Assembly: GCA_001001555.1 (NCBI GenBank)
Contig: LCKS01000001.1
Span: 82,066-146,065, forward strand
DNA from: Candidatus Amesbacteria bacterium GW2011_GWC2_45_19
Lineage (GTDB): Bacteria > Patescibacteriota > Microgenomatia > CAZETR01 > Amesbacteraceae
Direction of reading: 5' to 3'
Length of the DNA: 64,000 nucleotides
Notes under the pieces: generated by a model
The model's input: the letters and a program-made list of their open reading frames with translations, nothing else
Database searches by the model: none
Told to the model about the DNA's origin: nothing
Made by a program: the position numbers and the translations under genes
Part shown: positions 1 through 64,000 of the stretch, one piece after another
Position numbering within the stretch: the first letter of the stretch is position 1
How the letters are laid out: each line of letters begins with the position of its first letter

Positions 1-5
1 AAGAA

Positions 6-455
6 ATGGTTTCCACCTTTAAGGTGGCAATTATTTTGGGGATTAAAGACAAGCAAAAGATTATTAAATTTGGCACGGTAGGTTTCGCAGGCTATGTGGT
101 CAACGCCACCGCTCTTTATCTCTTCACCAAATTAAATTGGCCCGGCTGGGCCGCCTGGGGTTTGTCCACCGAGTTGGCTATTCTCAATAACTTTACCTGG
201 AACAATATCTGGACTTTCAAAGACCAGCAAATAAACGGTTTGACTATGATTCTGTCTAAATTTTTGCAATTTAACATCACCTCGGCCGGAGGCCTGCTGA
301 TCCAGGTGGTAGTGGGCGTCGCGACAGACTATCTGACCGGCTCGCAATACCGCCAAATTGTTTTGCCTCTGACCATCGCCTTTTTAGTCATGCCCTACAA
401 CTATCTGATGTACACCCTGGTTATCTGGAGAAAAAAGGCGTCCAGTCGGAAATAG
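6..455 (+). CDS. GtrA-family small membrane protein (polysaccharide synthesis/translocation accessory)
   Basis: 149 aa, 4 predicted TM segments, N-terminal K-F-G-x-VG-x-x-G motif typical of the GtrA family; overlaps convergently with the next gene. Confidence 0.55.
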   Translation: MVSTFKVAIILGIKDKQKIIKFGTVGFAGYVVNATALYLFTKLNWPGWAAWGLSTELAILNNFTWNNIWTFKDQQINGLTMILSKFLQFNITSAGGLLIQVVVGVATDYLTGSQYRQIVLPLTIAFLVMPYNYLMYTLVIWRKKASSRK

Positions 456-1467
456 CCGCCGTATTGTGGGCCAGGAAATTTAAACTGTAGAAATACATGG
501 GAATAATTAAGAGCAGCAATGCCCATCTGACCTCTTTTTTCTCCAACACATCAGTTAAACCCAATATAACTACGGGCACCATAGGCAACGAATATCTGGC
601 TATATCCCGGTGCGATACAAATAAAATCACCGCGTAAAATATCGCTCCCCACCACCCCCAGACTGCTGATTTTCTGAACGCCCTGATCACCCCGACCGCT
701 CCGATCAAGTACATCCACAACACGTCTTCCAGCCACCAATTGCCCACCCAGGGCTGATTGCTGTCAAAAACTTTGAACGGCAATGCTTGTAAATGAATAT
801 TGTCCCCGGAATTGAAATATGCCCAGAAATCCCCGGTGCGTAAATAATAAAAACCAAATACGGCCACCAATGCAGCCGGAATCAAAAGCGTGGGCCAAAT
901 TTTTTTATCAAATTTAGACGCCAATACAAAAGCCGGGAACAGCAAAATTCCCGGGCTTTTGGTCAATGTGGCCAGGGCTCCGGCAATGGCCGCCAGCCAA
1001 TACGATTTCTTTCGGAAAGCATATAGGGCAATTACTACAAACAATATAAATAACGTTTCCGGGCTACCGATAGACCGCACCACCCACATTCTCGGCCAGG
1101 CAAACAACCACACCAGACCAGCTATCAGAGGATTTCCCCATTTAAATTCCTCAAAAATTTTGTAAATAGCCAGCGCTGTTACTGCCGAAACTACTAGATT
1201 TATCATCACGGCAGACAGCGGGCTGCCTCCAAAAAGCCAAATCAGGGCGGGGTATAGAGGAAAATGCGCCGGATAATACTCCAGTGGCAGCGGGAAAGAG
1301 AAATTATTACCGATAAACGCTTTGTCATACCAGCTTTTGGCAATCACCACATAATATAGTCCATCGAAGTTCTCATATACTTTCTGCATTCCCACCGGCA
1401 CCCATAGGGCCAATGTCGAAAATACGGAAACTACGGCCAGGATCAGCATATTTCGGCTGATTTTCAT
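421..1467 (-). CDS. Polytopic membrane protein, PIG-V-like (GT76-like) mannosyltransferase family
   Basis: 348 aa multi-TM protein with an FDG-x-YY...AFIG...FPLYPAL motif resembling PIG-V mannosyltransferases; paralog of 33090..34202. Confidence 0.45.
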   Translation of the reverse strand: MKISRNMLILAVVSVFSTLALWVPVGMQKVYENFDGLYYVVIAKSWYDKAFIGNNFSFPLPLEYYPAHFPLYPALIWLFGGSPLSAVMINLVVSAVTALAIYKIFEEFKWGNPLIAGLVWLFAWPRMWVVRSIGSPETLFILFVVIALYAFRKKSYWLAAIAGALATLTKSPGILLFPAFVLASKFDKKIWPTLLIPAALVAVFGFYYLRTGDFWAYFNSGDNIHLQALPFKVFDSNQPWVGNWWLEDVLWMYLIGAVGVIRAFRKSAVWGWWGAIFYAVILFVSHRDIARYSLPMVPVVILGLTDVLEKKEVRWALLLLIIPMYFYSLNFLAHNTAAISDWTPFFSR

Positions 1468-1484
1468 GCTACAATTGTAGCATG
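1465..1484. promoter_or_regulatory. Perfect 20-bp palindrome CATGCTACAATTGTAGCATG whose arms contain both divergent start codons; symmetric TACAAT -10 boxes; candidate bidirectional leaderless promoter/operator
   Basis: Read directly: cat(1465-1467)=start of minus gene, ATG(1482-1484)=start of plus gene, TACAAT on both strands 6-7 nt from each start; only 14 nt intergenic. Confidence 0.5.
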
Positions 1485-3638
1485 TCGAAAGGCGTCTCGG
1501 TAGTTATTCCCGCTTACAATGAACAGGACAATGTTGCCAAGTGCCTGACTTCTGTTTCTTCTGTCATAAAAAAACTTAAACTGGACGCAGAAGTAATCGT
1601 GGTCGATGATGGATCAACTGACCAAACTGGGGAAATTGCCAGGAAGTTTATTAAAAAAATCCCCAATTTAAAAATTGTCACCAATCACCCCAACCGCGGC
1701 TATGGTGGCTCTCTTAAGGCTGGGTTTGCCAAAGCCACTAAAGAATTAATTGCTTTTTTTCCCGCCGATAACCAATTCGATTTTTCCCAAATTTCTCTCT
1801 TACTGGAAAAAATGAAAGAAACCAGCGCTGATATTGTCAGTGGCATGAGAATCCACCGTCAAGATCCCCGGCATCGCCGGCTACTGGCCTGGATGTGGAA
1901 TACATTATTTGTTTCCCCTCTCTTTGGTTTCCTGGCTTTAGATATAGATTGCGGTTTTAAGCTTTTTCGCAGAAGTATATTAAAAAACGCTTATATTCCC
2001 GCGGAAAGGGGAGCTATGATCGATACTCAACTATTTGCTTCTGTGAAAGCTCATGGCCATGCTATCGCCGAAGTCCCCCTGGCTCACTACCCACGCACTT
2101 CGGGAGTTTCCACGGGTGCCAGCCCCAAAGTCATTATTCAATCTCTCATTGATTTGCTTAAATATTGGTGGCAGCTAAAGCAAGAGTTGCTCACTGAAAG
2201 AGGCAAAAATGTTTTCCGCTGGGAAGCCCTGGCTATTGTGGCCATTTTGGCGGCAGCCGCCTTTGTCCGTCTCTACAAAATTGACCAATATATGACTTTT
2301 TTGGGCGACGAAGGCCGGGATGTGTCGGTCGTCCGGGATATGTTAATAGGGCGCAAATTCACCCTGATTGGTCCCGGTACTTCCATTGGCAATATGTACT
2401 TAGGTCCTCTGTATTACTACATGATGCTGTTACCTCTGGCTTTGTTTAATTTTTCTCCCGTCGGGCCTGCTGTCCAAATCGCTTTGTTGGGGATGGCCAC
2501 CGTAGCTCTCTTGTGGTGGGTTGGCCGGCAATGGTTCGGCCGGGTTCCGGCTCTCCTAATTTCTATTCTCTATTCTCTATCTCCTGTCATAATCACCTAC
2601 TCCCGTTCTTCTTGGAATCCCAATATCATGCCTTTTTTTGCGCTTCTTTCCATATATGGTATTTGGAAAGTCTGGCGTCTGGGTTACTGGCGCTGGCTGG
2701 TTGTCACGGCCATCGCTTTCGCCTTCGTCCTCAACTCTCACTATTTAGGTTTATTATTGTTTCCCGTCCTTGGCCTATTTCGGTTCCTATCCAAAAAAAC
2801 TCCGAAAGCTAAATACTATTCTCTAATTTCTATTTTCTCATTTCTAATTTTAATGTCCCCACTTCTGTGGTTTGACCTGCGCCACAATTGGATAAATGTC
2901 AGGGCCGTCACGGCTTTTTTTACCGACCGCCAAACTACGGTTAATCTCAAAGCCTACAAAGCCCTGCCCAATCTTTGGCCTCTTTGGGTGGACATAAACA
3001 CGTCCCTCCTGGCTGCCAAAAATAAGCCGCTCGGGGCCGCCACGGCAATTTTATTGATCGGAGGACTAGTTTATTTAATCAAATCACGCCCCTCAAAAGA
3101 TTTTTGGTTTACTGCCACCTGGATGAGTGTCGGTCTAATCGGTCTGGGCTTATACAAGCAGCATATTTACGACCACTATTATGGTTTTCTTTTTCCAGCC
3201 CCCTTTTTACTCCTGGGCTTTATATTGGAAAAAATTAAAAAGTGGGCTTGGTTAGTTTTTGGGGCGCTGCTTCTGGCAAATATTTCAAATTTCCCCTTGC
3301 GTTTTTCACCCAATAATCAACTTGCTCATACCCAAGAAATTGCCGGATTTATCAAAGAGCAGGCCTCCGGCCAGCCTTTTAATCTTGCTTTAATTGCCAA
3401 AAGAAATTACGACAAGGGCTACGTCTACTTTTTAGATATCCAGAAGGCCCCTTACTACACTATCCACCAAAAACTATCAGATCAATTATTTGTAATTTGC
3501 GAAGACCCGGTTTGTGAACCTATCAACAATCCTTTGTGGGAGATTGCTGCATTCGGCTGGGCTAAAATTGACCGGCAGTGGGAATTTCCCTGGGGCACCA
3601 AACTCTTCCGTCTCGTCCACAATTCTACCGGAAAATGA
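1482..3638 (+). CDS. Fusion protein: N-terminal GT2 (DPM1/ArnC-like polyprenyl-phosphate sugar synthase) + C-terminal GT-C (PMT_2/ArnT-like) membrane glycosyltransferase domain
   Basis: N-term VVIPAYNE...VVDDGSTD...DXD GT2 hallmarks. From about aa 240 there are 10+ TM segments with LGDEGRD...GP...LGPLYYY, matching the start of the next stand-alone GT-C gene. Confidence 0.7.
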   Translation: MSKGVSVVIPAYNEQDNVAKCLTSVSSVIKKLKLDAEVIVVDDGSTDQTGEIARKFIKKIPNLKIVTNHPNRGYGGSLKAGFAKATKELIAFFPADNQFDFSQISLLLEKMKETSADIVSGMRIHRQDPRHRRLLAWMWNTLFVSPLFGFLALDIDCGFKLFRRSILKNAYIPAERGAMIDTQLFASVKAHGHAIAEVPLAHYPRTSGVSTGASPKVIIQSLIDLLKYWWQLKQELLTERGKNVFRWEALAIVAILAAAAFVRLYKIDQYMTFLGDEGRDVSVVRDMLIGRKFTLIGPGTSIGNMYLGPLYYYMMLLPLALFNFSPVGPAVQIALLGMATVALLWWVGRQWFGRVPALLISILYSLSPVIITYSRSSWNPNIMPFFALLSIYGIWKVWRLGYWRWLVVTAIAFAFVLNSHYLGLLLFPVLGLFRFLSKKTPKAKYYSLISIFSFLILMSPLLWFDLRHNWINVRAVTAFFTDRQTTVNLKAYKALPNLWPLWVDINTSLLAAKNKPLGAATAILLIGGLVYLIKSRPSKDFWFTATWMSVGLIGLGLYKQHIYDHYYGFLFPAPFLLLGFILEKIKKWAWLVFGALLLANISNFPLRFSPNNQLAHTQEIAGFIKEQASGQPFNLALIAKRNYDKGYVYFLDIQKAPYYTIHQKLSDQLFVICEDPVCEPINNPLWEIAAFGWAKIDRQWEFPWGTKLFRLVHNSTGK

Positions 3639-5002
3639 TTATTTTTCTTACCCTTTTATCCGCCTTTTTTTTAAGAATCTATAGAGTCTCTGATTTTTTA
3701 GGATTCTGGTACGATCAGGGCCGGGACGCATTAGTCATCTGGGATCTGCTTCATAAAGGCAAATTCTTCCTCATAGGCCCCACCACCGGCATTGAGGGCA
3801 TTTTCTTAGGTCCTTTTTATTACTATTTTATTGCTCCGGCTTACGCTTTAGGACGGGGCCATCCGGCTGTCGCCGCTGTATTCCTGGCTCTGGTCAATGC
3901 GGCCGCTATTTATTTAGTGTATTTGTTTGGCCGCAAGTATTTCAACCAAACTACCGGCCTTCTGGCAGCCATTCTTATTTCGTTCTCAACCAGGTTTATG
4001 CAAGACCAGCGTTGGCTGTCTAATCCCACTCCATTACCCTTGTTTGCAATTATTGCTCTTCACGCTCTTATGCAGAGCCGTTGGTGGCTTTTGGGACTAA
4101 GTGTTGGATTATCTCTGCAGCTTGAAGCCGCATCTGCAATATTTTTTCTCCCGGCGATTTTAGTTATTTTGCACCGCAAATTTAACAGGCATATGCTTAT
4201 AGGACTGCTGTTTTTTGGTCTTACCCTTATGCCCCAAATTATTTTTAATTTCCGTCACCAAAACATTTTGTTTGGTGCTTTCAAAACATTTTTAGTAAGC
4301 CAGCGCAGTTTTCAGCCGCAGCCGGTGGCTTTTCTGTCCACCCGGCTGAAGTTTTACTACGATACTTTTACTCCCAGATATTTTCGCACTCCCGGCACAG
4401 CCCTGTTTTTTTCCGTTTTTACTTTGGGAACGCTGGTTCTGGTCTGGCGTAAATTACCAAACACTCCGTTAAAAGTTCTTCTTATCTGGTGGCTGACCCC
4501 GATGGTTCTGCTTCTTTTCTACCACGGGAACAAAGGCTATGTTTGGGATTATTATTTTACAGGGGTTTTTCCCGCCCTCACCCTTCTTATCTCCGCCATC
4601 TGGGTAAAAACCGGTCGGAAATTTGCTGCCATTTTCTTAACTATCTTTCTCTACCAAAATCTTTCTGCCACTTCTGCATTTTTACGCCAGCCCCAGCCCG
4701 CTTACATTTCTCTTACTCCCCAAATTCAAGCCGTAGACTGGATTTATTCTAATGCAGCCGGTAAACCATTTAATACCGACGCTTATGTTCCCCCCGTTAT
4801 TCCTTACGCCTACGATTACCTGTTTCTCTGGCGCGGCCGGCCCGAAACCAGGCTAGTTGCCGATCTGTATACCATTCAGGAACCGGATCCCGGACATCCG
4901 GGTCTTCTTAATGCTTGGTTGGCCCGGCAGGATAGTTACTCTTCGATTAAACAAACTGTTATTTTCGGCCCGCTCACGGTTCAACACCGCACCCGGCGCT
5001 GA
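3635..5002 (+). CDS. GT-C family membrane glycosyltransferase (PMT_2/ArnT-like), subfamily with YDQGRD loop
   Basis: ATGA overlap with upstream stop; polytopic; WYDQGRDALVIWDL...GPTTGIEG...GPFYYY parallels the C-terminal domain of 1482..3638. Confidence 0.65.
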   Translation: MIIFLTLLSAFFLRIYRVSDFLGFWYDQGRDALVIWDLLHKGKFFLIGPTTGIEGIFLGPFYYYFIAPAYALGRGHPAVAAVFLALVNAAAIYLVYLFGRKYFNQTTGLLAAILISFSTRFMQDQRWLSNPTPLPLFAIIALHALMQSRWWLLGLSVGLSLQLEAASAIFFLPAILVILHRKFNRHMLIGLLFFGLTLMPQIIFNFRHQNILFGAFKTFLVSQRSFQPQPVAFLSTRLKFYYDTFTPRYFRTPGTALFFSVFTLGTLVLVWRKLPNTPLKVLLIWWLTPMVLLLFYHGNKGYVWDYYFTGVFPALTLLISAIWVKTGRKFAAIFLTIFLYQNLSATSAFLRQPQPAYISLTPQIQAVDWIYSNAAGKPFNTDAYVPPVIPYAYDYLFLWRGRPETRLVADLYTIQEPDPGHPGLLNAWLARQDSYSSIKQTVIFGPLTVQHRTRR

Positions 5003-5015
5003 TATACTGGAAAGC

Positions 5016-5753
5016 ATGGCCCAAACTTATCTTTCTATTGTTATTCCCGCCTGGAATGAATCTGCCAACATCAAAAGAGGAGCCTTAGATCAAGTTCTCA
5101 AATACCTCGCCCGGCAGAAATTTTCCTGGGAAGTAATTGTTGTTAACGATGGTTCTTCAGACGACACGCTTAGACTTTTGGAAAAATATTCCATTAAAGT
5201 CATCAACAATCCCCATCAGGGTAAAGCGGCCAGTGTCGCCTCCGGAGTTTCCCAAAGCGCGGGCCGGATAATTCTTTTCAGCGATATGGACCAAGCCACT
5301 CCCATCTCCGAGTTCGACAAATTTATCCCCAAGTTTAAAGAAGGTTTCGACATTGTCATTGGCTCCAGGTCGGGCCGCAAAGGAGCTCCAATTTACCGTC
5401 AAATCCTGGCTTACGGCATGGTAATTTTGCGTACCATTCTGCTCCGCTTGCCATACCGGGACACCCAGTGCGGTTTCAAGGCTTTTACCAAGCCAACCGC
5501 CCAAAAACTTTTTGTTATTTTTAACAAAGTTCATCCCGTCAGACCGACAACGGGGGGTGTGACCAATCCGGGTTTTGACGTAGAACTACTGTATCTGAGC
5601 CGCAAGCTGGGATTTCGCACGGCAGAAGTTACAGTAAATTGGGAGCATCAGCATGGCGAGAGAGTCCGGTTTATAAAAGACGCCATCGCTGGCACTTGGG
5701 AACTGCTTCTTGTCCGCTGGCGGTCTCTTACCAATACCTATGGCCTCCGTTAA
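5016..5753 (+). CDS. GT2 polyprenyl-phosphate sugar synthase (DPM1/GtrB-like)
   Basis: LSIVIPAWNE...VIVVNDGSSDDT...FSDMDQA (DXD)...QCGFKAF; start moved to first ATG after upstream stop. Confidence 0.75.
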   Translation: MAQTYLSIVIPAWNESANIKRGALDQVLKYLARQKFSWEVIVVNDGSSDDTLRLLEKYSIKVINNPHQGKAASVASGVSQSAGRIILFSDMDQATPISEFDKFIPKFKEGFDIVIGSRSGRKGAPIYRQILAYGMVILRTILLRLPYRDTQCGFKAFTKPTAQKLFVIFNKVHPVRPTTGGVTNPGFDVELLYLSRKLGFRTAEVTVNWEHQHGERVRFIKDAIAGTWELLLVRWRSLTNTYGLR

Positions 5754-6516
5754 ACCTCTGCTTTCGGTCATAATTCCCGCCTACAACGAAGAAAAAAGGC
5801 TGGGTTCTCATTTGGAACTGGTATTGAAATTTTTTCGTTCTCGCTACCCCAACTTTGAGTTGATTATTGTCGACGACGGAAGTAACGATGCTACCGCCCG
5901 GACAATATCTGCCGCAATCCCCAAAGAACCTCGCGCTCATCTCATTACATACCAACCCAACCGGGGCAAAGGTTATGCCGTAAGAAAAGGAGTTCTGGCT
6001 TCGCGCGGCGACCCGGTTCTTTTTATGGATGCCGATTTGTCTACCCCCCTGTCCCAGGTTCCTAAAATTTTGCAGGCCCTTTGGGGGGCTGATATTGTTA
6101 TCGGTTCCCGGGGTCAGGCCAAATCCGATATCCGTCAGCGCCCTCCACTTTTCCGCAGATTAGCTTCGTTTATATTTGACCAGATTAAATATGCTTTAGT
6201 CGGCTTGCGCCGCTTCAAGGATACTCAATGCGGATTTAAAGTTTTCCGCGGATCTATCGCTCGCCAATTGTTTGCCCAAAGCCAAGTTAACCGTTTTATG
6301 TTTGACGTAGAGATTTTATATCTGGCTGAACAAGCTAGAATGATTATTCGCGAAATACCGGTCACCTGGGCCGACGCTCCCGATAGCCACGTGCGTTTTT
6401 GGGAAGGAGTGGTCAGCATGTTCCGTGACCTCTGGCGCATCCGCCGCATACACCAGGGACACTCCTTTAAGGTTAGTCCTTTTAAGGCTAAAGATCGATC
6501 ACGGAGTTCTGAATAA
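5740..6516 (+). CDS. GT2 polyprenyl-phosphate sugar synthase (DPM1/GtrB-like); C-terminal ~20 codons read through REP-like repeat copy A
   Basis: LSVIIPAYNEE...IIVDDGSNDAT...MDADLS...QCGFKVF; last residues ...HQGHSFKVSPFKAKD are encoded by the REP sequence. Confidence 0.7.
   Translation: MASVKPLLSVIIPAYNEEKRLGSHLELVLKFFRSRYPNFELIIVDDGSNDATARTISAAIPKEPRAHLITYQPNRGKGYAVRKGVLASRGDPVLFMDADLSTPLSQVPKILQALWGADIVIGSRGQAKSDIRQRPPLFRRLASFIFDQIKYALVGLRRFKDTQCGFKVFRGSIARQLFAQSQVNRFMFDVEILYLAEQARMIIREIPVTWADAPDSHVRFWEGVVSMFRDLWRIRRIHQGHSFKVSPFKAKDRSRSSE
6456..6483 (+). repeat. REP-like repeat copy A (GGGACACTCCTTTAAGGTTAGTCCTTTT)
   Basis: One of three near-identical direct copies flanking the RAYT gene. 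Confidence 0.7.
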
Positions 6517-7180
6517 CGCTAATAGAGGCCTCTTCTAATCTTTGATCTTCCACAAAAGACTCATATGAGTTTGTACCAGCCGCAGCAAAGTATCCCAAGA
6601 TGTCTTGTGGCTTTACCCACTCCTGGTTGATCCTCCCCAGGTAATTGGGATAAGATGACGGTTGGGGACACTCCTTTAAGGTTAGTCCTTTTTGAATAGG
6701 GTTGCGATGGATGTATCTAGTGAGATGAAGGAGTTGTTCTTCAGTTTCGACCAAAACAGCCTTGTAAGTATCCTGGAAAAGACCGCCAACCCGTTTATCA
6801 TGACGGTGATTAAAGTATTGAGCATAACGGGTAGCAAGAGATCTCATGAATTTCTCAATTCCTCGCTCATTCTTTTGTTTTATCAATAAATGAAAGTGGT
6901 TTGGCATCAGACAGTAAGCCCGTAAATCAATTTCTCCAGCGAAATTATTCATCCTCAACAACTTAGCTGCTTCCGATTTTTCCTTTGGTGAAGAATCGGG
7001 ATCCGCAATTATCTGAGCTAAACTACTTACGTCTTTAGGGGACAAATACTCTTTTAAGTAAGACAAAAAGACAGCTTCGTCTTGATGGTCAACAAATATC
7101 GTTCTTTTTTCCACCCCCCGGTTATAGATATGATAATAACCGTTAGGAAGATAATCTTTGACTTTGTTTCTGGCTGGCAT
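6488..7180 (-). CDS. REP-associated tyrosine transposase (RAYT; IS200/IS605-like HUH Y1 transposase)
   Basis: N-term YHIYNRG, HUH motif NHFHLLI, catalytic Tyr context RYIHRNP. ORF reads through REP copy B, so the true C-terminus may be shorter (~160 aa). Confidence 0.65.
   Translation of the reverse strand: MPARNKVKDYLPNGYYHIYNRGVEKRTIFVDHQDEAVFLSYLKEYLSPKDVSSLAQIIADPDSSPKEKSEAAKLLRMNNFAGEIDLRAYCLMPNHFHLLIKQKNERGIEKFMRSLATRYAQYFNHRHDKRVGGLFQDTYKAVLVETEEQLLHLTRYIHRNPIQKGLTLKECPQPSSYPNYLGRINQEWVKPQDILGYFAAAGTNSYESFVEDQRLEEASISVIQNSVIDL
6665..6693 (+). repeat. REP-like repeat copy B
   Basis: GGGACACTCCTTTAAGGTTAGTCCTTTTT; lies inside the 3' part of the RAYT ORF. Confidence 0.7.
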
Positions 7181-7182
7181 AG

Positions 7183-7210
7183 GGTTACTCCTTTAAGGTT
7201 AGTCCTTTTT
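7183..7210 (+). repeat. REP-like repeat copy C
   Basis: GGGTTACTCCTTTAAGGTTAGTCCTTTTT, 3 nt upstream of the RAYT start codon; followed by tandem TAGACTAAAT x2 at 7239..7258. Confidence 0.7.
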
Positions 7211-7274
7211 GGCTTGCGGGGCAATACCGAGGATGTTAGACTAAATTAGACTAAATTAATCTGGTTGAGTTTTT

Positions 7275-8733
7275 ATGAAAATCAACGCTAAAACGATAAT
7301 AATTGGACTTTCAATATTACTTCTGGCAACTACCCTTCGTTTTTGGAATCTCAATTCATTGCCCATTTTTGCGGATGAAGCCATTTATGTGCGCTGGTCC
7401 CAGGTCATGCGCGCCGAATCCTCCTTACGTTTCTTGCCTCTCTCGGACGGCAAACAGCCTCTATTCATGTGGCTCACCATTCCTTTTTTGCGCATTGGCT
7501 GGCCTGGGCACAGTCATAGGTATCGGCCTAGCTTCCTACTTTCTATTTTCTAATATCAGGTTATCAATACTCACTACCCTGCTGGCCGCTGTCCTGCCAT
7601 ACCTGGTTTTCTTCGACCGGATGGCCCTGGCAGATAGTTTATTGGCTATGTTTTTAGTTTGGACATTTAATTTTTCTTATTTGTCTTTTATTCACCGGCG
7701 GTTAGACTTAGCCATGTTTGCCGGTTTCGCTCTGGGATTTGCCTGGCTGACTAAATCTCCCGCCATCTTCGCTTTCTTTCTCCTCCCTCTCAATTTTCTT
7801 TTTATACCTAAATATTCAGCCAAAAATATTCTAATTTCTAGTTTCTATTTTCTGGTTTCTGTCGCCATTGCCTTCGGCATGTATAATATTTTGCGTTTGG
7901 GCCCGGAGTTCCATCAGATTGCCTTGCGTAATGCAGACTATGTTTTTCCGCTGGCCGAAATTTTGCGTCATCTGCTGGATCCGCTCCTGCCCCATCTTAA
8001 AGATTCTTTTCTCTTTTTTGCCTACTTTCTCACTCCGCTAGGGCTGCTGGCCGCTATTACCGGCATTCTGGCCGGAGGCCGGTCTCGTTGGCGGACTCGT
8101 CTGGTCTTGGCCGCTTGGTGGCTAGGGCCGGTGCTGGTTCAATCCGCCATCGCCAGAGCCTTCACTGCCCGTTATTTATTGTTCACCGTTCCCTTTGCCG
8201 CGATTTTGATTGGCCACGCTTTGGAACATATTGGTCAGCGTACCCAAAAGCACTTTCTATCAATGGCTGCCGCCGGTCTGATTATCCTTCCGGCTTTGGC
8301 CATGGATTATTTGGCTGTTGCCCGCCCTGAATCTTTACCCCTACCCCGGATCGAACGGTCTGGCTATTTGGAAGACTGGACAGCCGGTTACGGTCTGCGG
8401 GACGTAGCCCAACGATTGCGCCAGTACGCCGCTGCGGGTCCGGTTTTGGTCGGCAGCGAAGGCTTTTTTGGCACCCCATTTAACGCTTTGCAACTATATT
8501 TAAACGATGTTTCCAACGTCCGTGTCATTGGCGTTGGTGTCTGGATAGACTCCGTCCATGAAAAACTTAAGAATTCCTTAGCTGATAACCAGGTGTTTTT
8601 AGTTGTTAATTCCACCCGCCTGCACGCCGACCCGGATCAAATAGGGCTAAAACTCATCGTCAGTTACCCCAAAGCTTACCGTCCCGACGGCACCCGCGAG
8701 TATCTGCTATTTTTCCAAGTTTTATCTAAATGA
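7275..8733 (+). pseudogene. GT-C (PMT_2-like) glycosyltransferase interrupted by a +1 frameshift in a T6 tract (7484..7489)
   Basis: Frame 0 gives the genuine N-terminus (ADEAIYVRW...KQPLFMWLTIPFL) and stops at 7553. The +1 frame continues with genuine TM-rich sequence (CALAGLGTVIG...) to 8733. Removing one T restores a single 485-aa ORF. Confidence 0.55.
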
Positions 8734-10388
8734 AAAAAGACCTGTTATTGCTTGTGTTGCTGGTGTTGCCTGCTTTTGCCCCGCTATTGCAGCGGGGCTA
8801 CTTCTCCATGCACGACGATATGCAATCTATCCGCCAGATGAAAATGGATCAATGCCTGGCCGACTTGCAATTTCCCTGCCGCTGGAGCTTGGATTTAGGC
8901 TATGGCTACGGATACCCGCTTTTCAATTATTACCCGCCCCTGCCGTATCTTCTCGGTCAGCCTTTCCGCTGGTTAGGCTTTCAGTACATTGACGTCGTCA
9001 AAATAGTCGGGATTTTGGGATTTGTGACCGCCACCTCATTCATGTACTTATTGGGTAAAGAGTTTTGGGGCCGTTTGGGCGGGCTGATTGCGGCCGCGTT
9101 TTACACATATGCTCCATATCACTCCGTAGATTTTTACGTCCGGGGAGCCATGAATGAATTTTGGGCTCTGGCTCTTTTCCCGGCCATCTTCCTCACCACC
9201 TACAAACTCATCTCTACCTCCCAAAAAAAGTGGATTCCCTGGGTGGCTCTTTCAGTTGCCGGCCTCATGCTTTCCCACAACCCCATCCTTATGATTTTTG
9301 CACCGGTTTTGGTTATTTGGTGTCTTTTCTGGATGTTTAAATTTAGGTCAATTAGATTAATTAGGTCAATTAGAAATTTATTCGTCTCCGCTCTCTGGGC
9401 CCTGGGCCTGGCCGCCTTCTTTACCCTGCCGGTTTTGTTTGAAACCAAGTTTGTTTCAGTCTGGACACTGACTGCCGGCTATTTCAACTACCTGGCCCAC
9501 TTTTTGGATTTAAACCAGATATTTTTGCGTATTAATTGGGGCTACGGGGAATCGGTTTACGGCCGGGGAGATACCATGAGTTTTGCCCTGGGCTACCTGC
9601 ACTGGATCATTCCCACTCTTATTTTAATTCTCCTACCGTTCTCCCAAAAACTTAAAAACTTTTCAGCTTTAATTTTGACTGTTGCATTTTTAGTTTTGAG
9701 TTCTTTATTTATGTCTCACTTCAAGGCCACTCCTATCTGGCAAGCATTTCCGCCTTTGGAATTCCTACAATTTCCTTGGCGCTTCCTGACCCTGGCTATC
9801 TTCGCCGCCTCTTTTCTCTCCGGTGCCATCGCTCAAATTTTCCCTAAAAAAATCTTAATCATTTTAATCAGCTTAGTTATCTTAATTAACGGCAATTACT
9901 TCCGTCCCCGTCAGTGGTACCCGGACACGACCGACGCTAAAAAATTCTCTGGCAAATCGTGGCAGTTACTCATTACTTCCGGAATTTTTGACTATCTGCC
10001 CATCTGGGCTCCGCAACCCCCAGCTGATCCGGCCTTAGAGGACATAAAATTTATCAGCGGCGATGGTATCTACTCTACTCTAATTAAAAAAACCAACCGC
10101 CAAGAATTTTTAATCACGATCCAGACGCCCACTGCCGTGGCCGAATTACAGACCTATTACTTCCCGGGATGGAAAATTTGGGTCGATGACAAGCAAGTCA
10201 AAATTGATCCCTCCCGCGACAAAGTCCTGGGCCGGATGCAAATCGATCTTACTCCCGGCAAACATCAAGTCCTCGCCCGCTTCACCGCCACCCCCGTCAG
10301 AACTATCGGCAACACTTTGTCTCTTATAGCTTGGGTGGCTTTAGTTTGCCATTGGTGGAGTCGAAGACCATTTGTCCGCGGTCGTTAG
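8730..10388 (+). CDS. Large polytopic membrane protein, family B (putative GT-C-like glycosyltransferase/polymerase); paralog of 24584..26089
   Basis: 552 aa, >10 TM; shared motifs FPCRW..D.GYGYP.FN.Y, YAPY..VD.YVRGA.NE, C-terminal TP(I/V)RTIGN + TM; contains an 18-nt in-frame tandem duplication at 9343..9378. Confidence 0.45.
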   Translation: MKKDLLLLVLLVLPAFAPLLQRGYFSMHDDMQSIRQMKMDQCLADLQFPCRWSLDLGYGYGYPLFNYYPPLPYLLGQPFRWLGFQYIDVVKIVGILGFVTATSFMYLLGKEFWGRLGGLIAAAFYTYAPYHSVDFYVRGAMNEFWALALFPAIFLTTYKLISTSQKKWIPWVALSVAGLMLSHNPILMIFAPVLVIWCLFWMFKFRSIRLIRSIRNLFVSALWALGLAAFFTLPVLFETKFVSVWTLTAGYFNYLAHFLDLNQIFLRINWGYGESVYGRGDTMSFALGYLHWIIPTLILILLPFSQKLKNFSALILTVAFLVLSSLFMSHFKATPIWQAFPPLEFLQFPWRFLTLAIFAASFLSGAIAQIFPKKILIILISLVILINGNYFRPRQWYPDTTDAKKFSGKSWQLLITSGIFDYLPIWAPQPPADPALEDIKFISGDGIYSTLIKKTNRQEFLITIQTPTAVAELQTYYFPGWKIWVDDKQVKIDPSRDKVLGRMQIDLTPGKHQVLARFTATPVRTIGNTLSLIAWVALVCHWWSRRPFVRGR

Positions 10389-10434
10389 GAAAAGGGATTA
10401 GTTTTGCGTTTGTCGAAATATCTTTACATCAACG

Positions 10435-10448
10435 GTAACGATCGTTAC
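10435..10448. promoter_or_regulatory. Perfect 14-bp palindrome GTAACGATCGTTAC in intergenic region
   Basis: Read directly; sits between family-B gene stop and the VapBC cassette. Confidence 0.3.
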
Positions 10449-10516
10449 TGGCGGTGTAAATATGATATAATCAGAAAATAGCTTTTGCCCTCGGATCCAA
10501 ACTGAATATTGAATTC

Positions 10517-10555
10517 CGATAATGTAAAAATAACTTCATGGCGGAAGAAGTGACG
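10517..10555 (+). repeat. Left copy of 39-nt direct repeat bracketing the VapBC cassette; includes a relic start codon and 6 codons (MAEEVT) of wzx
   Basis: cgATAATGTAAAAATAACTTCATGGCGGAAGAAGTGACGC matches 11240..11278 at about 36 of 39 positions with 1 indel. Confidence 0.7.
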
Positions 10556-10564
10556 CCAGCGAAC

Positions 10565-10602
10565 TTCAAGGAGTTGACAAGGGTTCCTTGAAGGGGTATG
10601 CT
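10565..10602 (+). promoter_or_regulatory. vapB promoter with operator-like inverted repeat
   Basis: TTGACA (10574-10579), 17-nt spacer, TATGCT (10597-10602); 8-bp inverted repeat TTCAAGGA/TCCTTGAA straddles the -35. Confidence 0.45.
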
Positions 10603-10611
10603 TTCCTTGAA

Positions 10612-10857
10612 ATGACTTATACTGCTACTCTCACTGGCAAGCAACAGCTCACTATCCCGGCCGATCTCTTCCGCCGACTCAATTGGAAAATTGGCCAAAA
10701 AGTTCTTATTTCCCAAAACGGCAGCGTGTTATCTGTCACGGCTGCCTTAGACCTGATAGACAGACTGGCAGGATCGGTACCATTACCCAAAAAGTTTAAG
10801 GGGTTGACCATTGATCAGATTATTGACCGGGCCACTAGTGAAAATCACTCCAAATGA
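10612..10857 (+). CDS. vapB: VapB antitoxin, AbrB/MazE/SpoVT-type swapped-hairpin DNA-binding domain
   Basis: MTYTATLTGKQQLTIPADLFRRLNWKIGQKVLI; 4-nt ATGA overlap with the PIN gene. Confidence 0.6.
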   Translation: MTYTATLTGKQQLTIPADLFRRLNWKIGQKVLISQNGSVLSVTAALDLIDRLAGSVPLPKKFKGLTIDQIIDRATSENHSK

Positions 10858-11234
10858 CATTTGTCGACACTAATTATTTTTTGAGATTTCTTCTAGCTGA
10901 TGTCTCCTCCCAACACAAGCTGGCCAAAGCCCTTTTCCAACAAGCCGCCGGGGGCAAAGTTTCTTTGTTTACATCCGCCGTCGTCATCTTTGAAATATAT
11001 TGGGTTCTTCTCTCTGTATATAGCAAAAACAAAGACCAAATTACCGCCACTTTAGACTCTTTACTAGACATGAGTTTTATAGATTTCGAGCACCACTCCT
11101 TGCTAAAACAAGCCATATCTCTATACGCACATTCTTCTCTCGGATTAGTCGACGCATTTAATCTTTTCTATGCCAAATCTTTGAACGCTAAGGATTTTAA
11201 AACCTTTGACACCACGCTCTCCCGCCACTTCTAA
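10854..11234 (+). CDS. vapC: VapC toxin, PIN-domain ribonuclease
   Basis: FVDTNYF (Asp1), IFEIYWVL (Glu), LVDAFNL (Asp) PIN acidic residues; 126 aa. Confidence 0.65.
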   Translation: MTFVDTNYFLRFLLADVSSQHKLAKALFQQAAGGKVSLFTSAVVIFEIYWVLLSVYSKNKDQITATLDSLLDMSFIDFEHHSLLKQAISLYAHSSLGLVDAFNLFYAKSLNAKDFKTFDTTLSRHF

Positions 11235-11239
11235 ACTAC

Positions 11240-11278
11240 CTATAATGTAAAATGACTTCATGGCGGAAGAAGTCACGC
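11240..11278 (+). repeat. Right copy of 39-nt direct repeat (native promoter/start of wzx)
   Basis: cTATAATGTAAAATGACTTCATGGCGGAAGAAGTCACGC. Confidence 0.7.
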
Positions 11279-12720
11279 TGGGGGATGTAGATTTGACCAC
11301 AGTCAAAGCCAGAACCGTTTCGGGCGTAGTCACGCTTATCAGCCGCTCATTCTTGCTCCAATTCGTAGCCACCGGCGGCTTTTTGGCCCTGTCTATTTTT
11401 TTGGGCCGTCCGGAAATTGGCCTGTTTATCGCCGTTAACGACCTGGTTTCCATCTTAGGCTATTTTTCCGACATCGGCCTGGCCGCATCCTTGATTCAAA
11501 AAAAGGACCAAGTAACCATCACCGACCTGCGTACCACCTTCACCATCCAGCAAATTATAGTATTAATTCTCATTTCTCTATCTCTATCTCTATCTCCGTG
11601 GCTGTTTAATTTCTACCACATTGGCAATGGAGGAACCTGGCTGTTTTATAGCTTATTGGCAGCTTTTTTCCTGGCTTCCCTGAAAACTATCCCTTCGGTT
11701 ATTTTGGAGCGCAAACTGCAATTTAAAGAGCTGGCGGCCGTCGAGGTGGTAGAGACCGTCATCTTCTATAGTATTGCGGTTCTTTTGGCTTGGCGGGGCG
11801 GGGGAGTCATGTCATATGCCTGGGCGGTCGTCTTCCGGGGCCTAATCGGAACTGTTATGATTTACTGGCTATCTCCCTGGAAAATCGGTCTGGCTGTCTC
11901 CATATCTTCTCTCAAATCTCTGCTCTCATTTGGATTGCCATATCAAATAAATTCTTTAGTGGCCACCGTCAAGGACCGGTTTATAAATATTATTCTCTGG
12001 AAAATTATCGGCGCCGACGGGGTGGGCATTATTGGCTGGGCTCAAACCTGGTCCCAAAAACCCCTGCGCTTTATTATGGATAATGTCACTCGGGTCACCT
12101 TCCCCAGCTTTGCTCGTCTCCAAGACAATCCCGCAGAATTGCGTCAAGCAATTGAGCGCACCCTGTTTTTTATCACCCTGATTACTTTCCCGATTCTGGC
12201 CGGCCTGGCCGTCTTTGCTCCCCAATTAATCACGCTCATTCCCCGTTATTCCAAATGGCAGCCGGCTCTTCTGGCTCTGGTTTTGTATTGTTTTAATTCT
12301 GCCTGGGCCAGCGTCTCTACTCCCCTGACCAATACCCTTAACGCCTTGGGCAAAGTCAAAACTAATACTTACTTAATGCTTATGTGGACCGCCCTCACCT
12401 GGATACTTGTCCCATACTTTGCCTACCGCCTAGGCTACAACGGAGTGGCCTATGCTACAGCTTTGATTGCCCTTTCGTCAGTCGTTCCCATTATTATCGT
12501 CAAGCGCCTAACCCACTTTAGTTTAATAAACGGCGTTCTCAAACCTTTAACTGCCACTTTGGTAATGATTGCCGGAGCTCTTCTGCTCACTCCGTTGCCC
12601 TTGATAATTAACATGATTATCTCCCTGTTACTATTTACCATTACTGTTTACTTATTGGTCGGTCCGGATCTATTTGTGCAAACATGGAAAAAAATAATCA
12701 CCGCCCGCCTTGGTCGCTAA
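11260..12720 (+). CDS. wzx: Wzx-type oligosaccharide flippase (MOP/polysaccharide biosynthesis protein family)
   Basis: 486 aa, ~14 TM, N-terminal layout typical of O-unit flippases; internal (TCTCTA)x3 microsatellite at about 11575..11595. Confidence 0.6.
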   Translation: MAEEVTLGDVDLTTVKARTVSGVVTLISRSFLLQFVATGGFLALSIFLGRPEIGLFIAVNDLVSILGYFSDIGLAASLIQKKDQVTITDLRTTFTIQQIIVLILISLSLSLSPWLFNFYHIGNGGTWLFYSLLAAFFLASLKTIPSVILERKLQFKELAAVEVVETVIFYSIAVLLAWRGGGVMSYAWAVVFRGLIGTVMIYWLSPWKIGLAVSISSLKSLLSFGLPYQINSLVATVKDRFINIILWKIIGADGVGIIGWAQTWSQKPLRFIMDNVTRVTFPSFARLQDNPAELRQAIERTLFFITLITFPILAGLAVFAPQLITLIPRYSKWQPALLALVLYCFNSAWASVSTPLTNTLNALGKVKTNTYLMLMWTALTWILVPYFAYRLGYNGVAYATALIALSSVVPIIIVKRLTHFSLINGVLKPLTATLVMIAGALLLTPLPLIINMIISLLLFTITVYLLVGPDLFVQTWKKIITARLGR

Positions 12721-14249
12721 TAATTATAGGCACTATTATCTGGTCGTTGACCATGGTCAAGAGCGGCTGGATATATCCGTATGGCATGGGTTTTTGGGGG
12801 GCCAACGGCCACGACGGCATTTGGCACCTGTCTCTTGTCGAAAGCCTGTCCCGCGGCAGTTTGGCTATGCCCATGTTTGCCGGTGAAGTCATCAAAAATT
12901 ATCACCTGGGCTTTGATCTGATCTTGGCTGGTCTGCATCGCCTAACGGGAATTCCGGTAGTGAACTTATATTTTCAGATTGCTCCACCCGTTCTGGCTCT
13001 CTTAATCGGATTTTTGACTTTTAAACTTACCCGCAATTTATGGTCGGTTTTCTTCGTTTATTTCGGCGGCAACTGGGCCTGGATTTTAGGAAAAGGGGAA
13101 TCCACTTTCTGGTCCCAGGCCTCTATTTCTACCCTTATCAACCCTCCCTACGCACTTTCGCTAGTTGTCATTTTGTTAGGCCTAATATTACTCGATAAAA
13201 AACGTTATTTACTGGCCGGATTAATTTTTGGCCTGCTGGTGCAGATCAAAATTTACGCCGCTATTCTGATCATCGCCGGGCTGGGGGTAGCCGCTTTCAA
13301 AAACCGCCACCTTTTCAAAACTTTAGTGGCCACGCTTTTGGTCTCTCTGCCGTTATATCTGATTACTAACCGCCAATCCGCGTCTCTTATCGTCTTCCAG
13401 CCTGGGTGGTTTTTGGAAACCATGATGGCTCTGTCTGACCGGCTGAATTGGCCGCGGTTTTATGAAGCTATGACCAATTATCGCGCCGCGGGCAACTGGC
13501 TCAAGGCCGCACTAGCTTACGCTGCGGCCCTGGCTATTTTTGTAATTGGCAACCTGGGCACGCGCCTAATATTTTTGGCCCGTAAATTAAATCTGTTTTA
13601 CATAACCATTATTGTCCTAGGTGTTATTTTGCCCATGTTGTTTCTGCAATCCGGTACTCCCTGGAACACCATTCAATTTTTTTATTACCCCCTCTTCTTC
13701 GCCAGTCTTCTCGCTGGCGAATATTTGAAAATTGTAAATTTCAAATTTCAAATTTTGATAGTTCTTTTGACATTGCCCACCACCCTAATTACTCTGCGTG
13801 ACGTTTATCTGCCTTCGCGGCCTCCGGCTATGATTTCCCGTTCGGAGCTGGAAGCCCTGCAATTTCTGCGCGCCCAACCGCCGGGGATTGTTTTGACGCC
13901 CGTCGTTAATCCCAACCCTTATTCTCCACCCCCCAGGCCTTTATATCTCTACGAATCAACGGCCTATGTCTCTGCCCTCTCCGGCCAGCCGGTGTATATG
14001 GAAGACGAAGTCAATCTAAACATCACCACTTATGCCTGGCCGGTCCGCCGCCAAGTTATTCTTGATTTATTCGCCACCGGCGATGCTTCTGTTGCCGCCA
14101 AATTTCTCTCTGATAATAATATCCGTTATCTCTACCTGCCCCAAGTGGCCTTCGTTCGCCCCCGCCTTAGTGAAACGGCTTTAGGCATGACCAAGCTATT
14201 TGAAAATTCCCAGGTAGCTATTTGGGCCAGGTCAATTCTGCTAAAATAG
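12684..14249 (+). CDS. Polytopic membrane protein of unknown function (possible glycan polymerase/GT-C-like)
   Basis: 521 aa, many TM; no recognised catalytic motif; context next to wzx. Confidence 0.35.
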   Translation: MEKNNHRPPWSLIIIGTIIWSLTMVKSGWIYPYGMGFWGANGHDGIWHLSLVESLSRGSLAMPMFAGEVIKNYHLGFDLILAGLHRLTGIPVVNLYFQIAPPVLALLIGFLTFKLTRNLWSVFFVYFGGNWAWILGKGESTFWSQASISTLINPPYALSLVVILLGLILLDKKRYLLAGLIFGLLVQIKIYAAILIIAGLGVAAFKNRHLFKTLVATLLVSLPLYLITNRQSASLIVFQPGWFLETMMALSDRLNWPRFYEAMTNYRAAGNWLKAALAYAAALAIFVIGNLGTRLIFLARKLNLFYITIIVLGVILPMLFLQSGTPWNTIQFFYYPLFFASLLAGEYLKIVNFKFQILIVLLTLPTTLITLRDVYLPSRPPAMISRSELEALQFLRAQPPGIVLTPVVNPNPYSPPPRPLYLYESTAYVSALSGQPVYMEDEVNLNITTYAWPVRRQVILDLFATGDASVAAKFLSDNNIRYLYLPQVAFVRPRLSETALGMTKLFENSQVAIWARSILLK

Positions 14250-14253
14250 AGGC

Positions 14254-15093
14254 ATGCTCTCGGTGGTAATTACGGCCTGGAACGAAGAGAAGGATATCGC
14301 CCGGGCTCTTTCCTCGGTTAAGAAGCTAGCGGATGAAATAGTAGTTGTCGTCGATGAGGCAACCACGGACCGCACCGCCCAAGTCGCCAAAAAACTGGGA
14401 GCCAAAGTTTTTTCTCATCCCCACGCCGGCATCGTTGAGCCCATGCGCAATTTCTCCATTTCCAAGGCTACGGGTGACTGGATTCTTCTTCTGGACGCAG
14501 ATGAGGAAATTTCGGCCAGTCTGGCCAAAAAGATCAAGGAATTAATCAAGGATCCTTCCGCCGATTACTATCGTCTGCCCCGCAAAAATATCATTTTTGA
14601 CAAATGGATTACTTCAGACCATTGGTGGCCGGATTATGTGTACCGCCTTTTCCGCCGCGGCGCCGTTACTTGGGAAGATACTGTCCATAGTATTCCTGTT
14701 ACGTATGGCCAGGGTCGGGATCTACCCGCCCAGGAAGAATTAAGTTTAGTGCATCACAATTATTCCACTGTGAGCGAGTACTTGGAACAGATTGACCGCT
14801 ATACCAAAGTCTCCTTGCCCGCAACTTTTGCGCCTTCTGACCTGGTGATTAAACCCATTGGAGAGTTTTTGAGTCAATACTTTGCCCGCCGGGGATATAC
14901 CCAGGGATTGCACGGGTTAGCCTTAGCCGGCTTGCAAATGTTTTCGGAATTCGTGCGCTATCTTAAGGCGTGGCAAAGCCGGGATTTTGTCCAAACAGAG
15001 TTCGGCTCACAGGACCTGACAGCCCAGTTAAAAAACAAAGCCCGTGAGTATCGCTGGTGGAAATCTCCTCCCTGGCTTCGGCCCTGGCTATGA
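14254..15093 (+). CDS. GT2 glycosyltransferase (short soluble type)
   Basis: LSVVITAWNEE...EIVVVVDEATTDRT...DADEEI; paralog of 15954..16712 and 30675..31490. Confidence 0.7.
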   Translation: MLSVVITAWNEEKDIARALSSVKKLADEIVVVVDEATTDRTAQVAKKLGAKVFSHPHAGIVEPMRNFSISKATGDWILLLDADEEISASLAKKIKELIKDPSADYYRLPRKNIIFDKWITSDHWWPDYVYRLFRRGAVTWEDTVHSIPVTYGQGRDLPAQEELSLVHHNYSTVSEYLEQIDRYTKVSLPATFAPSDLVIKPIGEFLSQYFARRGYTQGLHGLALAGLQMFSEFVRYLKAWQSRDFVQTEFGSQDLTAQLKNKAREYRWWKSPPWLRPWL

Positions 15094-15964
15094 AAGTAAC
15101 CATTATTGTTCTTAATTGGAACGGCGAAAAATATATTATCTCCTGTTTGCAATCTTTGCGGCGTTTGGCAGTCCGTCCCCACCGGATAGAAGTAATAGTA
15201 GTGGACAATACCTCCACCGACCATTCGGTTGGGCTGATTAAAAAAAAGTTTCCCCAGCTTTTGCTTATCCAAGCCGGCCAAAATCTAGGCTACGCCGGAG
15301 GTAACAACATTGGTCTGCAATATGCCCTGGATCAGGGCAGCGACTTCGCCTGGATTGTCAACCCCGACGTCCAAGTTCATCCCCAAAGCTTGCTGGCTCT
15401 GCTGGAGGCCGCCTCAACCCATCCGGACGGCGGTATTTTTGGCTCCAAATGTTATTTCGCCAAAGGCTACGAGTTTCACAAAGACCGTTACACTCCTTCC
15501 CAACTGGGCCAGGTCATCTGGTATGCCGGAGGCAAGATCGATTGGGCTAACCTCATTACTCAACATATAGGCATTGATGAAGTAGACATCGGCCAATACA
15601 ACCAGACCAGGGAAACTGATACTGTCACTGGCACCTCATTTTTTATCCGCAGGCAAGTTCTGGAACAAATTGGCCTGATTGACCCTAAATATTTTTTGTA
15701 TTACGAGGAAACTGATCTCTGCGTCAGGGCTTCCCGCGCGGGCTGGAAACTGTTGGCCAGGCTTCTGGCATAGGTTCACCGTTGGCCGACTATTACACTA
15801 CCCGCAACCGGTTACTCTTCGGTCTGCGCTGGGCTCTTTGGCGCACCAAACTAGCTCTTTTCCGTGAGTCGCTCCGTCTGCTTTTTTCCAGCCGGCCGTG
15901 GCAGAAAAGGGGAGTAGTAGATTTTTATCTTGGCCGCTTCGGCCGGGGATCATATGTTAAGTAG
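15090..15964 (+). pseudogene. GT2 glycosyltransferase (WbbL/rhamnosyltransferase-like) apparently disrupted by an internal deletion plus frameshift near 15760..15780
   Basis: Frame 0 (15090..15773) has VTIIVLNWNGE...VVDNTSTD...ETDLCVRASRAGWKL then a stop. The conserved C-terminal segment (GQASGIGSPLADYYTTRNRLLF...) continues in another frame (15782..15964). About 12 expected residues between GWKL and GQAS are missing. Confidence 0.4.
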
Positions 15965-16712
15965 CATCATCATTACCAAAAATGAAGAAGACATGATCGG
16001 AGAATGTCTGCTGTCTCTGGAGTTTTCCGACGAAATTATAGTGGTTGATACCGGTAATACCGATTCCACCGACGATATTGCTAAATCATTCGGAGCCAGA
16101 ATCGTTACAAGTAATAGTAATAGCTACGCCGAATTTAGGAACGCCGGGCTTAAAGCCGCCCGCGGGGACTGGATCTTGTATGTAGATGCCGACGAACGGG
16201 TAACTCCTTTACTCAAAAAAGAGATTGAGCAAATAATGTTCTCACCAGATTCAGCCTCAGCTTATCAAATTCTCCGCAAAAATATTTATTTGGGTAAAGA
16301 GATGCGTTTCGGCGGCTGGGGCGGCGACCGGGTCATCCGGCTATTTAAAAGATCCGCCCTGCAAAGATACGAGGGCCAGCTTCACGAACAACCGGTTTTC
16401 ACCGGCAATCTCCTCACTACCCACTACGAACTAACCCACTACTCACATAGAGACCTATCTTCAATGTTAGATAAGACCTTAGATTTTACAGCCTACGAAA
16501 CCCGGTTGCGCCTGGCCGCCGGCCATCCGCCTCTGGCTTGGTGGAGATTCTTGCGGGTCATGCTCACCGAGTTTTGGCTGCGTTTCGTCAAGTTGTCCGC
16601 CTGGCGCGACGGTGTGGAAGGCGTCATCGATGGAATTTTCCAAGTATTCAACATGTTTGTTATCTATGCCCGCCTTTGGAAACTGCAAAATGAAAAGCGC
16701 CGCCATATTTAG
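15954..16712 (+). CDS. GT2 glycosyltransferase (short soluble type)
   Basis: LSSIIITKNEEDMI...EIIVVDTGNTDSTD...VDADERV. Confidence 0.7.
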   Translation: MLSSIIITKNEEDMIGECLLSLEFSDEIIVVDTGNTDSTDDIAKSFGARIVTSNSNSYAEFRNAGLKAARGDWILYVDADERVTPLLKKEIEQIMFSPDSASAYQILRKNIYLGKEMRFGGWGGDRVIRLFKRSALQRYEGQLHEQPVFTGNLLTTHYELTHYSHRDLSSMLDKTLDFTAYETRLRLAAGHPPLAWWRFLRVMLTEFWLRFVKLSAWRDGVEGVIDGIFQVFNMFVIYARLWKLQNEKRRHI

Positions 16713-17706
16713 TCCAACTTGGGATTCTTTGGGGGGTGGAGAAAGATACGCCGCCGCCTTTGCCAAATTGCTTTTGGAAAAAGGCTATAAAGTTGATATC
16801 TGGTGGCCTCACAACATTTCCACTGCCATCAAAGCCAGGTTTGGCATCGACGTCTCGCGTGCCGATTTTGTCCCTTTTCCTAAAAACGATCAACTATCAA
16901 CTATCAACTATCAACTGGTATTCTGGGTCAGCAACGGCAGCCTGCCGACTTCTCTGGCTAAAAGAACTCTCGTCCATTATCAAATTCCCTTTCGCAATCC
17001 GGGATTTCTCAACAAAATCAAAGCCCGTTTTTACACTTCAGTCTGCAATTCTATTTTTACCAAGCAAGTTATAGACCAAACATACGGCATTAACTCCCAA
17101 GTAATTTACCCGCCGGTCGATTTGGAGTACTTCCCTCCTCAATCCAAAACTAACTCTATCGTTTCCATCGCCCGTTTTTCTACCCTTCTCCATGCCAAAC
17201 GTCAGGATACTCTCATCGAAGCTTTCTCCCGCATTTCTTCTCAACTCCCGGGATGGGAGCTGATTTTAGCCGGGGGTTCTACAGACCCAAAGTATGTATA
17301 TAGTCTCAGGAAACAAGTAAAAAACCTGCCTGTCAAAATTATTACTAACCCCTCTCTTCCTAAATTAAGACAACTTTTAAGCTCTGCTAAAGTTTTTTGG
17401 TCGGCTACAGGTTTCGGTGTCAGCCCTGCCGCTCATCCGGAAAAAATGGAACACTTCGGCATTACCACGGTGGAAGCCATGGCAGCCGGGGCGGTACCCT
17501 TAGTCACCAACGCCGGCGGGCACAAGGAGACAGTCGTCCCTGGTCAATCTGGCTATTTATGGGATTCGATTGATCAACTAGTAAAATACACAGTCTCTCT
17601 ATCAAAAGACGAATCGCAGCTCCAAAAAATGGCCAGGCAAGCCCAAAAGCGGAGTAAACTGTTTTCAACTGCGGTTTTTAATACCCAATTTTCAAAATTG
17701 ATATGA
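16690..17706 (+). CDS. GT4 (GT-B fold) glycosyltransferase
   Basis: C-terminal GFGVSP...E.FGITTVEAMAAGAVPLVTNAGG motif region; contains (ATCAACT)x4 heptamer tandem repeat at 16889..16916. Confidence 0.65.
   Translation: MKSAAIFSPTWDSLGGGERYAAAFAKLLLEKGYKVDIWWPHNISTAIKARFGIDVSRADFVPFPKNDQLSTINYQLVFWVSNGSLPTSLAKRTLVHYQIPFRNPGFLNKIKARFYTSVCNSIFTKQVIDQTYGINSQVIYPPVDLEYFPPQSKTNSIVSIARFSTLLHAKRQDTLIEAFSRISSQLPGWELILAGGSTDPKYVYSLRKQVKNLPVKIITNPSLPKLRQLLSSAKVFWSATGFGVSPAAHPEKMEHFGITTVEAMAAGAVPLVTNAGGHKETVVPGQSGYLWDSIDQLVKYTVSLSKDESQLQKMARQAQKRSKLFSTAVFNTQFSKLI
16889..16916 (+). repeat. Heptanucleotide tandem repeat (ATCAACT)x4 inside GT4 coding sequence
   Basis: Read directly; encodes DQLSTINYQL. 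Confidence 0.8.
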
Positions 17707-18905
17707 CCAAAACCATCGCGATTTTGGCAGTTGTTGGTCTGGCTATCCGCTTGGTACTTATCCCCATTACCATGCACGCCGACTTCCGGGCTTATAACCT
17801 GGCTGCCTATCTCATTACCCAAAAAGGCCAGCTCTTGGGTTTTTACGATTATATTAGCCGTCTCCCCCGCACCGATAGAATTTTAGAGGTCTTCATGGAT
17901 GATGGGCTGTTTATTTATCCCCCGCTGGCATATCTCACCCACGCTCTGTTTATGTGGTTATTAAGCCCTTTTTATCCCTGGCAGACTCTCAATACCCTCA
18001 TTTTATATTTTGATCATGTCCGTCCCGATCCGAATTTACCTTGGTTACTGTATTTGCTGAAACTCCCTTATTTAATAACTGACGCTGCCGGATTATTTAT
18101 TCTTCTCAAATTAGTCGACCCCCGGCGCCGGCTTTTGGCCGCATCTTTATGGATTTTTAACCCCGTCACTATTTACTCGGCTTATATGCTGGCCCAGCTT
18201 GATATTTATATTGCCGTGTTTTTACTGCTGGTCTTGCTGGCGGTTGCCCGGGGCCGGTCGCTTTGGGCCGCTGTATTTATTGGTATCGCCGCCGGATTCA
18301 AGCCTTTCCCCCTACTCCTGGCCCCCTTCTTAGGCCAGGGATTATGGGGCAAGGCCAAACACACCGGCCTGGCCTTGCTCACCTATTTGGTCATAATTTC
18401 TCCTTATCTATCGTCGCCCGCTTTCAAACAATACGCCCTGCTGGCCAATCAGACAGAAAAACTCTGGTTTGCCAAAGTCCCCGTTTCCGGCGGCCAATAT
18501 ATTTCCATTTTTTTGTTGGGATTGGTACTTCTGCTGTGGTGGAATTTCTATAAACCCAAAGCTATGTCCCTGGCCGGCTGGATTACTTCTGCGCTATTAC
18601 TCTTTTTTTCCGTAGTCCATTACCATGTCCAATGGTTTACCTGGGTCGTTCCTTCGCTCATCGTTGTCTTAACCACTAAAAAACTTCTCCTGCCGTCGGT
18701 AGTTCTGATGATTTGTTATGCAGTTATCGTTCTCTTGGGCGAACAGACATTATTTTTTGGCCTTTTTGGCAGCAACTTTTCTTTGGCATCCAAATTTACA
18801 TTGATACCAGTCGATCAATTCCTCTCTTTAACTAGATCTGTTTTTGCCGCCACCTCTGTTTATCTGATATGCGCAGATACTTCTCAAAACCGCACCGGCA
18901 AATGA
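17703..18905 (+). CDS. Polytopic membrane protein, DUF2029/GT87-like (PimE/PIG-M-like mannosyltransferase fold)
   Basis: 400 aa; W.FNP....S...AQLD...R....GIAAGFKPFPLL pattern characteristic of DUF2029. Confidence 0.4.
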   Translation: MTKTIAILAVVGLAIRLVLIPITMHADFRAYNLAAYLITQKGQLLGFYDYISRLPRTDRILEVFMDDGLFIYPPLAYLTHALFMWLLSPFYPWQTLNTLILYFDHVRPDPNLPWLLYLLKLPYLITDAAGLFILLKLVDPRRRLLAASLWIFNPVTIYSAYMLAQLDIYIAVFLLLVLLAVARGRSLWAAVFIGIAAGFKPFPLLLAPFLGQGLWGKAKHTGLALLTYLVIISPYLSSPAFKQYALLANQTEKLWFAKVPVSGGQYISIFLLGLVLLLWWNFYKPKAMSLAGWITSALLLFFSVVHYHVQWFTWVVPSLIVVLTTKKLLLPSVVLMICYAVIVLLGEQTLFFGLFGSNFSLASKFTLIPVDQFLSLTRSVFAATSVYLICADTSQNRTGK

Positions 18906-19699
18906 CCACATCAGTAGTTATCTCCAGCTTTAACGGCCAAAAACATCTGGCAAAAAACTTGCCGGCGGTTATGGCTCTGGGAGCCGATGAAGTAGTTATC
19001 GTCGATGACGCTTCCACTGATGACACAGTCCAGTTTCTGACCGCTAAATACCCAGCCGTTAAACTCGTTCGCCACTCCCGTAATCAGCGTTTTCCTATTA
19101 CCGTCAACGATGGTTTTGCCGCCGCTTCGGGTGATATAGTTTTCCTTCTTAACCAGGACGTTAATCCCCAGCCTGATTTAATTAAAAAAACCCTGCCGCA
19201 TTTTTCCAACCCGCGGGTTTTTGCTGTGACCTTTAATGAAGAAGGCCGGTCCTGGGCGGACGGGGGATGGGTTAAAGGTTTTTTGGAATTCAAAAATGGA
19301 AGGCGGGACAATCGCATTCATCAGTCCCTCTGGGCCTCCGGCGGCAGCGCCGCCTTCCGCAAAGCCATTTGGGATCAGTTGGGCGGCTTCGACCCTATTT
19401 TTACGCCCGGTTATTTCGAGGATTTAGACTTGGGGTTGCGGGCCGCGCGGGCCGGCTACAAAATTCTCTGGGTTCCTGCCTGCCGCGTAACCCATACTCC
19501 GGAAACGTCATTTAATAAGGCTTTTTCTCCCCGCCATCTTCAATACTTTAAAGACCGTAATTATCTGCTGGCCATGTGGAAAAATATGCCCCCTGGTCTG
19601 TGGCCGGTTCATCTCACTACTCTTTTCGGCCGCAGCTTGCGCCATCCCGGATTTGTTATTCCCACCGCTTGGGCTTTATGGAAAAAGTTAGCGTCATAA
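18902..19699 (+). CDS. GT2 glycosyltransferase
   Basis: MTTSVVISSFNGQKHL...VVIVDDASTDDT; ATGA overlap with upstream gene. Confidence 0.7.
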   Translation: MTTSVVISSFNGQKHLAKNLPAVMALGADEVVIVDDASTDDTVQFLTAKYPAVKLVRHSRNQRFPITVNDGFAAASGDIVFLLNQDVNPQPDLIKKTLPHFSNPRVFAVTFNEEGRSWADGGWVKGFLEFKNGRRDNRIHQSLWASGGSAAFRKAIWDQLGGFDPIFTPGYFEDLDLGLRAARAGYKILWVPACRVTHTPETSFNKAFSPRHLQYFKDRNYLLAMWKNMPPGLWPVHLTTLFGRSLRHPGFVIPTAWALWKKLAS

Positions 19700-20457
19700 C
19701 CGTCAATTGGAACGTAGCTGAATCATTAGCTCGTTGCCTAAACTCAATTCGGACTACCAAATATCCTAATTTAGAAGTCATAGTTATCGACAACGCTTCT
19801 TCCACCCCCATTCATCCCAAAGGCGTCATCTTTATTCAGAATCAAACTAATATTGGCCTGCCCCGAGCTTGGAACCAAGGTCTAGAACAAGCGACGGGAG
19901 ATTATATTCTAATCCTTAATCCCGACACCCGCCTCTCTGCCGATTTTTTTACTAAATCTATCGCATATCTCAAATCCCATCCCGGCGTGGGCGTGCTCGG
20001 TCCCAAATTTCTCGACCCCGACGGCACTCCCCAGGGTTCTGTTTTCCCCGAGCCGTCTATTATTGCCGCCATCCGTGAATACTGGCTGGGCCAAAAAGGC
20101 CTAACCCAGAAACATACTCCCCTCAACTCACAACCCACAACCGTCTCCTCAATTTCCGGCGCCTGTATGTTCTTGCCCAAATCTACGGTCGTACAAGTGG
20201 GCAAATTTACCGAAAAAGTTTTTATGTATTACGAAGACCTGGACTATTGCCGCCGCCTGCGCCGCGCCGGACTGAAAATAATTTTTCACCCAGGAATCAC
20301 AATTGTTCACGAGCACGGCCAAAGTGCAGCCAAGTCCGGCGGCTCTGCCCAGAAATACCTCCGCGATGCCTCCCTGTGGTACAATGGCCCCATAAAGCAC
20401 TATCTCCTTTGGTTTATTACTTGGACGGGCCAAAAGATACTAAAAATATTAGCGTAA
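19678..20457 (+). CDS. GT2 glycosyltransferase
   Basis: VSVITVNWN...VIVIDNASS...YYEDLDYCRR. Confidence 0.7.
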   Translation: MEKVSVITVNWNVAESLARCLNSIRTTKYPNLEVIVIDNASSTPIHPKGVIFIQNQTNIGLPRAWNQGLEQATGDYILILNPDTRLSADFFTKSIAYLKSHPGVGVLGPKFLDPDGTPQGSVFPEPSIIAAIREYWLGQKGLTQKHTPLNSQPTTVSSISGACMFLPKSTVVQVGKFTEKVFMYYEDLDYCRRLRRAGLKIIFHPGITIVHEHGQSAAKSGGSAQKYLRDASLWYNGPIKHYLLWFITWTGQKILKILA

Positions 20458-20472
20458 GGGTGATGCTGTGCT

Positions 20473-20508
20473 AATCCCGTTTTTTCACGGCCGCGAAAAA
20501 ATGGGATT
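20473..20508. terminator. Extended inverted repeat between convergent genes, candidate bidirectional terminator
   Basis: AATCCCGTTTTTTCACGG|CCGCGAAAAAATGGGATT, ~17-bp arms with one mismatch. Confidence 0.45.
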
Positions 20509-20529
20509 AATGGAGCGTGGGAGTTATCT

Positions 20530-21393
20530 CTAAACTTCTTCTACTAATTCCGGAAGGACCTGGATATAGGCTCTAACTAAATCCCACTTTCCCCACACGG
20601 CCCAGGCGGGAATTCTAATAGCACAGCCAAAAAGTAAAACCAACTTTAGCAGAAACCGTTCAGGAGCCGAATTGTATTTTTTAAACCAATACAGATAACC
20701 ACGCATTTCTCCCAAAAAAGAATTGGCGTAGGTTTTAACGCTTTGGCGAGCCAGATGCACACATTGGGCGCCCGGAAAATAATAGGTATCAAAGCCGGAT
20801 TTTTGGGTGCGGTACATCCATTCGGTTTCCTCTCCATACATATAAAAATTCTCGTCAACCCCCCCGGTTTTTTCGTAGACTCCACGCTTGAGCATCACAA
20901 AAGCCCCCATCACCCAGTCGACTTTTTGTGTGGTAGTAAATCTGGATAGGTCGCGGACGTGGACCGAATCGACGAATTTACGGATAACTGGGAAGTTGTC
21001 AACAAAGATTTGAAACTGAAGAATCCTGCGCAGAGTGGGGAAATATCCCCAGGAAGGTTGTATCGACAGGTCTTCGTTGAGTAGTTGGCAACCTAAAACA
21101 TCGTAATCTAGGGCATAACACTTGGCTAGAGTATCCGGATAGACAAATGCGTCACTGTTAAGAAGCAAAATTTTATCGCCTTTAGCTACTCTCATACCTT
21201 TGTTGTTATTGGCTCCAAATCCCAGGCGGGTGGGATTATTAATTATTTTCACTTTCGGAAAAACCAGTTTATCTTCCGGGGTGTTATTAATTAAAATAGT
21301 CTCAAATTCTATTTCCCGGGATCTATACAAATGCTGCAAACATTTGAACGTGACATCCGGGGTTCCGTGATTTATGATAATTACAGATAGCAT
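20530..21393 (-). CDS. GT2 glycosyltransferase
   Basis: MLSVIIINHGTPDVT...ILINNTPED...NSDAFV; start codon overlaps the divergent GT-C start (CATG). Confidence 0.7.
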   Translation of the reverse strand: MLSVIIINHGTPDVTFKCLQHLYRSREIEFETILINNTPEDKLVFPKVKIINNPTRLGFGANNNKGMRVAKGDKILLLNSDAFVYPDTLAKCYALDYDVLGCQLLNEDLSIQPSWGYFPTLRRILQFQIFVDNFPVIRKFVDSVHVRDLSRFTTTQKVDWVMGAFVMLKRGVYEKTGGVDENFYMYGEETEWMYRTQKSGFDTYYFPGAQCVHLARQSVKTYANSFLGEMRGYLYWFKKYNSAPERFLLKLVLLFGCAIRIPAWAVWGKWDLVRAYIQVLPELVEEV

Positions 21394-22987
21394 GAGCTGG
21401 ATTCTTAGCCTTATTTTAGCACTTAGCCTTATTTTACGCGTTGGGTTGTTGAATCAGGTTCCTCCGGAACTATTTGGTGATGAAGTCGACGTAGGTTACC
21501 AAGCCAGATCGCTCTTGCAAACCGGTCGGGATTTGTACGGCCAGGTATTGCCCACCTATATTCATTCTCTGGCCGAGTGGCGGGCCCCGCTTCTGATGTA
21601 CGCCACCGTTCCCACCATAGCTGTCTTTGACAACTCCGTCCGGGGCGTCCGCCTGCCGGAAGTCATTTTTGGTACTCTTGGCCCCCTGATTCTATTTCTT
21701 TTGGTTTACCAAATTTCGAAATCTTGGAAGTTTGGAGTTTTGGCGTTTTTGGTTATGGCCACCATGCCCTGGCATATTTATTATTCCCGGGCCGCCTTCG
21801 AAGTGGTTCTCATGCTCAACCTGGTCATGTTGGGCACTCTCCTTTTTCTTAAAAAACGTTTTGCACTTTGCACTTTGCACTTTGCACTAGCTATGTACAC
21901 TTACAGTACCGCCGTCCTATTTGTCCCGCTTTGGCTGGTTGTTCTGCACTTTCTTACTAAAACAAAACCCAAAGTTGTTTCCCTGTTATTATTTACGATT
22001 ATTGTTGCTCCATTGATATATCACATCGTCGCCGGCCCGGCCCGCGGCCGGTTTGGAGGTTTAAGTATTTTTAACCAGCAGGAACTGGTGAGAAATATTA
22101 ATGATTTGCGCCAGGAAGACAATAATCCCATCGCGCCCCTTTGGCACAACAAACCGGAAACTTACGCTTCGGCCATTATGGCCAATTACTTAAGAGCCTT
22201 TTCTACCGACTTTTTGTTTATCCGGGGCGATCCCATCTACCGCCACAGTATCCAGATAGTGGGTCAACTGTTAGCTATCTCTTCCCCGTTTGTGCTTCTG
22301 GGTTTGTGGTCCTTAGGCTCAAGGCGGCAATGGCTCTGGTTGTCCTGGCTGATTTTAGCTCCAATTCCGGCTGCCTTAACTGCCGACGGGGGATATCATG
22401 CTACCCGCCTCTTTCTCATGATCCCTCCTCTGGCCGTGGCCACCGGCACCGGTTTACTTTTAGTTCTGCAAAAATTACCCAGGATTTTAAATATCCTGTT
22501 AGTATTACTGTTTACTGTTTACATCGCGTGGCTGGGTCATTATTACGTGGCCCATTACGCCAAATCTTCCTGGCGCTGGTGGCACGTCGGGTTTGAGCAA
22601 GCGATGGTTCAATTAAACAAACTATCTCCTCAATACTCGCGGGTATTTATTAATAATACTTACGAACCGTCTTTAATTAGATTCTTGTTTTGGACCAATT
22701 ATTCTCCTGCCAAGTTTCACCGCCAATTCACTGTCGACCAGCCGCAGGATAACATCGTTCCCAATTACAACGGCTTTTCTCTGGACGGCAAATATTTCTT
22801 TGGCAATTTTAATAAATCAAACTGGACAGAATTTTTACTCCCCAACAGTCTGTATCTTATTTCCCAGCGCGACAATGTCGCCGGGGATTGGGACTGGCGC
22901 CGCACTCCGCCAGATAATATCCGCGTTCTCTTTACCAGCACCAATGCCTATGACCAGCCCGTCCTATATTTGATAACCAAGATATAA
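21392..22987 (+). CDS. GT-C family membrane glycosyltransferase (PMT_2/ArnT-like), paralog 1 of tandem array
   Basis: LFGDEVDVGYQARSLLQTGRD first-loop DE motif, 12+ TM; contains (TTTGCAC)x4. Confidence 0.65.
   Translation: MSWILSLILALSLILRVGLLNQVPPELFGDEVDVGYQARSLLQTGRDLYGQVLPTYIHSLAEWRAPLLMYATVPTIAVFDNSVRGVRLPEVIFGTLGPLILFLLVYQISKSWKFGVLAFLVMATMPWHIYYSRAAFEVVLMLNLVMLGTLLFLKKRFALCTLHFALAMYTYSTAVLFVPLWLVVLHFLTKTKPKVVSLLLFTIIVAPLIYHIVAGPARGRFGGLSIFNQQELVRNINDLRQEDNNPIAPLWHNKPETYASAIMANYLRAFSTDFLFIRGDPIYRHSIQIVGQLLAISSPFVLLGLWSLGSRRQWLWLSWLILAPIPAALTADGGYHATRLFLMIPPLAVATGTGLLLVLQKLPRILNILLVLLFTVYIAWLGHYYVAHYAKSSWRWWHVGFEQAMVQLNKLSPQYSRVFINNTYEPSLIRFLFWTNYSPAKFHRQFTVDQPQDNIVPNYNGFSLDGKYFFGNFNKSNWTEFLLPNSLYLISQRDNVAGDWDWRRTPPDNIRVLFTSTNAYDQPVLYLITKI
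21860..21887 (+). repeat. Heptanucleotide tandem repeat (TTTGCAC)x4 inside GT-C coding sequence
   Basis: Read directly; encodes FALCTLHFAL. Confidence 0.8.
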
Positions 22988-22988
22988 C

Positions 22989-24587
22989 ATGCGCCGTTTA
23001 TTAATTCTGGCCCTGATTATCGGATCGCTCACGCGTCTCTTGTGGATCTCCCGCTATCCGGCCGGATTCACTGCCGACGAAGCAGCTTTTGGCTACAATG
23101 CCTACTCGCTCTTGCTTACCGGCCGTGACGAATGGGGGACTCCCTGGTGGCAATTGTTTTTTACCAACCTCCGTTCCTTTGGGGATTATAAACTTCCCCT
23201 TTACGCTTTCCTGGCCGTTCCCTCCGTTAAAATATTTGGTCTGACTGAATTTGCCGTCCGCCTGCCCAACGCCATTTTTGGCATTCTGGCTATCACAAGC
23301 ATTTACTTACTGGCAAAAAAGTTATACCTCACCTCTCACCCCTCTCCTTTAAAAGGAGAGGGGAACGCAAGGGGTGAGGTACTGGGAGTAACTTCTGCAT
23401 TACTGCTAGCCATCAGCCCCTGGCATATTCAACTGTCCCGGGGTGCCTTTGAAGCCAATCTGGCCACCTTTCTCTTGCCGATGGGGATCTATCTGCTTCT
23501 GGAAAGCCATCCTCTCCTTTCCACCCTCTTTTTTATCGCCTCGGCCTACTCCTATCATTCCGCCAGACTAATATTGCCGTTCATCCTCGTTTTTCTTTTT
23601 ATATACTTCCGGGATAAATTCAAACCCCTATTAATTATTCCTCTTCTGATCTCGCTTTGGGGGCTGACTTCCCCCCGGGTGGCTGACGTAAGCATTTTCA
23701 GCCCTACCGATAACTGGTTAGGAGTAGCCACCCGCCGTTTTGAAGCCCGGGCCCTGGGTCTTCCGGACCAAATAGCCCGCGTTTTTTCCAACAAACTGGT
23801 TTATTCACTTTCTACATTCACCCAAAATTATATTTCCTATTTCTCTCCCAACTTTCTGTTCACCTCCGGGGCCGGCGAATCCTTTTACGGCATGATGCCG
23901 GGCAGGGGAGTGCTTTATTTGATTGAACTGCCAATTTTGATCATGGCCCTAATTTATTTCATCCGTCGGCCATCAAAACTATATTTACTATTACTTTTAC
24001 TATTACTAATCTCCCCTATTCCCGCCGCTTTGGCCAAAGGTCCCGGAGCCGCCGCCAACCGCGCGGCAATCATGCTTCCCTGGCTGGTAATTTTTCTCTC
24101 TACCATTATTGTCCGCCTTCCGCGCAAATGGCTGGCTCTTTTAGCCGGCGCTTACGTTATTAGCTTCGTCTTTTTCGTCGAGGATTATCTATATCATTCC
24201 TCTTATATTACCGCCCCTTCCATGTCTTACGGATGGCGGGAATTGGTGCCGCGCCTCAAGCCTTTTTCCGACCGCTTTTCCGATGTGCGCTTCAGCCGCT
24301 CTCTTTCCGAACCGCATATTTTTGTGGCTTTTTATTCCCGTTTCGATCCCCGGGAGTATCAAAAAGCCGCGGCTTCCTGGCCCCGCCATATCAAGTTTTT
24401 GGACCAGTTTGATGGTTATTATTTGGGTAAATACCGTTTCGGCGACATTCATCCCCAAGATCCGGTAATCACTCCTACACTTTTCATTGGTAAACCGGAG
24501 GATTTTCCCGCCGGTTTTCCCCAATATTTCCAGATTGATTATCCTTCTTCCCGGCCGGCTATCATAGTCGCCCAAAAACTTCCATGA
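22989..24587 (+). CDS. GT-C family membrane glycosyltransferase, paralog 2; carries in-frame palindromic mini-element insertion
   Basis: FTADEAAFGYNAYSLLLTGRDEWG; extra 17 aa (SHPSPLKGEGNARGEVL) relative to paralogs, encoded by nested inverted repeats. Confidence 0.65.
   Translation: MRRLLILALIIGSLTRLLWISRYPAGFTADEAAFGYNAYSLLLTGRDEWGTPWWQLFFTNLRSFGDYKLPLYAFLAVPSVKIFGLTEFAVRLPNAIFGILAITSIYLLAKKLYLTSHPSPLKGEGNARGEVLGVTSALLLAISPWHIQLSRGAFEANLATFLLPMGIYLLLESHPLLSTLFFIASAYSYHSARLILPFILVFLFIYFRDKFKPLLIIPLLISLWGLTSPRVADVSIFSPTDNWLGVATRRFEARALGLPDQIARVFSNKLVYSLSTFTQNYISYFSPNFLFTSGAGESFYGMMPGRGVLYLIELPILIMALIYFIRRPSKLYLLLLLLLLISPIPAALAKGPGAAANRAAIMLPWLVIFLSTIIVRLPRKWLALLAGAYVISFVFFVEDYLYHSSYITAPSMSYGWRELVPRLKPFSDRFSDVRFSRSLSEPHIFVAFYSRFDPREYQKAAASWPRHIKFLDQFDGYYLGKYRFGDIHPQDPVITPTLFIGKPEDFPAGFPQYFQIDYPSSRPAIIVAQKLP
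23326..23380 (+). repeat. Palindromic mini-element (MITE/REPIN-like) inside GT-C coding sequence
   Basis: Inner perfect palindrome CCCCTCTCCTTT-A-AAAGGAGAGGGG (23339..23363); outer arms CTCACCCCT / AGGGGTGAG; preceded by 7-mer periodic CCTCACC TCTCACC CCTCTCC. Confidence 0.65.
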
Positions 24588-26089
24588 AAAAATATATTTT
24601 TATCCTCTTGGTTCTTTTAATTCCCGCATTTTCTCTCATGCTCCGCCCGGGCATTTTTACCATGCATGACTTTCACCCTTTCCGGCAGTATGAATTTTCC
24701 CAATGCGTCGCCGCTAAAACTTTCCCCTGCCGCTGGGCCCCTGATGCCGGCATGGGTTACGGTGAACCGGTATTTAATTTTTACGGCCAATTTCCCTACT
24801 GGGTCGGGCAAATTTTTCACTCTCTGGGGTTACAAATCATTGATTCCGTCAAAGCCAATTTTATTCTGACCATCATAGTTTCGGCTGTCGGCATGTATTT
24901 GCTGGGCAAAAAATATTGGGGAAACTTGGGCGGGATGATCGCGGCCCTGTTTTACATTTATGCGCCTTACCGGGCGGTAGACGTCTGGGTCCGCGGCTCT
25001 CTCAACGAGGCTTACGCTCTGGCTCTATTTCCTTTTATATTTCTCTCGCTGGACAACTTTCTGGACGACCATCAGCCCCGGCACTTATGGTGGCTGGTTT
25101 TCTTTGCCTCCGCACTACTCATAACCCACAACTTATCCGCACTCATGATTGCTCCGTTTCTGGCCATTTGGGTTTTTAAGAAATTCCCCGTGCCCTTCTC
25201 CCGCCTGATTGCCGCGGCAGCCGCCGTTTTTCTCTTGAGTGCTTTTTATTTACTGCCGGTTATTTTTGAAAGCCGGTTAGTCACCCTGAATTTGACTACC
25301 AGCTCCTATTACAATTATCAGCTCCACTGGACTACTCTCAAACAACTCTTTATTTCCCGTTTCTGGGGTTACGGCGGCTCCACCTGGGGCCCCAATGATA
25401 CTATGAGTTTTTCTGTGGGCTACCTGCAATGGCTCGTCCCTCTATTTCTTCTTCTTCGCAAAAAGTCCCTCGCGTTTATCGCTTTTGGCTTCTTTGCCGT
25501 TTTTCTCACTCACGGCAAGTCGGAATTTATCTGGAAACTTTTTCCGCCCCTGGCTTATATCCAATTCCCTTGGCGTTTCCTGGCCGTCTCTACTTTCTTT
25601 TTGTCTCTTTCCTCCGGCGCCATCTCTCAAGTTTTCTCCAAAAAAATTCTAAGTCTCTTAATCATCTTAGTTATCTTAATTAACTTTTCTTTCTTCCGTC
25701 CGGATATTTGGCGCAGCATTGGAGATAAAGAACAATTCTCGGGAGCCTTGTGGGACGAACAGCGCTCTTCCGCTCTTCAGGATTTTTGGCCTAAGACGGC
25801 CAAACAACTTCCCACCGGTTTTGCCCCACGCCTCCCCCAGGTTTTACTTACTACTGACACTTATCAAAAAATCCAATACCCAATTGTTTATTTCCCCGGC
25901 TGGAAATCCCAAGTCGAGCTGTTTCCATCGGGCCCATTGGGCCTCATCACTGCCCGGGTTCCCCTGGGCACTCAAATTAACCTGAAATTTACCAACACCC
26001 CAATCAGAACCATCGGCAACATTACTAGTTTGGTCGCTTTGCTATGTCTCATCTTAAGTGGCTATTACTTATTACCGCGGCGGGTCTAA
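24584..26089 (+). CDS. Large polytopic membrane protein, family B (paralog of 8730..10388)
   Basis: FPCRWAPDAGMGYGEPVFNFY...YAPYRAVDVWVRGSLNE...TNTPIRTIGN. Confidence 0.45.
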   Translation: MKKYIFILLVLLIPAFSLMLRPGIFTMHDFHPFRQYEFSQCVAAKTFPCRWAPDAGMGYGEPVFNFYGQFPYWVGQIFHSLGLQIIDSVKANFILTIIVSAVGMYLLGKKYWGNLGGMIAALFYIYAPYRAVDVWVRGSLNEAYALALFPFIFLSLDNFLDDHQPRHLWWLVFFASALLITHNLSALMIAPFLAIWVFKKFPVPFSRLIAAAAAVFLLSAFYLLPVIFESRLVTLNLTTSSYYNYQLHWTTLKQLFISRFWGYGGSTWGPNDTMSFSVGYLQWLVPLFLLLRKKSLAFIAFGFFAVFLTHGKSEFIWKLFPPLAYIQFPWRFLAVSTFFLSLSSGAISQVFSKKILSLLIILVILINFSFFRPDIWRSIGDKEQFSGALWDEQRSSALQDFWPKTAKQLPTGFAPRLPQVLLTTDTYQKIQYPIVYFPGWKSQVELFPSGPLGLITARVPLGTQINLKFTNTPIRTIGNITSLVALLCLILSGYYLLPRRV

Positions 26090-27549
26090 TTTTACGGCTG
26101 GCTGCCATTAATTTTTTGCCGCCCAGTCTCAACTGGGACGAAGTGTCACTGGGCTACAACGCTTACTCGCTTCTTAAAACCGGCCGGGATGAATGGGGAA
26201 CAGTTCTGCCCACTATTTTTCGCGCTTATGGCGATTACAAATTGCCTGTTTACGTTTATCTGGCCACAGTCATGCCCTTTTTTGTGCGCCTGCCCTCAAT
26301 CATTCTGGGCACCCTGCTCATTGTAATCACCTATCTATTAGGCCGCCGGCTATCTTCTCCGTTCGTGGGCTTGACTTCGGCTTTGCTGGTAGCCATCTCT
26401 CCCTGGACCTGGTGGATGTCCCGCATCGCATTGGAAGCCAATGTGGGGGTCTTGCTCATTGTCGTAGGTGTCTACTGTCTACTAATCCGTAAACTTAACT
26501 TGGGAATTCTCTTTTTGGGACTGTCAGTTTGGGCTTACAACTCCGCCCGTGTTTTCTCCCCCCTATTTTTATCCGCTTATTTTTTGATTTATCGTCCCAA
26601 ATTATCTATTGTCTCCTATTCTCTAATTTCTATTTTCCTCATCCCTATGATTATTCAGCTCTTGTCTCCGGTTGGTCAAGCCCGCCTCAACTGGCTGACT
26701 CTTTTGGATTCTGGAGCTATTTCCCGCATAGAGAACCTGCAAACCACCCGCCCCGGCGGCCGTCTGCTGTACAACAAGGCCACTTATTTTACCTACCGTT
26801 TCGTTCAAAATTACATCAGTTACTTTTCTCCCAATTTCTTATTTCTCAAGGGAGGAAACCATTATCAATTCAGCGTCCAAAACTTCGGCCTTCTTTATCT
26901 AATCTGTTTGCCATTTTTTTACATTGGGATTTTGAATTTATTTGGATCTTCGAATTTTAAATTTAGAATTTTACTTCTCATATGGCTCTTGTTGGCCCCA
27001 ATTGCTGGTAGTTTGACCCGTGACGCGCCTCATGTCTTACGCGCTGTCCCCCTGCTTCCTTTACCCATGCTGCTTATCTCCCTCGGCCTGGACCGTTTCG
27101 GCCGTAACGTTAAAGCCTTTTTCTTCACGGGTCTCCTAATATCTATTATCTACTATCTAGTATCCGCGAATAGTTACCGTAGTAACTATTCGCAATCTTG
27201 GCAATATGGTTATTCCCAGGTAGTTCAATTTATTAAACCCCGGTACTCCCAATACGACCAAATCGTTTTTACCAAAAAGTATGGGGAGCCTCACGAATTC
27301 GTGGCTTATTTCTGGCCCTGGGATCCCGCTGACTTTGCCAAAAATAAATCCTGGGACTACCACGCCAATTGGTATTGGGTAAACGCTTTGGATAAGATAA
27401 AGTTCGTAAACGATTGGGAGATTAAAAACATGGCCTTTAAACCGAACACTTTGGTTATTTCCAGTCCCGAAAGTGAAATTGCCGGCCGCGAGATAACCAG
27501 AATTAATTTTCTCGACGGCCAACCCGCCTTTATCATTTATGAGAAATAG
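26044..27549 (+). CDS. GT-C family membrane glycosyltransferase, paralog 3
   Basis: LNWDEVSLGYNAYSLLKTGRDEWG; shares exact 22-nt string CTATTCTCTAATTTCTATTTTC (26616..26637) with 2816..2837. Confidence 0.65.
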   Translation: MSHLKWLLLITAAGLILRLAAINFLPPSLNWDEVSLGYNAYSLLKTGRDEWGTVLPTIFRAYGDYKLPVYVYLATVMPFFVRLPSIILGTLLIVITYLLGRRLSSPFVGLTSALLVAISPWTWWMSRIALEANVGVLLIVVGVYCLLIRKLNLGILFLGLSVWAYNSARVFSPLFLSAYFLIYRPKLSIVSYSLISIFLIPMIIQLLSPVGQARLNWLTLLDSGAISRIENLQTTRPGGRLLYNKATYFTYRFVQNYISYFSPNFLFLKGGNHYQFSVQNFGLLYLICLPFFYIGILNLFGSSNFKFRILLLIWLLLAPIAGSLTRDAPHVLRAVPLLPLPMLLISLGLDRFGRNVKAFFFTGLLISIIYYLVSANSYRSNYSQSWQYGYSQVVQFIKPRYSQYDQIVFTKKYGEPHEFVAYFWPWDPADFAKNKSWDYHANWYWVNALDKIKFVNDWEIKNMAFKPNTLVISSPESEIAGREITRINFLDGQPAFIIYEK

Positions 27550-29101
27550 AATTATTCTCTTATTCATAGTCCTACTTGGGCTGGGACTTAGACTGTTTCG
27601 TCTAGATTCCCGCCCGTTAGGCTTTACCTGGGACGAAGCCGCTCTTGGTTACAACGCTTATTCGCTTCTTAAAACTGGCCGGGACGAGTATAGCAAAGTC
27701 CTACCCGTCGTTCTCAAATCCTTTGGCGACTACAAACCCGGCGCCTATGCCTACCTGGCTGTTCCTCCTATCGCCACTTTCGGCTTGAACGAGTTCGCCA
27801 CCCGTCTGCCCTCAGCCATCTTTGGAACGTTGCTTATTGTTATTGTTTACCTGCTCACCCGGAATATGTTTGCGGCCGGACTTTTGGCCATTAATCCCTG
27901 GTCGCTTTATTTTTCCCGCGGGGCTTGGGAGGCCAATGTCGCTCTTACCCTCACCGTTCTGGGCGTCCTTTTGTTTATCCGCCGCCGTTATCTGGTTTCG
28001 GCTCTCTTTTTTGGTTTGACCTTTCTTACTTACCAGGGAGCCAAAATGTTTACTCCGCTTCTTATTTTGTCCCTTCTTCTAATCTACCGTCCCAATATTA
28101 AATCATTAATTAAACCCCTGATCTTCCTGATCTTCCTGATCTTCCCCATCCTCCTGGGTCTCACCACCCAATCCGGCCGCCTGAAGGTCTTTAGCGTCTT
28201 CAGTTATTCGCGTTCTCCTTCCGTCGTCGGGGAAATAGAACGTCAGGATAATAACAATCCTTTTCTTTTCACTCTCTTCCATGCAGAAATTATTGACCAG
28301 GGCCGGGGAGTACTGCAAAGATATCTCAACCATTTTTCTCCTTATTATCTGTTCTTCGCCGGAGACTGGCAAAACCTGCGCCACTCCATTCCTTACTACG
28401 GCTACTTCCACCTTCCGGAAATAGTTACTGTCGTTCTAGGTCTTATTTTCCTAATCTCTAATTTCCAATCTCCAATTTCTAAAGTTCTTCTCACTTGGCT
28501 GCTGCTGGCCCCTTTGCCCTCCGCCCTTTCCCGCGACCTAGTCTCCGGCGTCCGCTCCCTGCCCCTGCTGGTACCCCTGGTCGTGCTTAGCGGCATTGGT
28601 TTGTCCCAACTTTTTCGCCATCGTCTTCTCTTATACTCTTACGCTCTGATACTTTTATTTTTCTTCGTCTATTATCTTGATTTATTCTATATCCACGCCC
28701 CCAATTTCACTGCCGTTGACTTCCTTTATCCCTATCGCCCCGCGCTTCAGACAATCAAACTTCTTGTCTCAAATTATAAAAAGATTGTTATCACTTCCCA
28801 ACTTGGTCAACCCTACATATTTACTTTATTTTATTTGCAAATCGACCCCCGCATATATCAATCTCAAGCCCGTTTGCGCGAAAATCCCCAAGGGGACGTA
28901 GGCGAAGTAGAAAAATTTGATATATTCGAATTCCGTCCCATTTTCTGGCCGGCTGATAGGGGATTGTCATCAACTCTATTTGTGGGTGGCCAGTACGAGC
29001 TTCCCGAATCAGATTTACAGACCACTCCCAATCTGGAAAGAGTTTCCGATATCACTTACCCCGGCGGGGCCCCCGCCTTAAAAATTGTTGGCCTCAAATG
29101 A
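27539..29101 (+). CDS. GT-C family membrane glycosyltransferase, paralog 4
   Basis: FTWDEAALGYNAYSLLKTGRDEY; contains (CCTGATCTT)x3. Confidence 0.65.
   Translation: MRNRIILLFIVLLGLGLRLFRLDSRPLGFTWDEAALGYNAYSLLKTGRDEYSKVLPVVLKSFGDYKPGAYAYLAVPPIATFGLNEFATRLPSAIFGTLLIVIVYLLTRNMFAAGLLAINPWSLYFSRGAWEANVALTLTVLGVLLFIRRRYLVSALFFGLTFLTYQGAKMFTPLLILSLLLIYRPNIKSLIKPLIFLIFLIFPILLGLTTQSGRLKVFSVFSYSRSPSVVGEIERQDNNNPFLFTLFHAEIIDQGRGVLQRYLNHFSPYYLFFAGDWQNLRHSIPYYGYFHLPEIVTVVLGLIFLISNFQSPISKVLLTWLLLAPLPSALSRDLVSGVRSLPLLVPLVVLSGIGLSQLFRHRLLLYSYALILLFFFVYYLDLFYIHAPNFTAVDFLYPYRPALQTIKLLVSNYKKIVITSQLGQPYIFTLFYLQIDPRIYQSQARLRENPQGDVGEVEKFDIFEFRPIFWPADRGLSSTLFVGGQYELPESDLQTTPNLERVSDITYPGGAPALKIVGLK
28117..28143 (+). 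repeat. 9-nt tandem repeat (CCTGATCTT)x3 in GT-C paralog 4
   Basis: Read directly; encodes LIFLIFLIF in a TM segment. Confidence 0.8.
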
Positions 29102-30675
29102 AAAAATTTCTCCTCATTTTCATTCTTATCCTGGCATCAGTCCTGCGGCTCTACAAACTGTCTTCATACCCGGCTGGTCTAAACGCCGATGAAGCCGCGT
29201 TAGGTTACAATGCTTATTCTTTGATGCTGACCGGCCGTGATGAGCACGGCCATCCCTGGCCGGTGAATCTGGAATCGTTCGGCGATTTCAAGCCTGCCGG
29301 CTACGCGTATTTGCTCATTCCTTTCATCAAAGTTTTCGGCCTGACCGAACTGGCCGTCCGCCTCCCCTCGGCTATCTTCGGCATCCTAGCCGTTCTCTTC
29401 ATCTATTTACTGGTCAAAGAGCTGAGCACTGAGGGCTGCGCGCTGATAGCTGCGATATTGCTAGCAATATCGCCGTGGCATTTGCACTTCTCCCGCGGCG
29501 GCTGGGAAGTCAACGTGGCCACCACTCTGATTCTCATCGGCGTCTGGCTCTTCCTCAAACGTCGCTTTGCCCTTTGCACTTTGCCCTTTGCACTTTCGAT
29601 GTACACCTACCAATCAGCCCGCGTCATCGTCCCTTTTCTGGGATTAGGACTAATATTACTCAATCGCCCAAAAAAGATTCTGTCTAGCGGCTTATTACTG
29701 TTACTGTTATTATCTCCTCTGGCCCTCTCGGTACTTCGTTCAGACGCCGCCTCCCGTTTATCCGGCGTGGGGCTGCTGGCCGATGAAGGGCCTCTTAACC
29801 GGGCCAAAGAACTGCGCGGCCAACATGCAAACTGGAGTTCTCCTCTGTCCCGGATTCTCCACAACCGGCCCGTTCTCTACACCATCCAATTCTTGAAAAA
29901 TTACACAGATCATTTTTCCGGCGACTTTCTTTTCGTCAACGGCGACGTCATCCCCCGGAACCGGGTTCCCGAAACCGGCCTGCTGTATTTCACTGATTTC
30001 ATCTTTCTGGCTCTGGGCGTGGTCTATCTTCTCCGCACTACTCACTACTCACTACACACCCGGGTTATCTGGCTCTGGTTGCTCGTCGCCCCTCTTGCTG
30101 CGGCTCTGACGTTCCAAATCCCCCACGCCCTGCGGGCCCACACCTTGGTCATTCCCCTCACGATCTTGATCGCGGCCGGCGGATACTCTTTAAAGGAGAC
30201 TCCTTTTAAGTTTAAAAGGAGTCTCCTTTTTATAGTGGCTGTGATTTATTTGTGGCAATTTGCCAGATATCTGCACCAGTATTACATCCACTATCCCCAA
30301 ACTTATCCTTACGCTTGGGAGTACGGTTTCAAAGAACTGGTGGCTTACGTGGGATCGGTCCAAGACAAATATGAAAAGATTTTAGTCACCGATAAATATG
30401 ACCAGCCATATATTATCTTTCTCTTTTATTCCAAGTATCCGCCTCAATTATTCCAAAATAATCACCAGCTTACTTTCAGGGATAAGTTTAATTTCTCTAC
30501 CGTCCGCGACTACGGCAAGTTCCATTTTGCCGCCACTCCCTGGTCAACCGTCCGCGATATCCATTCCTCGCTTATTGTGGCCGCCCCGGAAGATATTCCC
30601 GAAGTAGGTGTTAATATAGTTAAAACCATTAATTTTCCCAATGGCCAGCCCGCATTTAAAATAATCAGCAACTAA
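29098..30675 (+). CDS. GT-C family membrane glycosyltransferase, paralog 5
   Basis: LNADEAALGYNAYSLMLTGRDEHG; closest to paralog 1 (RRFALCTLPFALSMYTY). Confidence 0.65.
   Translation: MKKFLLIFILILASVLRLYKLSSYPAGLNADEAALGYNAYSLMLTGRDEHGHPWPVNLESFGDFKPAGYAYLLIPFIKVFGLTELAVRLPSAIFGILAVLFIYLLVKELSTEGCALIAAILLAISPWHLHFSRGGWEVNVATTLILIGVWLFLKRRFALCTLPFALSMYTYQSARVIVPFLGLGLILLNRPKKILSSGLLLLLLLSPLALSVLRSDAASRLSGVGLLADEGPLNRAKELRGQHANWSSPLSRILHNRPVLYTIQFLKNYTDHFSGDFLFVNGDVIPRNRVPETGLLYFTDFIFLALGVVYLLRTTHYSLHTRVIWLWLLVAPLAAALTFQIPHALRAHTLVIPLTILIAAGGYSLKETPFKFKRSLLFIVAVIYLWQFARYLHQYYIHYPQTYPYAWEYGFKELVAYVGSVQDKYEKILVTDKYDQPYIIFLFYSKYPPQLFQNNHQLTFRDKFNFSTVRDYGKFHFAATPWSTVRDIHSSLIVAAPEDIPEVGVNIVKTINFPNGQPAFKIISN
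29565..29596 (+). repeat. Degenerate heptamer array (CTTTGC[A/C])x4 in GT-C paralog 5, homologous position to (TTTGCAC)x4 in paralog 1
   Basis: gCTTTGCCCTTTGCACTTTGCCCTTTGCACTTTcg. Confidence 0.7.
30192..30229 (+). repeat. Perfect 18-bp inverted repeat with 2-nt spacer (REPIN-like doublet) inside GT-C paralog 5
   Basis: AAAGGAGACTCCTTTTAA-GT-TTAAAAGGAGTCTCCTTT; core GACTCCTTTTAAG resembles REP core CACTCCTTTAAGG. Confidence 0.65.
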
Positions 30676-31490
30676 TGAAGTATCACCCCTCCTCACTACG
30701 TTCGGTTTCCCCTCTTAAATTAAGAGGGGACAAAGGGGTGATATTGTCTGTTGTTCTTGCCACTCGCAATGAGGAGGCCAATCTAACTCGTTGTCTGGAG
30801 GCGGTAAAATCGATTGCCAATGAGATAATCATTGCGGACGAGCAATCAACCGACAAAACAGTGGGAATAGCCAAAAAATTCGGGGCAAAAGTCATTTCTG
30901 TTCCGCATCAGGAAAATTTCCATATCACCAAAAATATCGCCATAGACGCCGCCCGTGGAGACTGGATCCTCCAATTAGATGCCGACGAAGTCGTCTCCCC
31001 CGAACTGGCTTGCGAAATTGTCTCTACTATCAACCATGAATCATCAACCATGAACGGTTATTGGGTTAACCGCCGCAATTGGTTTCTCACCCGCTTCTTA
31101 TCTAAAGGCGGCCAATATCCGGATCCCACTCTCCGCCTGTACCGCCGGGGAAAAGGAAGACTTCCGGCCAAAGACGTGCACGAGCAAGCACAGATCCAGG
31201 GTCCAACCGGCCGCTTGCGGAACGATTTGTACCACTACCGGGATACCAGTTTCGCCAAGTACTTAGATGGTTTTAATCGCTATTCATCGTTTTTGGCGGC
31301 AAATATTAACCCCGAGGTCAATTTGCGGCAAACTCTCAACTACCTGGGCTGCAAACCAGTGGTAACGTTTTGTAAAATCTATTTTCGTCACCGGGGTTAC
31401 GTTGACGGTTACCCTGGTTTTGTCTTTGCCCTCTTTTCCGGCCTCACCCACGCCATCGCCTATATTAAATATTGGCAAAGGTTATTATGA
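30675..31490 (+). CDS. GT2 glycosyltransferase (short soluble type); true start possibly GTG at 30738
   Basis: VVLATRNEE...EIIIADEQSTDKT...LDADEVV. The first 21 codons (KYHPSSLRSVSPLKLRGDKG) are encoded by a palindromic mini-element and are probably not native coding sequence. Confidence 0.65.
   Translation: MKYHPSSLRSVSPLKLRGDKGVILSVVLATRNEEANLTRCLEAVKSIANEIIIADEQSTDKTVGIAKKFGAKVISVPHQENFHITKNIAIDAARGDWILQLDADEVVSPELACEIVSTINHESSTMNGYWVNRRNWFLTRFLSKGGQYPDPTLRLYRRGKGRLPAKDVHEQAQIQGPTGRLRNDLYHYRDTSFAKYLDGFNRYSSFLAANINPEVNLRQTLNYLGCKPVVTFCKIYFRHRGYVDGYPGFVFALFSGLTHAIAYIKYWQRLL
30681..30743 (+). repeat. Palindromic mini-element (same architecture as 23326..23380) at gene junction
   Basis: Outer perfect 10-bp arms TATCACCCCT / AGGGGTGATA; inner CCCCTCTTAA-A-TTAAGAGGGG (30709..30729). 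Confidence 0.65.
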
Positions 31491-32464
31491 TCAAGGTTGG
31501 TTTCATTACGGCTCCTCTTCACGACGCTAACGCAGTCCGCGGCGTCGGGTCATATACCCGCCGCCTTCTTCCGGAACTCAAAAAACAAACCTCTGATTTT
31601 GGATTTGAAATCGTTGAAAATGACACGTCTGCAGAGATTATCCACTATCCGTATTTTGATTTATTTCGGCACACTTTACCAATATTCAAAGATGCCAAGA
31701 CTATAGTTACCGTCCATGACGTTATTCCTTTGGAATTTCCCGATCATTATCCACCCGGCCTGCGCGGCTGGTTTAATCTGCAACTACAAAAACTAGCCCT
31801 GAGCGAAGTCGAAGGGGTGATTACCATTTCGTACCACTGCGTTAAGACAATTCATAAGTACTTAAACGTACCTCACGGCAAGTTGAAATTGGTTTACGAA
31901 GCCGCTGACTCCATATTTAAAAAGATTTCTAAACCCAAAAATAAATTTAACCTGCCCAAAAAATTCGTTCTCTACGTTGGAGATGTAAATTGGAATAAGA
32001 ATATACCCAATTTAATTAAAACCTGTGAACAAATAAATTACCCATTGGTAATGGTGGGTAAACAAGCAGCTGAAGTAGAAAAATTGGACTTAAATCATGC
32101 CGAACTGCGGCATTTACAAGGAGTAGATTGGAGTAAAGTTATGAAATTGGGATTCGTGTCCGCTGCAGACCTAGTGGACATTTACAATTTGGCCACTGTT
32201 TATTGCCAGCCTTCATTTTCAGAAGGTTTTGGCCTGCCGGTGGTGGAAGCTCTGGCTTGCGGTACTCCGGTGGCCTGCAGTAATACTTCATCTTTGCCGG
32301 AAATAGCCGGCGACTCTGCCACCTACTTTGATCCCCATGATGTAAACGATATGGCTAAAGCTATCAAAAAGGCCAAGCCTAGCACTGTACAACCCAAGTT
32401 TTCCTGGGCCAAAGCCGCCGCCCAAACTTTGCAAGTCTACCAGGAAGTATTAGAGTTGGTTTAA
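31487..32464 (+). CDS. GT4 (GT-B fold) glycosyltransferase
   Basis: PSFSEGFGLPVVEALACGTPVACSNTSSLPE; ATGA overlap with upstream gene; last 30 nt duplicated downstream of BrnTA. Confidence 0.7.
   Translation: MIKVGFITAPLHDANAVRGVGSYTRRLLPELKKQTSDFGFEIVENDTSAEIIHYPYFDLFRHTLPIFKDAKTIVTVHDVIPLEFPDHYPPGLRGWFNLQLQKLALSEVEGVITISYHCVKTIHKYLNVPHGKLKLVYEAADSIFKKISKPKNKFNLPKKFVLYVGDVNWNKNIPNLIKTCEQINYPLVMVGKQAAEVEKLDLNHAELRHLQGVDWSKVMKLGFVSAADLVDIYNLATVYCQPSFSEGFGLPVVEALACGTPVACSNTSSLPEIAGDSATYFDPHDVNDMAKAIKKAKPSTVQPKFSWAKAAAQTLQVYQEVLELV
32425..32452 (+). repeat. Left copy of 28-nt direct repeat bracketing the BrnTA cassette (3' end of GT4 gene)
   Basis: AACTTTGCAAGTCTACCAGGAAGTATTA vs 33049..33076 AACTTTGCAAGTCTACCGGGAAGTATTA (27/28). 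Confidence 0.7.
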
Positions 32465-32467
32465 CTA

Positions 32468-32496
32468 TTGACAATCGATATTGTTTGTCATACACT
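32468..32496 (+). promoter_or_regulatory. brnT promoter with operator-like inverted repeat; -10 box 7 nt upstream of GTG start (leaderless)
   Basis: TTGACA(32468-32473)-17 nt-TACACT(32491-32496); inverted repeat TGACAA...TTGTCA overlaps the -35 and spacer. Confidence 0.45.
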
Positions 32497-32502
32497 ATAT
32501 AA

Positions 32503-32787
32503 GTGAAATATGTGGATTGGAATGCAGCCAAAAACGAGATTCTAAAAACAGAGAGAGGAATTTCGTTTGAAGATGTTATGGCAGCATTCGTAGAAGAAGG
32601 TTTACTTGACATTATTAAACATCCAAATGAACAAAAGTATTCTCATCAAAAAATGATTATAGTTAATGTTGACGATTATGTTTATCTGGTTCCGTTTGTC
32701 GAAGACGATGAAAAGATTTTTTTGAAAACCATACTGCCCAGCCGAGAAGCAACAAAACGTTATCTAATCCAAAAAGCAAAAAAATGA
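32503..32787 (+). CDS. brnT: BrnT-like toxin (DUF497 ribonuclease toxin of type II TA)
   Basis: GTG start; VDWNAAKNEILKTERGISFEDVMAAF...IIVNVDDYVYLVPFVEDDEKIFLKTILPSREATKRY fits DUF497/BrnT layout. Confidence 0.6.
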   Translation: MKYVDWNAAKNEILKTERGISFEDVMAAFVEEGLLDIIKHPNEQKYSHQKMIIVNVDDYVYLVPFVEDDEKIFLKTILPSREATKRYLIQKAKK

Positions 32788-33050
32788 GCCAAAAATATTT
32801 TGATTTAACTTCAGAAGAACAAAGATTACTAACTTCATTCGAAGCTGGTGAATGGCGTAGTGTCGCGGATTTGGAAAAATCTAAGAGACTGTATCGTCAG
32901 TATGCAGCAAACACTCTGGCTAAAGCCAAGAATGTAAATTTAAGATTGGCAGAAAAAACAGTCTTGAAATTTAAAGCAAAAGCAGCTTCCGAAGGAATTC
33001 CTTATCAGACTCTCATGTCTTCAGTACTTCACAAGTACGCAAACCAATAA
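32784..33050 (+). CDS. brnA: BrnA-like antitoxin (RHH/CopG-like, DUF4415-type)
   Basis: C-terminal VNLRLAEKTVLKFKAKAASEGIPYQTLMSSVLHKY is the BrnA signature; ATGA overlap with brnT. Confidence 0.6.
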   Translation: MSQKYFDLTSEEQRLLTSFEAGEWRSVADLEKSKRLYRQYAANTLAKAKNVNLRLAEKTVLKFKAKAASEGIPYQTLMSSVLHKYANQ

Positions 33051-33076
33051 CTTTGCAAGTCTACCGGGAAGTATTA
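33049..33076 (+). repeat. Right copy of 28-nt direct repeat bracketing the BrnTA cassette
   Basis: Starts at the last two nt of the brnA stop codon. Confidence 0.7.
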
Positions 33077-33089
33077 AAATGATCCGTAC

Positions 33090-34202
33090 ATGAGTTTTTC
33101 CCGCCTGTTTAAGATTTTTGTCCTCTGGCAAGCCGCAATCATTATCGTGACTATGGCCGCCCAATATTCTTCACTGCCCCTGCGGGAAACGTTTTTGGGC
33201 AGTGGCACTCAAGCGTATGTGGAAAAGCCCTGGGCTTACTCCCGGGAAAATTTTGACGGCATGCATTACACGTATATCGCCAGCCGCGGCTATGGCTATT
33301 CCCAGCAGGCTTTCTTCCCTCTTTATCCGGCTCTCATGCGCCGCCTGATGACCCTGCCAATTCTTAACAACGCCGTCACTGCCGGCGTTTTAATTTCTGT
33401 AGTGGCTTTTCTGGCCGGCCTGTATCTGTTCATCAAATTAATTCTTTTGGATTATTCCTCATCTGTTGCTAAGTGGACTATCCTGGCCCTGCTGTTTTTT
33501 CCCGCCAGTTTCTTCTTTACTTCCGTATACACCGAAGGCCTATTCTTTTTCCTGACTATTGCCGCTTTTTACTCCGCCCGCACCCGCCACTGGTTGCTGG
33601 CGGGTATATTCGGGGCCCTGGCCAGCTACACCCGTTTCATCGGCATCTTTCTCTTTCCGGCTCTTTTAATCGAATGGTGGCAGCAGGGCCGCCGCTTCAA
33701 GCACTTCTTGCCTCTTCTTTTGATTCCGCTCGGCTTAATAATTTACATGAATTATTTGAATAAGACAACGGGGGACCCCTTAGCCTTTTTCCACGTCCAG
33801 GTGAATTTTGCCCAACTGCGAAGCGAGAAACTCATTCTGCTTTATCAAGTTTTCTGGCGTTACCTCAAAATGCTTCTGACCGTCAACCGTTCCGACCCGC
33901 TGTATCTGACCATCGTTCTCGAATTTGTGACCGGAGTGGTATTTCTAGTAACCACTGTCTACTCGTTTATCAAACACCGCCTGTCCTACGCCGTCTTTAA
34001 CTTCTTGACCTATATTATCCCCACCTTGACCGGCACCTTTACCTCTTTGCCCCGCTACGTTCTGCTTTGTTTCCCCTCGTTCCTGCTAATTGGCGAGTTA
34101 TTATCCCGCTCGCCCCTAGCCCGCAAAATTATCCTCGGCATCTTCGCTGTCGCCTTTATTATTTTTCTCTCCTTCTTCGCCCGGGGATATTGGGTGGCAT
34201 AA
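33090..34202 (+). CDS. Polytopic membrane protein, PIG-V-like (GT76-like) mannosyltransferase family; paralog of 421..1467
   Basis: FDGMHYTYIASRGYGYSQQAFFPLYPAL motif; 370 aa, ~9 TM. Confidence 0.45.
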   Translation: MSFSRLFKIFVLWQAAIIIVTMAAQYSSLPLRETFLGSGTQAYVEKPWAYSRENFDGMHYTYIASRGYGYSQQAFFPLYPALMRRLMTLPILNNAVTAGVLISVVAFLAGLYLFIKLILLDYSSSVAKWTILALLFFPASFFFTSVYTEGLFFFLTIAAFYSARTRHWLLAGIFGALASYTRFIGIFLFPALLIEWWQQGRRFKHFLPLLLIPLGLIIYMNYLNKTTGDPLAFFHVQVNFAQLRSEKLILLYQVFWRYLKMLLTVNRSDPLYLTIVLEFVTGVVFLVTTVYSFIKHRLSYAVFNFLTYIIPTLTGTFTSLPRYVLLCFPSFLLIGELLSRSPLARKIILGIFAVAFIIFLSFFARGYWVA

Positions 34203-34943
34203 ATGAACACTATTAAATTGTCGGTAGTTATGCCGGTCTACCGGCAGGAAAAGAACGTGGTCCGATATCTGCGGGCTCTGGGTAAAGTCTTGGCGGGATT
34301 GAATGTTGTTTACGAAATGATTTGCGTTGTAGACGGCCAAGTGGACAATACTTATGAGAATGCCAAAAAGGCCAAAATCCCAAAACTTAAAGTCTTCACT
34401 TATCCCAAAAATCAGGGGAAAGGCAACGCGGTCCGGTTTGGCATGTCCAGAGCCAGGGGGGAAGTAATCGGTTTTGTAGACGGAGGATTTGACCTTAAAT
34501 ATTCATCCATTCCTTTGGCCTTGGAGCATATGAAGTGGTACAACGCTGATATTATGATCGGATCCAAACGTCATCCCGCTTCCAAAGTCACCTATCCATG
34601 GCAGAGACGGATTTTGTCTTGGGGATATCAAATGGGCGTAAGGCTACTTTTTGGAATTAATGTTAGAGATTCACAGGTTGGTATTAAATTCTTCAAAAGA
34701 AAAGTTGTTAAAGAAATAATGCCAAAATTATTGATAAAAGCTTTTGCTTTTGATATCGAAATGTTGGCAGTAGCCAACCGGATGGGCTTTTCCAGAATTT
34801 ACGAATTTCCCATAGAATTAAAATTGGAATTTGGCACATCTTCAATTGCCTCAATCGGCTTTTTCAAGACTAGCTGGAATATGCTGTGGGACACTCTGGC
34901 TGTCTTTTACCGCCTGAAAATCCGGTGCCACTACGATAAATGA
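34203..34943 (+). CDS. GT2 polyprenyl-phosphate sugar synthase (DPM1/GtrB-like)
   Basis: LSVVMPVYRQEKNV...CVVDGQVDNT...FVDGG...; GC falls from ~48% to ~33% inside this gene. Confidence 0.65.
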   Translation: MNTIKLSVVMPVYRQEKNVVRYLRALGKVLAGLNVVYEMICVVDGQVDNTYENAKKAKIPKLKVFTYPKNQGKGNAVRFGMSRARGEVIGFVDGGFDLKYSSIPLALEHMKWYNADIMIGSKRHPASKVTYPWQRRILSWGYQMGVRLLFGINVRDSQVGIKFFKRKVVKEIMPKLLIKAFAFDIEMLAVANRMGFSRIYEFPIELKLEFGTSSIASIGFFKTSWNMLWDTLAVFYRLKIRCHYDK

Positions 34944-36712
34944 GAAAATTCTGGTTCTCATTAATGACTCCTTTTTTAATTGCCGTTTCTTCGGCTGGGG
35001 CGGCGGATGATAAATTTATCACTGTCGTAAACCCGGTCAGGATTTCTATTTATAATTCTGATCCGGTGGCCAGCATAAAAGCTCAGTATGCAGTAATAAA
35101 CAAATTGAATTTACCGGCAACCTGGCTTGTGACTTATGATGTACTAAATCAACCAGAAATAATTGCCGAATTTAAAAAATTTTCATCCAATCAAGAACCC
35201 GGAATTTTCTTGGAGATTACTCCGGAATTTTCTAAAGTTGCGGGAGTCAAGTACCACAACACCGGCTCCTGGCATTTTGCTAATGCCGTCTTTCTTTCTG
35301 GTTACACCCAAGAAGAGAGGATCAAATTTATCGATACAGTATTTGCTAAATTCAAAGAACAATTCGGCTATTATCCAATTTCCGTAGGTGCTTGGTGGAT
35401 AGACAGTTTTTCTTTAAATTACATGCATAATAAATATGGAATTATAGCCAATTTAGGAGTAGCAGATCAGTACTCTACCGATAATTATCAAGTCTGGGGG
35501 ACTTATTGGTCTATCCCGTATTACCCCAGCAAACTTCACGCCGGTATTCCCGCGGGAAGGGTGGACAATAAAATAGGAGTAGTTATCCTGCAGTGGGCTC
35601 CGCGCGAACCCCGCCGGGGTTATTACAGCAGTCTGTATAGCACCCAGGATTATTTCACCACTCCAAAGCTTGATATCAATTATTTTTCCCAGCTAATTGA
35701 TATATTCCCCCAAGTTACTGTAGGTTTGGAAAGTGACTTTACACCTGAAGCCTATGGGGGTGAATATACCAAGCAAATGCAAATTGTAGCCCAAAAAACC
35801 GCAACCAAGATGACAATGAAAGATTTTGCCAAATGGTACGCAGATAAGTTTCCCGAGGTATCGCCGGAACAAAAGATCGAGTCAGACGGCATGCTCTGGT
35901 ACCAATCGCCTTTTTACCGGTTGAGTATAGATAAGACAAATTTCAAAATAATCGATTTTAGAGTCTATCCGCCGGATTTGCGCGAGCCGTACTATCTGTG
36001 GCCAAACCGGGAAAAAGACTTGCGCATCAATACCCCGTCTTTAATTGATTCTATCCAAAATCCTTCAGAAACTTGGACGATTACTGATCTGAATATCAAA
36101 ACTACTCCAAAATATTTTGAATCAATGAACAAACCGCCCCAAAGTTTTTTCAAGTCAAAATTAATCAAAATTACCCCAATTAACAATAATTGGCGGATAG
36201 AAATAAATACTGAATTAGAGAATTTAACAGACGGGGTCGTTTTTAGTGACTGGAGCCTGGCCACAAAACACTTGCTCAAGGCCCCTAAAAGTCTTATCAG
36301 AGCCATTATTTCTTTCGACTGGAATAAATTTAAGAAAGAAAAATATTGGATTTCTCCGGAAGAAATTATCGGACTGGACAAGTTGAGGCAGCTGCCCGCC
36401 GGCAAAGTGTTGGTCTATAATCACGAATGTTTGCAGTGTGAGTATTTTGGCAAATACCGCCCGGCAGCCTTTGCCAATTCCAGAGGCTATATCCAAAAAT
36501 ATTCCGGGAAAGCCATAATTTACAACAGCGGGATTTTTGAAGCGAAATCTCAAGCTGGGCTGAAATCTAAATTAAAATCTACGGATGCAGGCTATATTTA
36601 TGTAAGCAAATACGCGCCCGGGGTCGAACTATTGAGATTTTCTCCCGGCGACTACGGTATCCGGAAAATATTTGAGAACGCCATGGTCCAGATTTGGAAA
36701 GTAGTAAAATAG
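34940..36712 (+). CDS. Exported hypothetical protein with N-terminal signal peptide (possible carbohydrate-processing enzyme)
   Basis: MRKFWFSLMTPFLIAVSSAGAADD signal peptide; 590 aa soluble, Trp/Tyr-rich; no recognised catalytic motif. Confidence 0.45.
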   Translation: MRKFWFSLMTPFLIAVSSAGAADDKFITVVNPVRISIYNSDPVASIKAQYAVINKLNLPATWLVTYDVLNQPEIIAEFKKFSSNQEPGIFLEITPEFSKVAGVKYHNTGSWHFANAVFLSGYTQEERIKFIDTVFAKFKEQFGYYPISVGAWWIDSFSLNYMHNKYGIIANLGVADQYSTDNYQVWGTYWSIPYYPSKLHAGIPAGRVDNKIGVVILQWAPREPRRGYYSSLYSTQDYFTTPKLDINYFSQLIDIFPQVTVGLESDFTPEAYGGEYTKQMQIVAQKTATKMTMKDFAKWYADKFPEVSPEQKIESDGMLWYQSPFYRLSIDKTNFKIIDFRVYPPDLREPYYLWPNREKDLRINTPSLIDSIQNPSETWTITDLNIKTTPKYFESMNKPPQSFFKSKLIKITPINNNWRIEINTELENLTDGVVFSDWSLATKHLLKAPKSLIRAIISFDWNKFKKEKYWISPEEIIGLDKLRQLPAGKVLVYNHECLQCEYFGKYRPAAFANSRGYIQKYSGKAIIYNSGIFEAKSQAGLKSKLKSTDAGYIYVSKYAPGVELLRFSPGDYGIRKIFENAMVQIWKVVK

Positions 36713-36716
36713 GTCA

Positions 36717-37724
36717 ATGAACTTTCCTGGAGTTAGCATCATTATTCCGGTTTTAAATAACGAACGTACTATTAAAAAGTGCTTGGAATGTGTTACGTTC
36801 CAAGATTATCCTAAAAACAAAGTCGAGATCCTGATTCTTGATGGGGGAAGCACTGACAAAACCATAGCAATCTCAAAATCTTCTAAAAGCATAAACCTTC
36901 ACATTATAAAAGGTGGTTACCGCAACAATATGGAGGCCAGGAGATCTATAGGCTTCCAAAAAGCAAAGCACAATTTAGTATTGGTTTTAGATTCAGACAA
37001 CTACCTATATAGCCCAGACAGCCTTCGAAAGTTAGTCAAGCCCATGCTCGGCAAGGATCGTCTGGTTGGGTCATTCACACTTCATTACCATTATGACTCC
37101 AGATTGCCGCTCTTTACTAGATATATCTCTCTATTTGGCAACCATGATCCTGTTGCCTACTATTTACACAAGGCTGATCGGCAAAAGATTACTCAAAAAA
37201 CCTGGCCACATAAAAATCAAATCGTGTCTACAAAACCGGAATGGACTATTGTTCAATTTAATAAAAAAGATTTCCCGACCCTCGGCTGCAATGGGTTTCT
37301 CATAAACAAAAAATACCTGCACTTAAAAGATATTAAACCGGAGAATTTTTTACATACAGATATTCTCTATGACCTTCTCGATAAAGGATTAAATAAATAT
37401 GCGGTGGTTGATGCTCAGGTTGTTCACGATAGCAGCTCCAGCATTAAACGGCATTTAGAAAAAAGGTATGAATATATGCAGCTCCACCATATTTCTCTGG
37501 CTAAAATAAGGCGCTACAAAGTCTTCGATTCTGACTCGCCCCAGGATCGTCTCCGTCTTGGCAAATTTATTTTATATACTATTACCATTGTCAGACCTCT
37601 CTATGAATCAATCGAAGGATTTTTTCAAAAACCTGATCTCGCCTGGTTTATTCACCCATTTTTATGCTGGGCATTTCTAATCACTTATTCATTTGCGGTA
37701 GTTAATCCTTACAAAAAAGGATGA
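36717..37724 (+). CDS. GT2 glycosyltransferase
   Basis: VSIIIPVLNNERTI...ILILDGGSTDKT...LDSDNYL. Confidence 0.6.
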   Translation: MNFPGVSIIIPVLNNERTIKKCLECVTFQDYPKNKVEILILDGGSTDKTIAISKSSKSINLHIIKGGYRNNMEARRSIGFQKAKHNLVLVLDSDNYLYSPDSLRKLVKPMLGKDRLVGSFTLHYHYDSRLPLFTRYISLFGNHDPVAYYLHKADRQKITQKTWPHKNQIVSTKPEWTIVQFNKKDFPTLGCNGFLINKKYLHLKDIKPENFLHTDILYDLLDKGLNKYAVVDAQVVHDSSSSIKRHLEKRYEYMQLHHISLAKIRRYKVFDSDSPQDRLRLGKFILYTITIVRPLYESIEGFFQKPDLAWFIHPFLCWAFLITYSFAVVNPYKKG

Positions 37725-38833
37725 ACATATTAATTTTAAACTGGAAAGATCTTAAGCATCCACAAGTGGGTGGGGCCGAAATCATAGTCTACGAATTGGC
37801 AAAGAGGCTTGTATCAGTGGGACACGAAGTAACTTGGTTTTGCAGAAGCTTCAAATACGGCAAACATGAAGAGACTATAGACGGAGTCAAGATTGTAAGA
37901 AGAGGCAATCTAGTGACTATGTACTTTCACGCGCCAATATACTATTGGAAACTCCGGAAAAAACCGGATGTTGTAGTCGATATCTCCAACACAATATATT
38001 GGCAAACTCCTTTGTGGGCATGGCAATCAAAAAGAATCGCTTATCTGAACCAACTTGCCCAAGAGGTATTTTATTATGAATACCCGGTCTTTGTATCCAG
38101 ATTCGGTAAATTGGCAGAAAGGCTTCAATACTTGGCATATTTAAACACCAAGTTCGTTTGTTACGCCCAAAGTACAAAGGCAGACTTGATATCAATGGGA
38201 ATAAACGATTCCATGATAAGCACATTCTCATTAGGAGTTGATCACGATAGATATTTTCCTGGCAAAAAGTCAAAAAACCCGTTATTTATATGCGTTAACC
38301 GATTGGTGAAGATGAAAAGAACAGATTTGGTTATCAGAGCCATGGAGATTGTTCATAAGCGTTTTCCTGACACCAGATTAGTAGTCGTAGGATATGGTTA
38401 CGATAGAATAAGACTTGAGAAATTGAGGGATAGTTTGAATCTGGAAGACTCAGTAAAGTTTGCGGATGAAAATATATTATTTTTCACCAAAAACTCAAAG
38501 GATAAAAAAGTAACACTTATGCAACAAGCTTGGGCATTGGTCTTTCCTTCAGTCAAAGAAGGGTGGGGGATGACTGTTACTGAATGTGCAGCCTGTGAAA
38601 CCCCGGCTATAGTGTCCGGCGTCAGCGGACTAAAGGATTCGGTGGTCGATAATCAAACGGGTATTATTCTCTCCCCAAATCCATCGCCTGAAGAAATTGC
38701 CGGCGCAATGGTTAGCTTAATTAAAAACCCGAAACTTCGCAACCACCTGTCTAAACAAGCCAGACTTTACTCGCGAAAATTTAGTTGGGACAAAAGTTAT
38801 CGGGAATTCGCAAACATAATTAGTCGACTATGA
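37721..38833 (+). CDS. GT4 glycosyltransferase, tandem paralog 1 of 3
   Basis: MNILILNWKDLKHPQVGGAEI...EGWGMTVTECAACETPAIVS. Confidence 0.65.
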   Translation: MNILILNWKDLKHPQVGGAEIIVYELAKRLVSVGHEVTWFCRSFKYGKHEETIDGVKIVRRGNLVTMYFHAPIYYWKLRKKPDVVVDISNTIYWQTPLWAWQSKRIAYLNQLAQEVFYYEYPVFVSRFGKLAERLQYLAYLNTKFVCYAQSTKADLISMGINDSMISTFSLGVDHDRYFPGKKSKNPLFICVNRLVKMKRTDLVIRAMEIVHKRFPDTRLVVVGYGYDRIRLEKLRDSLNLEDSVKFADENILFFTKNSKDKKVTLMQQAWALVFPSVKEGWGMTVTECAACETPAIVSGVSGLKDSVVDNQTGIILSPNPSPEEIAGAMVSLIKNPKLRNHLSKQARLYSRKFSWDKSYREFANIISRL

Positions 38834-39960
38834 ATATCCTAATGCTTTCCTGGAGAGGACCAGGTCATCCCAACTCTGGTGGTGCAGAAATAAACACGCT
38901 TGAAAATGTCACTGCATGGACCAAAGCCGGACACAGCGTTACCTGGTTCACTTCGACCTTTCCGGGCGCAACCCCTTTCGAGGTTGTTAACAAAGTGAAA
39001 ATTGTTAGACGCGGATCCCAAAATTTTAAAGTTAATTTAGCGGCATTTACTTGGTATCTTTTTAAACCCCATGAGAGATTTGACATAGTCGTTGATCAAT
39101 TTCATGGATTGCCCTTCTTTACTTCTCTGTACGTTAAGGTTCCTAAACTTGCGTTTATTCATGAAGTGGCCCGTGAGGTTTGGTGGCTAAATCCCTGGCC
39201 TAAACCGTTTAACCTTATTCCAGCCATAGTCGGCAGCTTTCTTGAGCCATGGATATTTCGCATTCTTTACAAAGATATTCCTTTTATGACAGTATCTAAT
39301 TCGACCAAAGAAGATTTAATTAAATATGGAATTCCTGAAAAAAATATATCGGTATTTCTTAGTGGAGTTAATCTTTCCATCCCGTCTCCTTTACCCCCTA
39401 AAAACAAGATTCCAACGATTGTATTTTTAGGAGCATTGTCTAAAGACAAAGGAATAGAAGACGCATTACTTACCTTTTCTTTTATTAGTAAACTCCGTCC
39501 ATCTTGGAAATTCTGGGTGATAGGTCAGGGCGAAACCAACTATCAACTCTATTTAGACACTCTTTGTCAGAAACTGCAGGTAGATAAAAAGGTCAAGTTT
39601 TTGGGTCCGGTTTATTCACTGGAGAAGTTTAAGTTGCTATCACAATCGCACATTTTGATTAATCCTTCAATCCGGGAAGGATGGGGCCTGGTTAATATTG
39701 AAGCTAATGCCGTAGGAACTCCGGTAGTAGGATACTCTGTTCCAGGCACTAAAGATTCAGTTCGTCATCAAATTACCGGTCTCCTCTGTCCTCCCCATCA
39801 TCCAGAGTTGCTGGCCGGGAATACGATCCGGTTAATTGAAAACAAAAAATTATATAAACGACTCGTTTCCAATTCTCTACGTTGGAGTAGACAATTTTCT
39901 TGGGACAAGTTTACTAAACAAAGCTTAAATCTTATTGAAAACCTAGCGGGTAAGAAATGA
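38830..39960 (+). CDS. GT4 glycosyltransferase, tandem paralog 2 of 3
   Basis: MNILMLSWRGPGHPNSGGAEI...EGWGLVNIEANAVGTPVVGY; ATGA overlaps. Confidence 0.65.
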   Translation: MNILMLSWRGPGHPNSGGAEINTLENVTAWTKAGHSVTWFTSTFPGATPFEVVNKVKIVRRGSQNFKVNLAAFTWYLFKPHERFDIVVDQFHGLPFFTSLYVKVPKLAFIHEVAREVWWLNPWPKPFNLIPAIVGSFLEPWIFRILYKDIPFMTVSNSTKEDLIKYGIPEKNISVFLSGVNLSIPSPLPPKNKIPTIVFLGALSKDKGIEDALLTFSFISKLRPSWKFWVIGQGETNYQLYLDTLCQKLQVDKKVKFLGPVYSLEKFKLLSQSHILINPSIREGWGLVNIEANAVGTPVVGYSVPGTKDSVRHQITGLLCPPHHPELLAGNTIRLIENKKLYKRLVSNSLRWSRQFSWDKFTKQSLNLIENLAGKK

Positions 39961-41087
39961 ACATTTTAATGCTTTCCTGGCGCGGTCCCGGCCATCCAAA
40001 CTATGGCGGAGCTGAAATCTCCACTTATCATCATATCCGGGCCTGGGTCAAGGCGGGCCACCAGGTTTATTGGTTTACTTCTTCCGTTCTCCATAGTCCG
40101 TCTGAGGAAACTATCGACGGTGTACACATTATCCGCCGGGGGTTCCAGATTCTGCAAGTCCAATTCGCAGCCGTTATCTGGTATTTTTTCTCTCCCCATC
40201 CCAAATTTGACCTGGTAGTCGATCAGTTTCACGGAATCCCTTTTTTTACCCCTCTTTTTGTTAGATCCAAAAAATTAGCGTTCATTCATGAGGTGGCTAA
40301 AGAAGTTTGGTGGATAAATCATTTGCGCTTTCCCGCCAATTACATATTTGGCACAGCCGGGTTTATTTCCGAACCCTTAATTTTTCGACTTTTTTATCGT
40401 CACATTCCCTTTTTTACCGTATCCCAGTCCACGAAACAAGATTTGATCAAATGGTCCATCCCCGCTTCAAATATTTATATCATACCTAACGGAACCACTA
40501 CTTTGCCTGCTAAATTTGCCAAAGAAAAAACCCCAACCGTGATTTTTTTAGGCGCTGTCGCTCATGATAAGGGAATTGAAGATACACTATTTGCCTTTTC
40601 ATACATTATTAAACTACATCCTCAATGGCGTTTATGGATTGTTGGCAAGAGTGAACCGACCTATCAGGCTAAGCTGGATGAACTCGGTCTTCACTTAGGC
40701 ATTAATTCTCGGCTCAAATTCTGGGGTTTTGTCAATCAACGGAAGAAATTTGAACTGCTGGCCAAAGCTCATGTGATGCTTAACCCGTCCATCAGAGAGG
40801 GTTGGGGATTAGTAAATATTGAAGCTAATTCTGTCGGTACACCCGTTGTCGCCTATGACGTTCCTGGTTGTCGAGATTCTATCCAAAACGGCACAACTGG
40901 CCTTCTCTGTCCCAAAGGCGATATTTCCTGTCTTGCCAAAACCTGCGTTCGTCTCGTGAGTGATAATAAACTATATGAAAAAACGTCAGCTCAAGCTAAG
41001 AAGTGGTCTCTACAATTTTCCTGGGCTAAATCCGCCTCTCTTAGTCTCAAGCTTATTGAGACTTTACGCACAACAAGTTTGCATTAA
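39957..41087 (+). CDS. GT4 glycosyltransferase, tandem paralog 3 of 3
   Basis: MNILMLSWRGPGHPNYGGAEI...EGWGLVNIEANSVGTPVVAY. Confidence 0.65.
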   Translation: MNILMLSWRGPGHPNYGGAEISTYHHIRAWVKAGHQVYWFTSSVLHSPSEETIDGVHIIRRGFQILQVQFAAVIWYFFSPHPKFDLVVDQFHGIPFFTPLFVRSKKLAFIHEVAKEVWWINHLRFPANYIFGTAGFISEPLIFRLFYRHIPFFTVSQSTKQDLIKWSIPASNIYIIPNGTTTLPAKFAKEKTPTVIFLGAVAHDKGIEDTLFAFSYIIKLHPQWRLWIVGKSEPTYQAKLDELGLHLGINSRLKFWGFVNQRKKFELLAKAHVMLNPSIREGWGLVNIEANSVGTPVVAYDVPGCRDSIQNGTTGLLCPKGDISCLAKTCVRLVSDNKLYEKTSAQAKKWSLQFSWAKSASLSLKLIETLRTTSLH

Positions 41088-41937
41088 ATAGTGAACTTTT
41101 AGGATAATTTTTTAACATCTGTTGAAACGAGATTTTGGATACTTTATTAGCAGTACTATCTATTTCATAAACTTTAAACTTATAAGCCTTAAGTAATTCC
41201 AAATAATCTCTACCCGAACTACCGCTTAGATATAATCCCCTCGGCCAAAATTCAGTTAGGATTTTCATTTTTTTGTTCTTTCTTAACACCTCTGACGCTC
41301 CTGTTAAAGCCTTTACCTCTGAGCCTTGAATATCCATCTTAATGACATTAATTCTTTTCTCTTTATTTTTGAAAAAAGTGTCCAATTTGATTGTTCTGAT
41401 AGAAGTAGATCGCCTATTACCTTCTGGATCATAAATGCGTTGGTCTCCAAAATTATCTTCATTACTTAAAAAAAGTTTACTCTTGCCATTTTTGTTCGAT
41501 ACAGCTTTATTTACCAACACTACATTTTTATATCCATTAACTTCCACATTTTTTTTAAGCAACTCAAAATTTTTGGGAAGTGGTTCAAATGCATATACCT
41601 TCCCTTTTGGTCCAACCCTTTTTGCTGCTATCAACGTGTAGTATCCAATATGGGCACCTATATCTATAACGATGTTTCCTGGTTTAATATTCTGTTCAAA
41701 CAGACTTGCCTCAAACTTCTCCCACTTTCCACTCAATATCAGTTCCAGCGAAATCACTCGGTCATCTTTGTCAATGTACATCCGATGGCCGCCAATAATC
41801 AATGATTCGGGTTTAAAAAAATTAACTACCGGCGAGACGACGGCTTTAGTATATGGATTTTCATAAATTTGGTGCACTACGGTCCACAAAACTCCTCTGC
41901 CAATATTTTTATATATTTTTCCAAACACAAGTATCAT
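41053..41937 (-). CDS. FkbM-family SAM-dependent methyltransferase
   Basis: VIDIGAHIGYYTLIAAKRVGPKGKVYAFEPLPKNFELLKKNVEVNGY...MDIQGSEVKAL. Confidence 0.6.
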   Translation of the reverse strand: MILVFGKIYKNIGRGVLWTVVHQIYENPYTKAVVSPVVNFFKPESLIIGGHRMYIDKDDRVISLELILSGKWEKFEASLFEQNIKPGNIVIDIGAHIGYYTLIAAKRVGPKGKVYAFEPLPKNFELLKKNVEVNGYKNVVLVNKAVSNKNGKSKLFLSNEDNFGDQRIYDPEGNRRSTSIRTIKLDTFFKNKEKRINVIKMDIQGSEVKALTGASEVLRKNKKMKILTEFWPRGLYLSGSSGRDYLELLKAYKFKVYEIDSTANKVSKISFQQMLKNYPKSSLFNANLLCVKSQ

Positions 41938-41940
41938 TAT

Positions 41941-42969
41941 ATGCTAAACTGGCAAAATTACCTTATGACACCCGAGCAAAAAACTTATCTTCCAGTGTCT
42001 CAATTGGCCTTGGAAACTTTCAGACAAACTCCGAACCATGATTTAGAACTTCTCATCAAAACCCCCACGGGTACTTACCAGACGGCTTGGGAACGGGCTT
42101 ATGGAGAACCAGCTCTGAATCCCGATTCCCGACTGCCCGGCCTATTGGGTGGTGAAGATTTCATGCCTCCCGGGAAAAGAAAGCTTCTTTTTGGTACCCA
42201 TCTTAATGGCCGTTGTCCGGCCGACTGCCTAGATTGTCCCTTTGGCTCAACTACCATAAGAGCCATTTACGCTTCCGAATCCGATTTGCACTACACTCTG
42301 GCCCGACCGATTACTCCAGCTGAACTGTCGGCTTTTCTGGTCAGAGCCAAACAAATAGCAGTCGAGCGGGGAATTTTAAAATCTGGTGAAACATTTAGTG
42401 CTGGAGCTTTACTTTCCGGGGATCCTGGTTATAACCGACATACAGCCGAACTTGTTGCCGCTGTAAGTCGAGTTCCAGACTGTGAAGCCTGTCGTTGGTC
42501 GACCATTGCCCCCGATACTGGCCACAACGTCTTAGCGGCTTTTATAAAAGGAGCGCAGCTCGCCCGGGAAATAGACCCAGCCCACATTTCCAGTTTTCAA
42601 GCCTCCCTTCACAGTACCGATCATGAGGTTCGCGTGCGGCATACGGGAGTCACCCGTCTTCTTTCAATGAGTGATATTGCCGCGGCCTCACAGGAAATTT
42701 ATCAAATTACCGGTAGAAAACTGTCGTTAGCCTTCGTACTGCATGCAGGTTCGGTGATAGACCATCGGGTATTAAAAGATAACTTTTCGCCTGATCACAA
42801 TATTATTTCTCTCCGGCCTATCTATTCCGCCACTACACTACCCATGAATCCGGATAACACGATAAAACTCTATTCGCAGCTAAGAAAAGATGGCTGGGAT
42901 GTAGTTTACATGCCCCCAAACCAAGGTAATGGTGGGCCACCGATTGAATTACACAATATGAGAGGCTAA
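41941..42969 (+). CDS. Hypothetical protein with CX3CX2C cysteine cluster (candidate radical-SAM-like Fe-S enzyme); higher GC than neighbours
   Basis: LLFGTHLNGRCPADCLDCPFG with later SGDPG; start chosen at first ATG after the divergent FkbM start; ~50% GC vs ~38% around. Confidence 0.4.
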   Translation: MLNWQNYLMTPEQKTYLPVSQLALETFRQTPNHDLELLIKTPTGTYQTAWERAYGEPALNPDSRLPGLLGGEDFMPPGKRKLLFGTHLNGRCPADCLDCPFGSTTIRAIYASESDLHYTLARPITPAELSAFLVRAKQIAVERGILKSGETFSAGALLSGDPGYNRHTAELVAAVSRVPDCEACRWSTIAPDTGHNVLAAFIKGAQLAREIDPAHISSFQASLHSTDHEVRVRHTGVTRLLSMSDIAAASQEIYQITGRKLSLAFVLHAGSVIDHRVLKDNFSPDHNIISLRPIYSATTLPMNPDNTIKLYSQLRKDGWDVVYMPPNQGNGGPPIELHNMRG

Positions 42970-43790
42970 GTGAGTGGATTATAGTAGCCCGTTGCCGCCT
43001 TAATAGCCATTAGGAGAACGTCCAGCTTTTTTCTAAAGCCGACTATTTTGGTGGGAGTTTTACCCTGCGGAGGATAGCTGCGGATAACCGGGATTTCCAC
43101 ACTACGCAGTCCCAATCGGTTTGCGCGGGCGGTCACATAAAACAAAATCTCATAGCTATTAAAAACGCCCCGGAATAATTTCAAGTTTGGATCAAGAAGT
43201 AACTTCTTGCTGTAAGCCCGATGCCCATTACTTGTGTCTGTGTACCATTTGCTAGCGGCCAAGCTAAGCATTGGAGAGAATAAATATTTAATTGCCACCT
43301 CTCGTTCTAAAGGAGTATTTATTCCCCGGCCGCTCTTAATAAACCTGGATCCCTGGATATAGTCATATCCCATATCCAAATACTTCACAAAATTTGGAAT
43401 AGCTTTAGAATCATCCTTACCATTACCGTCAATGTGTAATACCCCTGCATAACCATTTTTAAGGGCAAAGGCATAAGCCATTCGATATTGAGCCCCCAAT
43501 CTCCCTGAACCAGTTTTTACGAGCAAGGTAGTCACTCCTTGATTTTTCAAAAATTTTGGGTCGGTGGAACCGTCCGTACTTCCTCCATCGGCAATAATAA
43601 TGTCCACTAGTTTCGAATACCTTTTTACTTTTTTCAACTGTTTCTTAAACTTGTCTCCCTCATTAATAACGGGAATAACCAAACAATATTTAGTCTTTCT
43701 TTTTTTAAATTCAAATTTTTCAAAATCCGGCACCTCCCAATCCTTTTTCATCACCCAATTATACAGTTGTATAATTGTCTTGTGGTACAA
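42966..43790 (-). CDS. GT2 polyprenyl-phosphate sugar synthase (DPM1-like); probable true start at 43751 (MKKDWEVP...)
   Basis: CLVIPVINEGDK...IIIADGGSTDGSTD...HIDGNGKDD. The ORF's first 13 codons overlap a palindromic promoter; a minus-strand TATAAT sits 7 nt upstream of the internal Met. Confidence 0.65.
   Translation of the reverse strand: MYHKTIIQLYNWVMKKDWEVPDFEKFEFKKRKTKYCLVIPVINEGDKFKKQLKKVKRYSKLVDIIIADGGSTDGSTDPKFLKNQGVTTLLVKTGSGRLGAQYRMAYAFALKNGYAGVLHIDGNGKDDSKAIPNFVKYLDMGYDYIQGSRFIKSGRGINTPLEREVAIKYLFSPMLSLAASKWYTDTSNGHRAYSKKLLLDPNLKLFRGVFNSYEILFYVTARANRLGLRSVEIPVIRSYPPQGKTPTKIVGFRKKLDVLLMAIKAATGYYNPLT
43756..43777. promoter_or_regulatory. Palindrome CAATTATACA-GT-TGTATAATTG with TATAAT on both strands; candidate bidirectional promoter
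   Basis: Read directly; minus-strand TATAAT is positioned for a leaderless start at 43751. Plus-strand TATAAT (43769-43774) is ~30 nt upstream of the GtrA ATG at 43806. Confidence 0.45.
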
Positions 43791-43805
43791 ACTTCTATAC
43801 AGCTC

Positions 43806-44189
43806 ATGCGGTTTGTGTTTGTAGGAGGACTGGCGGTGGGGGTTGATTTTATGGTTTATTTTGGGTTGTTATTTTTACTATCGGGTATTTCTACTCCTTT
43901 GGCTAAGGCTATATCTTACATCTGTGGGGCAACAGTTTCGTTTGTGGGCCACCGGTCTTTTGTATTTGCAGCCCACGATCGGCAGGCCAGACATCAAGTC
44001 CTGCCTTTTATTATTCTGTATGGAAGTTCTTTAATAGCCAACAATCTAATTAACCAAGTTATTTTAAATCTGACAGGGGTAAGAGTCCTGGCTTGGTTTA
44101 TAGCCATTTGCTCCTCAACTACCATAAACTATCTGGGGATGAAATTTGGAGTGTTTAGAGACGGATCTTTACACTTGCCAAAAATGTGA
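43806..44189 (+). CDS. GtrA-family small membrane protein
   Basis: MRFVFVGGLAVGVDFMVYFGLL..., 4 TM, 127 aa. Confidence 0.55.
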   Translation: MRFVFVGGLAVGVDFMVYFGLLFLLSGISTPLAKAISYICGATVSFVGHRSFVFAAHDRQARHQVLPFIILYGSSLIANNLINQVILNLTGVRVLAWFIAICSSTTINYLGMKFGVFRDGSLHLPKM

Positions 44190-44204
44190 TATAAACTTCG
44201 GTGT

Positions 44205-45245
44205 ATGAAAGTATTAGTTACCGGGGGATGCGGATTTGCAGGCAGTCATGTTTGTGAATACTACAAAAAACAAGGCGCGAAGGTAGTAGCTTATGATAAT
44301 CTGACTAAATTTGAACTCCGCAGGACTGGTTATTCTACTGAAAAAGCCAGGTTTCATAACGTTGAGTTTCTAAAAAAACTAAAAGTAGAAATAGTCAGAG
44401 AGGACATTAGAGACAGACAAACATTGGAAAATTACGCCAAAAAAGCAGACTTTATAATTCACACTGCCGCCCAGCCAGCCATGACAATTTCCTGGGAAGA
44501 CCCAGAGTTGGACTTTACCACCAACGTGGTAGGAACATTTAATATCTTAGAAATTGCCCGTAAATATAAAATTCCGACTGTATCTTGCGCGACTATCCAC
44601 ATATATGGAAACAAAATTAATGACGAGGTCAAAGAAGGCAAGACTCGCTACATCAGGCGTCCGGCAGAAATAGATGAGAGTCATAGATTGGTCGAAGGCT
44701 TGTTGACACCATTGCATGCTTCCAAACATACCCTAGACCTTTATACTCAAACTTACATTGATACCTACAAACTTCCCTTGGCCTCTTTTAGGCTCACAGG
44801 ACTATATGGATCGCGTCAGTTTGGTGGAGAGGACCACGGTTGGGTAGCCAATTTCGCCATTCGTTCTGTTATGGATTACCCATTAACTATTTTTGGAACA
44901 GGTAAGCAAGTCCGCGATATCCTTCACATTTCCGATTTAGTCAGAGCATTTGACGCATTTTACAAAAAACAAAAAGCCGGTGTCTATAATATTGGCGGTG
45001 GAACTAAAACTATACTTTCATTGATAGAGTGCATACACTTGATAGAGAAAATATTGGGTAAAAAATCAGAGATTAGTTATCAACCCTCTCGAATGGGAGA
45101 CTTGGTCTATTTTGTCTGTGACATCACTAAGGCTAAGAAAAATTTAGGCTGGTCTGCCAAAGTTTCTCCGGAAAAGGGTGTTCGGGAGCTTGTTAATTGG
45201 GTCCAACAGAACAAAAATCTTTTCGAAATCAAAGATGCAAAATAA
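44205..45245 (+). CDS. NAD-dependent sugar-nucleotide epimerase/dehydratase (extended SDR; CDP-/UDP-sugar epimerase-like)
   Basis: MKVLVTGGCGFAGSH Rossmann; YxxxK region present (ASKHTLDLY). Confidence 0.7.
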   Translation: MKVLVTGGCGFAGSHVCEYYKKQGAKVVAYDNLTKFELRRTGYSTEKARFHNVEFLKKLKVEIVREDIRDRQTLENYAKKADFIIHTAAQPAMTISWEDPELDFTTNVVGTFNILEIARKYKIPTVSCATIHIYGNKINDEVKEGKTRYIRRPAEIDESHRLVEGLLTPLHASKHTLDLYTQTYIDTYKLPLASFRLTGLYGSRQFGGEDHGWVANFAIRSVMDYPLTIFGTGKQVRDILHISDLVRAFDAFYKKQKAGVYNIGGGTKTILSLIECIHLIEKILGKKSEISYQPSRMGDLVYFVCDITKAKKNLGWSAKVSPEKGVRELVNWVQQNKNLFEIKDAK

Positions 45246-46014
45246 GATAAGAATCGGTGTTATACCTGCCGCTGGTTCCGGAAAACGGTTGGGCTACCTT
45301 TCTTCACTCCTTCCCAAGACACTTTTTCCTCTTTATGACCGTCCAATAATTCACTATGTAGTTGATCAAATGCAAAGTATTGGTATAGAGGACATATATA
45401 TCATTGTCAATATTTACAAAGAAAAAATAATTGAGTATTTCAAATTTGTCCAAATGGATTTGCGGGCTAATATCTACTTCATTGAACAAAAAACCTTAAA
45501 CGGTAATGGTGAGGCAATTCTTTTAGCTGAGCAATACACCAAAAAGGAACCTTTCATGGTCATATATGGCGATGATTGTACAGTGTCTGAATCATTGGAC
45601 GGCATGATTCAAAATTTTTTAAAATCGACGGCAATTGTCATGGAAGGTGTAGTGAAAGAGGAAGACTTGGCAATTCTTAGACAAACTTGTTCGGTCAAGT
45701 TGGCAAAAAACGGCCGCATGATAGAGATTATCGAAAAGCCTGAAAACCCGCCGCACATGTTCCGTGGTTGCGGGGTATATTTATTCCGCCCGGAAGTATT
45801 TAGTCATATTCGAAACACGCCAATACACCCAATCCGTCAAGAACGGGAAATCACATACACCATTGATCGATTGGCAAAACTTGGTAAAGCCTACGGACAC
45901 TTAATTAATGGCAGTAATGTAAATATTAATGATTATGATGAATTAATTAAAGCTAGCCAGATGTTAAAAGACCACAAAAAGGCGTCTAAAAAATTGGTTG
46001 AGGTTTTGTTTTAA
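45235..46014 (+). CDS. Sugar-1-phosphate nucleotidyltransferase
   Basis: IRIGVIPAAGSGKRLG...LPKTLFPLYDRPIIHY G-x-G-x-R-L signature. Confidence 0.65.
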   Translation: MQNKIRIGVIPAAGSGKRLGYLSSLLPKTLFPLYDRPIIHYVVDQMQSIGIEDIYIIVNIYKEKIIEYFKFVQMDLRANIYFIEQKTLNGNGEAILLAEQYTKKEPFMVIYGDDCTVSESLDGMIQNFLKSTAIVMEGVVKEEDLAILRQTCSVKLAKNGRMIEIIEKPENPPHMFRGCGVYLFRPEVFSHIRNTPIHPIRQEREITYTIDRLAKLGKAYGHLINGSNVNINDYDELIKASQMLKDHKKASKKLVEVLF

Positions 46015-46030
46015 CTTCAGCCAAACACTG

Positions 46031-46036
46031 TATAAT
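46031..46036 (+). promoter_or_regulatory. TATAAT -10 box 7 nt upstream of GTG start (leaderless configuration)
   Basis: ctgTATAATcactataGTG. Confidence 0.4.
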
Positions 46037-46043
46037 CACTATA

Positions 46044-47027
46044 GTGAAGTGTCTCGTTACTGGCCAATCAGGCCTAATCGGCTCTCATCTAGTAGACTTG
46101 CTATTAAAAAACGGACATGAGGTATATGGAATTTCCAGAACCAACAGAAATAAGATCCCGGGAAGCCGTAACTTTTGTTTAGATCTTAGAGATACAAAAA
46201 AGGCGAGAGAAACTATTGAATTAATTGCTCCGGAAGTGGTATTTGCATTGGCAGCTAATGCTGCAGAGGGTAAATCTTTTTTTTCACCCATCGAGATTTC
46301 TACCAGCTGCATAGATACTTTCTTTAATACTCTAGTTCCCTCCATTAGAACTAGAAAGCTTAAACGTTTTGTATTCACTTCAAGTATTGCCGTTTATGGT
46401 TCCATCCCCACTCCGTTTAAAGAGTCTAACAATCCACAGCCAAAGGATATTTATGGGATTAGCAAACTTACAGCCGAGAAAGCCCTTAAGGTTATGAGTC
46501 AGGTGTATGGGTTCGAATATGTAATTGTCAGGCCTCACAATGTCTTCGGTCCCAGACAAAACATGTCTGATCCATATCGAAATGTCGTCACACTTTTTAT
46601 GAACCAAATTTTAAAAAATGAACCTTATGTTATATATGGCAACGGGGAAATGAAGAGATGTTTTTCTTACATTGACGAAGTGGTTGAAATAATTCATCGT
46701 TGTGGATTTGAGGATGTAGCGGGAATGATATTTAATGTGGGCTCTAATCTTAGTTGGTCTATCAACGAGTTATCAGCGGCGATACAGAAAATAACAAGAT
46801 CTAAAGTTAAGCCAACTTACTTGCCCGAAAGAGTGAACGAAGTTCAACAGGCTATTTCCGATCACTCTCTGCTAGAGCGAGTATTCGGTTACAATGACAC
46901 TCCTTTAGAGGTAGCCCTTAGGAGAACCTGGAAATGGGCTAAAGCTCAGGGGCCTCAGAAATACAAGTTTACAAGACTCGAATTGTCCCATCCACACGTA
47001 CCCAAGAATTGGAAATCGAGGGCATAA
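46044..47027 (+). CDS. NAD-dependent sugar-nucleotide epimerase/dehydratase (extended SDR)
   Basis: GTG start; VKCLVTGQSGLIGSH...YGISKLTAEK (YxxxK). Confidence 0.7.
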   Translation: MKCLVTGQSGLIGSHLVDLLLKNGHEVYGISRTNRNKIPGSRNFCLDLRDTKKARETIELIAPEVVFALAANAAEGKSFFSPIEISTSCIDTFFNTLVPSIRTRKLKRFVFTSSIAVYGSIPTPFKESNNPQPKDIYGISKLTAEKALKVMSQVYGFEYVIVRPHNVFGPRQNMSDPYRNVVTLFMNQILKNEPYVIYGNGEMKRCFSYIDEVVEIIHRCGFEDVAGMIFNVGSNLSWSINELSAAIQKITRSKVKPTYLPERVNEVQQAISDHSLLERVFGYNDTPLEVALRRTWKWAKAQGPQKYKFTRLELSHPHVPKNWKSRA

Positions 47028-47029
47028 AA

Positions 47030-48436
47030 CTAATTTGATTGGTATTTCTTGTTTATTGCTAAGTATACGTATTGATAGGCAAAATGCTGGGTAAGTAGTC
47101 TAGCCAGTACTATGCCGATACTCGTAAAAAACGGAGCGGGGGTAACTTGTTTAGAAATAATAGAATACTTTGATCTATTGATTAACTCTTGGGAAGATTT
47201 ATCTGTAAAAAAATGTAAATGGGTGGAATCAAAAGGACCGCGGGTGAACTTATGTCTTGGAAAAAGAAAACGCAGTATTCGAGCAGGTAAATAATTAGAA
47301 TTAGGTAAGGAAACTATTAAGTATTTAGAGTTAATTTGATTTATTACTGTCTCCGGCTTGTTTAAATGTTCAAGAACATCTGCGGCCACAGTGACTTCTG
47401 AAGATGTCTTTGGAAGAGGTTTATTTAAGCTTCGCCAATAGACAGTCGAATAACGGTTAATGGCTGCAAATCTTTTCCAACTATGGCTTTTTTCTATACC
47501 GATGAGATCTCCTTGCCAAGTCGGACCTAGTGCAGAAGCTAAGAATCCTCCAGCACAGCCTAAATCAAGAACTGTACGAAAGTTGCATTTTTTAATTAGA
47601 GAAGCAATAAGCATATGACTGGAGTTAGAGTGATGCTTAAAGCTGTAAGGGGAGACAGAATAAATTGAATCTTTAATGAGTCCTAACTGAGATAATTGAT
47701 ATTTAAGTACTGCATTGAGACAGCTTAAACCGTAGGAGAACACCTTGACTCCGCTTTTGCTGCCTGGTCCGTAATAAGTGGGAATGGGCACTTCAATTAT
47801 TCGATATCCCAGATGATTGAGAAATATTATCATTTCTGTGTCAAAGTGGTATGAATTTGACAGTTTAGACAGGGGAATTGCTTTAAAGACGTTAGTATTA
47901 TATGCACGATATCCCGAGTGGAATTCGGAAAAATTTGTACCTAGAATTATGTTTTCCAAATGAGTTAGTATTTTGTTACCAATAAATTTGTAATAAGGCA
48001 TACCACCTTCCAAGGGCCTGCCTAGCATTCTGGAACCCATTACTACACCTATTTGCCTCCAATCCTGTTCTTCGAAGGGTTTTAAAAGCAATGGCATTTT
48101 TTCAGGTGAGTATTGGACATCGCCATGCAGCATAACTACAACGTCGAGTTTTTGGGTTATGGCATAGCGGTATCCACGTTTTTGATTTCCACCGTAGCCT
48201 AAATTTCGGGGATTTCTAAATACTCGAAACTTTTCAATTCTTCGAAGTAACTTGTAACCCATGGCTGCAAAATAAGTATTGTCCCCGGAGTGATCATCAA
48301 GACAGTAAATGGTGGAAGCACCCCTTTTAATTTTTACCGGAATGCGTTCGTATGCCGCAATAAGGGTAGACGCAACATTGTAGGCAAGAATGAAAATTCC
48401 GTAGCGTAACTTGTTCTTCATATTTGTTCTAAGCAT
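47030..48436 (-). CDS. Bifunctional GT2 (DPM1-like) glycosyltransferase fused to C-terminal class I SAM-dependent methyltransferase
   Basis: N-term FILAYN...CLDDHSGDNT...LHGDVQY; C-term VLDLGCAGGFLASAL...ADVLEHLNKPE methyltransferase motifs I and post-I. Confidence 0.6.
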   Translation of the reverse strand: MLRTNMKNKLRYGIFILAYNVASTLIAAYERIPVKIKRGASTIYCLDDHSGDNTYFAAMGYKLLRRIEKFRVFRNPRNLGYGGNQKRGYRYAITQKLDVVVMLHGDVQYSPEKMPLLLKPFEEQDWRQIGVVMGSRMLGRPLEGGMPYYKFIGNKILTHLENIILGTNFSEFHSGYRAYNTNVFKAIPLSKLSNSYHFDTEMIIFLNHLGYRIIEVPIPTYYGPGSKSGVKVFSYGLSCLNAVLKYQLSQLGLIKDSIYSVSPYSFKHHSNSSHMLIASLIKKCNFRTVLDLGCAGGFLASALGPTWQGDLIGIEKSHSWKRFAAINRYSTVYWRSLNKPLPKTSSEVTVAADVLEHLNKPETVINQINSKYLIVSLPNSNYLPARILRFLFPRHKFTRGPFDSTHLHFFTDKSSQELINRSKYSIISKQVTPAPFFTSIGIVLARLLTQHFAYQYVYLAINKKYQSN

Positions 48437-49962
48437 TTAGACACCTTCTCTCTGAAAGCCATCGTTTCGTTGGAAATTGTACCATTAAAATCTACCGACC
48501 AGGCATAAATGTTGGTTTTCAAAATGGGTTTCCCTTTTTGGTTATCGGGAGCCGCATATTTAAAGGTAATTTCTTCTCTTTTATTGTTGGGAGCGCAGAT
48601 CCATTCTGCAGCAGCATCCCAATTCGAAAACACCGTAGGAAACATTGCAGAATCCCGTAGACCCTTGAAATAAGCATAAGCATAGGGGAACCAGCCAGAC
48701 ACTAAGTTGCTCCTAGATGTATGAATAACCAAAGCGCGGGGTAGTGAATCAACGGTGGTATCGTTCACAATTTTTTGATAGATTGGTTTTACAAGATTAG
48801 CATTTCTTAACGAGCTTTCAATGCTCAATACATACGTAGAGTATTTTAAAAACATTATGAGCAATGGGACAAACACTAGTATCTGCTTCAACTTAGATAA
48901 CTTTGACAAAAGAAGTCCAATCATAAGAAGCACTCCAATACCTATGCCGGCCATATATCTGTGGGAGGATCCGACCATTGTGCTCGGTCCACCGCTAGCA
49001 TACATCCAGTTAGGAATAAACATAAAGGCCATCCACAAAAAGATGGTGGCCGTGGATTGCCAGAACTTTGAGCGGGTAACCAGAAAGACAATAGTTACAA
49101 CTACTGTAGTAATAAAAAAAACCTTTCCAATAAGTAGACTTAGGAAGGAGATTCTTCCTACTAATCCTCCTTCCTCGGCTAATGGGAAAATAGGAATTCG
49201 TAGCAGGTTACCAATATTACTAAATAAGATGTCTAGGTGTGAGTAACTTTCTGAGAGAACATGGGAATAAGAAAATCCAGAGGTGTTAACAGCTGGATCT
49301 CGAATGATAATTATTAGTATTACAATTACGAGTACTAAAAATCCGAAATACTTGGCTAAAAATTTACTTGGACGAAGATAGAAGTGGAAAAACGTGGAGA
49401 TAGCCAGTAGTGGGAATATTCCTATTACCCGTCCAAAAAAAGAAAATAAACTCATTATTGCAGAAATACAAATGCCTAAGAAGTAAAGTGGTCTCTTAGT
49501 TTTTAGAAATAAATTATGGAATGCAAATGCTAGTAGTGAAAAGAATACCGCAAGACCTGTAATTCTATGCCAGGTATACACTTCTACACCTCCGCTGTAA
49601 CCCGCGTACAATAAAGAAGATAGAATCGAGGAGGTTTTATTTTTAGTAAAAGTGTACACCAGTAGCAAGACGGCGGCGCTATTAAGAAATTTTAGATAAA
49701 TTCCGGTAGATTGAAACTGCTCAAAGGAAATTTTGTCGTATAAGCGAGTGTAAGGGAGCATGAAGAGGCCCGTTTTTACTTGCCAACCATCTGGAGTACC
49801 TCCAATTTCTCTATATACTGCCGCCGGATTTAACTTATTGGCCCACATAAAAATCCAGTCGTCCTTCCAATAATAGAAATTCTTTACATTTGGTAAACTG
49901 ATATAGCTAATTAACAGCAGCAAACCAGAAGTAATTATTACGCGACTATTTACTTTCAGCAT
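48418..49962 (-). CDS. Polytopic membrane protein of unknown function (family C; putative glycan polymerase/GT-C-like)
   Basis: 514 aa, >10 TM, no recognised motif. Confidence 0.4.
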   Translation of the reverse strand: MLKVNSRVIITSGLLLLISYISLPNVKNFYYWKDDWIFMWANKLNPAAVYREIGGTPDGWQVKTGLFMLPYTRLYDKISFEQFQSTGIYLKFLNSAAVLLLVYTFTKNKTSSILSSLLYAGYSGGVEVYTWHRITGLAVFFSLLAFAFHNLFLKTKRPLYFLGICISAIMSLFSFFGRVIGIFPLLAISTFFHFYLRPSKFLAKYFGFLVLVIVILIIIIRDPAVNTSGFSYSHVLSESYSHLDILFSNIGNLLRIPIFPLAEEGGLVGRISFLSLLIGKVFFITTVVVTIVFLVTRSKFWQSTATIFLWMAFMFIPNWMYASGGPSTMVGSSHRYMAGIGIGVLLMIGLLLSKLSKLKQILVFVPLLIMFLKYSTYVLSIESSLRNANLVKPIYQKIVNDTTVDSLPRALVIHTSRSNLVSGWFPYAYAYFKGLRDSAMFPTVFSNWDAAAEWICAPNNKREEITFKYAAPDNQKGKPILKTNIYAWSVDFNGTISNETMAFREKVSKCLEQI

Positions 49963-51718
49963 ACTTGATTCTTTTTAGTAACTCTCTCTTCTCATCTGTA
50001 ATATCATATAGGGTTTTATTTTCAAGTTTATATGCATAAATATTTTCCAACTCCACAGGTCCATAAGGCCCGGGCATGAACCTTTTTAATGATTCGCCGT
50101 CCTGATAGGCCGAGACTACTTCTTGCCAATTTTCAGTGGGGGCAACGTTGTACCAGGGACCGGAGATATTAAACTGATAGTGAGATATTACCGGCCAGCC
50201 GAATATAAACGAGTGGTATATAACTTCAGGATTATCTCCTTCAAAATAAAACACCAGTGGAATGTTGGGTTTACCAAAGTTTTTAGGCGGCTTAACTGAA
50301 TTTCTTATTCTGGTAGTTAACTCAATCCCCCTCACTTCGGATAAGTGATACAAGTATTTGTAACTGACCTTGGCGTGTAAGCTAAACATAAATCCAAACG
50401 AGAGAATTAAGATAATCTTGCTTCTAAATTTGGTCTTTACGGCTAGAAGCATAGCCATAAGCCAGGCTAAACCGGCACCTGATACAATCAAGTATCGTCC
50501 AGTGATCTCATATAATTGACCCGGATATCTAATCCAAAAGAGAATGAAACCGCTGACAAGCATGAGTATGGATAACACCAGCCCGAGGCGCAGAGATGGC
50601 TGGGTTTTAGCGTTGAGCCACAATAAGCCTAAACCTATCAGAATATAACCGCCCAGTAGGTAAGTTAGTAATTCAAATGGTTGGAGAGCACTATTAGACG
50701 GCGGCATGAATGTTTGCCAGATAAACGCAGTCCAACCAGCTGCCAATATGAGGGCCGCTACTAGTTGACGCTGGCGGGTCTTAAAAATAACTAAAGCTAG
50801 CCCAAATAGAACAAATGTCGGTCCGACTACCCGGCGAAAGGTTCTAGGTAATCCCCATACCTCTATTCGCTGGTACATAAAATCGTTGGGGAGAATTATG
50901 GAACCGATTTGGCTCACTGGAGACACCAGTATTTTATAGTTTTTGTCGTTAATTAGCTGGATTACCTGTTGGAAATTTTGGGACAGAGCTTTACTGCCGC
51001 GTAAACTTACCGCTCCACCATAGTTGGTGTACTTTAAAATTGTCATTAGCAAAAATATATATAAGCTTATTCTCAGTAGTCCCAGCCCAACATTTTTTAA
51101 GTTAAAGTTGGTAATTAACCAATATATTTCTAGCCCAACTATCAGAATAGGTAGGAACATAGTCCTGACAGGTTGAGATATGATAGCCAAGACAAATAAG
51201 GCCGCTGATGCAATCCAAATTAATAAGTGATTTTTCGTTCGAGCCAAAATAAAACAGCCCAAAAAGGTATTAGCTAAGGCGATAGCTATATATGAGGGCA
51301 TGTTAAATGACCAGTCGGTGGCTTCTAACCCGGTAGTTGTCACCGCAAAAAAGGCAGCCGCTCCGATACTGGCCCATTTGTTTTTGGTTAAGGTGTATAC
51401 CGGCCACAAAAAGGATAAAGCCGCTAAGAATCTCAGCGCGAAAGAGAAAATGTAGTAAACTTGATGATTAAATCCAAAATAGTGGTGGATAACGGCCGTT
51501 AGCATATCCATCGGACCGTAATCGGTGAAGAAGTAGGACCAGTTACTTAACGTTTCACCTCCCCAGCCATTATGATAAAACTGATACCGCCATAGTCCCA
51601 AATAATCATCCCCGGTCAAAGCTAAATTAAAACTGGGAAACAGGGTAATAAAATATATACCGAATAATAACAAAATTCCCACAATCCAAAATTTATGCGT
51701 TTTCATAAACATCATCAT
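49946..51718 (-). CDS. Polytopic membrane protein of unknown function (family C-like); start possibly at an internal Met
   Basis: 590 aa, many TM; MMMFMKTHKF has several candidate starts. Confidence 0.4.
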   Translation of the reverse strand: MMMFMKTHKFWIVGILLLFGIYFITLFPSFNLALTGDDYLGLWRYQFYHNGWGGETLSNWSYFFTDYGPMDMLTAVIHHYFGFNHQVYYIFSFALRFLAALSFLWPVYTLTKNKWASIGAAAFFAVTTTGLEATDWSFNMPSYIAIALANTFLGCFILARTKNHLLIWIASAALFVLAIISQPVRTMFLPILIVGLEIYWLITNFNLKNVGLGLLRISLYIFLLMTILKYTNYGGAVSLRGSKALSQNFQQVIQLINDKNYKILVSPVSQIGSIILPNDFMYQRIEVWGLPRTFRRVVGPTFVLFGLALVIFKTRQRQLVAALILAAGWTAFIWQTFMPPSNSALQPFELLTYLLGGYILIGLGLLWLNAKTQPSLRLGLVLSILMLVSGFILFWIRYPGQLYEITGRYLIVSGAGLAWLMAMLLAVKTKFRSKIILILSFGFMFSLHAKVSYKYLYHLSEVRGIELTTRIRNSVKPPKNFGKPNIPLVFYFEGDNPEVIYHSFIFGWPVISHYQFNISGPWYNVAPTENWQEVVSAYQDGESLKRFMPGPYGPVELENIYAYKLENKTLYDITDEKRELLKRIKYAESK

Positions 51719-51729
51719 TATAATATAAT
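51719..51729 (+). promoter_or_regulatory. Overlapping TATAAT boxes (TATAATATAAT) 7 nt upstream of ATG 51736 (leaderless configuration)
   Basis: Read directly; only 17 nt between divergent ORFs. Confidence 0.4.
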
Positions 51730-51735
51730 CTCTTC

Positions 51736-52569
51736 ATGGCTAAACCACTGGTGTCAATCATTATTCCGGCATATAACGAGGAAAAAGTTATTGAATGCTT
51801 ACTTGCGTCTATCAATAATCAGTCTTATCCCAGAATTGAAAGTATAGTAATCGACGATAGTTCCACGGACGGAACTTTTAAAACAGCCTCCCGGATGGCC
51901 ACCGTAGCCATTAAGAGAAAACATGCAGAGAGAAGCATTCAAAGAAACTTTGGAGCCTCCAAAGCTCACGGACAATATCTGATATTTTTAGATGCTGATA
52001 TGGAACTCACATCTGACGTTGTTTCGGAATGTGTGCAAACTATTCAAAAAGATTCCACTATTGGGGCCATAGCAATTCCTGAATTACCAATAGCTACAAA
52101 TCATTTAGAAAAAATAAAAGCCTTTGAAAGGTCTTTTTATAGTGACTTTGGAGATCCGGATACAGACGCTGCTAGATTTTTTCCCAAAAAAATATTCGAC
52201 CAAATAGGTGGTTACGACACTAGTTTAACTGGGCCGGAAGATTGGGATTTGCCTGAAAATGTTGTCCGTAAAGGTTATAAAGTGGGGCGGATTTCTTCCC
52301 GAATTAAACATTATGAGAGAATAAGATCAATTCTGCACTTACTTAAAAAGAAATATTATTATGGCATCTCTTCACACCGTTATTTTAAAAAACACAAGCT
52401 TTCTCTCATTGGTCCTAAAACTATTTACTTTTTACGCCCCATTTTTTATAAAAACTGGCAAAGGCTTGTGCAAAACCCGGGACTAACAGTAGGCATGATT
52501 GTAGTTTTGACTCTTGAGCAGTTTTTTGGAGGACTTGGTTATTTGGTTGGCCGAATCACAAAAGCATGA
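51736..52569 (+). CDS. GT2 glycosyltransferase
   Basis: LVSIIIPAYNEEKVI...IVIDDSSTDGT...LDADMEL. Confidence 0.7.
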   Translation: MAKPLVSIIIPAYNEEKVIECLLASINNQSYPRIESIVIDDSSTDGTFKTASRMATVAIKRKHAERSIQRNFGASKAHGQYLIFLDADMELTSDVVSECVQTIQKDSTIGAIAIPELPIATNHLEKIKAFERSFYSDFGDPDTDAARFFPKKIFDQIGGYDTSLTGPEDWDLPENVVRKGYKVGRISSRIKHYERIRSILHLLKKKYYYGISSHRYFKKHKLSLIGPKTIYFLRPIFYKNWQRLVQNPGLTVGMIVVLTLEQFFGGLGYLVGRITKA

Positions 52570-53675
52570 AAATACTTCAACTAACATCTCATTACTATCC
52601 AAATTTAGGAGGAGTGGAAACCCATCTTCAAGATTTAATCAGAGAGTTAATTAAAATGAAACATCAAGTATTTGTCCTCACATACCGACCTCTATCCACC
52701 AATTCTCCATGGTCAATTTGGGAGACCTCCCAATTCTTAAAGGTGTTTCGTATCCCATGGTTTCCCGGGCTATTTAACAAACTATCTCCCTATCCAGTTT
52801 TAGAATTTCTATACCTAGCACCTGGACTATTCATTGCCCTTCCCTTGCTATTGATTATTTCAAGACCCCAGGTAATTCACTCTCATGGACTAGTTGCTGC
52901 ATTTGCAGGGGTAATTTGGGGCAGATTATTTGGTATTCGGGTGATCGTTTCTACCCATTCAATTTACCATTTTCCTTCCAGTGGTCTTTATAGATGGTTA
53001 GCCAGAGTTATTTTTGAATCTGCCGATTACAACCTGTGCTTGTCAAACCAATCTGCAAGTGAACTAATTAAGCAAGGTGTATCACCTCAAAAAGTGGGCC
53101 GTTTTACTTACTGGGTGGATTTAGATAAATTCTCTCCTAAAGATAAATTATTAAGCAAAAAAGCGCTTGGTTGGTCAGGTCAATTTGTGGTTCTTTTTGT
53201 GGGCAGATTGGTCTCTGAAAAGGGGATACCGGAGCTGCTTAAAGCAGCCAAAAAGTTCAAGTCCGGAATTAATCTCAAAATAGCCGGTTCAGGTCCTCTC
53301 GAAGATCAAGTAAAAAAATTTTATATTGGCCGTATTTCCCAGGACATGCTCTCCCTCTATTACTCTGCCGCCGATCTCACAATCGTTCCCAGTACTCACG
53401 AGGAAGGTTTCGGCAGGGTTATCATCGAATCCTTGGCCTGCGGTACGCCTGTGATTGCTGCCAATCGTGGAGCAATTCCAGAAGCTATGGACAATACCGT
53501 TGGAAAATTAATTGATATCACACCAAAAAACATAATCGATACAATTAATCACTTCCTTTTACACCAGGATCGATTAACTTCCTTGTCTAAGAAAGCCAGA
53601 ACTTTTGCCGTTTCAAATTATAGTAATAACAACGCAGGTCAAATTATTTCAGCGTATGGTTTTCCAACTGGATAG
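52566..53675 (+). CDS. GT4 glycosyltransferase
   Basis: MKILQLTSHYYPNLGGVETH...EGFGRVIIESLACGTPVIAANRGAIPE. Confidence 0.7.
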   Translation: MKILQLTSHYYPNLGGVETHLQDLIRELIKMKHQVFVLTYRPLSTNSPWSIWETSQFLKVFRIPWFPGLFNKLSPYPVLEFLYLAPGLFIALPLLLIISRPQVIHSHGLVAAFAGVIWGRLFGIRVIVSTHSIYHFPSSGLYRWLARVIFESADYNLCLSNQSASELIKQGVSPQKVGRFTYWVDLDKFSPKDKLLSKKALGWSGQFVVLFVGRLVSEKGIPELLKAAKKFKSGINLKIAGSGPLEDQVKKFYIGRISQDMLSLYYSAADLTIVPSTHEEGFGRVIIESLACGTPVIAANRGAIPEAMDNTVGKLIDITPKNIIDTINHFLLHQDRLTSLSKKARTFAVSNYSNNNAGQIISAYGFPTG

Positions 53676-53720
53676 AAAATTTGCAAAAAGTGTTAGAATA
53701 CTTATCTAGTAATTAAAATC

Positions 53721-54704
53721 ATGGCCACAAATAAAAAAATCAGGGTGACAGTAACAGGCGCCGGTGGATTCATAGGACACCACCTCGTAAAATTTCTAAA
53801 GAAAAAGGATTATTGGGTGAGAGGGGTTGATATTAAAAACCCAGAATTTGAAAAAACGGTTGCCGATGAATTTTTGTTATTAGATCTTCGTATTAAAAGA
53901 AACGCCTTAAAAGCTACTAAAAACGTTAACCAAGTATACAATCTGGCCTCCAATATGGGTGGAATCGGTTTTATAAGCAGCGTAAAAGCTCGGCTTATGA
54001 ATGACAATATTTTGATTGATACTAGCATGATTGAGGCGTCTCGACAAAATAATGTTAGCAGATTTTTTTATCCTTCATCGGCTCTGGTTTATCCGAATTT
54101 TAAAGAACCTAAAAAAAATTTAGGACTAAAAGAAAGTTATGCTTACCCTGCACTTCCTGATAGCGAGTATGGCTGGGAAAAACTATTCGCTGAAAGGCTT
54201 TGTGCTAATTATTACGAAGATTATGGATTAGAAACTCGGGTAGCCAGATTTCATAATATTTATGGTCCATTAGGAGTATACGAAGGCGGACGGGAAAAGT
54301 CGCCCGCCGCAATTTGTAGAAAAATTGCTTTAGCTAGAAACGGGGATGAAATTGAAGTTTGGGGCGATGGTAAACAAATGCGATCATATTGTTATATAGA
54401 CGACTGTATTCAAGGAATTTACAGACTTACTCTTTCTGAAATACATCAGCCTGTAAATATCGGCACTGACGATGCAGTCTCGATAAACGAATTTATTGAT
54501 ATGACTTCGGAAATTGCGGGAAAAAGAATAAAAAAACGATACGATTTGTCGAAACCGCAAGGCGTGAGATGTAGAAATTCCGACAACACACTGGTTAGAA
54601 AATTTCTCGGATGGGAGCCCAAGATTCCGCTAAAAGTCGGTATTAGGAAAAACTATGACTGGATAAAAAACGAATTAGACAAAAAAGGGATGAAAAAAAA
54701 TTAA
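53721..54704 (+). CDS. GDP-mannose 3,5-epimerase-like NAD-dependent epimerase (GME family)
   Basis: Motifs shared with GME: ITGAGGFIG, FxxxDLR, NLAxxMGGxGFI, RFFYxSSAxxYP, GWEKL, RFHNIYGP, GGREKxPAAxCRK, VRxRNSDNTL, LGWxP. Confidence 0.6.
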   Translation: MATNKKIRVTVTGAGGFIGHHLVKFLKKKDYWVRGVDIKNPEFEKTVADEFLLLDLRIKRNALKATKNVNQVYNLASNMGGIGFISSVKARLMNDNILIDTSMIEASRQNNVSRFFYPSSALVYPNFKEPKKNLGLKESYAYPALPDSEYGWEKLFAERLCANYYEDYGLETRVARFHNIYGPLGVYEGGREKSPAAICRKIALARNGDEIEVWGDGKQMRSYCYIDDCIQGIYRLTLSEIHQPVNIGTDDAVSINEFIDMTSEIAGKRIKKRYDLSKPQGVRCRNSDNTLVRKFLGWEPKIPLKVGIRKNYDWIKNELDKKGMKKN

Positions 54705-55669
54705 TGAAGTATCTAAATTATTTCAAAGGAAGGAGAGTCGTTATAACTGGTGGGAACGGTTTTTTTGGAACTCACATTATTAATCACTTACGACAAATAA
54801 AGTGCGAAATTCTTGTTCCCAGAACAAAAGAAGGAATTGATTTCAGAAAACGTGAGGATTGTTTTTCCTATCTAAACATAGCTAAACCTGATTTAGTAAT
54901 CAACTGCGCAGCCAACCAAGGTGGAATAGGTTATCACGAGGGGAAACAAGCGGATTTACTTATGGATAATCTTCTAATGGGGATATATTTGATGAATGCC
55001 TCTCAACAAACGGGTGTCAAAAAATTCATCAACATTGTTGCGGGATGCTCTTATCCTGGATATGTCGAGAGTAGTGAAATGAATGAGGAAGATTATTGGA
55101 ATGGTTGGGTTCATGACAGTATATTTAGCTATGGATTTGCTAGAAAAGCCTCCACGGTGTATGGACTTGCTCTTAAAAGGCAGCATAATTTCAACTCTAT
55201 TCACCTTGTTATGGCTAATATGTATGGCCCGGGAGAACATTTTAATCCCGAGCAGAGCAAGGCTCTAGCTGGTCTTATCAGAAAAATTTACGAGGCTAAG
55301 AAAAAAAAGCTACATTTTGTCAAAGTTTGGGGGACAGGAAAACCCATTAGAGATTGGCTATATGTAAAGGACGGAGCAGAGGCTATTTTAAGAGCAGCTT
55401 CGACATATAACAACGTAGATCCATTAAACATTGCCACTGGGGTCGGCATCTCAGTTTCCGAACTTGCCGAAACGATCAAGGAAGTACTAGGTTACGAAGG
55501 CAAGCTGGTATACGACACTAGTAAGCCAGACGGAGCACTCCATAAACTGTTTGGAATTAAAAAAATGAAAAAAATTCTCAATTGGATACCTCCAACCTCG
55601 TTGAGAAAAGGGATTAAAGAAACAGTTCAATGGTTTGATAAAAATTATCAACGAGCAATTTCATATTAA
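54704..55669 (+). CDS. GDP-L-fucose synthase-like (Fcl/GMER family) NAD(P)-dependent epimerase/reductase
   Basis: Collinear with E. coli Fcl: INCAAxxGGI, SSCxYP, ANxYGPxxxFxPxxSxxxxxLIRK, VWGTGxPxRxxLxVxD, SKPDG. Confidence 0.55.
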   Translation: MKYLNYFKGRRVVITGGNGFFGTHIINHLRQIKCEILVPRTKEGIDFRKREDCFSYLNIAKPDLVINCAANQGGIGYHEGKQADLLMDNLLMGIYLMNASQQTGVKKFINIVAGCSYPGYVESSEMNEEDYWNGWVHDSIFSYGFARKASTVYGLALKRQHNFNSIHLVMANMYGPGEHFNPEQSKALAGLIRKIYEAKKKKLHFVKVWGTGKPIRDWLYVKDGAEAILRAASTYNNVDPLNIATGVGISVSELAETIKEVLGYEGKLVYDTSKPDGALHKLFGIKKMKKILNWIPPTSLRKGIKETVQWFDKNYQRAISY

Positions 55670-55672
55670 GCC

Positions 55673-56437
55673 ATGAAAACATTAGCAGTTATTGGCGGCA
55701 GTGGAACGTTGGGGTCTGATTTGGTTCAATATTTTTCAACTAAATTTGTTGTTATATCAATAAACAGAGGTAATTATCGGGATCAAATAGGAAAACTTTT
55801 TGATGTTGTGATAAACGCAAATGGGAATAGTAAGCGTTTTTGGGCAAACCAAAATCCCGTAGAAGATTTTTTCGCTTCTTCTGCTTCTGTAATCAAAAGT
55901 ATTTTCGATTTTCCTTGCGACGTTTATATTTATATTTCCTCTCCAGATATATACGAGAACCACAGTGAACCTAAGTACACTAAGGAAAACGTGCAAATTA
56001 ACCCAAAAAGACTAGAACCGTATGGACTTCATAAGTATTTAGCAGAGCTCATTGTAAAGAAATATAAAGAAAAATTTCTTATCTTAAGACTTTCGATGTT
56101 TCTTGGGAAAAAATTAAAAAAGGGACCAATTCACGATGTCATCAAGGATAACCCGATTTACGTTACTCTTAACTCAAAACTCCAACTTATAAGCACTTTT
56201 GCAGTCGCCGAAGTGATCGAAGTCCTCCTGAATAAATCTATCAGAAATGAAGTCTTTAATGTCGGTGGAGTTGGAACTTTCTCCTTTTTGGATGCAAAAA
56301 AACTTTTAAAAAAGAATATCCAGGTCAGACCAGACGCAAAGAAGCAGTTATACGAAATGGATACCAATAAACTAAAACGTTTATATCCAGCTTTAAAAAC
56401 CTCCGAGGAATACTTGCGACAGTTTCTATTAGTGTAG
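55673..56437 (+). CDS. Short SDR-family NAD(P)-dependent sugar-nucleotide reductase (RmlD-like)
   Basis: MKTLAVIGGSGTLGSDL Rossmann; YGLHKYLAE (YxxxK). Confidence 0.5.
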   Translation: MKTLAVIGGSGTLGSDLVQYFSTKFVVISINRGNYRDQIGKLFDVVINANGNSKRFWANQNPVEDFFASSASVIKSIFDFPCDVYIYISSPDIYENHSEPKYTKENVQINPKRLEPYGLHKYLAELIVKKYKEKFLILRLSMFLGKKLKKGPIHDVIKDNPIYVTLNSKLQLISTFAVAEVIEVLLNKSIRNEVFNVGGVGTFSFLDAKKLLKKNIQVRPDAKKQLYEMDTNKLKRLYPALKTSEEYLRQFLLV

Positions 56438-56465
56438 AGTTTCGTGTTACAATTTATCTGTTTTC

Positions 56466-57614
56466 ATGAGCGTTAAAAAGAAAAATTACACATTAAGCGA
56501 AGATCTGATTCGGCCATGGTCGACATTTGTTCCCAAGCAAGCAGCGATTGAAGTGTCCAAAACTTTGAAATCAAAATGGATTAATACGGGAGTCAAAGAA
56601 AAAGAGTTAAGAGAAAAAGCTTGTAAAAAATGGAGCTTTCGCTACTGTGTTGCTGTCTCCAATGGGACTGCCGCGCTAAGGTCCAGCCTTGCGATGCTGG
56701 GAGTTGGTTCTGGTGATGAAGTGATTTCTACTCCTTTCACTTTTATTGCTACAAATACAGCAATTTTAGAACAGAGAGCAGTACCTGTTTTTGCTGACAT
56801 CAAATACGATGATCTTAATATAGATCCCAAAAGCATTGAGAAAAGAATCACTTCAAAAACAAAAGCAATCATGGTGGTTCATTACGGCGGAAACCCCGTT
56901 GATTTAGATGAAATACGAAAGATAGGGACAAAATACAAGCTTCCTTTAATTGAAGACGCAGCTCACGCCTTAGGGAGTAAGTACAAGAATGATTACATTG
57001 GTTTAAAAGGAGAACTTGTGTGTTTTTCTCTGCAAGTTGTAAAAATCATCACCTCGGGAGATGGCGGTTTAATCGCAACTTCTAACCAAGATTATTATCA
57101 AAAACTCAAAAAAATCATTTGGTACGGCATTGATAGAGAGGAAAAAAAAACAAATCTTATAGATCCCTTGCCCAATAACTTTAAAGGTGACGTGCTCGGC
57201 TTTAAATATAATATGAACGACATAACAGCTACTTTAGGGATAGTTGGAATTGATCACTTCAATGAGGCGGCCAAAAAAAGAAAAGTCATAGGCGAGCGCT
57301 ATAGAAATGAGCTCTCAGGGCTACCAAAAATAAAGCTCATGAAGTACCATGCTGACCGAAGCCCCAATTATCAGATATTTCCAGTTCATGTTGAAAACCG
57401 TCTGCGCTTTGCAACATACTTAAGGGACCAAAATATCATGGTAAACATCAATAATCGCAGAAATGATATATATCCAATATTTGGCGGCCTTAGGAAAGAT
57501 CTTACATCAACCGCGCGAGCTGATCAGGACGTTATCCTCCTCCCAATACATGCTGACCTTACCCAACGGCAAGTGGACCATATTATTAAACATGTTAAAG
57601 AAGCCGTTAGATAA
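56466..57614 (+). CDS. DegT/DnrJ/EryC1/StrS-family PLP-dependent sugar aminotransferase
   Basis: AVSNGTAALRSSL...DEVISTPFTFIATN...IEDAAHALGS...SLQVVKIITSGDGG (Schiff-base Lys present). Confidence 0.7.
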   Translation: MSVKKKNYTLSEDLIRPWSTFVPKQAAIEVSKTLKSKWINTGVKEKELREKACKKWSFRYCVAVSNGTAALRSSLAMLGVGSGDEVISTPFTFIATNTAILEQRAVPVFADIKYDDLNIDPKSIEKRITSKTKAIMVVHYGGNPVDLDEIRKIGTKYKLPLIEDAAHALGSKYKNDYIGLKGELVCFSLQVVKIITSGDGGLIATSNQDYYQKLKKIIWYGIDREEKKTNLIDPLPNNFKGDVLGFKYNMNDITATLGIVGIDHFNEAAKKRKVIGERYRNELSGLPKIKLMKYHADRSPNYQIFPVHVENRLRFATYLRDQNIMVNINNRRNDIYPIFGGLRKDLTSTARADQDVILLPIHADLTQRQVDHIIKHVKEAVR

Positions 57615-57619
57615 ATTAG

Positions 57620-58777
57620 TTGAGGATGAATAAGTCAATTGTCTATATCAACTACTCACCCTACGAAAATTCAGGAAAAATACTAGACTACCTGCTTGAT
57701 AATTTTGTTAACGTATTTCATTTTTCTATAGGGTTTCATAATTTAAAAAATAAAAAAAATTACAACAGACTAATAATTTTCAAAAACGGAAAATTAGAAA
57801 AAGAATTCGTCCTCTTTCAACTACCCATACCCTCATCACTTGTGTTTATATTGCTACCAATTAGGTCACTAATCAATTTTCTTCAGATTATTAGATATAC
57901 GGTTTGGCTCAAATACAAATATAAGACAATCAACATCTATTTCACAGTCAATGCGTTCATTGCCTGGATCGGAAATCTCCTTAGAGGTTTTGGGGTTGTA
58001 GAAAAAACCGTCTTTTGGGTTTGGGATTATTACCCGCCTATTCATGAAAATAAAATCATCATGCTTATGAGGTATGTTTATTGGCAATTTGACAAGATTA
58101 GTTCCTACTCGGATAAGGTAGCTTTTGTTAACCACAGATTACTTAATTTACGTAAAGACATGGGGATTTATGAAAGAAATGCCAAACATCCAATTATCCC
58201 AATCGGAACCGATAAATTTGCATACACCAAAAGGAAAAATGCCAAGAAAGTAATATTTGGGTTCATAGGTGTGCTTAAAAAGAGCCAAGGACCCGGAATC
58301 ATTTTTGATCACTCTCACGCATTGTTCAAAAAATTTAAAACCTTTCAGTACGAAGTTGTCGGGTCAGGTCCGGATGAGGAATATTTAAAACACAGAGCGT
58401 ATGAAACAGAAGTCCAAACTAAGTTTTATGGCTATCTTGAAGGCGAATCGTTTAATCAGGTTTTGAACAGATGCACTATTGGTATAGCCACTTATATTCC
58501 TGATCCGAGTAATGTTTCCTATTATGGGGACCCCGGAAAAATTAAAAGATACATTAGTCTAGGGTTACCTGTTATATGTACTGATGTCTTGGAGTTTTCA
58601 AGAGAAATAGAGAGATCAGAATCAGGAATAATCGTTAATTACGATGATTCCAAAGCGTTTGTAGCCGCCGTTGGAAAAATTATGTCAAAATACCCTTTTT
58701 ACAGCAAGAACGCGTACAAATTGAGTCAAAAATATTACTACAAAAAAATTTATCCTGAGATGTTTGACCTTAACTAG
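57620..58777 (+). CDS. GT-B-fold glycosyltransferase (GT4-like), AT-rich
   Basis: 385 aa; C-terminal half with Rossmann-like pattern (VIFGFIGVL...EVVGSGPDEEYL...IGIATY); weak similarity only. Confidence 0.4.
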   Translation: MRMNKSIVYINYSPYENSGKILDYLLDNFVNVFHFSIGFHNLKNKKNYNRLIIFKNGKLEKEFVLFQLPIPSSLVFILLPIRSLINFLQIIRYTVWLKYKYKTINIYFTVNAFIAWIGNLLRGFGVVEKTVFWVWDYYPPIHENKIIMLMRYVYWQFDKISSYSDKVAFVNHRLLNLRKDMGIYERNAKHPIIPIGTDKFAYTKRKNAKKVIFGFIGVLKKSQGPGIIFDHSHALFKKFKTFQYEVVGSGPDEEYLKHRAYETEVQTKFYGYLEGESFNQVLNRCTIGIATYIPDPSNVSYYGDPGKIKRYISLGLPVICTDVLEFSREIERSESGIIVNYDDSKAFVAAVGKIMSKYPFYSKNAYKLSQKYYYKKIYPEMFDLN

Positions 58778-58810
58778 TAAAATTCTAACCATTTTGTATA
58801 ATCTGGTTAA

Positions 58811-59719
58811 ATGGCCGCTAAATCAGAAAGACGAATTTTAATTACGGGAACAAGTGGATTTATCGGATCAACGTGCATTCATACATTAGCTGGTAGAAAA
58901 GATTACTCACTAGTTTGTCCTTCATCGGCGCAGATGGACATAACTAACAAGCATGCAGTAGAAGACGCAGTAAAACAATATCGACCGGATACTATTCTAA
59001 ATTTTGCAGCCCACCGAAACGCTAACACAGCAGAAATCCAGAGAGGCGACGAAGAAGGCAGTGCCTGGATGATAAATGTTGTAGGAGCCAAAAATCTTGC
59101 CGAAGTCTGCAATATATACAGAATATATTTGCTTCACGTTTCTACAGATATGGTTTTTAGTGGAAAAGAAACGCGGAAGGGACCATACTCCGAAAGTGAT
59201 ACACCCGAAAATGATCCCAACAATCTATCCTGGTATGGTTGGACTAAAAGACTGGCAGAACAAGCCGTCATTTCAAATGAGAACGCTTGTGTTGTGAGGA
59301 TAGGCAATGTGACTAAACCCATCTATGATCCTAGTTTAGATTATATTGGAAAAATTCAGTGGCTCTACGATACAGGTAATTCATACCCGCTTTTTCATGA
59401 TCAAAATATAACTTTGACATACATACCTGAACTTGTAGATTCAATGATACAACTAATTGATGCCAGAATGAGTGGTGTATATCATGTAGCAAGCGACAAC
59501 GTTACTACTCCGGTGGAGCTGGCTAAGTATTTGATGTCTAATGTGCGCCCAGATAGAAATAAAATCAAAGAAGTCCGTATCGACGAATATCTTAGTGCGC
59601 ATCCAAACAGATATCCCAAAGATGGTGGATTGAAAAGTCAAAATACTCAAAAAAAACTAGGAAAAAAGTTTAGATCATGGCAAATGATAGTAGACTGTTT
59701 TATTAAATACGCCACATGA
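58811..59719 (+). CDS. RmlD-like NAD(P)-dependent 4-keto sugar-nucleotide reductase
   Basis: ILITGTSGFIGS...RPDTILNFAA...LLHVSTDMVFSG...PYSESD...YGWTKRLAE matches dTDP-4-dehydrorhamnose reductase family. Confidence 0.6.
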   Translation: MAAKSERRILITGTSGFIGSTCIHTLAGRKDYSLVCPSSAQMDITNKHAVEDAVKQYRPDTILNFAAHRNANTAEIQRGDEEGSAWMINVVGAKNLAEVCNIYRIYLLHVSTDMVFSGKETRKGPYSESDTPENDPNNLSWYGWTKRLAEQAVISNENACVVRIGNVTKPIYDPSLDYIGKIQWLYDTGNSYPLFHDQNITLTYIPELVDSMIQLIDARMSGVYHVASDNVTTPVELAKYLMSNVRPDRNKIKEVRIDEYLSAHPNRYPKDGGLKSQNTQKKLGKKFRSWQMIVDCFIKYAT

Positions 59720-60744
59720 CAAGAATGATTAAATGGCCAAAGGTATCATTCATTTTGCTCACATTAAATGGTGGAGACGGCATTCGTAAATGCCTAGAAT
59801 CACTTAAAAAACAATCATACCCTGCTGATCTGATTGATGTCGTAGTCATCGATAACGGATCAAAAGACAACAGTGTTGAAATAGCTAAAAGCCTTGGAGG
59901 AAGAGTATTCATCCACCCTGAAGGAAATTTATATTCCAACTGGGTAAGAGGGCTTCATAAAATTAGAGGGGACTTCGTTTTTTATTTAGAACAAGATATC
60001 GTTCTAAGGGGGAGAGATTTTATCAAAAACATGATCAAACCCCTTCTTGACGACAACCGGCTGGTTGCAACGTTCACTAAGGAATATCCGCATAAAAACA
60101 TGCACTGGGTTCCCAGGTTTCTTTCTTATCACTATTGTCAGTGCGATCCGCTTTTAGAATTTCTTTTTTTGCCTGTGGAAAAATCTTTTATCGAAAAAAA
60201 GAACGGCTATATTGTATGTAAATACCAAGACAAAAAAATCCCACCGGCCGCTCGTATGTTTTATAGAATCAAGTATTTAAAAAAGACACCTAACTGGACC
60301 ACAAAAAATTATTTTGATCATGATTTTATTATTAATTGCGTGCGGTCAGGTTATCCTTATTTTGCCTATGTTCCCGAACCGGGTTATTACCATTACCATG
60401 CTAGGAACTTACAGCATTTAATGCAAAAGAGAGTCCGTAACATGGGTATGCATTTCTTTCCTGAATATGGAAAATATCATTACACCATCTTGAATACGAA
60501 GAATAAACATGAAGTCCTGTGGTTAATTTTGTTCGTCATTTACGCCAATCTCTTTTTTCCTGCCGCAATAAGAGGGTTTATTCGCTTTCTGAAACATAAG
60601 GATTGGGCGCTCTTGATGGAACCTGTCATTACATTAGCGATAACAGACTCGCTTTTACTCGCTTTTCTAAAAGACAAGAGTGGTAGGAAGTTTATAACCG
60701 ATTCCATAAATTCATTTATTAAGGTTCAGCCTGTCGCATCATAA
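59716..60744 (+). CDS. GT2 glycosyltransferase
   Basis: VSFILLTLNGGDGI...VVVIDNGSKDNS...EQDIVL. Confidence 0.6.
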   Translation: MTRMIKWPKVSFILLTLNGGDGIRKCLESLKKQSYPADLIDVVVIDNGSKDNSVEIAKSLGGRVFIHPEGNLYSNWVRGLHKIRGDFVFYLEQDIVLRGRDFIKNMIKPLLDDNRLVATFTKEYPHKNMHWVPRFLSYHYCQCDPLLEFLFLPVEKSFIEKKNGYIVCKYQDKKIPPAARMFYRIKYLKKTPNWTTKNYFDHDFIINCVRSGYPYFAYVPEPGYYHYHARNLQHLMQKRVRNMGMHFFPEYGKYHYTILNTKNKHEVLWLILFVIYANLFFPAAIRGFIRFLKHKDWALLMEPVITLAITDSLLLAFLKDKSGRKFITDSINSFIKVQPVAS

Positions 60745-60749
60745 TTTCT

Positions 60750-62750
60750 ATGCTTAGGAAATTAATACTGTTTATATTGATCCCGTTTCTTTTGACGTCA
60801 ATTTGGTTTGGACCAAGAAAAATTATTGCCCATGCCGAAGAGGGTTTACTCTTTTTTAATCCAATTAGGACGTATCTAATTTCATCGCATCTCTGGCAGG
60901 ATACAGGATTGGGATTTGTTAATCTGTTCTCAACACCACGAATAACGTTGTATATATTCTCTGCTGGACTAAGCAGCTTAAAAATTTCCAATTTTGTTGT
61001 TCAACAATTGATTTTCTTTTTGTTAATTTTAGTACCGCTAGTATCAATACCCCCCCTGACTAAACTATTGTTACCTGACTCGAAAAGCAACGTTGGTACC
61101 TACGCTGCACTATTTTATGTATTTAACTTATTTTTTGTTTCCCAGGTTCTGCAGCGATTTATTATAGAGTTATTTTTTTTGTGGTCATACCTTCCACTAT
61201 TTATCTACCTTTGGGTTAGATGGTTAGAGTCGAGTAAGCTAAAGTATCTTATATTATTAATCCTTTCGTCCGTCATTTATTCTACATCCTTCGCAATTAT
61301 TGCTTCTGTTTTCGCACTTTGGATACCAGCCGGGGTTTTATGGTTAAAGTATCGAAGATTTCCACCCTTGATAGTTGGGGCCGTAATTTGGTTTCTGGCA
61401 GCAATTTGGTGGTGGTATCCATTAGTTGTCATAAAAGATAATCCTTATAATCAATTTTTAAACTCAGCTCAAAACCTAATCTCACTTGTAGATGTCAGTA
61501 AATACTATTCTAATTCCGACATTTTATTATTAAAGCAAAAATACTATTTTTCTCCCCAAACTATCTGGTTCAACTTTTTTTCCCGCCCACCCATAAATTA
61601 TCTTAGCTGGGTTTTTCCCATCTTACTCGCTGTGGGTTCAATTTGGGCTATCAGATCTAGATCAAGCAGGCTTTTAATTATCTGGCTTATAGTGGGTTGG
61701 TTTTTTGTCAAAGGAGCCAATCCTCCCTGGGGTACCCAATTTTACGAATGGTTGTTTGAAACCCTTCCGTTCACCATGGTCGTACGCAATCCATACGAAA
61801 AACTTGGAGTAATTTTTCTCCTTCCTTATTGTTTGCTCATGGCACTGGGATTGTCCAGGATACCAATTCGTTTTGTTCGAGTAGTCATTGTCTTTGCTGT
61901 GTGCTTCTTCTTGTTAAGGCCAATGTGGAACGGCCAGGTTTTTACGGGATATCAGGTTAAAGTTCCTCTGTCTTACGAGCTAGCAGACCACTATCTCAAC
62001 TCTCAGAGTAATCTTCGCCTCCTTCACTTGCCTTTTGTTCATGGATCTGGGGTAGGATATAACTGGGGGTATTTGGGAGACGAACCTTCAGAATTTACGT
62101 TCGATCGGCCTTCTTTGTCCAAAACATACAATTTCTCAGGCGATCCTTATATGCTAATTTATCAATACTTACGCTCACCAAACGTTTATCGGATTCTTCA
62201 GCAATTTGCCATAGACACCGCGGTTTTACATAAAGACATTTTGCCAGGAGTGACTTTACAAGAAAATTATGCAGGTGCCAAAGCAATGATCGGACTGATG
62301 GAAAAGGTTAAACTTACAAAATCATTTGATGATCTGGATATATACCAACTTGAAGACGCGCCTGTAGACTGGGGCTACTTAAGCAACAACATTACAGAAG
62401 TAAAATCATTAAAAGAGGGCTTAGATATGGTTTTAAACAATGAGAGGTTTATTCCTCTTTACTCAGCTTTTACCTTGCGAACAGACATTCCGAATATAAA
62501 ACAATCAATTCTTCCACAATATCAAATTAATAAGATTTCGCAAGTTCACTATCAATTTCAAATCTACAATGCCGCCTCACCCTATTTTCTTATCCTTTCT
62601 AATAGTTTTAATCCCCTTTGGATTGCTAGGATCAATGGATTAATCGTCACAGACCATTTTCAAATAAATGGTTACGCTAATGGATGGCTTATCAATAAAA
62701 CTGGGAATTACACAGTTGATATTACATTCAAAGTCTGGCCATGGGATTAA
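60750..62750 (+). CDS. Large polytopic membrane protein (666 aa) with C-terminal soluble domain; putative GT-C-type transferase/polymerase
   Basis: >12 TM in first ~420 aa then hydrophilic C-terminal ~240 aa; no recognised motif. Confidence 0.4.
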   Translation: MLRKLILFILIPFLLTSIWFGPRKIIAHAEEGLLFFNPIRTYLISSHLWQDTGLGFVNLFSTPRITLYIFSAGLSSLKISNFVVQQLIFFLLILVPLVSIPPLTKLLLPDSKSNVGTYAALFYVFNLFFVSQVLQRFIIELFFLWSYLPLFIYLWVRWLESSKLKYLILLILSSVIYSTSFAIIASVFALWIPAGVLWLKYRRFPPLIVGAVIWFLAAIWWWYPLVVIKDNPYNQFLNSAQNLISLVDVSKYYSNSDILLLKQKYYFSPQTIWFNFFSRPPINYLSWVFPILLAVGSIWAIRSRSSRLLIIWLIVGWFFVKGANPPWGTQFYEWLFETLPFTMVVRNPYEKLGVIFLLPYCLLMALGLSRIPIRFVRVVIVFAVCFFLLRPMWNGQVFTGYQVKVPLSYELADHYLNSQSNLRLLHLPFVHGSGVGYNWGYLGDEPSEFTFDRPSLSKTYNFSGDPYMLIYQYLRSPNVYRILQQFAIDTAVLHKDILPGVTLQENYAGAKAMIGLMEKVKLTKSFDDLDIYQLEDAPVDWGYLSNNITEVKSLKEGLDMVLNNERFIPLYSAFTLRTDIPNIKQSILPQYQINKISQVHYQFQIYNAASPYFLILSNSFNPLWIARINGLIVTDHFQINGYANGWLINKTGNYTVDITFKVWPWD

Positions 62751-63487
62751 AATCAAAAAAATTTAAAGACTGGACTATTTCATATTTTAATGAAGTCGAG
62801 TTAAATGAAATGTTAAAAGAACTATACGAGAAAAAATATTATCAGTTTGATACCTCAAAACCAGACCCGGTTATATTTGACGTTGGAGCCCTGATTGGTG
62901 AAACAGTTTTATATTTTAAAGAGCGATTTCCGCGAGCGAAAATCACGGCTTTCGAACCCAGTCCACGCAGTTTCTCTCTGCTCAAAAAAAATATCAGCAG
63001 AAACCGCGTTACCGGCGTCCGGTTACTTAACTTGGCAGTAGGCAAAGTTGCTGGCAAAATGGATTTCTACATAGACAAAAATGAAAACGTACCCTGGGGT
63101 AGGGGAGACTCCCTGAAAAATACAAAATTCACCAATCCGTCAATCTCAAAAACGGTTAAAGTTCAAGTAGTTCGACTTTCCAAATATATCAACGCTAATG
63201 TCGACTTGCTAAAATTGGACGTGGAGGGAGCGGAAACGGAGATCGTCTGCGAAATTGAAAAAAAACTCAAATTTGTTAAAAACATTATTCTCGAATTCCA
63301 TGAGAGCGTCTACAACCCCGAAAACAAGTTCTCGATCGTAATTGGCGTTCTTAAAAAAAATGGATTTAGAATAAGCATTTATCTTGGTAAATGGCCGTTG
63401 CCGGAGATCGCGGTAATTTTGGCCAGAGTCGTGCTAAAATTAGTGAGTATCGACGAATATTGGCTGCGCATTTATGCAAAACATTAA
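62741..63487 (+). CDS. FkbM-family SAM-dependent methyltransferase
   Basis: VIFDVGALIGETVLYFKERFPRAKITAFEPSPRSFSLLKKNI...KLDVEGAETEIV. Confidence 0.6.
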   Translation: MGLKSKKFKDWTISYFNEVELNEMLKELYEKKYYQFDTSKPDPVIFDVGALIGETVLYFKERFPRAKITAFEPSPRSFSLLKKNISRNRVTGVRLLNLAVGKVAGKMDFYIDKNENVPWGRGDSLKNTKFTNPSISKTVKVQVVRLSKYINANVDLLKLDVEGAETEIVCEIEKKLKFVKNIILEFHESVYNPENKFSIVIGVLKKNGFRISIYLGKWPLPEIAVILARVVLKLVSIDEYWLRIYAKH

Positions 63488-63508
63488 TGAACATTTTATT
63501 TCGTCAGC

Positions 63509-64000
63509 TATGAAAGTTATAATCCTGTGCGAAGGTTTTGGTACTAGATTGTCGTCAATTATTTCCGATAGACCCAAACCTTTAGCCCCGATTGCGGGAA
63601 AACCTTTTATAGAGCACATCATAAAGTGGCTTTGTAAATACGGCTACAGAGACATAATTTTCTGCGTTAGTTATAAAGCTGAACAAATTGTAAAATTTAT
63701 AGGAGATGGTAAGAAATTCGGCATCAAGGCAACATATTCCCAAAGGGCCCAACCTTCAGGGACAGGCGGAGCTATCAAGTTTGCCGGTCGATTGTTGCAA
63801 GATAAAAATGAAAGTGTATTAGTACTTAATGGAGACACTTTATTTGACATTAACTTGAATAAATTTGTAGAATTTCACGATAAAAACAAATCGTTTGCAA
63901 CTATCGCCCTTAGTCACGTTTTGGATGTGCATCAATATGGAGAAGTCAGTATCGATTCCGGATATCAACTAATCAAATTCAGCGAAAAAAATCCAGAAAG
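63509..64000 (+). CDS. Sugar-1-phosphate nucleotidyltransferase (mannose-1-P guanylyltransferase-like), 3'-truncated by window edge
   Basis: MKVIILCEGFGTRLSSIISDRPKPLAPIAGKPFIEHII...GTGGAIKFA; not in ORF track because no stop codon before the window end. Confidence 0.6.

Follow-up and report, generated by a model that had tools for sequence, protein, structure and literature searches.

Paired -10 elements at divergent gene starts in a Candidatus Amesbacteria genome: predicted bidirectional promoters for leaderless mRNAs

Leaderless genes are recognizable by a Pribnow box placed 6-8 nt before the start codon (PMC6028130). In the Actinobacteria and Deinococcus-Thermus (GeneMarkS-2 group C, with M. 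tuberculosis and D. deserti), TAnnnT is found 6-8 nt before ATG or GTG start codons, Shine-Dalgarno sequences are missing, and it is the first genes of operons that are marked (PMC6028130, PMC4007540); for Deinococcus deserti, 47% of the transcription start sites coincide exactly with a start codon (PMC4007540). A second relevant arrangement is the bidirectional promoter of Warman, Forrest, Wade & Grainger, in which divergent starts lie 7-25 bp apart, the binding modes compete, and -10 elements may be held in common (bioRxiv 10.1101/2020.01.31.928960; PMC12825309). The extended -10 promoter of E. coli and Gram-positive bacteria (TGnTATAAT) is a third; its TG is recognized by region 3.0 of the sigma factor, through H455 and E458 in E. 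coli.

The 64-kb stretch of DNA analysed here (the window) belongs to a groundwater genome of an uncultured Candidatus Amesbacteria (Microgenomates, CPR). Two palindromic regions between divergent genes of the window are quite probably compact bidirectional promoter regions built from -35-independent -10 elements and predicted to give leaderless mRNAs; we infer the leaderless state from geometry and conservation only. The mechanism is already known and the newness lies in the lineage: in full-text literature searches, no paper turned up that presents leaderless transcription as a finding in Patescibacteria, CPR, Saccharibacteria or Microgenomates.

The comparison set consisted of 80 related Microgenomates loci, split into Amesbacteria-like and other Microgenomates loci. 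They are orthologous stretches surrounding a single glycosylation cluster rather than whole-genome samples, and the locus counts given below are therefore phylogenetically non-independent. Gene models were the JGI gene calls of identical metagenome contigs. Differences of 41 bp and 33 bp between the metagenome contigs and the window are ordinary coding sequence with no palindromic elements, and neither Rfam nor tRNA scanning of the window gave a match.

Paired -10 elements at two divergent gene starts

Site 1 (1465-1484) is a perfect 20-bp palindrome, CATGCTACAATTGTAGCATG, comprising two interleaved, predicted leaderless promoter modules and both start codons of the flanking genes. Gene M (421..1467, minus strand) encodes a 348-aa membrane protein without a Pfam match, and gene P (1482..3638, plus strand) a 718-aa GT2 + PMT_2 fusion glycosyltransferase. 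The arms hold the divergent start codons, ATG(+) at 1482-1484 and ATG(-) at 1467-1465, and TACAAT occurs at 1470-1475 on the plus strand and 1479-1474 on the minus strand, followed in each case by a 6-nt spacer and ATG. The initial annotation had described this palindrome, with a TACAAT 6 nt from each start codon, and the sequence bears it out. Either strand reads TGnTAnnnT-N6-ATG. The extended -10 element of gene P, TGCTACAAT, covers 1467..1475 on the plus strand with a predicted +1 at A1482, and the identical element of gene M covers 1474..1482 on the minus strand with a predicted +1 at 1467. Dinucleotide shuffles give an expectation of 0.12 perfect palindromes with arms of at least 10 nt per 64 kb, and a two-hexamer consensus scan of site 1 gave no canonical promoter for M or P.

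The starts themselves are well defined. That of gene P is unambiguous (MSKGVSVVIPAYNE), and neither gene has an alternative in-frame start codon at site 1. The true start of gene M is ATG 1467, the JGI start at 1449 being too short, because the orthologues align from residue 1.

As in the promoters of Warman et al., the site 1 hexamers on opposite strands overlap, here by 2 bp (the self-complementary AT of A1474/T1475), and their symmetry is inherent in the TAnnnT consensus. Between the start codons lie 14 nt, and the predicted +1 positions are separated by 15 bp, within the range of the described promoters, whereas the common E. coli classes have separations of 18, then 10 and 23 bp; competition between binding modes is likewise predicted. 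Unlike in the E. coli bidirectional promoters, each start codon at site 1 contributes the T in the TG motif of its partner: T1467 of the plus-strand TG is the complement of the A in the minus-strand ATG. The E. coli transcripts mostly carry leaders, and many are non-coding, whereas both transcripts of site 1 are predicted to be leaderless mRNAs, which is why both start codons can lie in one 20-bp unit.

Site 2 (43756..43777) is a quasi-palindrome, CAATTATACA-gt-TGTATAATTG, with two back-to-back -10 elements. The initial annotation had described it as repeating the arrangement of site 1 for the divergent GT2/GtrA pair. A TATAAT does lie 6 nt from each start codon, but the palindrome is not perfect, because its 10-nt perfect arms flank a non-complementary 2-nt centre. 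The GT2 gene (42966-43751, minus strand) has a predicted leaderless start (43749..43763) with TATAAT at 43763-43758, a 6-nt spacer and ATG 43751. The GtrA-family gene (43782-44189, plus strand) has a proposed leaderless start (43770..43784) with TATAAT at 43770-43775, a 6-nt spacer and GTG 43782; the JGI call for this gene starts instead at ATG 43806, leaving two candidate starts. The site 2 hexamers are 6 bp apart, back to back and without overlap, and the predicted +1 separation of 31 bp falls outside the 7-25 bp definition of a bidirectional promoter. The TG at site 2 lies at -14/-13, where it abuts the hexamer, rather than at the canonical -15/-14.

Overlapping hexamers recur elsewhere in the same genome. 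At positions 21255-21276 of locus L009, outside the window, is CATATGCTAAGATTCTAGCATG, in which 21262-21271 has the same overlapping-hexamer geometry as site 1. Locus L001 of this genome contains TGCTATTAT-N6-ATG at 7838 and TATAAT-N7-ATG at 7738.

A model for the palindromes and their conservation

The proposed initiation signal is a -10 element TAnnnT, often TGnTAnnnT, placed 6 nt (occasionally 7-8) upstream of the start codon. Canonical initiation occurs 7 nt after the hexamer, so that +1 should be the A or G of the start codon, and the mRNA would thus have AUG or GUG at its very 5' end, with neither a 5' leader nor a Shine-Dalgarno sequence. For translation, the ribosome would presumably bind the 5'-terminal start codon directly, by analogy with the Actinobacteria and Deinococcus. 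At site 1 the modules would be interleaved, with the T of each TG motif pairing with the A of the partner's ATG. Once TGnTAnnnT-N6-ATG is written on each strand with this offset, 14 of the 20 positions are palindromic of necessity, and the perfect symmetry in the window genome would then reflect the remaining three pairs matching by happenstance. Because the polymerase binding modes at site 1 have DNA in common, they should exclude each other, and the proportion of one transcript to the other would be set by which way round RNA polymerase binds. Translational coupling of downstream genes would fit both their ATGA overlaps and the absence of Shine-Dalgarno sequences.

Counting the window, 63 loci retain the divergent M/P pair; the spacing ranges from N14 to about N100, and TAnnnT usually lies 6-9 nt from each start. 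CAT-N14-ATG is found in ten loci (window included) as seven sequence variants, and CATG..TA..AT..TA..CATG is invariant in all ten. In all nine orthologous N14 loci (9/9) the 14 positions of site 1 that belong to promoters or start codons are unchanged, and the module is retained in genomes whose proteins are 57-88% identical. Non-conservation of the palindromes in orthologous intergenic regions had been put forward as grounds for rejecting leaderless promoters. Examination of these regions does not give such grounds, because the -10/spacer/start module is kept in them.

The most serious alternative, an unlikely one, is that the palindrome is, or also serves as, the operator of a dimeric transcription factor gating both genes; the initial annotation had likewise envisaged a single dimeric regulator for both directions. 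Palindromic operators are common in divergent intergenic regions, as in LysG/lysE (PMC5648196), site 1 has perfect symmetry not only in the window but also in loci L010 and L013, and a match of all three free pairs in the window has a chance of only about 1/64. However, the free positions vary across the N14 orthologues and the symmetry is not kept: among the nine distinct sequences of the ten N14 loci, the three free pairs are non-complementary in 4/9, 3/9 and 5/9, and their covariation does not exceed that of shuffles (observed score reached in 188/500). At the site 2 orthologue, in locus L091, TGTATAAT-N6-GTG is kept on both strands, and the arms lie 16 nt apart rather than 2 nt as in the window, with each module intact. 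Other orthologues separate the two -10 elements by 15-100 nt, and no regulator gene adjoins either palindrome. These results argue against the single dimeric regulator. M. tuberculosis lysG/lysE was also considered as a parallel and rejected, being a 108-bp region with a real operator.

The palindromes would thus be by-products of predicted paired leaderless promoters and not operators, because the free positions lose symmetry and the arm spacing of site 2 shifts while the modules stay. Conservation of site 2 was assessed by a metagenome scan in which L091 was the one informative orthologue, L092 and L095 having different neighbours; the proteins of sites 2 and 3 had no tblastn matches in the 80 genome loci, and a repeat search for GGAGAGGGG-N8-GGTGAGGT found nothing at that spacing.

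Motif position, operon heads and the remaining alternatives

A genome-wide check of the spacing between TANNNT motifs and start codons had been proposed, and this spacing was profiled across the window and the 80 related loci. The profile records the distance from TAnnnT to the first start of every ORF, with no gene caller involved; in-frame starts inside long ORFs were left out, since internal codons swamped the signal. The result is a peak at 6 nt that is sharp to one nucleotide. TAnnnT stands at exactly this spacer before 8 of the 62 ORF first starts of the window, where about one is expected (binomial P = 1.7e-5 against a per-position background of 0.018). The corresponding counts are 37/172 in the Amesbacteria-like loci (27 of them with TGn) and 69/489 in the other Microgenomates loci (41 with TGn), and the matches are distributed over 25 of 183 protein clusters. 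The bare patterns are not over-represented: TANNNT-N6-ATG was found 34 times in the whole window against 37.8 expected, and TGNTANNNT-N6-RTG is at chance level there. The evidence therefore lies in position relative to starts and not in raw motif abundance.

Further promoter marks emerge from 114 unique spacer-6 sites chosen only by T-12, A-11 and T-7. Upstream they have T-15 in 76%, G-14 in 69% and A-8 in 74%, and at the start a pyrimidine at -1 in 74% and A at +1 in 82%; no -35 signal was found in these sites. Like the extended -10 promoters of E. coli and Gram-positive bacteria, they are enriched in TG at -15/-14 and lack a -35 hexamer. Group C differs on this point, the predicted promoters here being predominantly of the extended -10 (TGn) type without a -35 signal. 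Within the window the motif is present at 14 of 27 operon heads versus 4 of 32 internal genes (Fisher P = 0.0013). Shine-Dalgarno-like 4-mers precede 2 of 59 genes, compared with 8.6% of random 15-nt windows, and hardly any GGAG-type 5-mers occur upstream of 723 ORFs, as the initial annotation had anticipated in noting the lack of Shine-Dalgarno sequences. Group C genomes do use Shine-Dalgarno sequences at internal genes, whereas here they are nearly absent there too; downstream operon genes mostly overlap their neighbours in ATGA-type junctions without such motifs. One of the two genes bearing a Shine-Dalgarno-like sequence is an IS200-type transposase gene.

Individual candidates illustrate the spacing. 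A 7-nt spacer had been assigned to three starts, and this holds for the epimerase/dehydratase gene at GTG 46044 (46031..46046, plus strand, TATAAT); the spacer is 6 nt at the other two, the GT2 gene at ATG 51736 (51724..51738, plus strand, TATAAT) and the BrnT-like toxin gene at GTG 32503 (32491..32505, plus strand, TACACT). Divergent to the former GT2 gene is a 590-aa membrane-protein gene with TATATT, spacer 6, before ATG 51715 (51713..51727, minus strand), a candidate start that is ambiguous as the second of three tandem ATGs. Additional plus-strand sites precede the Polysacc_synt flippase gene at ATG 11260 (11248..11262, TAAAAT, spacer 6), ATG 14254 (14239..14256, TGCTAAAAT, spacer 6), ATG 36717 (36705..36719, TAAAAT, spacer 6), ATG 5016 (5000..5018, TGATATACT, spacer 7) and ATG 58811 (58797..58813, TATAAT, spacer 8), the last predicted to be leaderless or to have a 1-nt leader. 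The TAA stop codon of the upstream gene forms the first half of the hexamer at 14254 and is contained in the hexamer at 36717. Apart from the 7-nt spacers at 46044 and 5016 and the 8-nt spacer at 58811, the spacer is 6 nt at 1467, 1482, 43751, 43782, 51736, 32503, 11260, 14254 and 36717. TG is at the canonical -15/-14 at 1467, 1482, 14254 and 5016, and at 68 of 106 spacer-6 sites in the related loci. Unlike in extended -10 promoters, it is one position nearer the hexamer (TGTATAAT) at 43751, 43782, 46044 and 58811, and recognition of this form by an Amesbacteria sigma factor is only presumed. The operon heads at 21374/21393 and 41937/41941 have no convincing -10 element at the right distance, and those at 53721, 56466 and 7275 have longer spacers (21, 12 and 32 nt), which imply putative short leaders without a Shine-Dalgarno motif.

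A somewhat less probable alternative than the operator is that the mRNAs have leaders, arising from promoters inside neighbouring genes, and that TAnnnT is an RNA-level signal for non-Shine-Dalgarno ribosome binding or an unstructured region. Some lineages do have non-Shine-Dalgarno motifs near starts (group B, PMC6028130), and with Shine-Dalgarno sequences nearly absent the internal genes need some other initiation signal. However, a ribosome-binding signal would be expected before internal genes as well, whereas the motif is specific to operon heads; TG at -15/-14 and the pyrimidine at -1 with a purine at +1 are features of transcription rather than translation; and the one-nucleotide sharpness of the peak also counts against such a signal.

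Very improbable is the idea that the selected feature is an RNA or DNA hairpin, or a cruciform, that sequesters both start codons. The window sequence folds at -16.1 kcal/mol (z = -4.5) and that of L012 at -10.3 kcal/mol with G-U pairs, but the N14 loci L018 (-1.6 kcal/mol) and L021 (-4.1 kcal/mol) do no better than shuffles, and with transcription starting at the ATG the hairpin would be in neither mRNA. A hairpin or terminator reading was rejected, the fold not being conserved and no terminator-like site being present. Least probable of all, and already disfavoured, is a chance coincidence beside mis-called start codons: TAnnnT-N6-ATG is expected about 38 times per 64 kb and gene callers picked other starts for the M, GtrA, BrnT-like and 590-aa genes, but 10-nt-arm palindromes are far rarer, the module persists between diverged genomes, and the M and P starts are the sole in-frame candidates.

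Every computational test run supports predicted leaderless bidirectional promoters, as well as many leaderless operon heads without Shine-Dalgarno sequences. This was the central proposal of the initial annotation, and the spacer-6 peak, the promoter marks, the restriction to heads and the conservation of the module all agree with it.

Implications for the lineage and for start annotation

The closest comparison remains group C, from which the present case differs in its host lineage (Microgenomates, within the CPR/Patescibacteria) and in being known from sequence alone. Tentatively, leaderless mRNAs from -35-less extended -10 promoters could be the default for operon-first genes in Microgenomates and perhaps in much of the CPR, with Shine-Dalgarno sequences almost unused and downstream genes coupled. 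If so, this would be the third large bacterial lineage of the leaderless type, joining the Actinobacteria and Deinococcus-Thermus, and its ribosomes would be the smallest of the three. The CPR ribosome is reduced, with a short bS1, no uL30 and often no bL9 (PMC9297842), and this reduction would become linked with a leader-independent mode of initiation. A deep-branching lineage would also join the debate over ancestral leaderless initiation.

At site 1, no two-gene promoter could then be smaller than the 20-bp CATGnTAnnATnnTAnCATG unit, in which polymerase orientation alone would set the output ratio and start codons would double as parts of the partner's promoter. Such an interleaved unit is predicted to be a natural minimal bidirectional expression element for engineering.

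Should leaderless genes prevail in Microgenomates, the start codons of thousands of CPR genomes would be better annotated by a promoter-aware model of the GeneMarkS-2 group C type. The public pipeline seems to have misplaced at least five starts in the window, four of them predicted to be leaderless. The proposed corrections are from 1449 to 1467, from 43806 to 43782, from 51706 to 51715, from 32512 (the JGI call) to 32503 and from 21330 to 21393, the call at 21330 truncating the N-terminus of a GT2 protein. The N-terminal peptides expected from the proposed starts are MSKGVSVVIPAYNEQ, MKISRNMLILAV and (M/V)VQTSIQLMR.

Anatomy and conservation of the two divergent sites

The 20-bp palindrome at 1465-1484 (site 1; CATGCTACAATTGTAGCATG on both strands) lies between the divergent genes M (- strand, 348-aa membrane protein) and P (+ strand, GT2-PMT_2 protein) and, as the initial annotation had stated, places TACAAT 6 nt upstream of both start codons, ATG 1482 (+) and ATG 1467 (-). 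The + module consists of TG (1467-1468), one free nucleotide, TACAAT (1470-1475), six nucleotides and ATG 1482; the - module reads the same, with TG at 1482-1481, its hexamer at 1479-1474 and ATG 1467. The hexamers overlap in the self-complementary AT at 1474-1475, and the A of each gene's ATG pairs with the T of the opposite module's TG. Laying two modules over each other at this offset fixes 14 of the 20 positions (CATG.TA..AT..TA.CATG) and leaves only three free pairs, 1469/1480, 1472/1477 and 1473/1476. Palindromes with arms of at least 10 nt are expected by chance about 0.12 times per window.

The divergent M/P pair is kept in 63 loci from Amesbacteria, Woesebacteria and Shapirobacteria. 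In ten of these (the window and nine others) the arrangement is exactly CAT-N14-ATG; seven sequence variants of it occur, and the 14 constrained positions are invariant in all. Their hexamers vary (TACAAT, TATTAT, TAAAAT, TATGAT) and are always TAnnnT with a 6-nt spacer on both strands. The remaining orthologues separate the two start codons by 15 to ~100 nt, and each start then has a -10 element of its own, usually at a distance of 6-10 nt.

Site 2, at 43756-43777 between a GT2 gene (-) and a GtrA-family gene (+), consists of perfect 10-nt arms on either side of a non-complementary GT. Here too the proposed arrangement was found, with TATAAT 6 nt from ATG 43751 (-) and from GTG 43782 (+). The single informative orthologue, L091 (Hainich groundwater, 80% protein identity), retains TGTATAAT-N6-GTG on both strands with its arms 16 nt apart, versus 2 nt in the window; in this one comparison, conservation extends to the modules but not to the palindrome as a whole.

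The further suggestion that a dimeric regulator gates both directions is not supported by these alignments. Among 9 distinct sequences, the three free pairs of site 1 lack complementarity in 4, 3 and 5, and their covariation is no better than that of shuffles (188 of 500 reach the observed score); at site 2, the arm spacing differs in L091. The potential hairpin of the window's site 1 (-16.1 kcal/mol) is lost in the orthologous loci L018 and L021.

Spacing between -10 elements and start codons

TANNNT-N6-ATG is not in excess in the window (34 occurrences versus 37.8 expected), and therefore its abundance is uninformative and its position relative to starts is the informative quantity. The spacing check proposed in the initial annotation was run over the window and 80 related loci, using the first ATG, GTG or TTG of each ORF of at least 120 codons and no gene caller. 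TANNNT lies exactly 6 nt before the first start in 8 of 62 window ORFs (per-position background 0.018, P = 1.7e-5), and every other spacer accounts for 0-4 ORFs. The same spacer is favoured in 18 Amesbacteria-like loci (37/172 ORFs, 27 with TGn) and 62 other Microgenomates loci (69/489, 41 with TGn), the matches being distributed over 25 of 183 protein clusters.

At 114 unique spacer-6 sites, chosen by T-12, A-11 and T-7 only, the unselected positions are also biased: T-15 (76%), G-14 (69%), A-8 (74%), pyrimidine at -1 (74%) and A at +1 (82%). A -35 signal was sought in these sites and is absent. Such marks typify an extended -10 promoter and a transcription start, and are unexpected for a ribosome-binding signal. 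Among the genes of a curated table, 14 of 27 operon heads have the motif 6-7 nt before a candidate start, compared with 4 of 32 internal ones (Fisher P = 0.0013). Shine-Dalgarno-like 4-mers, described as lacking, were found before just 2 of 59 genes, fewer than the 8.6% expected at random. Of these two genes, one encodes an IS200/Y1-type transposase (6488-7180, -) and has AAGGAG 7 nt before its ATG, the sole textbook Shine-Dalgarno sequence in the window, which suggests recent foreign origin or another expression logic.

Proposed leaderless initiation and start annotation

The positions, symmetry constraints, enrichment and conservation of the modules are direct observations, and the feature is real. 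The central proposal, leaderless bidirectional promoters at operon heads, is well supported at the sequence level by the spacer-6 peak, promoter marks, head bias, geometry and module conservation. The housekeeping holoenzyme would act on (extended) -10 elements without a -35 hexamer, transcription would begin at the first base (A or G) of the start codon, and the resulting 5'-AUG or 5'-GUG mRNAs would undergo leaderless translation of the kind known from Mycobacterium and Deinococcus (PMC6028130, PMC4007540). Internal genes, many with ATGA-type overlaps, would probably be translated by coupling. At site 1 two polymerase binding modes would occupy the same DNA and so should be mutually exclusive, in the manner reported for bidirectional promoters of E. 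coli (bioRxiv 10.1101/2020.01.31.928960; PMC12825309).

The feature joins known kinds, namely leaderless genes and bidirectional promoters with a shared -10. The spacing follows the GeneMarkS-2 group C rule, and the shared -10 logic is that of the bidirectional promoters of Warman et al., whose common classes have start sites 18, 10 and 23 bp apart, versus a predicted 15 bp here. Unlike in that work, both products here are predicted leaderless mRNAs, which allows 20 bp to hold the promoters together with both start codons. A full-text literature search found no report of leaderless transcription in Patescibacteria, CPR, Saccharibacteria or Microgenomates. Low Shine-Dalgarno use is consistent with a survey of CPR ribosomes, in which the anti-Shine-Dalgarno sequence is lost only in one Parcubacteria subgroup; that survey is no test of it.

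The M proteins of the orthologues align from residue 1, and therefore ATG 1467 is the real start of M and the pipeline erred in calling 1449. Downstream starts were likewise called at other predicted leaderless genes (43806 vs 43782, 51706 vs 51715, 32512 vs 32503, 21330 vs 21393), the last at the cost of the conserved N-terminal end of a GT2 protein, MLSVIIINHGTPD. The pattern suggests that starts are systematically mis-annotated. The chief value of the finding lies in CPR gene-start annotation and in the question of how common leaderless initiation is across the radiation.

Further modules, exceptions and surroundings

For the starts at 46044 (TATAAT), 51736 (TATAAT) and 32503 (TACACT) the annotated hexamers are present; the annotated 7-nt spacer holds at 46044, and the other two have 6 nt. 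Starts 51715 and 51736 are 20 nt apart, each with spacer 6. Outside the window, the same genome has TGCTATTAT-N6-ATG at L001 7838, TATAAT-N7-ATG at trmD and, ~7 kb past the window end between a GT4 gene and a 740-aa ORF, L009 21255-21276 (CATATGCTAAGATTCTAGCATG). This last is interleaved like site 1: its two strands read TGCTAAGAT-N6-ATG and TGCTAGAAT-N8-ATG, and the hexamers overlap by AT exactly as they do there. TAAAAT-N6-ATG at 14242-14256 and 36705-36719, where the upstream gene's TAA stop codon forms the first half of the hexamer, may be internal leaderless promoters just 4 nt past the preceding gene.

Two divergent pairs of candidate starts, 21374/21393 (CATG overlap, 21391-21394) and 41937/41941 (3 nt apart, CATtatATG, 41935-41943), have no convincing -10 at spacer 6-8; alternative starts nearby are GTG 41928 (TATAAT-N7) and ATG 41965 (TGCTAAACT-N14). 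Good TGnTAnnnT elements lie farther upstream of 53721 (21 nt), 56466 (12 nt) and 7275 (32 nt), implying short leaders without a Shine-Dalgarno motif. The element before ATG 7275 is TGTTAGACT (7234-7242). At ~3960-3980, upstream of the orthologous GT2 gene, ~29 Woesebacteria-like loci (L033-L086) retain TG(C/T)TAGACTT despite a protein identity of only ~40-50%. Such conservation goes far beyond what a -10 element requires, given the free variation of hexamers in Amesbacteria; the motif may be a regulator site or an element specific to a sigma factor.

Five further perfect or near-perfect inverted repeats (23339-23363, 27166-27193, 29452-29473, 30185-30236, 30708-30730; arms 10-25 nt, ~0.1 expected per spacer class) all lie within tandem GT-C/PMT_2-like ORFs, and two share a CCCCTC...GAGGGG core. 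Related strings, GGAGAGGGG..GGTGAGGT, occur between genes in L016 and L017 and, in L001, ahead of trmD; the repeats may belong to a small family of palindromic elements.

The nearest species-level genomes are Candidatus Amesbacteria (Microgenomates, within Patescibacteria/CPR). Aquifer metagenome contigs assembled many times (JGI 3300025012, 3300025308, Rifle groundwater) are identical to the window save two small indels: 41 bp (~7487) and 33 bp (~15752), present in all matching contigs, are missing from it, splitting two genes (7275/7303 and 15057/15782). Since the absent segments are ordinary coding sequence, an assembly or binning artefact in this genome is the probable cause. tRNA and Rfam scans of the 64 kb gave no match. 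Almost all of it is a cell-envelope glycosylation island with GT2, GT4, many PMT_2/GT-C-like membrane proteins, sugar epimerases, one flippase and two toxin-antitoxin pairs. At 21374-30675, six paralogous genes for membrane proteins of 500-537 aa, some with PMT_2 or PTPS_related matches, follow one another with overlapping or 1-nt junctions, an unusually long GT-C-like tandem array.

Follow-up and report, generated by a model that had tools for sequence, protein, structure and literature searches.

A gene of Candidatus Amesbacteria (Microgenomates, Patescibacteria), located at 1482..3638 on the plus strand of the window (the whole 64,000-nucleotide stretch of DNA analysed), probably encodes a two-enzyme membrane protein in a single chain, in which a GT2 synthase domain is followed by a linker, a GT-C membrane domain and a C-terminal soluble domain. 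The best explanation is that a conserved gene pair with coupled translation is present here in its fused form; the word probably is meant for this explanation as a whole, i.e., the fused state together with the three-step scheme set out below, and not for its separate parts. The gene forms one open reading frame of 718 aa with an ATG start and no internal stops and, combined with the Pfam domains identified on both halves, this bears out the original prediction of a single GT2 plus GT-C polypeptide uninterrupted by a stop or frameshift. The full-length protein was modelled with AlphaFold2 (mean pLDDT 86.7, pTM 0.76), giving approximately 11–13 membrane helices and a soluble C-terminal domain. 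The junction (2190..2216, plus strand; aa 237–245, TERGKNVFR) is a long linker of the Amesbacteria type, and the surrounding region, aa 231–250, is the least confident stretch of the model (pLDDT 61–74).

Related genomes hold the same pair as split genes, some of them with an A-run at the junction, and the fusion could accordingly be suspected of being an assembly or sequencing artefact that merged two genes. Against this, at least 24 contigs of independent assemblies yielded the identical ORF, across samples and assemblers (31 blocks of the collection; JGI, ENA, Logan and NCBI). At the DNA level, window positions 1..7490 are 100% identical in three other assemblies; a fourth (Logan), which stops at 7297, agrees completely up to that point. 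The exact 718-aa protein is also recorded from Candidatus Amesbacteria GW2011_GWB1_47_26, and the fused architecture, with conserved linkers, is kept in 34 species-level loci and more than 100 protein clusters. The artefact was therefore rejected on the grounds of the identical ORF and the complete DNA identity among independent assemblies, and we regard its probability as negligible.

The N-terminal domain (1482..2189, plus strand; aa 1–236) is of the GT-A fold and the ArnC/DPMS/GtrB type, with Glycos_transf_2 (PF00535) matched on aa 6–168 (E 5e-34, 118 bits against a cutoff of 23.3 bits). It contains an amphipathic helix at aa 130–148 and a C-terminal helix at aa 215–236, and lacks a transmembrane helix of its own. 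The claim that its GT2 signatures are complete holds for PAYNE (aa 10–14) and DDGSTD (aa 42–47) but not for DXD: in the alignment with ArnC, the canonical site (D-A-D in ArnC) reads P-A-D96-N-Q98, in which the first Asp is absent. D96 and Q98 are invariant among 56 homologues, and the "DID" at aa 152–154, of which D154 is invariant, falls within the domain's acceptor half. The family membership suggests that this half is a polyprenyl-phosphate sugar synthase. Alternatively, it could extend a lipid-linked glycan or polymer in the cytoplasm instead of charging polyprenyl phosphate, with the GT-C half acting later on a different donor; many GT2 enzymes do take sugar acceptors, and PgaC, EpsD and TuaG were among the weaker NCBIfam matches. 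However, these matches cover only aa 5 to ~120, i.e., the nucleotide-binding half, whereas ArnC aligns across the whole domain (aa 3–226), so that both the acceptor (lipid-phosphate) half and the interface helices are covered by the similarity. In addition, the fold matches were DPMS, ArnC and GtrB, the best being the Pyrococcus furiosus DPMS with 266 aligned residues, and a D-x-QCGFK signature of the DPMS type is common to the GT2 genes nearby. A glycan acceptor is thus quite improbable, and the synthase assignment is retained at the level of type: against the ArnC equivalog model (NF007986) the fusion scores 79 bits, far under the 529-bit cutoff, and is no orthologue of the Arn proteins.

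The GT-C membrane domain (2217..3311, plus strand; aa 246–610) begins with TM1 at aa 246–264. Both hydropathy and the AlphaFold2 model place the ~11–13 membrane helices between aa 246 and ~602, in line with the ten or more originally proposed, and PMT_2 (PF13231) was matched on aa 309–463 (E 1.8e-9, 38.5 bits against a cutoff of 26.1 bits). Searches with the single sequence or a 61-sequence profile found no solved GT-C enzyme related by sequence; fold searches alone matched, identifying ArnT, Pmt4, ALG12 and AglB and hence a polytopic GT-C fold. The first predicted extracytoplasmic loop, directly after TM1, carries the invariant motif F273-L-G-D276-E277-G-R-D280, of which 56 fused homologues keep G275-D-E-G-R-D280 without variation. 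Across 61 GT-C sequences, including the neighbouring paralogue at 3635..5002, the residues numbered D31, G33, R34 and D35 in that set are invariant. Other invariant loop motifs of this half are SWNPN (aa 377–381), D465/H468/N472 and H565-Y566. The remaining part of the protein (3312..3635, plus strand; aa 611–718, or ~613–718 by the model) is a soluble alpha/beta domain according to secondary structure, modelled with pLDDT 84–95, in which C673 and C678 are invariant. By analogy with the periplasmic domain of ArnT, it presumably lies outside the cytoplasm, and family precedent together with rough hydropathy points to a fusion with its N-terminus inside and its C-terminal domain outside.

Relatives are encoded in at least 520 species-representative genomes. 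Among the best 80 species-level loci, 34 are fused and 40 carry the two halves as adjacent genes. The fusion had been expected to be rare, which these counts contradict, as do the abundant non-orthologous GT2-GtrA-PMT_2 triple fusions, which occur in the cultured Rhizobium, Ancylobacter and Phyllobacterium among others. The split pairs mostly overlap by 19 nt, and in 19 of the junctions displayed the GT-C start codon lies within the Leu-Trp codons of the GT2 gene. Programmed −1 frameshifting across this overlap, which would yield a fused product in the split lineages, was rejected because no conserved slippery heptamer was found; the junction of locus L082 has an A6 run, and the junction nucleotides differ between loci (TGGTACCAG, TGGCGAAAA, TGGTGGAAA). 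Two linker types in the linker alignment and a rough tree of fused and split states with ~6 state changes argue for repeated fusion, indicating at least two independent events. The split GT2 genes encode only ~230–247 aa without a transmembrane helix, and the same amphipathic helix (...DLFKLWKKLR) forms their end. These features would also suit a GT-C half that is a mere membrane anchor or lipid-carrier scaffold for the GT2 domain, with the donor used elsewhere. Such anchoring of a synthase by its partner exists in human DPM1 and DPM3. Nevertheless, ~470 residues with the invariant GDEGRD, SWNPN, D465/H468/N472 and H565, plus a conserved soluble domain, are more than an anchor needs, making this role distinctly unlikely in comparison with the coupled pair of two enzymes.

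The pair lies in a conserved locus composed of a GT2-GtrA gene, a minus-strand membrane protein, the pair itself and additional genes for GT2, GT-C and YfhO-like proteins. The window start cuts the 378-aa GT2-GtrA gene, leaving its C-terminal GtrA/DPMS transmembrane domain (1..455, plus strand; PF04138, E 1e-16), which aligns to aa 227–380 of the L082 GT2-GtrA protein; the complete gene was seen in locus L084 at 6838–7974. Located two genes upstream of the pair, it is kept in 29 of 31 fused and 26 of 33 split loci, and its product is a candidate flippase or second synthase. The same proportions (29/31 and 26/33) apply to the divergent membrane protein directly upstream of the pair (421..1467, minus strand; 342–348 aa), which matches PMT_2 weakly and also matches the AZOBR_p60025 family. 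Downstream, the start of a stand-alone 455-aa GT-C gene (3635..5002, plus strand; PMT_2 E 5e-8) overlaps the fusion stop (ATGA). As the original prediction had it, this protein aligns with the GT-C half and is a true paralogue (26% identity over 393 residues, E 5e-27). It lies downstream of the pair in 9 fused loci and in 30 loci that are split or at an edge, whereas the Daviesbacteria-type fused clade lacks it, and an obligatory role as the transferase partner was accordingly rejected as a general rule. Next come two DPMS-like GT2 genes on the plus strand, one of 245 aa with a DTQCGFK motif (5016..5753; PF00535 E 7e-22) and one of 258 aa (5740..6516; PF00535 E 3e-27); the first of them is found within 3.5 kb downstream of the pair in 29 of 29 fused loci and in 26 of 37 split loci. 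They are followed by a further GT-C gene with PMT_2 (7275..8733, plus strand; 499 aa in other assemblies and frameshifted in the window) and by a 552-aa PTPS_related (YfhO-like) membrane protein (8730..10388, plus strand), a conserved locus member. Synthase, GtrA-type protein and GT-C are thus all encoded in the locus, and most of 79 related loci preserve this arrangement. That the three may act on the same lipid-linked sugar is suggested by the fusion, by the overlap of the genes and by synteny.

A three-step scheme is proposed for this set of proteins. Judging from its family, the cytoplasmic GT2 domain would move one sugar from a nucleotide sugar to polyprenyl phosphate, with D96 and Q98 serving the metal and the nucleotide and the amphipathic helices reaching the lipid. 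The lipid-linked sugar would then pass to the outer leaflet via the neighbouring GtrA-domain protein or the GT-C-like half itself, where the GT-C half would hand the sugar to an envelope acceptor, using the outer-face loop with D276, E277 and D280 and the soluble C-terminal domain. Direct channelling of the donor between the two domains, as originally suggested, was not supported: a GT2 using nucleotide sugar must be cytoplasmic and the GT-C acidic motif is predicted to be extracytoplasmic, in the first such loop, and the product must therefore be flipped before the GT-C can use it. What the fusion guarantees is 1:1 stoichiometry and co-localisation. Fusion or coupling would in this way pair a particular synthase with a particular GT-C in a genome rich in paralogues of both, and a GT2 without its own membrane helix would be anchored in the membrane by the GT-C fusion or, in split lineages, by tight translational coupling.

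Among curated families, Agl23 (TIGR03663) comes closest to the GT-C half and is the only NCBIfam family matching most GT-C-half members (47 of 61, best E 8e-15). In Haloarcula hispanica, Agl23 is a putative flippase for hexose-P-dolichol, and the purified protein translocates lipid-linked oligosaccharide in proteoliposomes (PMC11182771). On the one hand, these observations, together with several more GT-C genes in the locus as possible consumers, would fit a GT-C-like half that is mainly a scramblase or flippase, transfer being left to 3635..5002, 7275..8733 or the YfhO-like protein. On the other hand, the fusion itself scores just 34–35 bits against the TIGR03663 cutoff of 126, within the N-terminal ~180 residues, and its invariant acidic loop, many invariant polar loop residues and conserved soluble C-terminal domain are as in catalytic GT-Cs. 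Moreover, the usual candidate for a flippase, a GtrA-domain protein, is conserved in the vicinity, and the fused Daviesbacteria-type clade lacks an adjacent GT-C paralogue. A predominantly translocating role is therefore considered unlikely, and transfer by the GT-C half is preferred. Somewhat different, and equally speculative, is the idea that the GT-C-like half might itself carry the new polyprenyl-phosphate sugar across the membrane and then either use it or pass it to neighbouring GT-Cs. If true, the protein would "make, flip, transfer" on its own, with no need for a GtrA protein, and would offer a defined protein for the study of monosaccharide-phosphate lipid flipping. To our knowledge, the flipping catalyst for Dol-P-Man and Dol-P-Glc in eukaryotes is still unidentified.

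The locus follows the same logic, with the same protein families, as GtrB/GtrA/GtrC, ArnC/ArnE-F/ArnT, CsbB/GtcA/YfhO, GacI/GacL and PgfS/PgfM. These three-component systems of extracytoplasmic glycosylation combine a GT2 polyprenyl-phosphate sugar synthase working on the cytoplasmic side with a small membrane protein of the GtrA type and a GT-C that draws on the lipid-linked sugar outside, and all three have counterparts here. Unlike in those systems, one polypeptide comprises the synthase and the GT-C (sister lineages have overlapping genes instead), the synthase part lacks membrane helices, and the GtrA module is carried by a different GT2. The H. hispanica pair Agl22/Agl23 is archaeal, dolichol-based and unfused; its Agl23 is called a flippase rather than a transferase, and the GT-C half, with its score far below the cutoff, is not a member of that family. 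Ppm1 of Mycobacterium tuberculosis likewise joins a DPMS-type GT2 to a polytopic membrane domain from the neighbourhood of the same pathway, although its partner is a CN-hydrolase/Lnt acyltransferase lying N-terminal to the GT2 instead of a GT-C. Pfam searches found neither PF00795 nor PF20154 (CN-hydrolase/Lnt) in the 718-aa protein, and Lnt-GT2 proteins (PF00795 plus PF00535) turned up as a separate architecture group. The earlier comparison with Ppm1 was a fair one. GT2-GtrA fusions such as the P. furiosus DPMS (5mlz) differ as well: the membrane portion of DPMS is a four-helix GtrA-like bundle in place of the full GT-C found here. The GT2-GtrA-PMT_2 triple fusions (~880 aa) of Rhizobium jaguaris, R. 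tubonense, Ancylobacter, Phyllobacterium and several other phyla, annotated only as "glycosyltransferase family 39 protein", also unite synthase and GT-C in a single chain with an identical N-to-C order, but have a GtrA module between them. Their GT2 halves align with that of the fusion (22% identity, E 8e-9), whereas the GT-C halves have no BLASTP similarity. GT2-PMT_2-PAP2 and YfhO-like-GT2 proteins are other non-orthologous fusions with the same logic. In the literature searched, we found no description of a GT2-GT-C or GT2-GtrA-GT-C fusion or of GT-C biology in Patescibacteria, and no characterised GT2-GtrA-PMT_2 triple fusion.

Bacteria decorate surfaces outside the cell with sugars carried on membrane lipids, and how the makers and users of these donors are matched, and how the donors cross the membrane, is poorly understood. 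The fused maker–user design is common in the Amesbacteria lineage and elsewhere in bacteria, and a covalent link between maker and user in a natural protein is genetic evidence of pairing. Two further points strengthen the case: in sister lineages the two parts persist as overlapping genes, and the fusion arose independently in unrelated bacteria. Such fusions are compact targets for structural and reconstitution work, for which the versions from culturable Rhizobium are far easier than those of uncultured Patescibacteria. For annotation, it means that hundreds of entries labelled "glycosyltransferase" or "family 39 protein" are two-enzyme, sometimes three-module, fusions.

The gene at 1482..3638 (+) begins with ATG and runs through 718 codons as one ORF, and the original prediction of one polypeptide joining a GT2 to a GT-C domain was borne out by Pfam, which places Glycos_transf_2 at residues 6-168 (E 5e-34) and PMT_2 at residues 309-463 (38.5 bits against a cutoff of 26.1 bits). 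GT2 and GT-C domains, and the three-component logic of glycosylation, are well known. The GT2 half, which resembles the ArnC/DPMS/GtrB lipid-sugar synthases, had been credited with a complete set of signatures; PAYNE and DDGSTD were both found, whereas the DXD motif did not hold in full, the position aligned with the canonical D-A-D of ArnC reading P-A-D96-N-Q98. As D96 and Q98 are unchanged across 56 homologues, the predicted metal- and nucleotide-binding part of this half is probably intact, though its DXD is incomplete. The ArnT/PMT-like GT-C half aligns, as had been claimed, with the adjoining gene 3635..5002 (+) (26% identity over 393 residues, E 5e-27). Its nearest NCBIfam family is TIGR03663 (Agl23 family), matched by 47 of 61 GT-C-half relatives (best E 8e-15); every score fell far under the cutoff, and the GT-C halves are thus relatives rather than members of that family.

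The identical 718-aa protein is recorded in Candidatus Amesbacteria bacterium GW2011_GWB1_47_26, and gene calls on at least 24 contigs from different samples (JGI, ENA, Logan and NCBI assemblies) gave the exact fusion ORF. The DNA of positions 1..7490 is 100% identical in three further assemblies, and a fourth is identical until its end at 7297. Both domains also occur in one chain in more than 100 protein clusters with 43-81% identity. Together, these observations rule out an assembly or frameshift artefact, as far as assemblies go.

Species-representative genomes were scanned, and a relative was found in at least 520 of them; the fused and split states were counted in the best 80 loci, whose titles name Amesbacteria, Daviesbacteria, Woesebacteria, Shapirobacteria, generic Patescibacteria and some 'uncultured Gammaproteobacteria'. 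A single fused ORF of 708-765 aa was present in 34 of these loci, and 40 were split into a GT2 gene (mostly ~230-247 aa) and, immediately after it, a GT-C gene (~480-560 aa); five others lay at contig ends and one was without GT-C. When split, the GT2 protein is free of membrane helices and finishes with the same amphipathic helix (...DLFKLWKKLR). In 19 of the split junctions listed, the two genes overlap by 19 nt in the -1 frame, the GT-C start codon lying inside the Leu-Trp codons of GT2, which is by its layout a classic translationally coupled arrangement. Programmed frameshifting in the overlap is unsupported, as no slippery heptamer is conserved there. The split form is also real, since 65 blocks of the sequence collection list one example of it (P0109).

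On a rough neighbour-joining tree built from the GT-C halves, 'split' fell at the root and about six state changes were needed; two linkers were distinguished among the fused proteins, one long (Amesbacteria type, ...FWWQLKQEILVEQGRAVFRWE...) and the other about 11 residues shorter (Daviesbacteria type). Both lines indicate that fusion occurred at least twice. Clustering at 50% gave about ten full-length fusions and more than 100 stand-alone GT-C orthologues among the top 150 representatives; the named members of distant fused clusters belong to Daviesbacteria, Beckwithbacteria and 'Microgenomates', and another fused group comes from candidate division WWE3 (Katanobacteria). Judged by these comparisons, a conserved gene pair exists in two states, of which the fusion is one.

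By gene order, the pair belongs to a strongly conserved module. First come a GT2-GtrA gene (Pyrococcus DPMS type) and a membrane protein of ~350-390 aa transcribed divergently, followed by the fused or split pair, zero to two additional GT-C paralogues, DPMS-like GT2 genes (one or two), a further GT-C gene and YfhO-like genes. Among the loci with sufficient flank, 29 of 31 fused and 26 of 33 split ones have both upstream genes. A paralogue of the 3635..5002 type lies downstream of the pair in 9 fused and 30 split or edge loci; the Daviesbacteria-type fused clade is without it, which rules it out as an obligatory partner of the fusion. The window start cuts the 378-aa GT2-GtrA gene (1..455), so that the ORF 6..455 is its GtrA tail only and should not be read as a stand-alone GtrA protein. 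At 1450..1481, the starts of the fusion gene and the divergent membrane-protein gene are 14-32 nt apart, depending on the start chosen, and both promoters must therefore sit within neighbouring coding regions. A 230-aa homologue of IS200-like Y1 transposases (6488..7180 (-), PF01797) separates the GT2 genes from the next GT-C gene, at the same site in all other assemblies reaching that far. That GT-C gene (7275..8733), 499 aa elsewhere, is broken into ORFs 7275..7553 and 7303..8733 by ~41 nt missing near 7490 relative to three other assemblies of the same population (~15010-15044 in locus L084), and 6 nt of microhomology mark the breakpoint. Either the gene is a strain-level pseudogene or the window record contains an assembly error.

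The whole window forms one long island for glycan assembly, in which GT2, GT4 and GT-C-like genes are numerous and are joined by a Wzx-like flippase and sugar-nucleotide epimerases/dehydratases. Between its YfhO-like and Wzx-like flippase genes are a MazE-like antitoxin (89 aa) and a PIN-domain toxin (126 aa) at 10588..11234 (+), with Pfam labels taken from the gene table of identical contigs. Six tightly packed tandem genes (21374..30675 (+), 501-537 aa), several with weak GT-C-type matches (PMT_2, PTPS_related, STT3, EpsG) and two without a Pfam match, look like an expansion of putative divergent GT-C-like membrane proteins. A second, unfused module of consumer next to synthase (33090..36712 (+)) consists of a PIG-V-like GT-C (33090..34202 (+)), a DPMS-like GT2 starting 1 nt after its end (34203..34943 (+)), the fused GT2's nearest paralogue within the window (E 5e-27), and finally a 590-aa protein on the same strand without a Pfam match. 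Another multi-domain glycan enzyme of the island is a 468-aa GT2 with a C-terminal methyltransferase domain (47030..48436 (-)).

The synthase-consumer fusion is thus real, while the rarity attributed to it did not hold: fusions are frequent in Microgenomates, and other architectures exist besides. DPMS-type GT2 domains are also joined to GT-C in GT2-PMT_2 proteins of 770-880 aa, and foremost in GT2-GtrA-PMT_2 triple fusions of ~880 aa. GtrA and PMT_2 were found in all 120 best relatives of one triple fusion, and GT2 in all but one; cultured sources include Rhizobium tubonense, R. jaguaris, R. calliandrae, Ancylobacter and Phyllobacterium, and MAG labels include Planctomycetota, Omnitrophica, Acidobacteriota, Nitrospiraceae and Thermodesulfobacteriota. 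The triple fusion resembles the window protein at the GT2 level only (22% identity, E 8e-9), with no detectable similarity between the GT-C halves, which means that the same design arose independently. Ppm1, named originally as precedent, is an Lnt+GT2 fusion and a separate architecture. Two uncharacterised types were also seen, a 932-aa GT2-PMT_2-PAP2 protein (P0320), in which a lipid phosphate phosphatase is added to the synthase-GT-C pair, and YfhO-like GT-C proteins of ~1040 aa with a C-terminal GT2 (P0333/P0313). Many MAGs (L002-L004, L008-L010 and numerous other loci) have the Microgenomates-type locus with the same synteny under the title 'uncultured Gammaproteobacteria bacterium' or 'uncultured Pseudomonadales bacterium', and in one case 'Clostridia bacterium'; these titles look like placeholder or wrong taxonomy. 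Databases abound in covalent synthase-GT-C fusions filed under generic names; a literature search for a paper describing one found none.

In the likeliest reading, the cytoplasmic GT2 half would, by its family membership, make a polyprenyl-phosphate sugar, which would be moved to the outer leaflet and passed by the GT-C half to an envelope acceptor. The fusion is topologically consistent, its cytoplasmic N-terminal domain running straight into TM1. A nucleotide-sugar GT2 must be cytoplasmic and the acidic motif of GT-C follows the first outward-going helix, so that the two active sites should face opposite membrane sides; the direct channelling originally proposed would require the protein itself to carry the lipid across the membrane. 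In the main rival reading, the GT-C-like half would itself be the translocator of the lipid-linked sugar, since its archaeal relative Agl23 is a putative flippase for hexose-P-dolichol and, when purified, translocates lipid-linked oligosaccharide in proteoliposomes (PMC11182771). We consider this improbable, as the family of the GT-C half has all the features of catalytic GT-C enzymes and the vicinity of the pair includes a conserved GtrA-domain protein. The fusion, or the overlap in split lineages, would provide a membrane anchor for a helix-less synthase, a fixed 1:1 ratio of synthase and GT-C, and the pairing of a specific synthase with a specific GT-C in paralogue-rich genomes. The finding has value on two counts: the fused/split polymorphism offers genetic evidence that synthase and GT-C are partners, and it is a testable idea that the donor might be flipped by the same GT-C-like domain that uses it.

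Follow-up and report, generated by a model that had tools for sequence, protein, structure and literature searches.

A predicted class-2 Y1 HUH nuclease gene of Patescibacteria with copies of a short repeat upstream of, within and downstream of its coding sequence

Why would the same short repeat lie directly before, inside and directly after a single gene, and does the protein encoded by that gene have a part in it? The question is raised by a locus in the 64 kb stretch of DNA analysed here (the window), where a gene present in a single copy on the minus strand (6488..7180, 230 aa) is predicted to encode a class-2 TnpAY1 (RAYT/TIRYT-like) HUH single-strand DNA nuclease (hereinafter, the Y1 gene). 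To our knowledge, work on RAYT-REP systems has been confined almost entirely to Proteobacteria and a small number of other phyla, and we found no published description of the Y1 branch of Patescibacteria. This branch includes 7783 matches out of 8000 scored candidates, and several diverged Y1 paralogues can share a genome.

The predicted protein contains the motifs that a first-pass annotation had pointed out, namely, YHIYNRG at aa 16-22, NHFH as the HUH motif at aa 94-97 and, around the putative catalytic Tyr156, RYIHRNP. It also has an ‘SS’ motif, PSSY, at aa 175-178 and ends in a small C-terminal domain of helices. Profile searches agree with the RAYT assignment in part: Pfam Y1_Tnp (PF01797) matches aa 72-160 with 50.1 bits (cut-off 23, E 3.7e-13), whereas the NCBIfam RAYT model (NF047646, REP_Tyr_transpos) aligns with aa 75-167 alone and, at 56.7 bits, falls under its equivalog cut-off of 80 bits. 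The anticipated HUH fold was recovered: the AF2 model (pLDDT 87.3) has a helical, confidently folded tail, and its best PDB match by Foldseek is 4ER8, the complex of the E. coli RAYT with a REP hairpin, followed by the TnpA proteins of ISDra2 and IS608 (2XMA, 2VJV). The profile alignment places the HUH and Y residues onto those of ISDra2 TnpA. In an alignment of 34 sequences, H95, H97 and Y156 never vary, N160 reaches a conservation of at least 90%, and the C-terminal tail contributes the invariants S176, Y180, W188, Y206 and F209. Judging by profile, motifs and predicted fold, the ORF is thus predicted to encode an HUH/Y1 enzyme. The earlier suggestion that the real protein is only ~160 aa long and ends at the internal repeat is ruled out by the lengths of the best 120 homologues (209-259 aa, most of them aligning across the full query), the conservation of the tail and the confident model. 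Population variants of the gene, including H95P in the HUH motif, a 64-nt deletion and a fusion, look inactivated, which suggests that selection on it is weak in the population.

The repeat has a 23-nt core, ACTCCTTTAAGGTTAGTCCTTTT, with three exact copies on the plus strand of the window, at 6461, 6670 and 7187, compared to 0 matches expected from shuffled sequences; a scan of the 64 kb that allowed up to three mismatches found no further match. With zero copies elsewhere in the 64 kb, the unit does not look like a classical abundant REP. The three copies reported at first pass are real, but the full unit is 28 nt, not 27 nt, long (GGG[AC/TT]ACTCCTTTAAGGTTAGTCCTTTT). Copies A (6456-6483), B (6665-6692) and C (7182-7209), which we annotate on the minus strand together with the gene, are all direct, in the same orientation.

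Each copy has a distinct relationship to the gene. Copy C lies directly 5' of the start codon; it had been placed 3 nt upstream, whereas its 23-mer ends 6 nt, and its 28-mer 1 nt, from the ATG. It carries AAAGGAG, the sole Shine-Dalgarno-like sequence ahead of the ATG, with the last G 8 nt before it, and its position is kept in the orthologues L001, L002, L092 and L096. Copy B is in frame within the ORF, as had been noticed, and spans the codons for QKGLTLKEC (aa 162-170) plus the first base of Pro171, in a loop right behind the helix with the predicted catalytic Tyr. It is, however, a native conserved loop and not an intrusion: its place is kept in all orthologues, with QKGLTLKEC conserved, and the region has the canonical protein length, with no added residues. 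This segment occupies the place that the NPVxAGLV stretch has in RAYTs. Separately, nucleotides 117-142 of the ORF resemble a decayed fourth unit but encode a conserved SYLKEYL motif. Copy A lies 4 nt beyond the TAG codon that ends the Y1 ORF.

On the other strand, copy A is crossed by the extended tail of the adjacent GT2 (dolichyl-phosphate glucosyltransferase-like) gene (5740..6516, plus strand), which overlaps the 3' end of the Y1 gene by 29 nt. The copy had been thought to supply the last ~20 codons of GT2; it does lie in the tail but accounts for nine codons only (GHSFKVSPF), and the last 10 codons of GT2 lie antisense to the Y1 3' end. That the GT2 tail passes through copy A is incidental; GT2 of the orthologous locus L002 stops ahead of the repeat. 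The other border of the cassette is a disrupted PMT_2 (GT-C) gene (7275..8733, plus strand; Pfam PMT_2 match). Its frameshift, noticed at first pass, was mapped by tblastn with the orthologues from L086, L089 and L001, which align in two frames: compared to the orthologues (82% identity), it lacks ~11 codons and shifts frame near 7489-7496. The GC content varies along the window. Between PMT_2 and copy C, a conserved 5' non-coding block (7210..7274, minus strand), possibly a promoter region, contains a tandem 10-nt duplication, TAGACTAAAT, at 7237-7256. A consensus scan found no promoter in 7210-7274. The pattern ...TTAGACTGAATT...TTGCC.CGCAA... in this block is common to L001, L002, L092 and L096, even beside a differing neighbour gene.

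The metagenome-type contig, the frameshifted PMT_2 neighbour and the GC shifts along the window could indicate that the three copies are an assembly artefact, a chance occurrence or an insignificant recent local duplication. Such an origin is vanishingly improbable and, given that orthologous loci share the layout, refuted in practice: no matches are expected by chance, and the arrangement recurs in independent assemblies (NCBI, ENA, JGI, Logan) and, with different sequences, across 88 family members. The units carry GGACTAACC in the window, L096 and L001, GGAT(T/A)ATCC in all three copies of L002 and CCTTAAAAGA in all three copies of L093. Thus, the copies within one locus share lineage-specific changes, that is, they change in concert.

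As a hairpin, the unit of the window is weak. The predicted DNA folding energies of the three copies on both strands, -1.9 to -4.3 kcal/mol (z -0.3 to -1.2), are not better than those of shuffled sequences, which rules out a strong hairpin; the stems in the units of relatives are much stronger. The GT[AG]G foot (GTAG or GTGG) is absent from the unit. Consensus scans detected no promoter or terminator at the repeats; apart from one chance match, no known RNA family was found at 5-9 kb (E<=1), and searches of the whole window yielded no RNA family at the gathering threshold and no tRNA.

These observations bear on the possibility that the repeats are cis-regulatory elements (a ribosome-binding region, an attenuator or a terminator), subject to local gene conversion and with no tie to cleavage. 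A regulatory role would fit the Shine-Dalgarno-like sequence of copy C, the small stem followed by TTTT that copy A forms on the plus strand at the end of GT2, and the overlap of the downstream repeat with the stop codon in several relatives. It is at odds with the empty promoter and terminator scans and the unremarkable folding energies, with the occurrence of the unit far from any Y1 gene, within unrelated coding regions, and with each paralogue having its own unit, as in RAYT-REP pairs; furthermore, repeats of 25 nt lie at the limit of what homologous gene conversion can use. Altogether, we give this explanation a slim probability.

The layout extends to the wider family of homologous genes. 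When the 70 nt upstream and downstream of each gene were compared, with the 99th percentile of mismatched-locus controls as the threshold, matching flanking repeats, mostly palindromic and locus-specific, were found in 60 of the 88 genes. A copy of the repeat lies also within the ORF, at two fixed places, in 42 genes of the family; the ORF itself matches the upstream flank in 35 genes and the downstream flank in 30. By position, 31 in-ORF copies are located within 25 aa after the Y motif (that is, in 31/88 members), 16 before HUH and none between HUH and Y. The flanking copies are direct in most relatives, and some contain inverted doublets. Paralogues within one genome are 31-65% identical, each with its own repeat. 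In close orthologues, the Y1 gene is antisense to all its neighbours, but a general orientation rule was dropped on the split among 72 scorable genes (23 opposite, 24 same, 25 mixed).

The junction between GT2 and PMT_2 holds the Y1 gene in six lineages, at 71-82% aa identity. In the relative L089, the site is cleanly empty, with the stop codon of GT2 overlapping the start codon of PMT_2 (ATGA), and L086 lacks the Y1 gene and has a different small gene, IVP, at this junction. Comparison of the cassette ends and the target between L089 and the filled site shows junction sequences that have diverged. These findings could be taken to mean that the ~820-bp cassette (5' block, copy C, gene and copy A) moves autonomously as an IS200-like insertion sequence, by single-strand ‘peel and paste’ that excises it precisely; on this view, copies C and A serve as its left-end and right-end hairpins, on the same strand. 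End hairpins in IS200/IS605 have a direct arrangement, as do the flanking copies at most loci here, and the cassette is close in size to IS200 (~700 bp). The clean site in L089, the other small gene in L086, a 68%-identical homologue of the Y1 gene in a different gene context and the 77% identity of the L001 Y1 gene to that of the window, compared to 68-69% for its flanking genes, point in the same direction. We nevertheless consider an autonomous insertion sequence unlikely. The same site is occupied in six lineages down to 71% identity, the units also occur solo, without the gene, and the predicted protein has the class-2 motif Y---NP and 230 aa rather than ~150 aa. Class-2 TnpAY1 are distinguished by Y---NP from the IS200 transposases, with Y---Q, and by diverged intragenomic paralogues with their own repeats (PMC6006769). 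No near-identical copies were found, and the 31-65% identity of the paralogues contrasts with the ~99% identity of IS200 copies (PMC6006769).

The units also occur away from Y1 genes. The 23-mer had no exact match in GTDB species genomes, but exact copies in other metagenome contigs demonstrate that it is not unique to this locus, in line with the first-pass expectation. In L098, L099 and L101, it is a solo intergenic ‘double-foot’ palindrome, and in L100, it lies in frame within a GT1 gene; the two distinct solo sites of the window's 23-mer (JGI metagenomes) are not tied to a genome with a cognate Y1 gene. A count by number and orientation, as envisaged at first pass, amounts for the sequences covered to three direct copies in the window, none further in the 64 kb, and solo sites elsewhere. 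The L098 unit is not the footprint of a lost Y1 gene: the sites differ, because in L093 the gene follows on one side IleRS and on the other the first of two small ORFs, whereas the L098 unit separates these two small ORFs from each other. The GT1 orthologue in L104 bears a GGATAATCC-type unit, which could not be linked to the L002 genome, since L104 and L002 belong to separate MAGs from one aquifer. In the flanks of relatives (855 kb around 53 genes), we detected 16 extra hits (15 distinct sites), or ~1 per 55 kb, of which 5 are in frame within coding loops. An inverted doublet of a sister unit, AAGGAG(A/T)CTCCTT, at 30185..30229 forms a REPIN-like perfect palindrome of 16-17 bp, in frame inside a 525-aa PMT_2-like ORF (29098-30675); its unit type is that flanking one paralogous Y1 gene, P0009/L093. 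Homologues of this ORF have the same loop length at the doublet, with no net insertion, and the unit in GT1 falls on an 8-aa indel of patchy distribution, although the segment is present also in distant homologues. Because the in-ORF units add no clear length, simple insertion is no more than a candidate origin for them.

Taken together, the evidence favours, with a probability of about 0.68, a REPtron/TIRtron-like locus, that is, a long-lived gene for a class-2 Y1 HUH nuclease with its cognate repeat, inherited mostly vertically, in a Patescibacteria genome whose nearest named relatives are Amesbacteria. By analogy with E. coli TnpA-REP and with the TnpA proteins of IS608/ISDra2, the protein may bind the small stem-loop of the unit on single-stranded DNA (AAGG-N5-CCTT and a 3' tail, GGAGTGTCCC), cut beside it with the help of an HUH-bound metal and Tyr156, and then rejoin the strands. 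Such cutting and rejoining would copy or move units, and this could explain why the unit is found 5', 3' and inside the gene, why units are alike within a genome and different between genomes, and why a few extra units are present elsewhere in these highly compact genomes, often in coding loops in frame. The Y1 gene at the GT2|PMT_2 junction would have been maintained mainly by vertical inheritance, with rare gain or loss. Counting against this reading are the poor hairpin of the window's unit, the lack of copies beyond the locus in the 64 kb, the score under the RAYT cut-off, the missing GT[AG]G tag, the direct orientation of the flanking copies, solo copies not tied to a genome with a cognate Y1 gene, in-ORF units with no clear gain in length, and the population variants that look inactivated. 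A further proposal, which we regard as quite unlikely, is that the layout is not debris but a working circuit: the nuclease would rewrite the units of its own locus, within and beside the gene, as well as those in other coding loops, by cleavage and templated rejoining, and so keep all units of a genome identical, protein-coding ones included. If so, units could overwrite coding loops without a change in length, the direct copies C-B-A could also permit reversible partial deletion of the gene as a means of self-regulation, and short coding segments would be homogenised by an enzyme in ultra-small genomes.

Should the link between enzyme and unit be confirmed, the branch would offer a compact system for studying the co-evolution of nucleases and repeats, and one that could reveal in what way genomes that have hardly any intergenic space tolerate repeats or make use of them. 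It also matters for annotation, where genes that do not behave as insertion sequences are labelled ‘transposase’.

Among known systems, one close likeness is to REPtrons, in which a RAYT (TnpA-REP) gene, such as E. coli YafM, is flanked by REPs (Nunvar 2010, Bertels & Rainey 2011, Ton-Hoang 2012). The locus resembles them in the predicted Y1 HUH fold, with 4ER8 as the best match, in the Y---NP catalytic motif, in having the Y1 gene between short repeats of its own, palindromic in the majority of family members, and in paralogue-specific repeats, the lack of recent gene duplicates and long-term synteny. Unlike in REPtrons, the window's unit has no GT[AG]G foot, the flanking units are mostly direct instead of inverted pairs, the copy number is very low, with none elsewhere in the 64 kb window and ~1 per 55 kb in the flanks of relatives, the profile score is under the NCBIfam cut-off, the host belongs to Patescibacteria, and the Y1 protein has an extra insert of ~45 aa between beta1 and HUH and a helical tail of 70 aa. 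The original RAYT/REP reading is broadly right, with the HUH/Y1 fold and the gene's own flanking repeats in its favour; the missing GTAG tag, the direct copies, the low copy number and the score qualify it.

By its motifs, rather than by the authors' profiles, the Y1 protein appears to fit TnpAY1 subclass 2.1 (TIRYT-like). The signature of this subclass is NH[YF]H, FQ at the W position, Y[IV]HLNP, SS and ~238 aa (Quentin et al. 2018, PMC6006769); here, we find NHFH, LFQD, YIHRNP (YIHLNP in P0007 and P0044), PSSY and 230 aa, as well as diverged intragenomic copies and only moderately repeated flanking repeats. Subclass 2.1 has been equated with Bertels group 1 and with TIRYT/TIRtron. No REP-like structures were found in subclass 2.1 by Quentin et al. 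(PMC6006769), and TIRtrons have inverted terminal repeats with the TIR consensus GGGGWSAS and a C-terminal HTH (Di Nocera et al. 2013, PMC3733652). A sequence that fits that consensus, GGGGACAC, is seen only in copy B (copy A has GGGACAC); unlike in TIRtrons, the copies in the window are direct, a third copy lies inside the ORF, and the tail has no match to the Pfam HTH families Bac_DnaA_C, HTH_23 and HTH_28 at E<=0.01.

Subclass 2.4, with YIxNNP and WQ, from Cyanobacteria and Bacteroidetes, has REPs inside the tnpA-REP gene (PMC6006769). The family described here likewise has cognate repeats in frame within the nuclease gene, in surface regions, besides the flanking ones, but the 50 in-ORF copies are at other positions, either directly behind the Y helix or ahead of HuH, copy B adds no length, and the protein subclass and hosts differ. 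With IS200/IS605 (IS608, ISDra2), the locus shares the predicted Y1 HUH fold, putative same-strand end hairpins, a unit of ~0.7-0.8 kb and, in L089, an empty site compatible with seamless excision. It differs from IS200 (subclass 1.1) in the catalytic motif and protein length given above, and from IS200/IS605 in lacking identical copies and tnpB and in retaining synteny over deep divergence. Finally, short palindromic units in frame in genes of a small genome (GT1 of L100 and L104, the PMT_2-like ORF) recall Rickettsia palindromic elements (RPE) and intragenic REPs. No transposase is associated with RPE or CGTC repeats (Di Nocera et al. 2013, PMC3733652), whereas a cognate Y1 gene exists here, and at least one in-ORF doublet adds no protein length. 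The Patescibacteria branch thus mixes traits of several subclasses, combining 2.1/TIRYT-like motifs, REPtron-like flanks, 2.4-like in-gene copies at other places and units of very low copy number, and the three-copy layout, before, inside and after the gene, is widespread in this large, undescribed branch of a known family.

The minus-strand ORF at 6488-7180 encodes a protein of 230 aa with the motifs YHIYNRG, NHFH and RYIHRNP, and the first-pass annotation of this ORF as a REP-associated tyrosine transposase (RAYT) accompanied by three repeats is correct except for small offsets. In profile searches, Pfam Y1_Tnp covers aa 72-160 (E 3.7e-13), and NCBIfam REP_Tyr_transpos stays under its 80-bit cut-off with a score of 56.7 bits. 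In a profile built from 34 family members, the HUH and Tyr motifs align to ISDra2 TnpA. An AlphaFold model on the 34-member alignment is confident (pLDDT 87.3, pTM 0.85). The PDB entry that it matches best is 4ER8, in which the REP-associated tyrosine transposase of E. coli is bound to a REP hairpin, followed by the ISDra2, IS608 and IS200 transposases. A homology search, with 8000 candidates scored, yielded 7783 matches; the best 120 of these are 209-259 aa long, most of them aligned over the entire query, and the organisms named among them are Patescibacteria and Amesbacteria.

The 23-mer ACTCCTTTAAGGTTAGTCCTTTT has three exact matches in the window, all on the + strand, starting at 6461, 6670 and 7187. 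There is no fourth match in the window at up to 3 mismatches (shuffled sequence gives zero), a search with an 18-nt core returned the same three sites only, and no copy lies outside the Y1 locus within the window. The repeat finder sets the unit length at 28 nt. In the sense of the Y1 gene, copy C (7182-7209) directly precedes the ATG and supplies AAAGGAG, the only Shine-Dalgarno-like sequence before this ATG; copy B (6665-6692) is in frame in the ORF, where it provides the codons of aa 162-170 (QKGLTLKEC) and the first base of Pro171; copy A (6456-6483) begins 4 nt past the TAG stop. The read-through of copy B had been taken to suggest that the actual protein may comprise only ~160 aa. This idea is wrong because the C-terminal 70 aa include residues that are invariant across the 34 aligned sequences (S176, Y180, W188, Y206 and F209). 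The copy B peptide forms the loop past the catalytic helix (H147-159 in the model) and is conserved in the closest homologues (QKGLTLKEC, QKGLSLKDC, SKGVTLKES). The window unit has a 4-bp stem, with a folding energy no better than that of shuffles, and is a degenerate version of the palindromic repeats of the family. Separately, the 10-mer TAGACTAAAT, single in the orthologues, is tandemly duplicated at 7237-7256, in the conserved 5' block of the cassette.

At 71-82% aa identity, the closest homologues occupy the same spot between the GT2 and PMT_2 genes, on the opposite strand, in independent assemblies (L001, L002-L006, L091, L092 and L096), and the three-copy layout was found in every orthologous locus with complete sequence. 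The unit itself differs among the lineages. The sequence AAGGACTAACCTT is common to the window, L096 and L001; all three copies in L002 have AAGGAT(T/A)ATCCTT; the L092 unit is AAGGA(G/T)TATCCTT; and in L093, the locus of a 68% homologue in a different context (IleRS | Y1 | ... FtsZ), all three copies have AAGGAG(T/A)C(T/A)CCTTAAAAGA. These lineage-specific changes are common to the copies of one locus, which thus undergo concerted evolution.

The most interesting result is that this pattern extends across the family: cognate repeats flank the gene and also lie in frame at two fixed positions, their evolution is concerted, and now and then a copy is found in a different coding loop. We fetched 80 loci from GTDB species genomes, with hosts including Levy-, Davies-, Woese-, Gottesman-, Shapiro- and Beckwithbacteria, Saccharibacteria and others, and, for 88 scorable genes, matched the ORF and the 70 nt on each side of it against one another, using mismatched locus pairs as the control. 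An upstream-downstream repeat match beyond the 99th percentile of the control was detected in 60 of the 88 genes, an upstream-ORF match in 35/88 and a downstream-ORF match in 30/88. Most flanking copies share one orientation. Among the in-ORF copies, 31 are located within 25 aa past the Y motif, 16 before HUH and 3 in the tail; none lie between HUH and Y. Each locus has its own repeat, in most cases a strong palindrome (for example, TGACAAGGGGGGCCCTTGTCA and CTAAGGGTCCGACCCTTAGTA); many of the repeats have an AAGG-N-loop-N'-CCTT apex, and some form inverted doublets. In genomes with two family members, the paralogues are 31-65% identical, and each has its own repeat.

The L089 locus (GT2 78%, PMT_2 82% identical) lacks the Y1 gene and is a clean empty site, with the stop codon of GT2 overlapping the start codon of PMT_2 (ATGA). 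In L086, the closest relative by GT2 (84%), a 116-aa 23S_rRNA_IVP gene (four-helix bundle; L086 4772-5122) replaces the Y1 gene, and small accessory genes may have a hot spot at the GT2|PMT_2 junction. Since both loci lack the Y1 gene despite equally similar flanking genes, gain or loss occurred at this junction. However, no near-identical second Y1 copies were found anywhere in the data examined, and six lineages keep the gene at the GT2|PMT_2 site. This pattern fits an active insertion sequence less well than a long-lived gene that is passed on mainly by vertical descent and seldom moves, in line with what has been described for RAYTs (PMC5581495). The population variant L097 (JGI contig Ga0208373_1120940), aligned to window 6400-7300, is identical to it except for a 64-nt deletion (ORF nt 125-188) with AAAG microhomology that shifts the frame of the Y1 ORF. 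Two further variants of the same gene come from ENA groundwater contigs (P0001/L103 and P0051/L102): one carries H95P in the HUH motif, and in the other an IS3-like N-terminus is joined on at ...NHLLIKQK, as a result of either an insertion or chimeric assembly.

On the flanks, the GT2 ORF (5740-6516) reads through copy A and overlaps the Y1 gene by 29 nt. The L001 GT2 also reads through the unit; the L002 GT2 ends ahead of it, so the GT2 tail is incidental. The PMT_2 gene (7275-8733), previously noted as frameshifted, indeed lacks ~11 codons and shifts frame near 7489-7496 when compared with 82%-identical orthologues; it has either become a pseudogene or been misassembled. At a larger scale, GC content drops from 0.45-0.49 (1-32000) to 0.37-0.42 (36000-64000), and GC skew changes from about -0.1 to -0.19 to ~0, both near 32-36 kb. 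A boundary in composition, an island or a chimeric join could account for this. No tRNA genes or Rfam families (gathering threshold) were detected in the entire 64 kb.

GTDB representative genomes contain no exact match to the 23-mer; it is present on six JGI metagenome contigs (L096-L101), of which L096 is an orthologous locus. The possibility that the repeat is unique to this locus is contradicted by L098, L099 and L101, which share one identical solo site, flanked by two small ORFs in the vicinity of IleRS and FtsZ, where the unit forms a complete 'double-foot' palindrome, GGGACACTCC-A-AAAAGGACTAACCTTAAAGGAGTGTCCC, and by L100, where the unit is in frame in a GT1 glycosyltransferase gene and encodes KRTNLKGV. 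A GT1 orthologue from a different aquifer (L104) has AAGGATAATCCTTAAAGGAGTGTCCC, the L002-type loop, at the matching place, and a second, L093-type unit lies within another glycosyltransferase gene; these two unit types (L104 10138 and 18162) are thus both in frame within one 21 kb polysaccharide-synthesis locus, which suggests that genes of this class accumulate units. Across 855 kb of flank around 53 family genes, there are 16 extra matches (15 distinct sites), 5 of the 16 inside long ORFs. The window itself contains a perfect inverted doublet, AAAGGAGACTCCTTTTAAGTTTAAAAGGAGTCTCCTTT, at 30185-30229 (16-17 bp), in frame in a 525-aa PMT_2-like membrane glycosyltransferase ORF (29098-30675) and made of the L093-type unit, which also flanks the paralogous Y1 gene P0009/L093. 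In homologues of this ORF, the loop at the site is of equal length, so the doublet is not a simple insertion. The solo, in-ORF and flank copies show that the units are low-copy, yet not limited to the nuclease gene. Four more perfect palindromes of 9-12 bp (23339-23363, 27166-27193, 29452-29473 and 30708-30730) lie within long ORFs of the glycosyltransferase cluster, two of them with common CCCCTCT...AGAGGGG arms; chance alone predicts ~1 stem of at least 9 bp in 64 kb, and these may represent other unit families.

The RAYT/REP idea is thus right in kind, but not with respect to truncation and classical REP properties. TnpAY1 proteins split into 12 subclasses (Quentin et al., PMC6006769), and the features found here fit subclass 2.1: NHFH, FQ at the W position, YIHRNP (YIHLNP in some members of the family), an SS motif and a length of 230 aa. 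Subclass 2.1, for which Quentin et al. found no REP-like structures (PMC6006769), is the equivalent of Bertels group 1 and of the TIRYTs described by Di Nocera et al. (PMC3733652). In TIRtrons the repeats are inverted and carry a GGGGWSAS motif; GGGGACAC, which fits this motif, occurs in copy B. Rickettsia RPEs and some REPs are known examples of palindromic units that lie in frame within host genes (PMC3733652). Literature searches on the Patescibacteria Y1 family retrieved nothing. We infer binding and cleavage by the Y1 protein. The locus is a REPtron/TIRtron-like unit, that is, a nuclease gene with its own repeats, and belongs to a large and so far undescribed branch of class-2 Y1 nucleases from Patescibacteria. 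In-gene REP copies have been reported only for subclass 2.4, where they are located between HuH and Y, whereas those of the Patescibacteria family never are.
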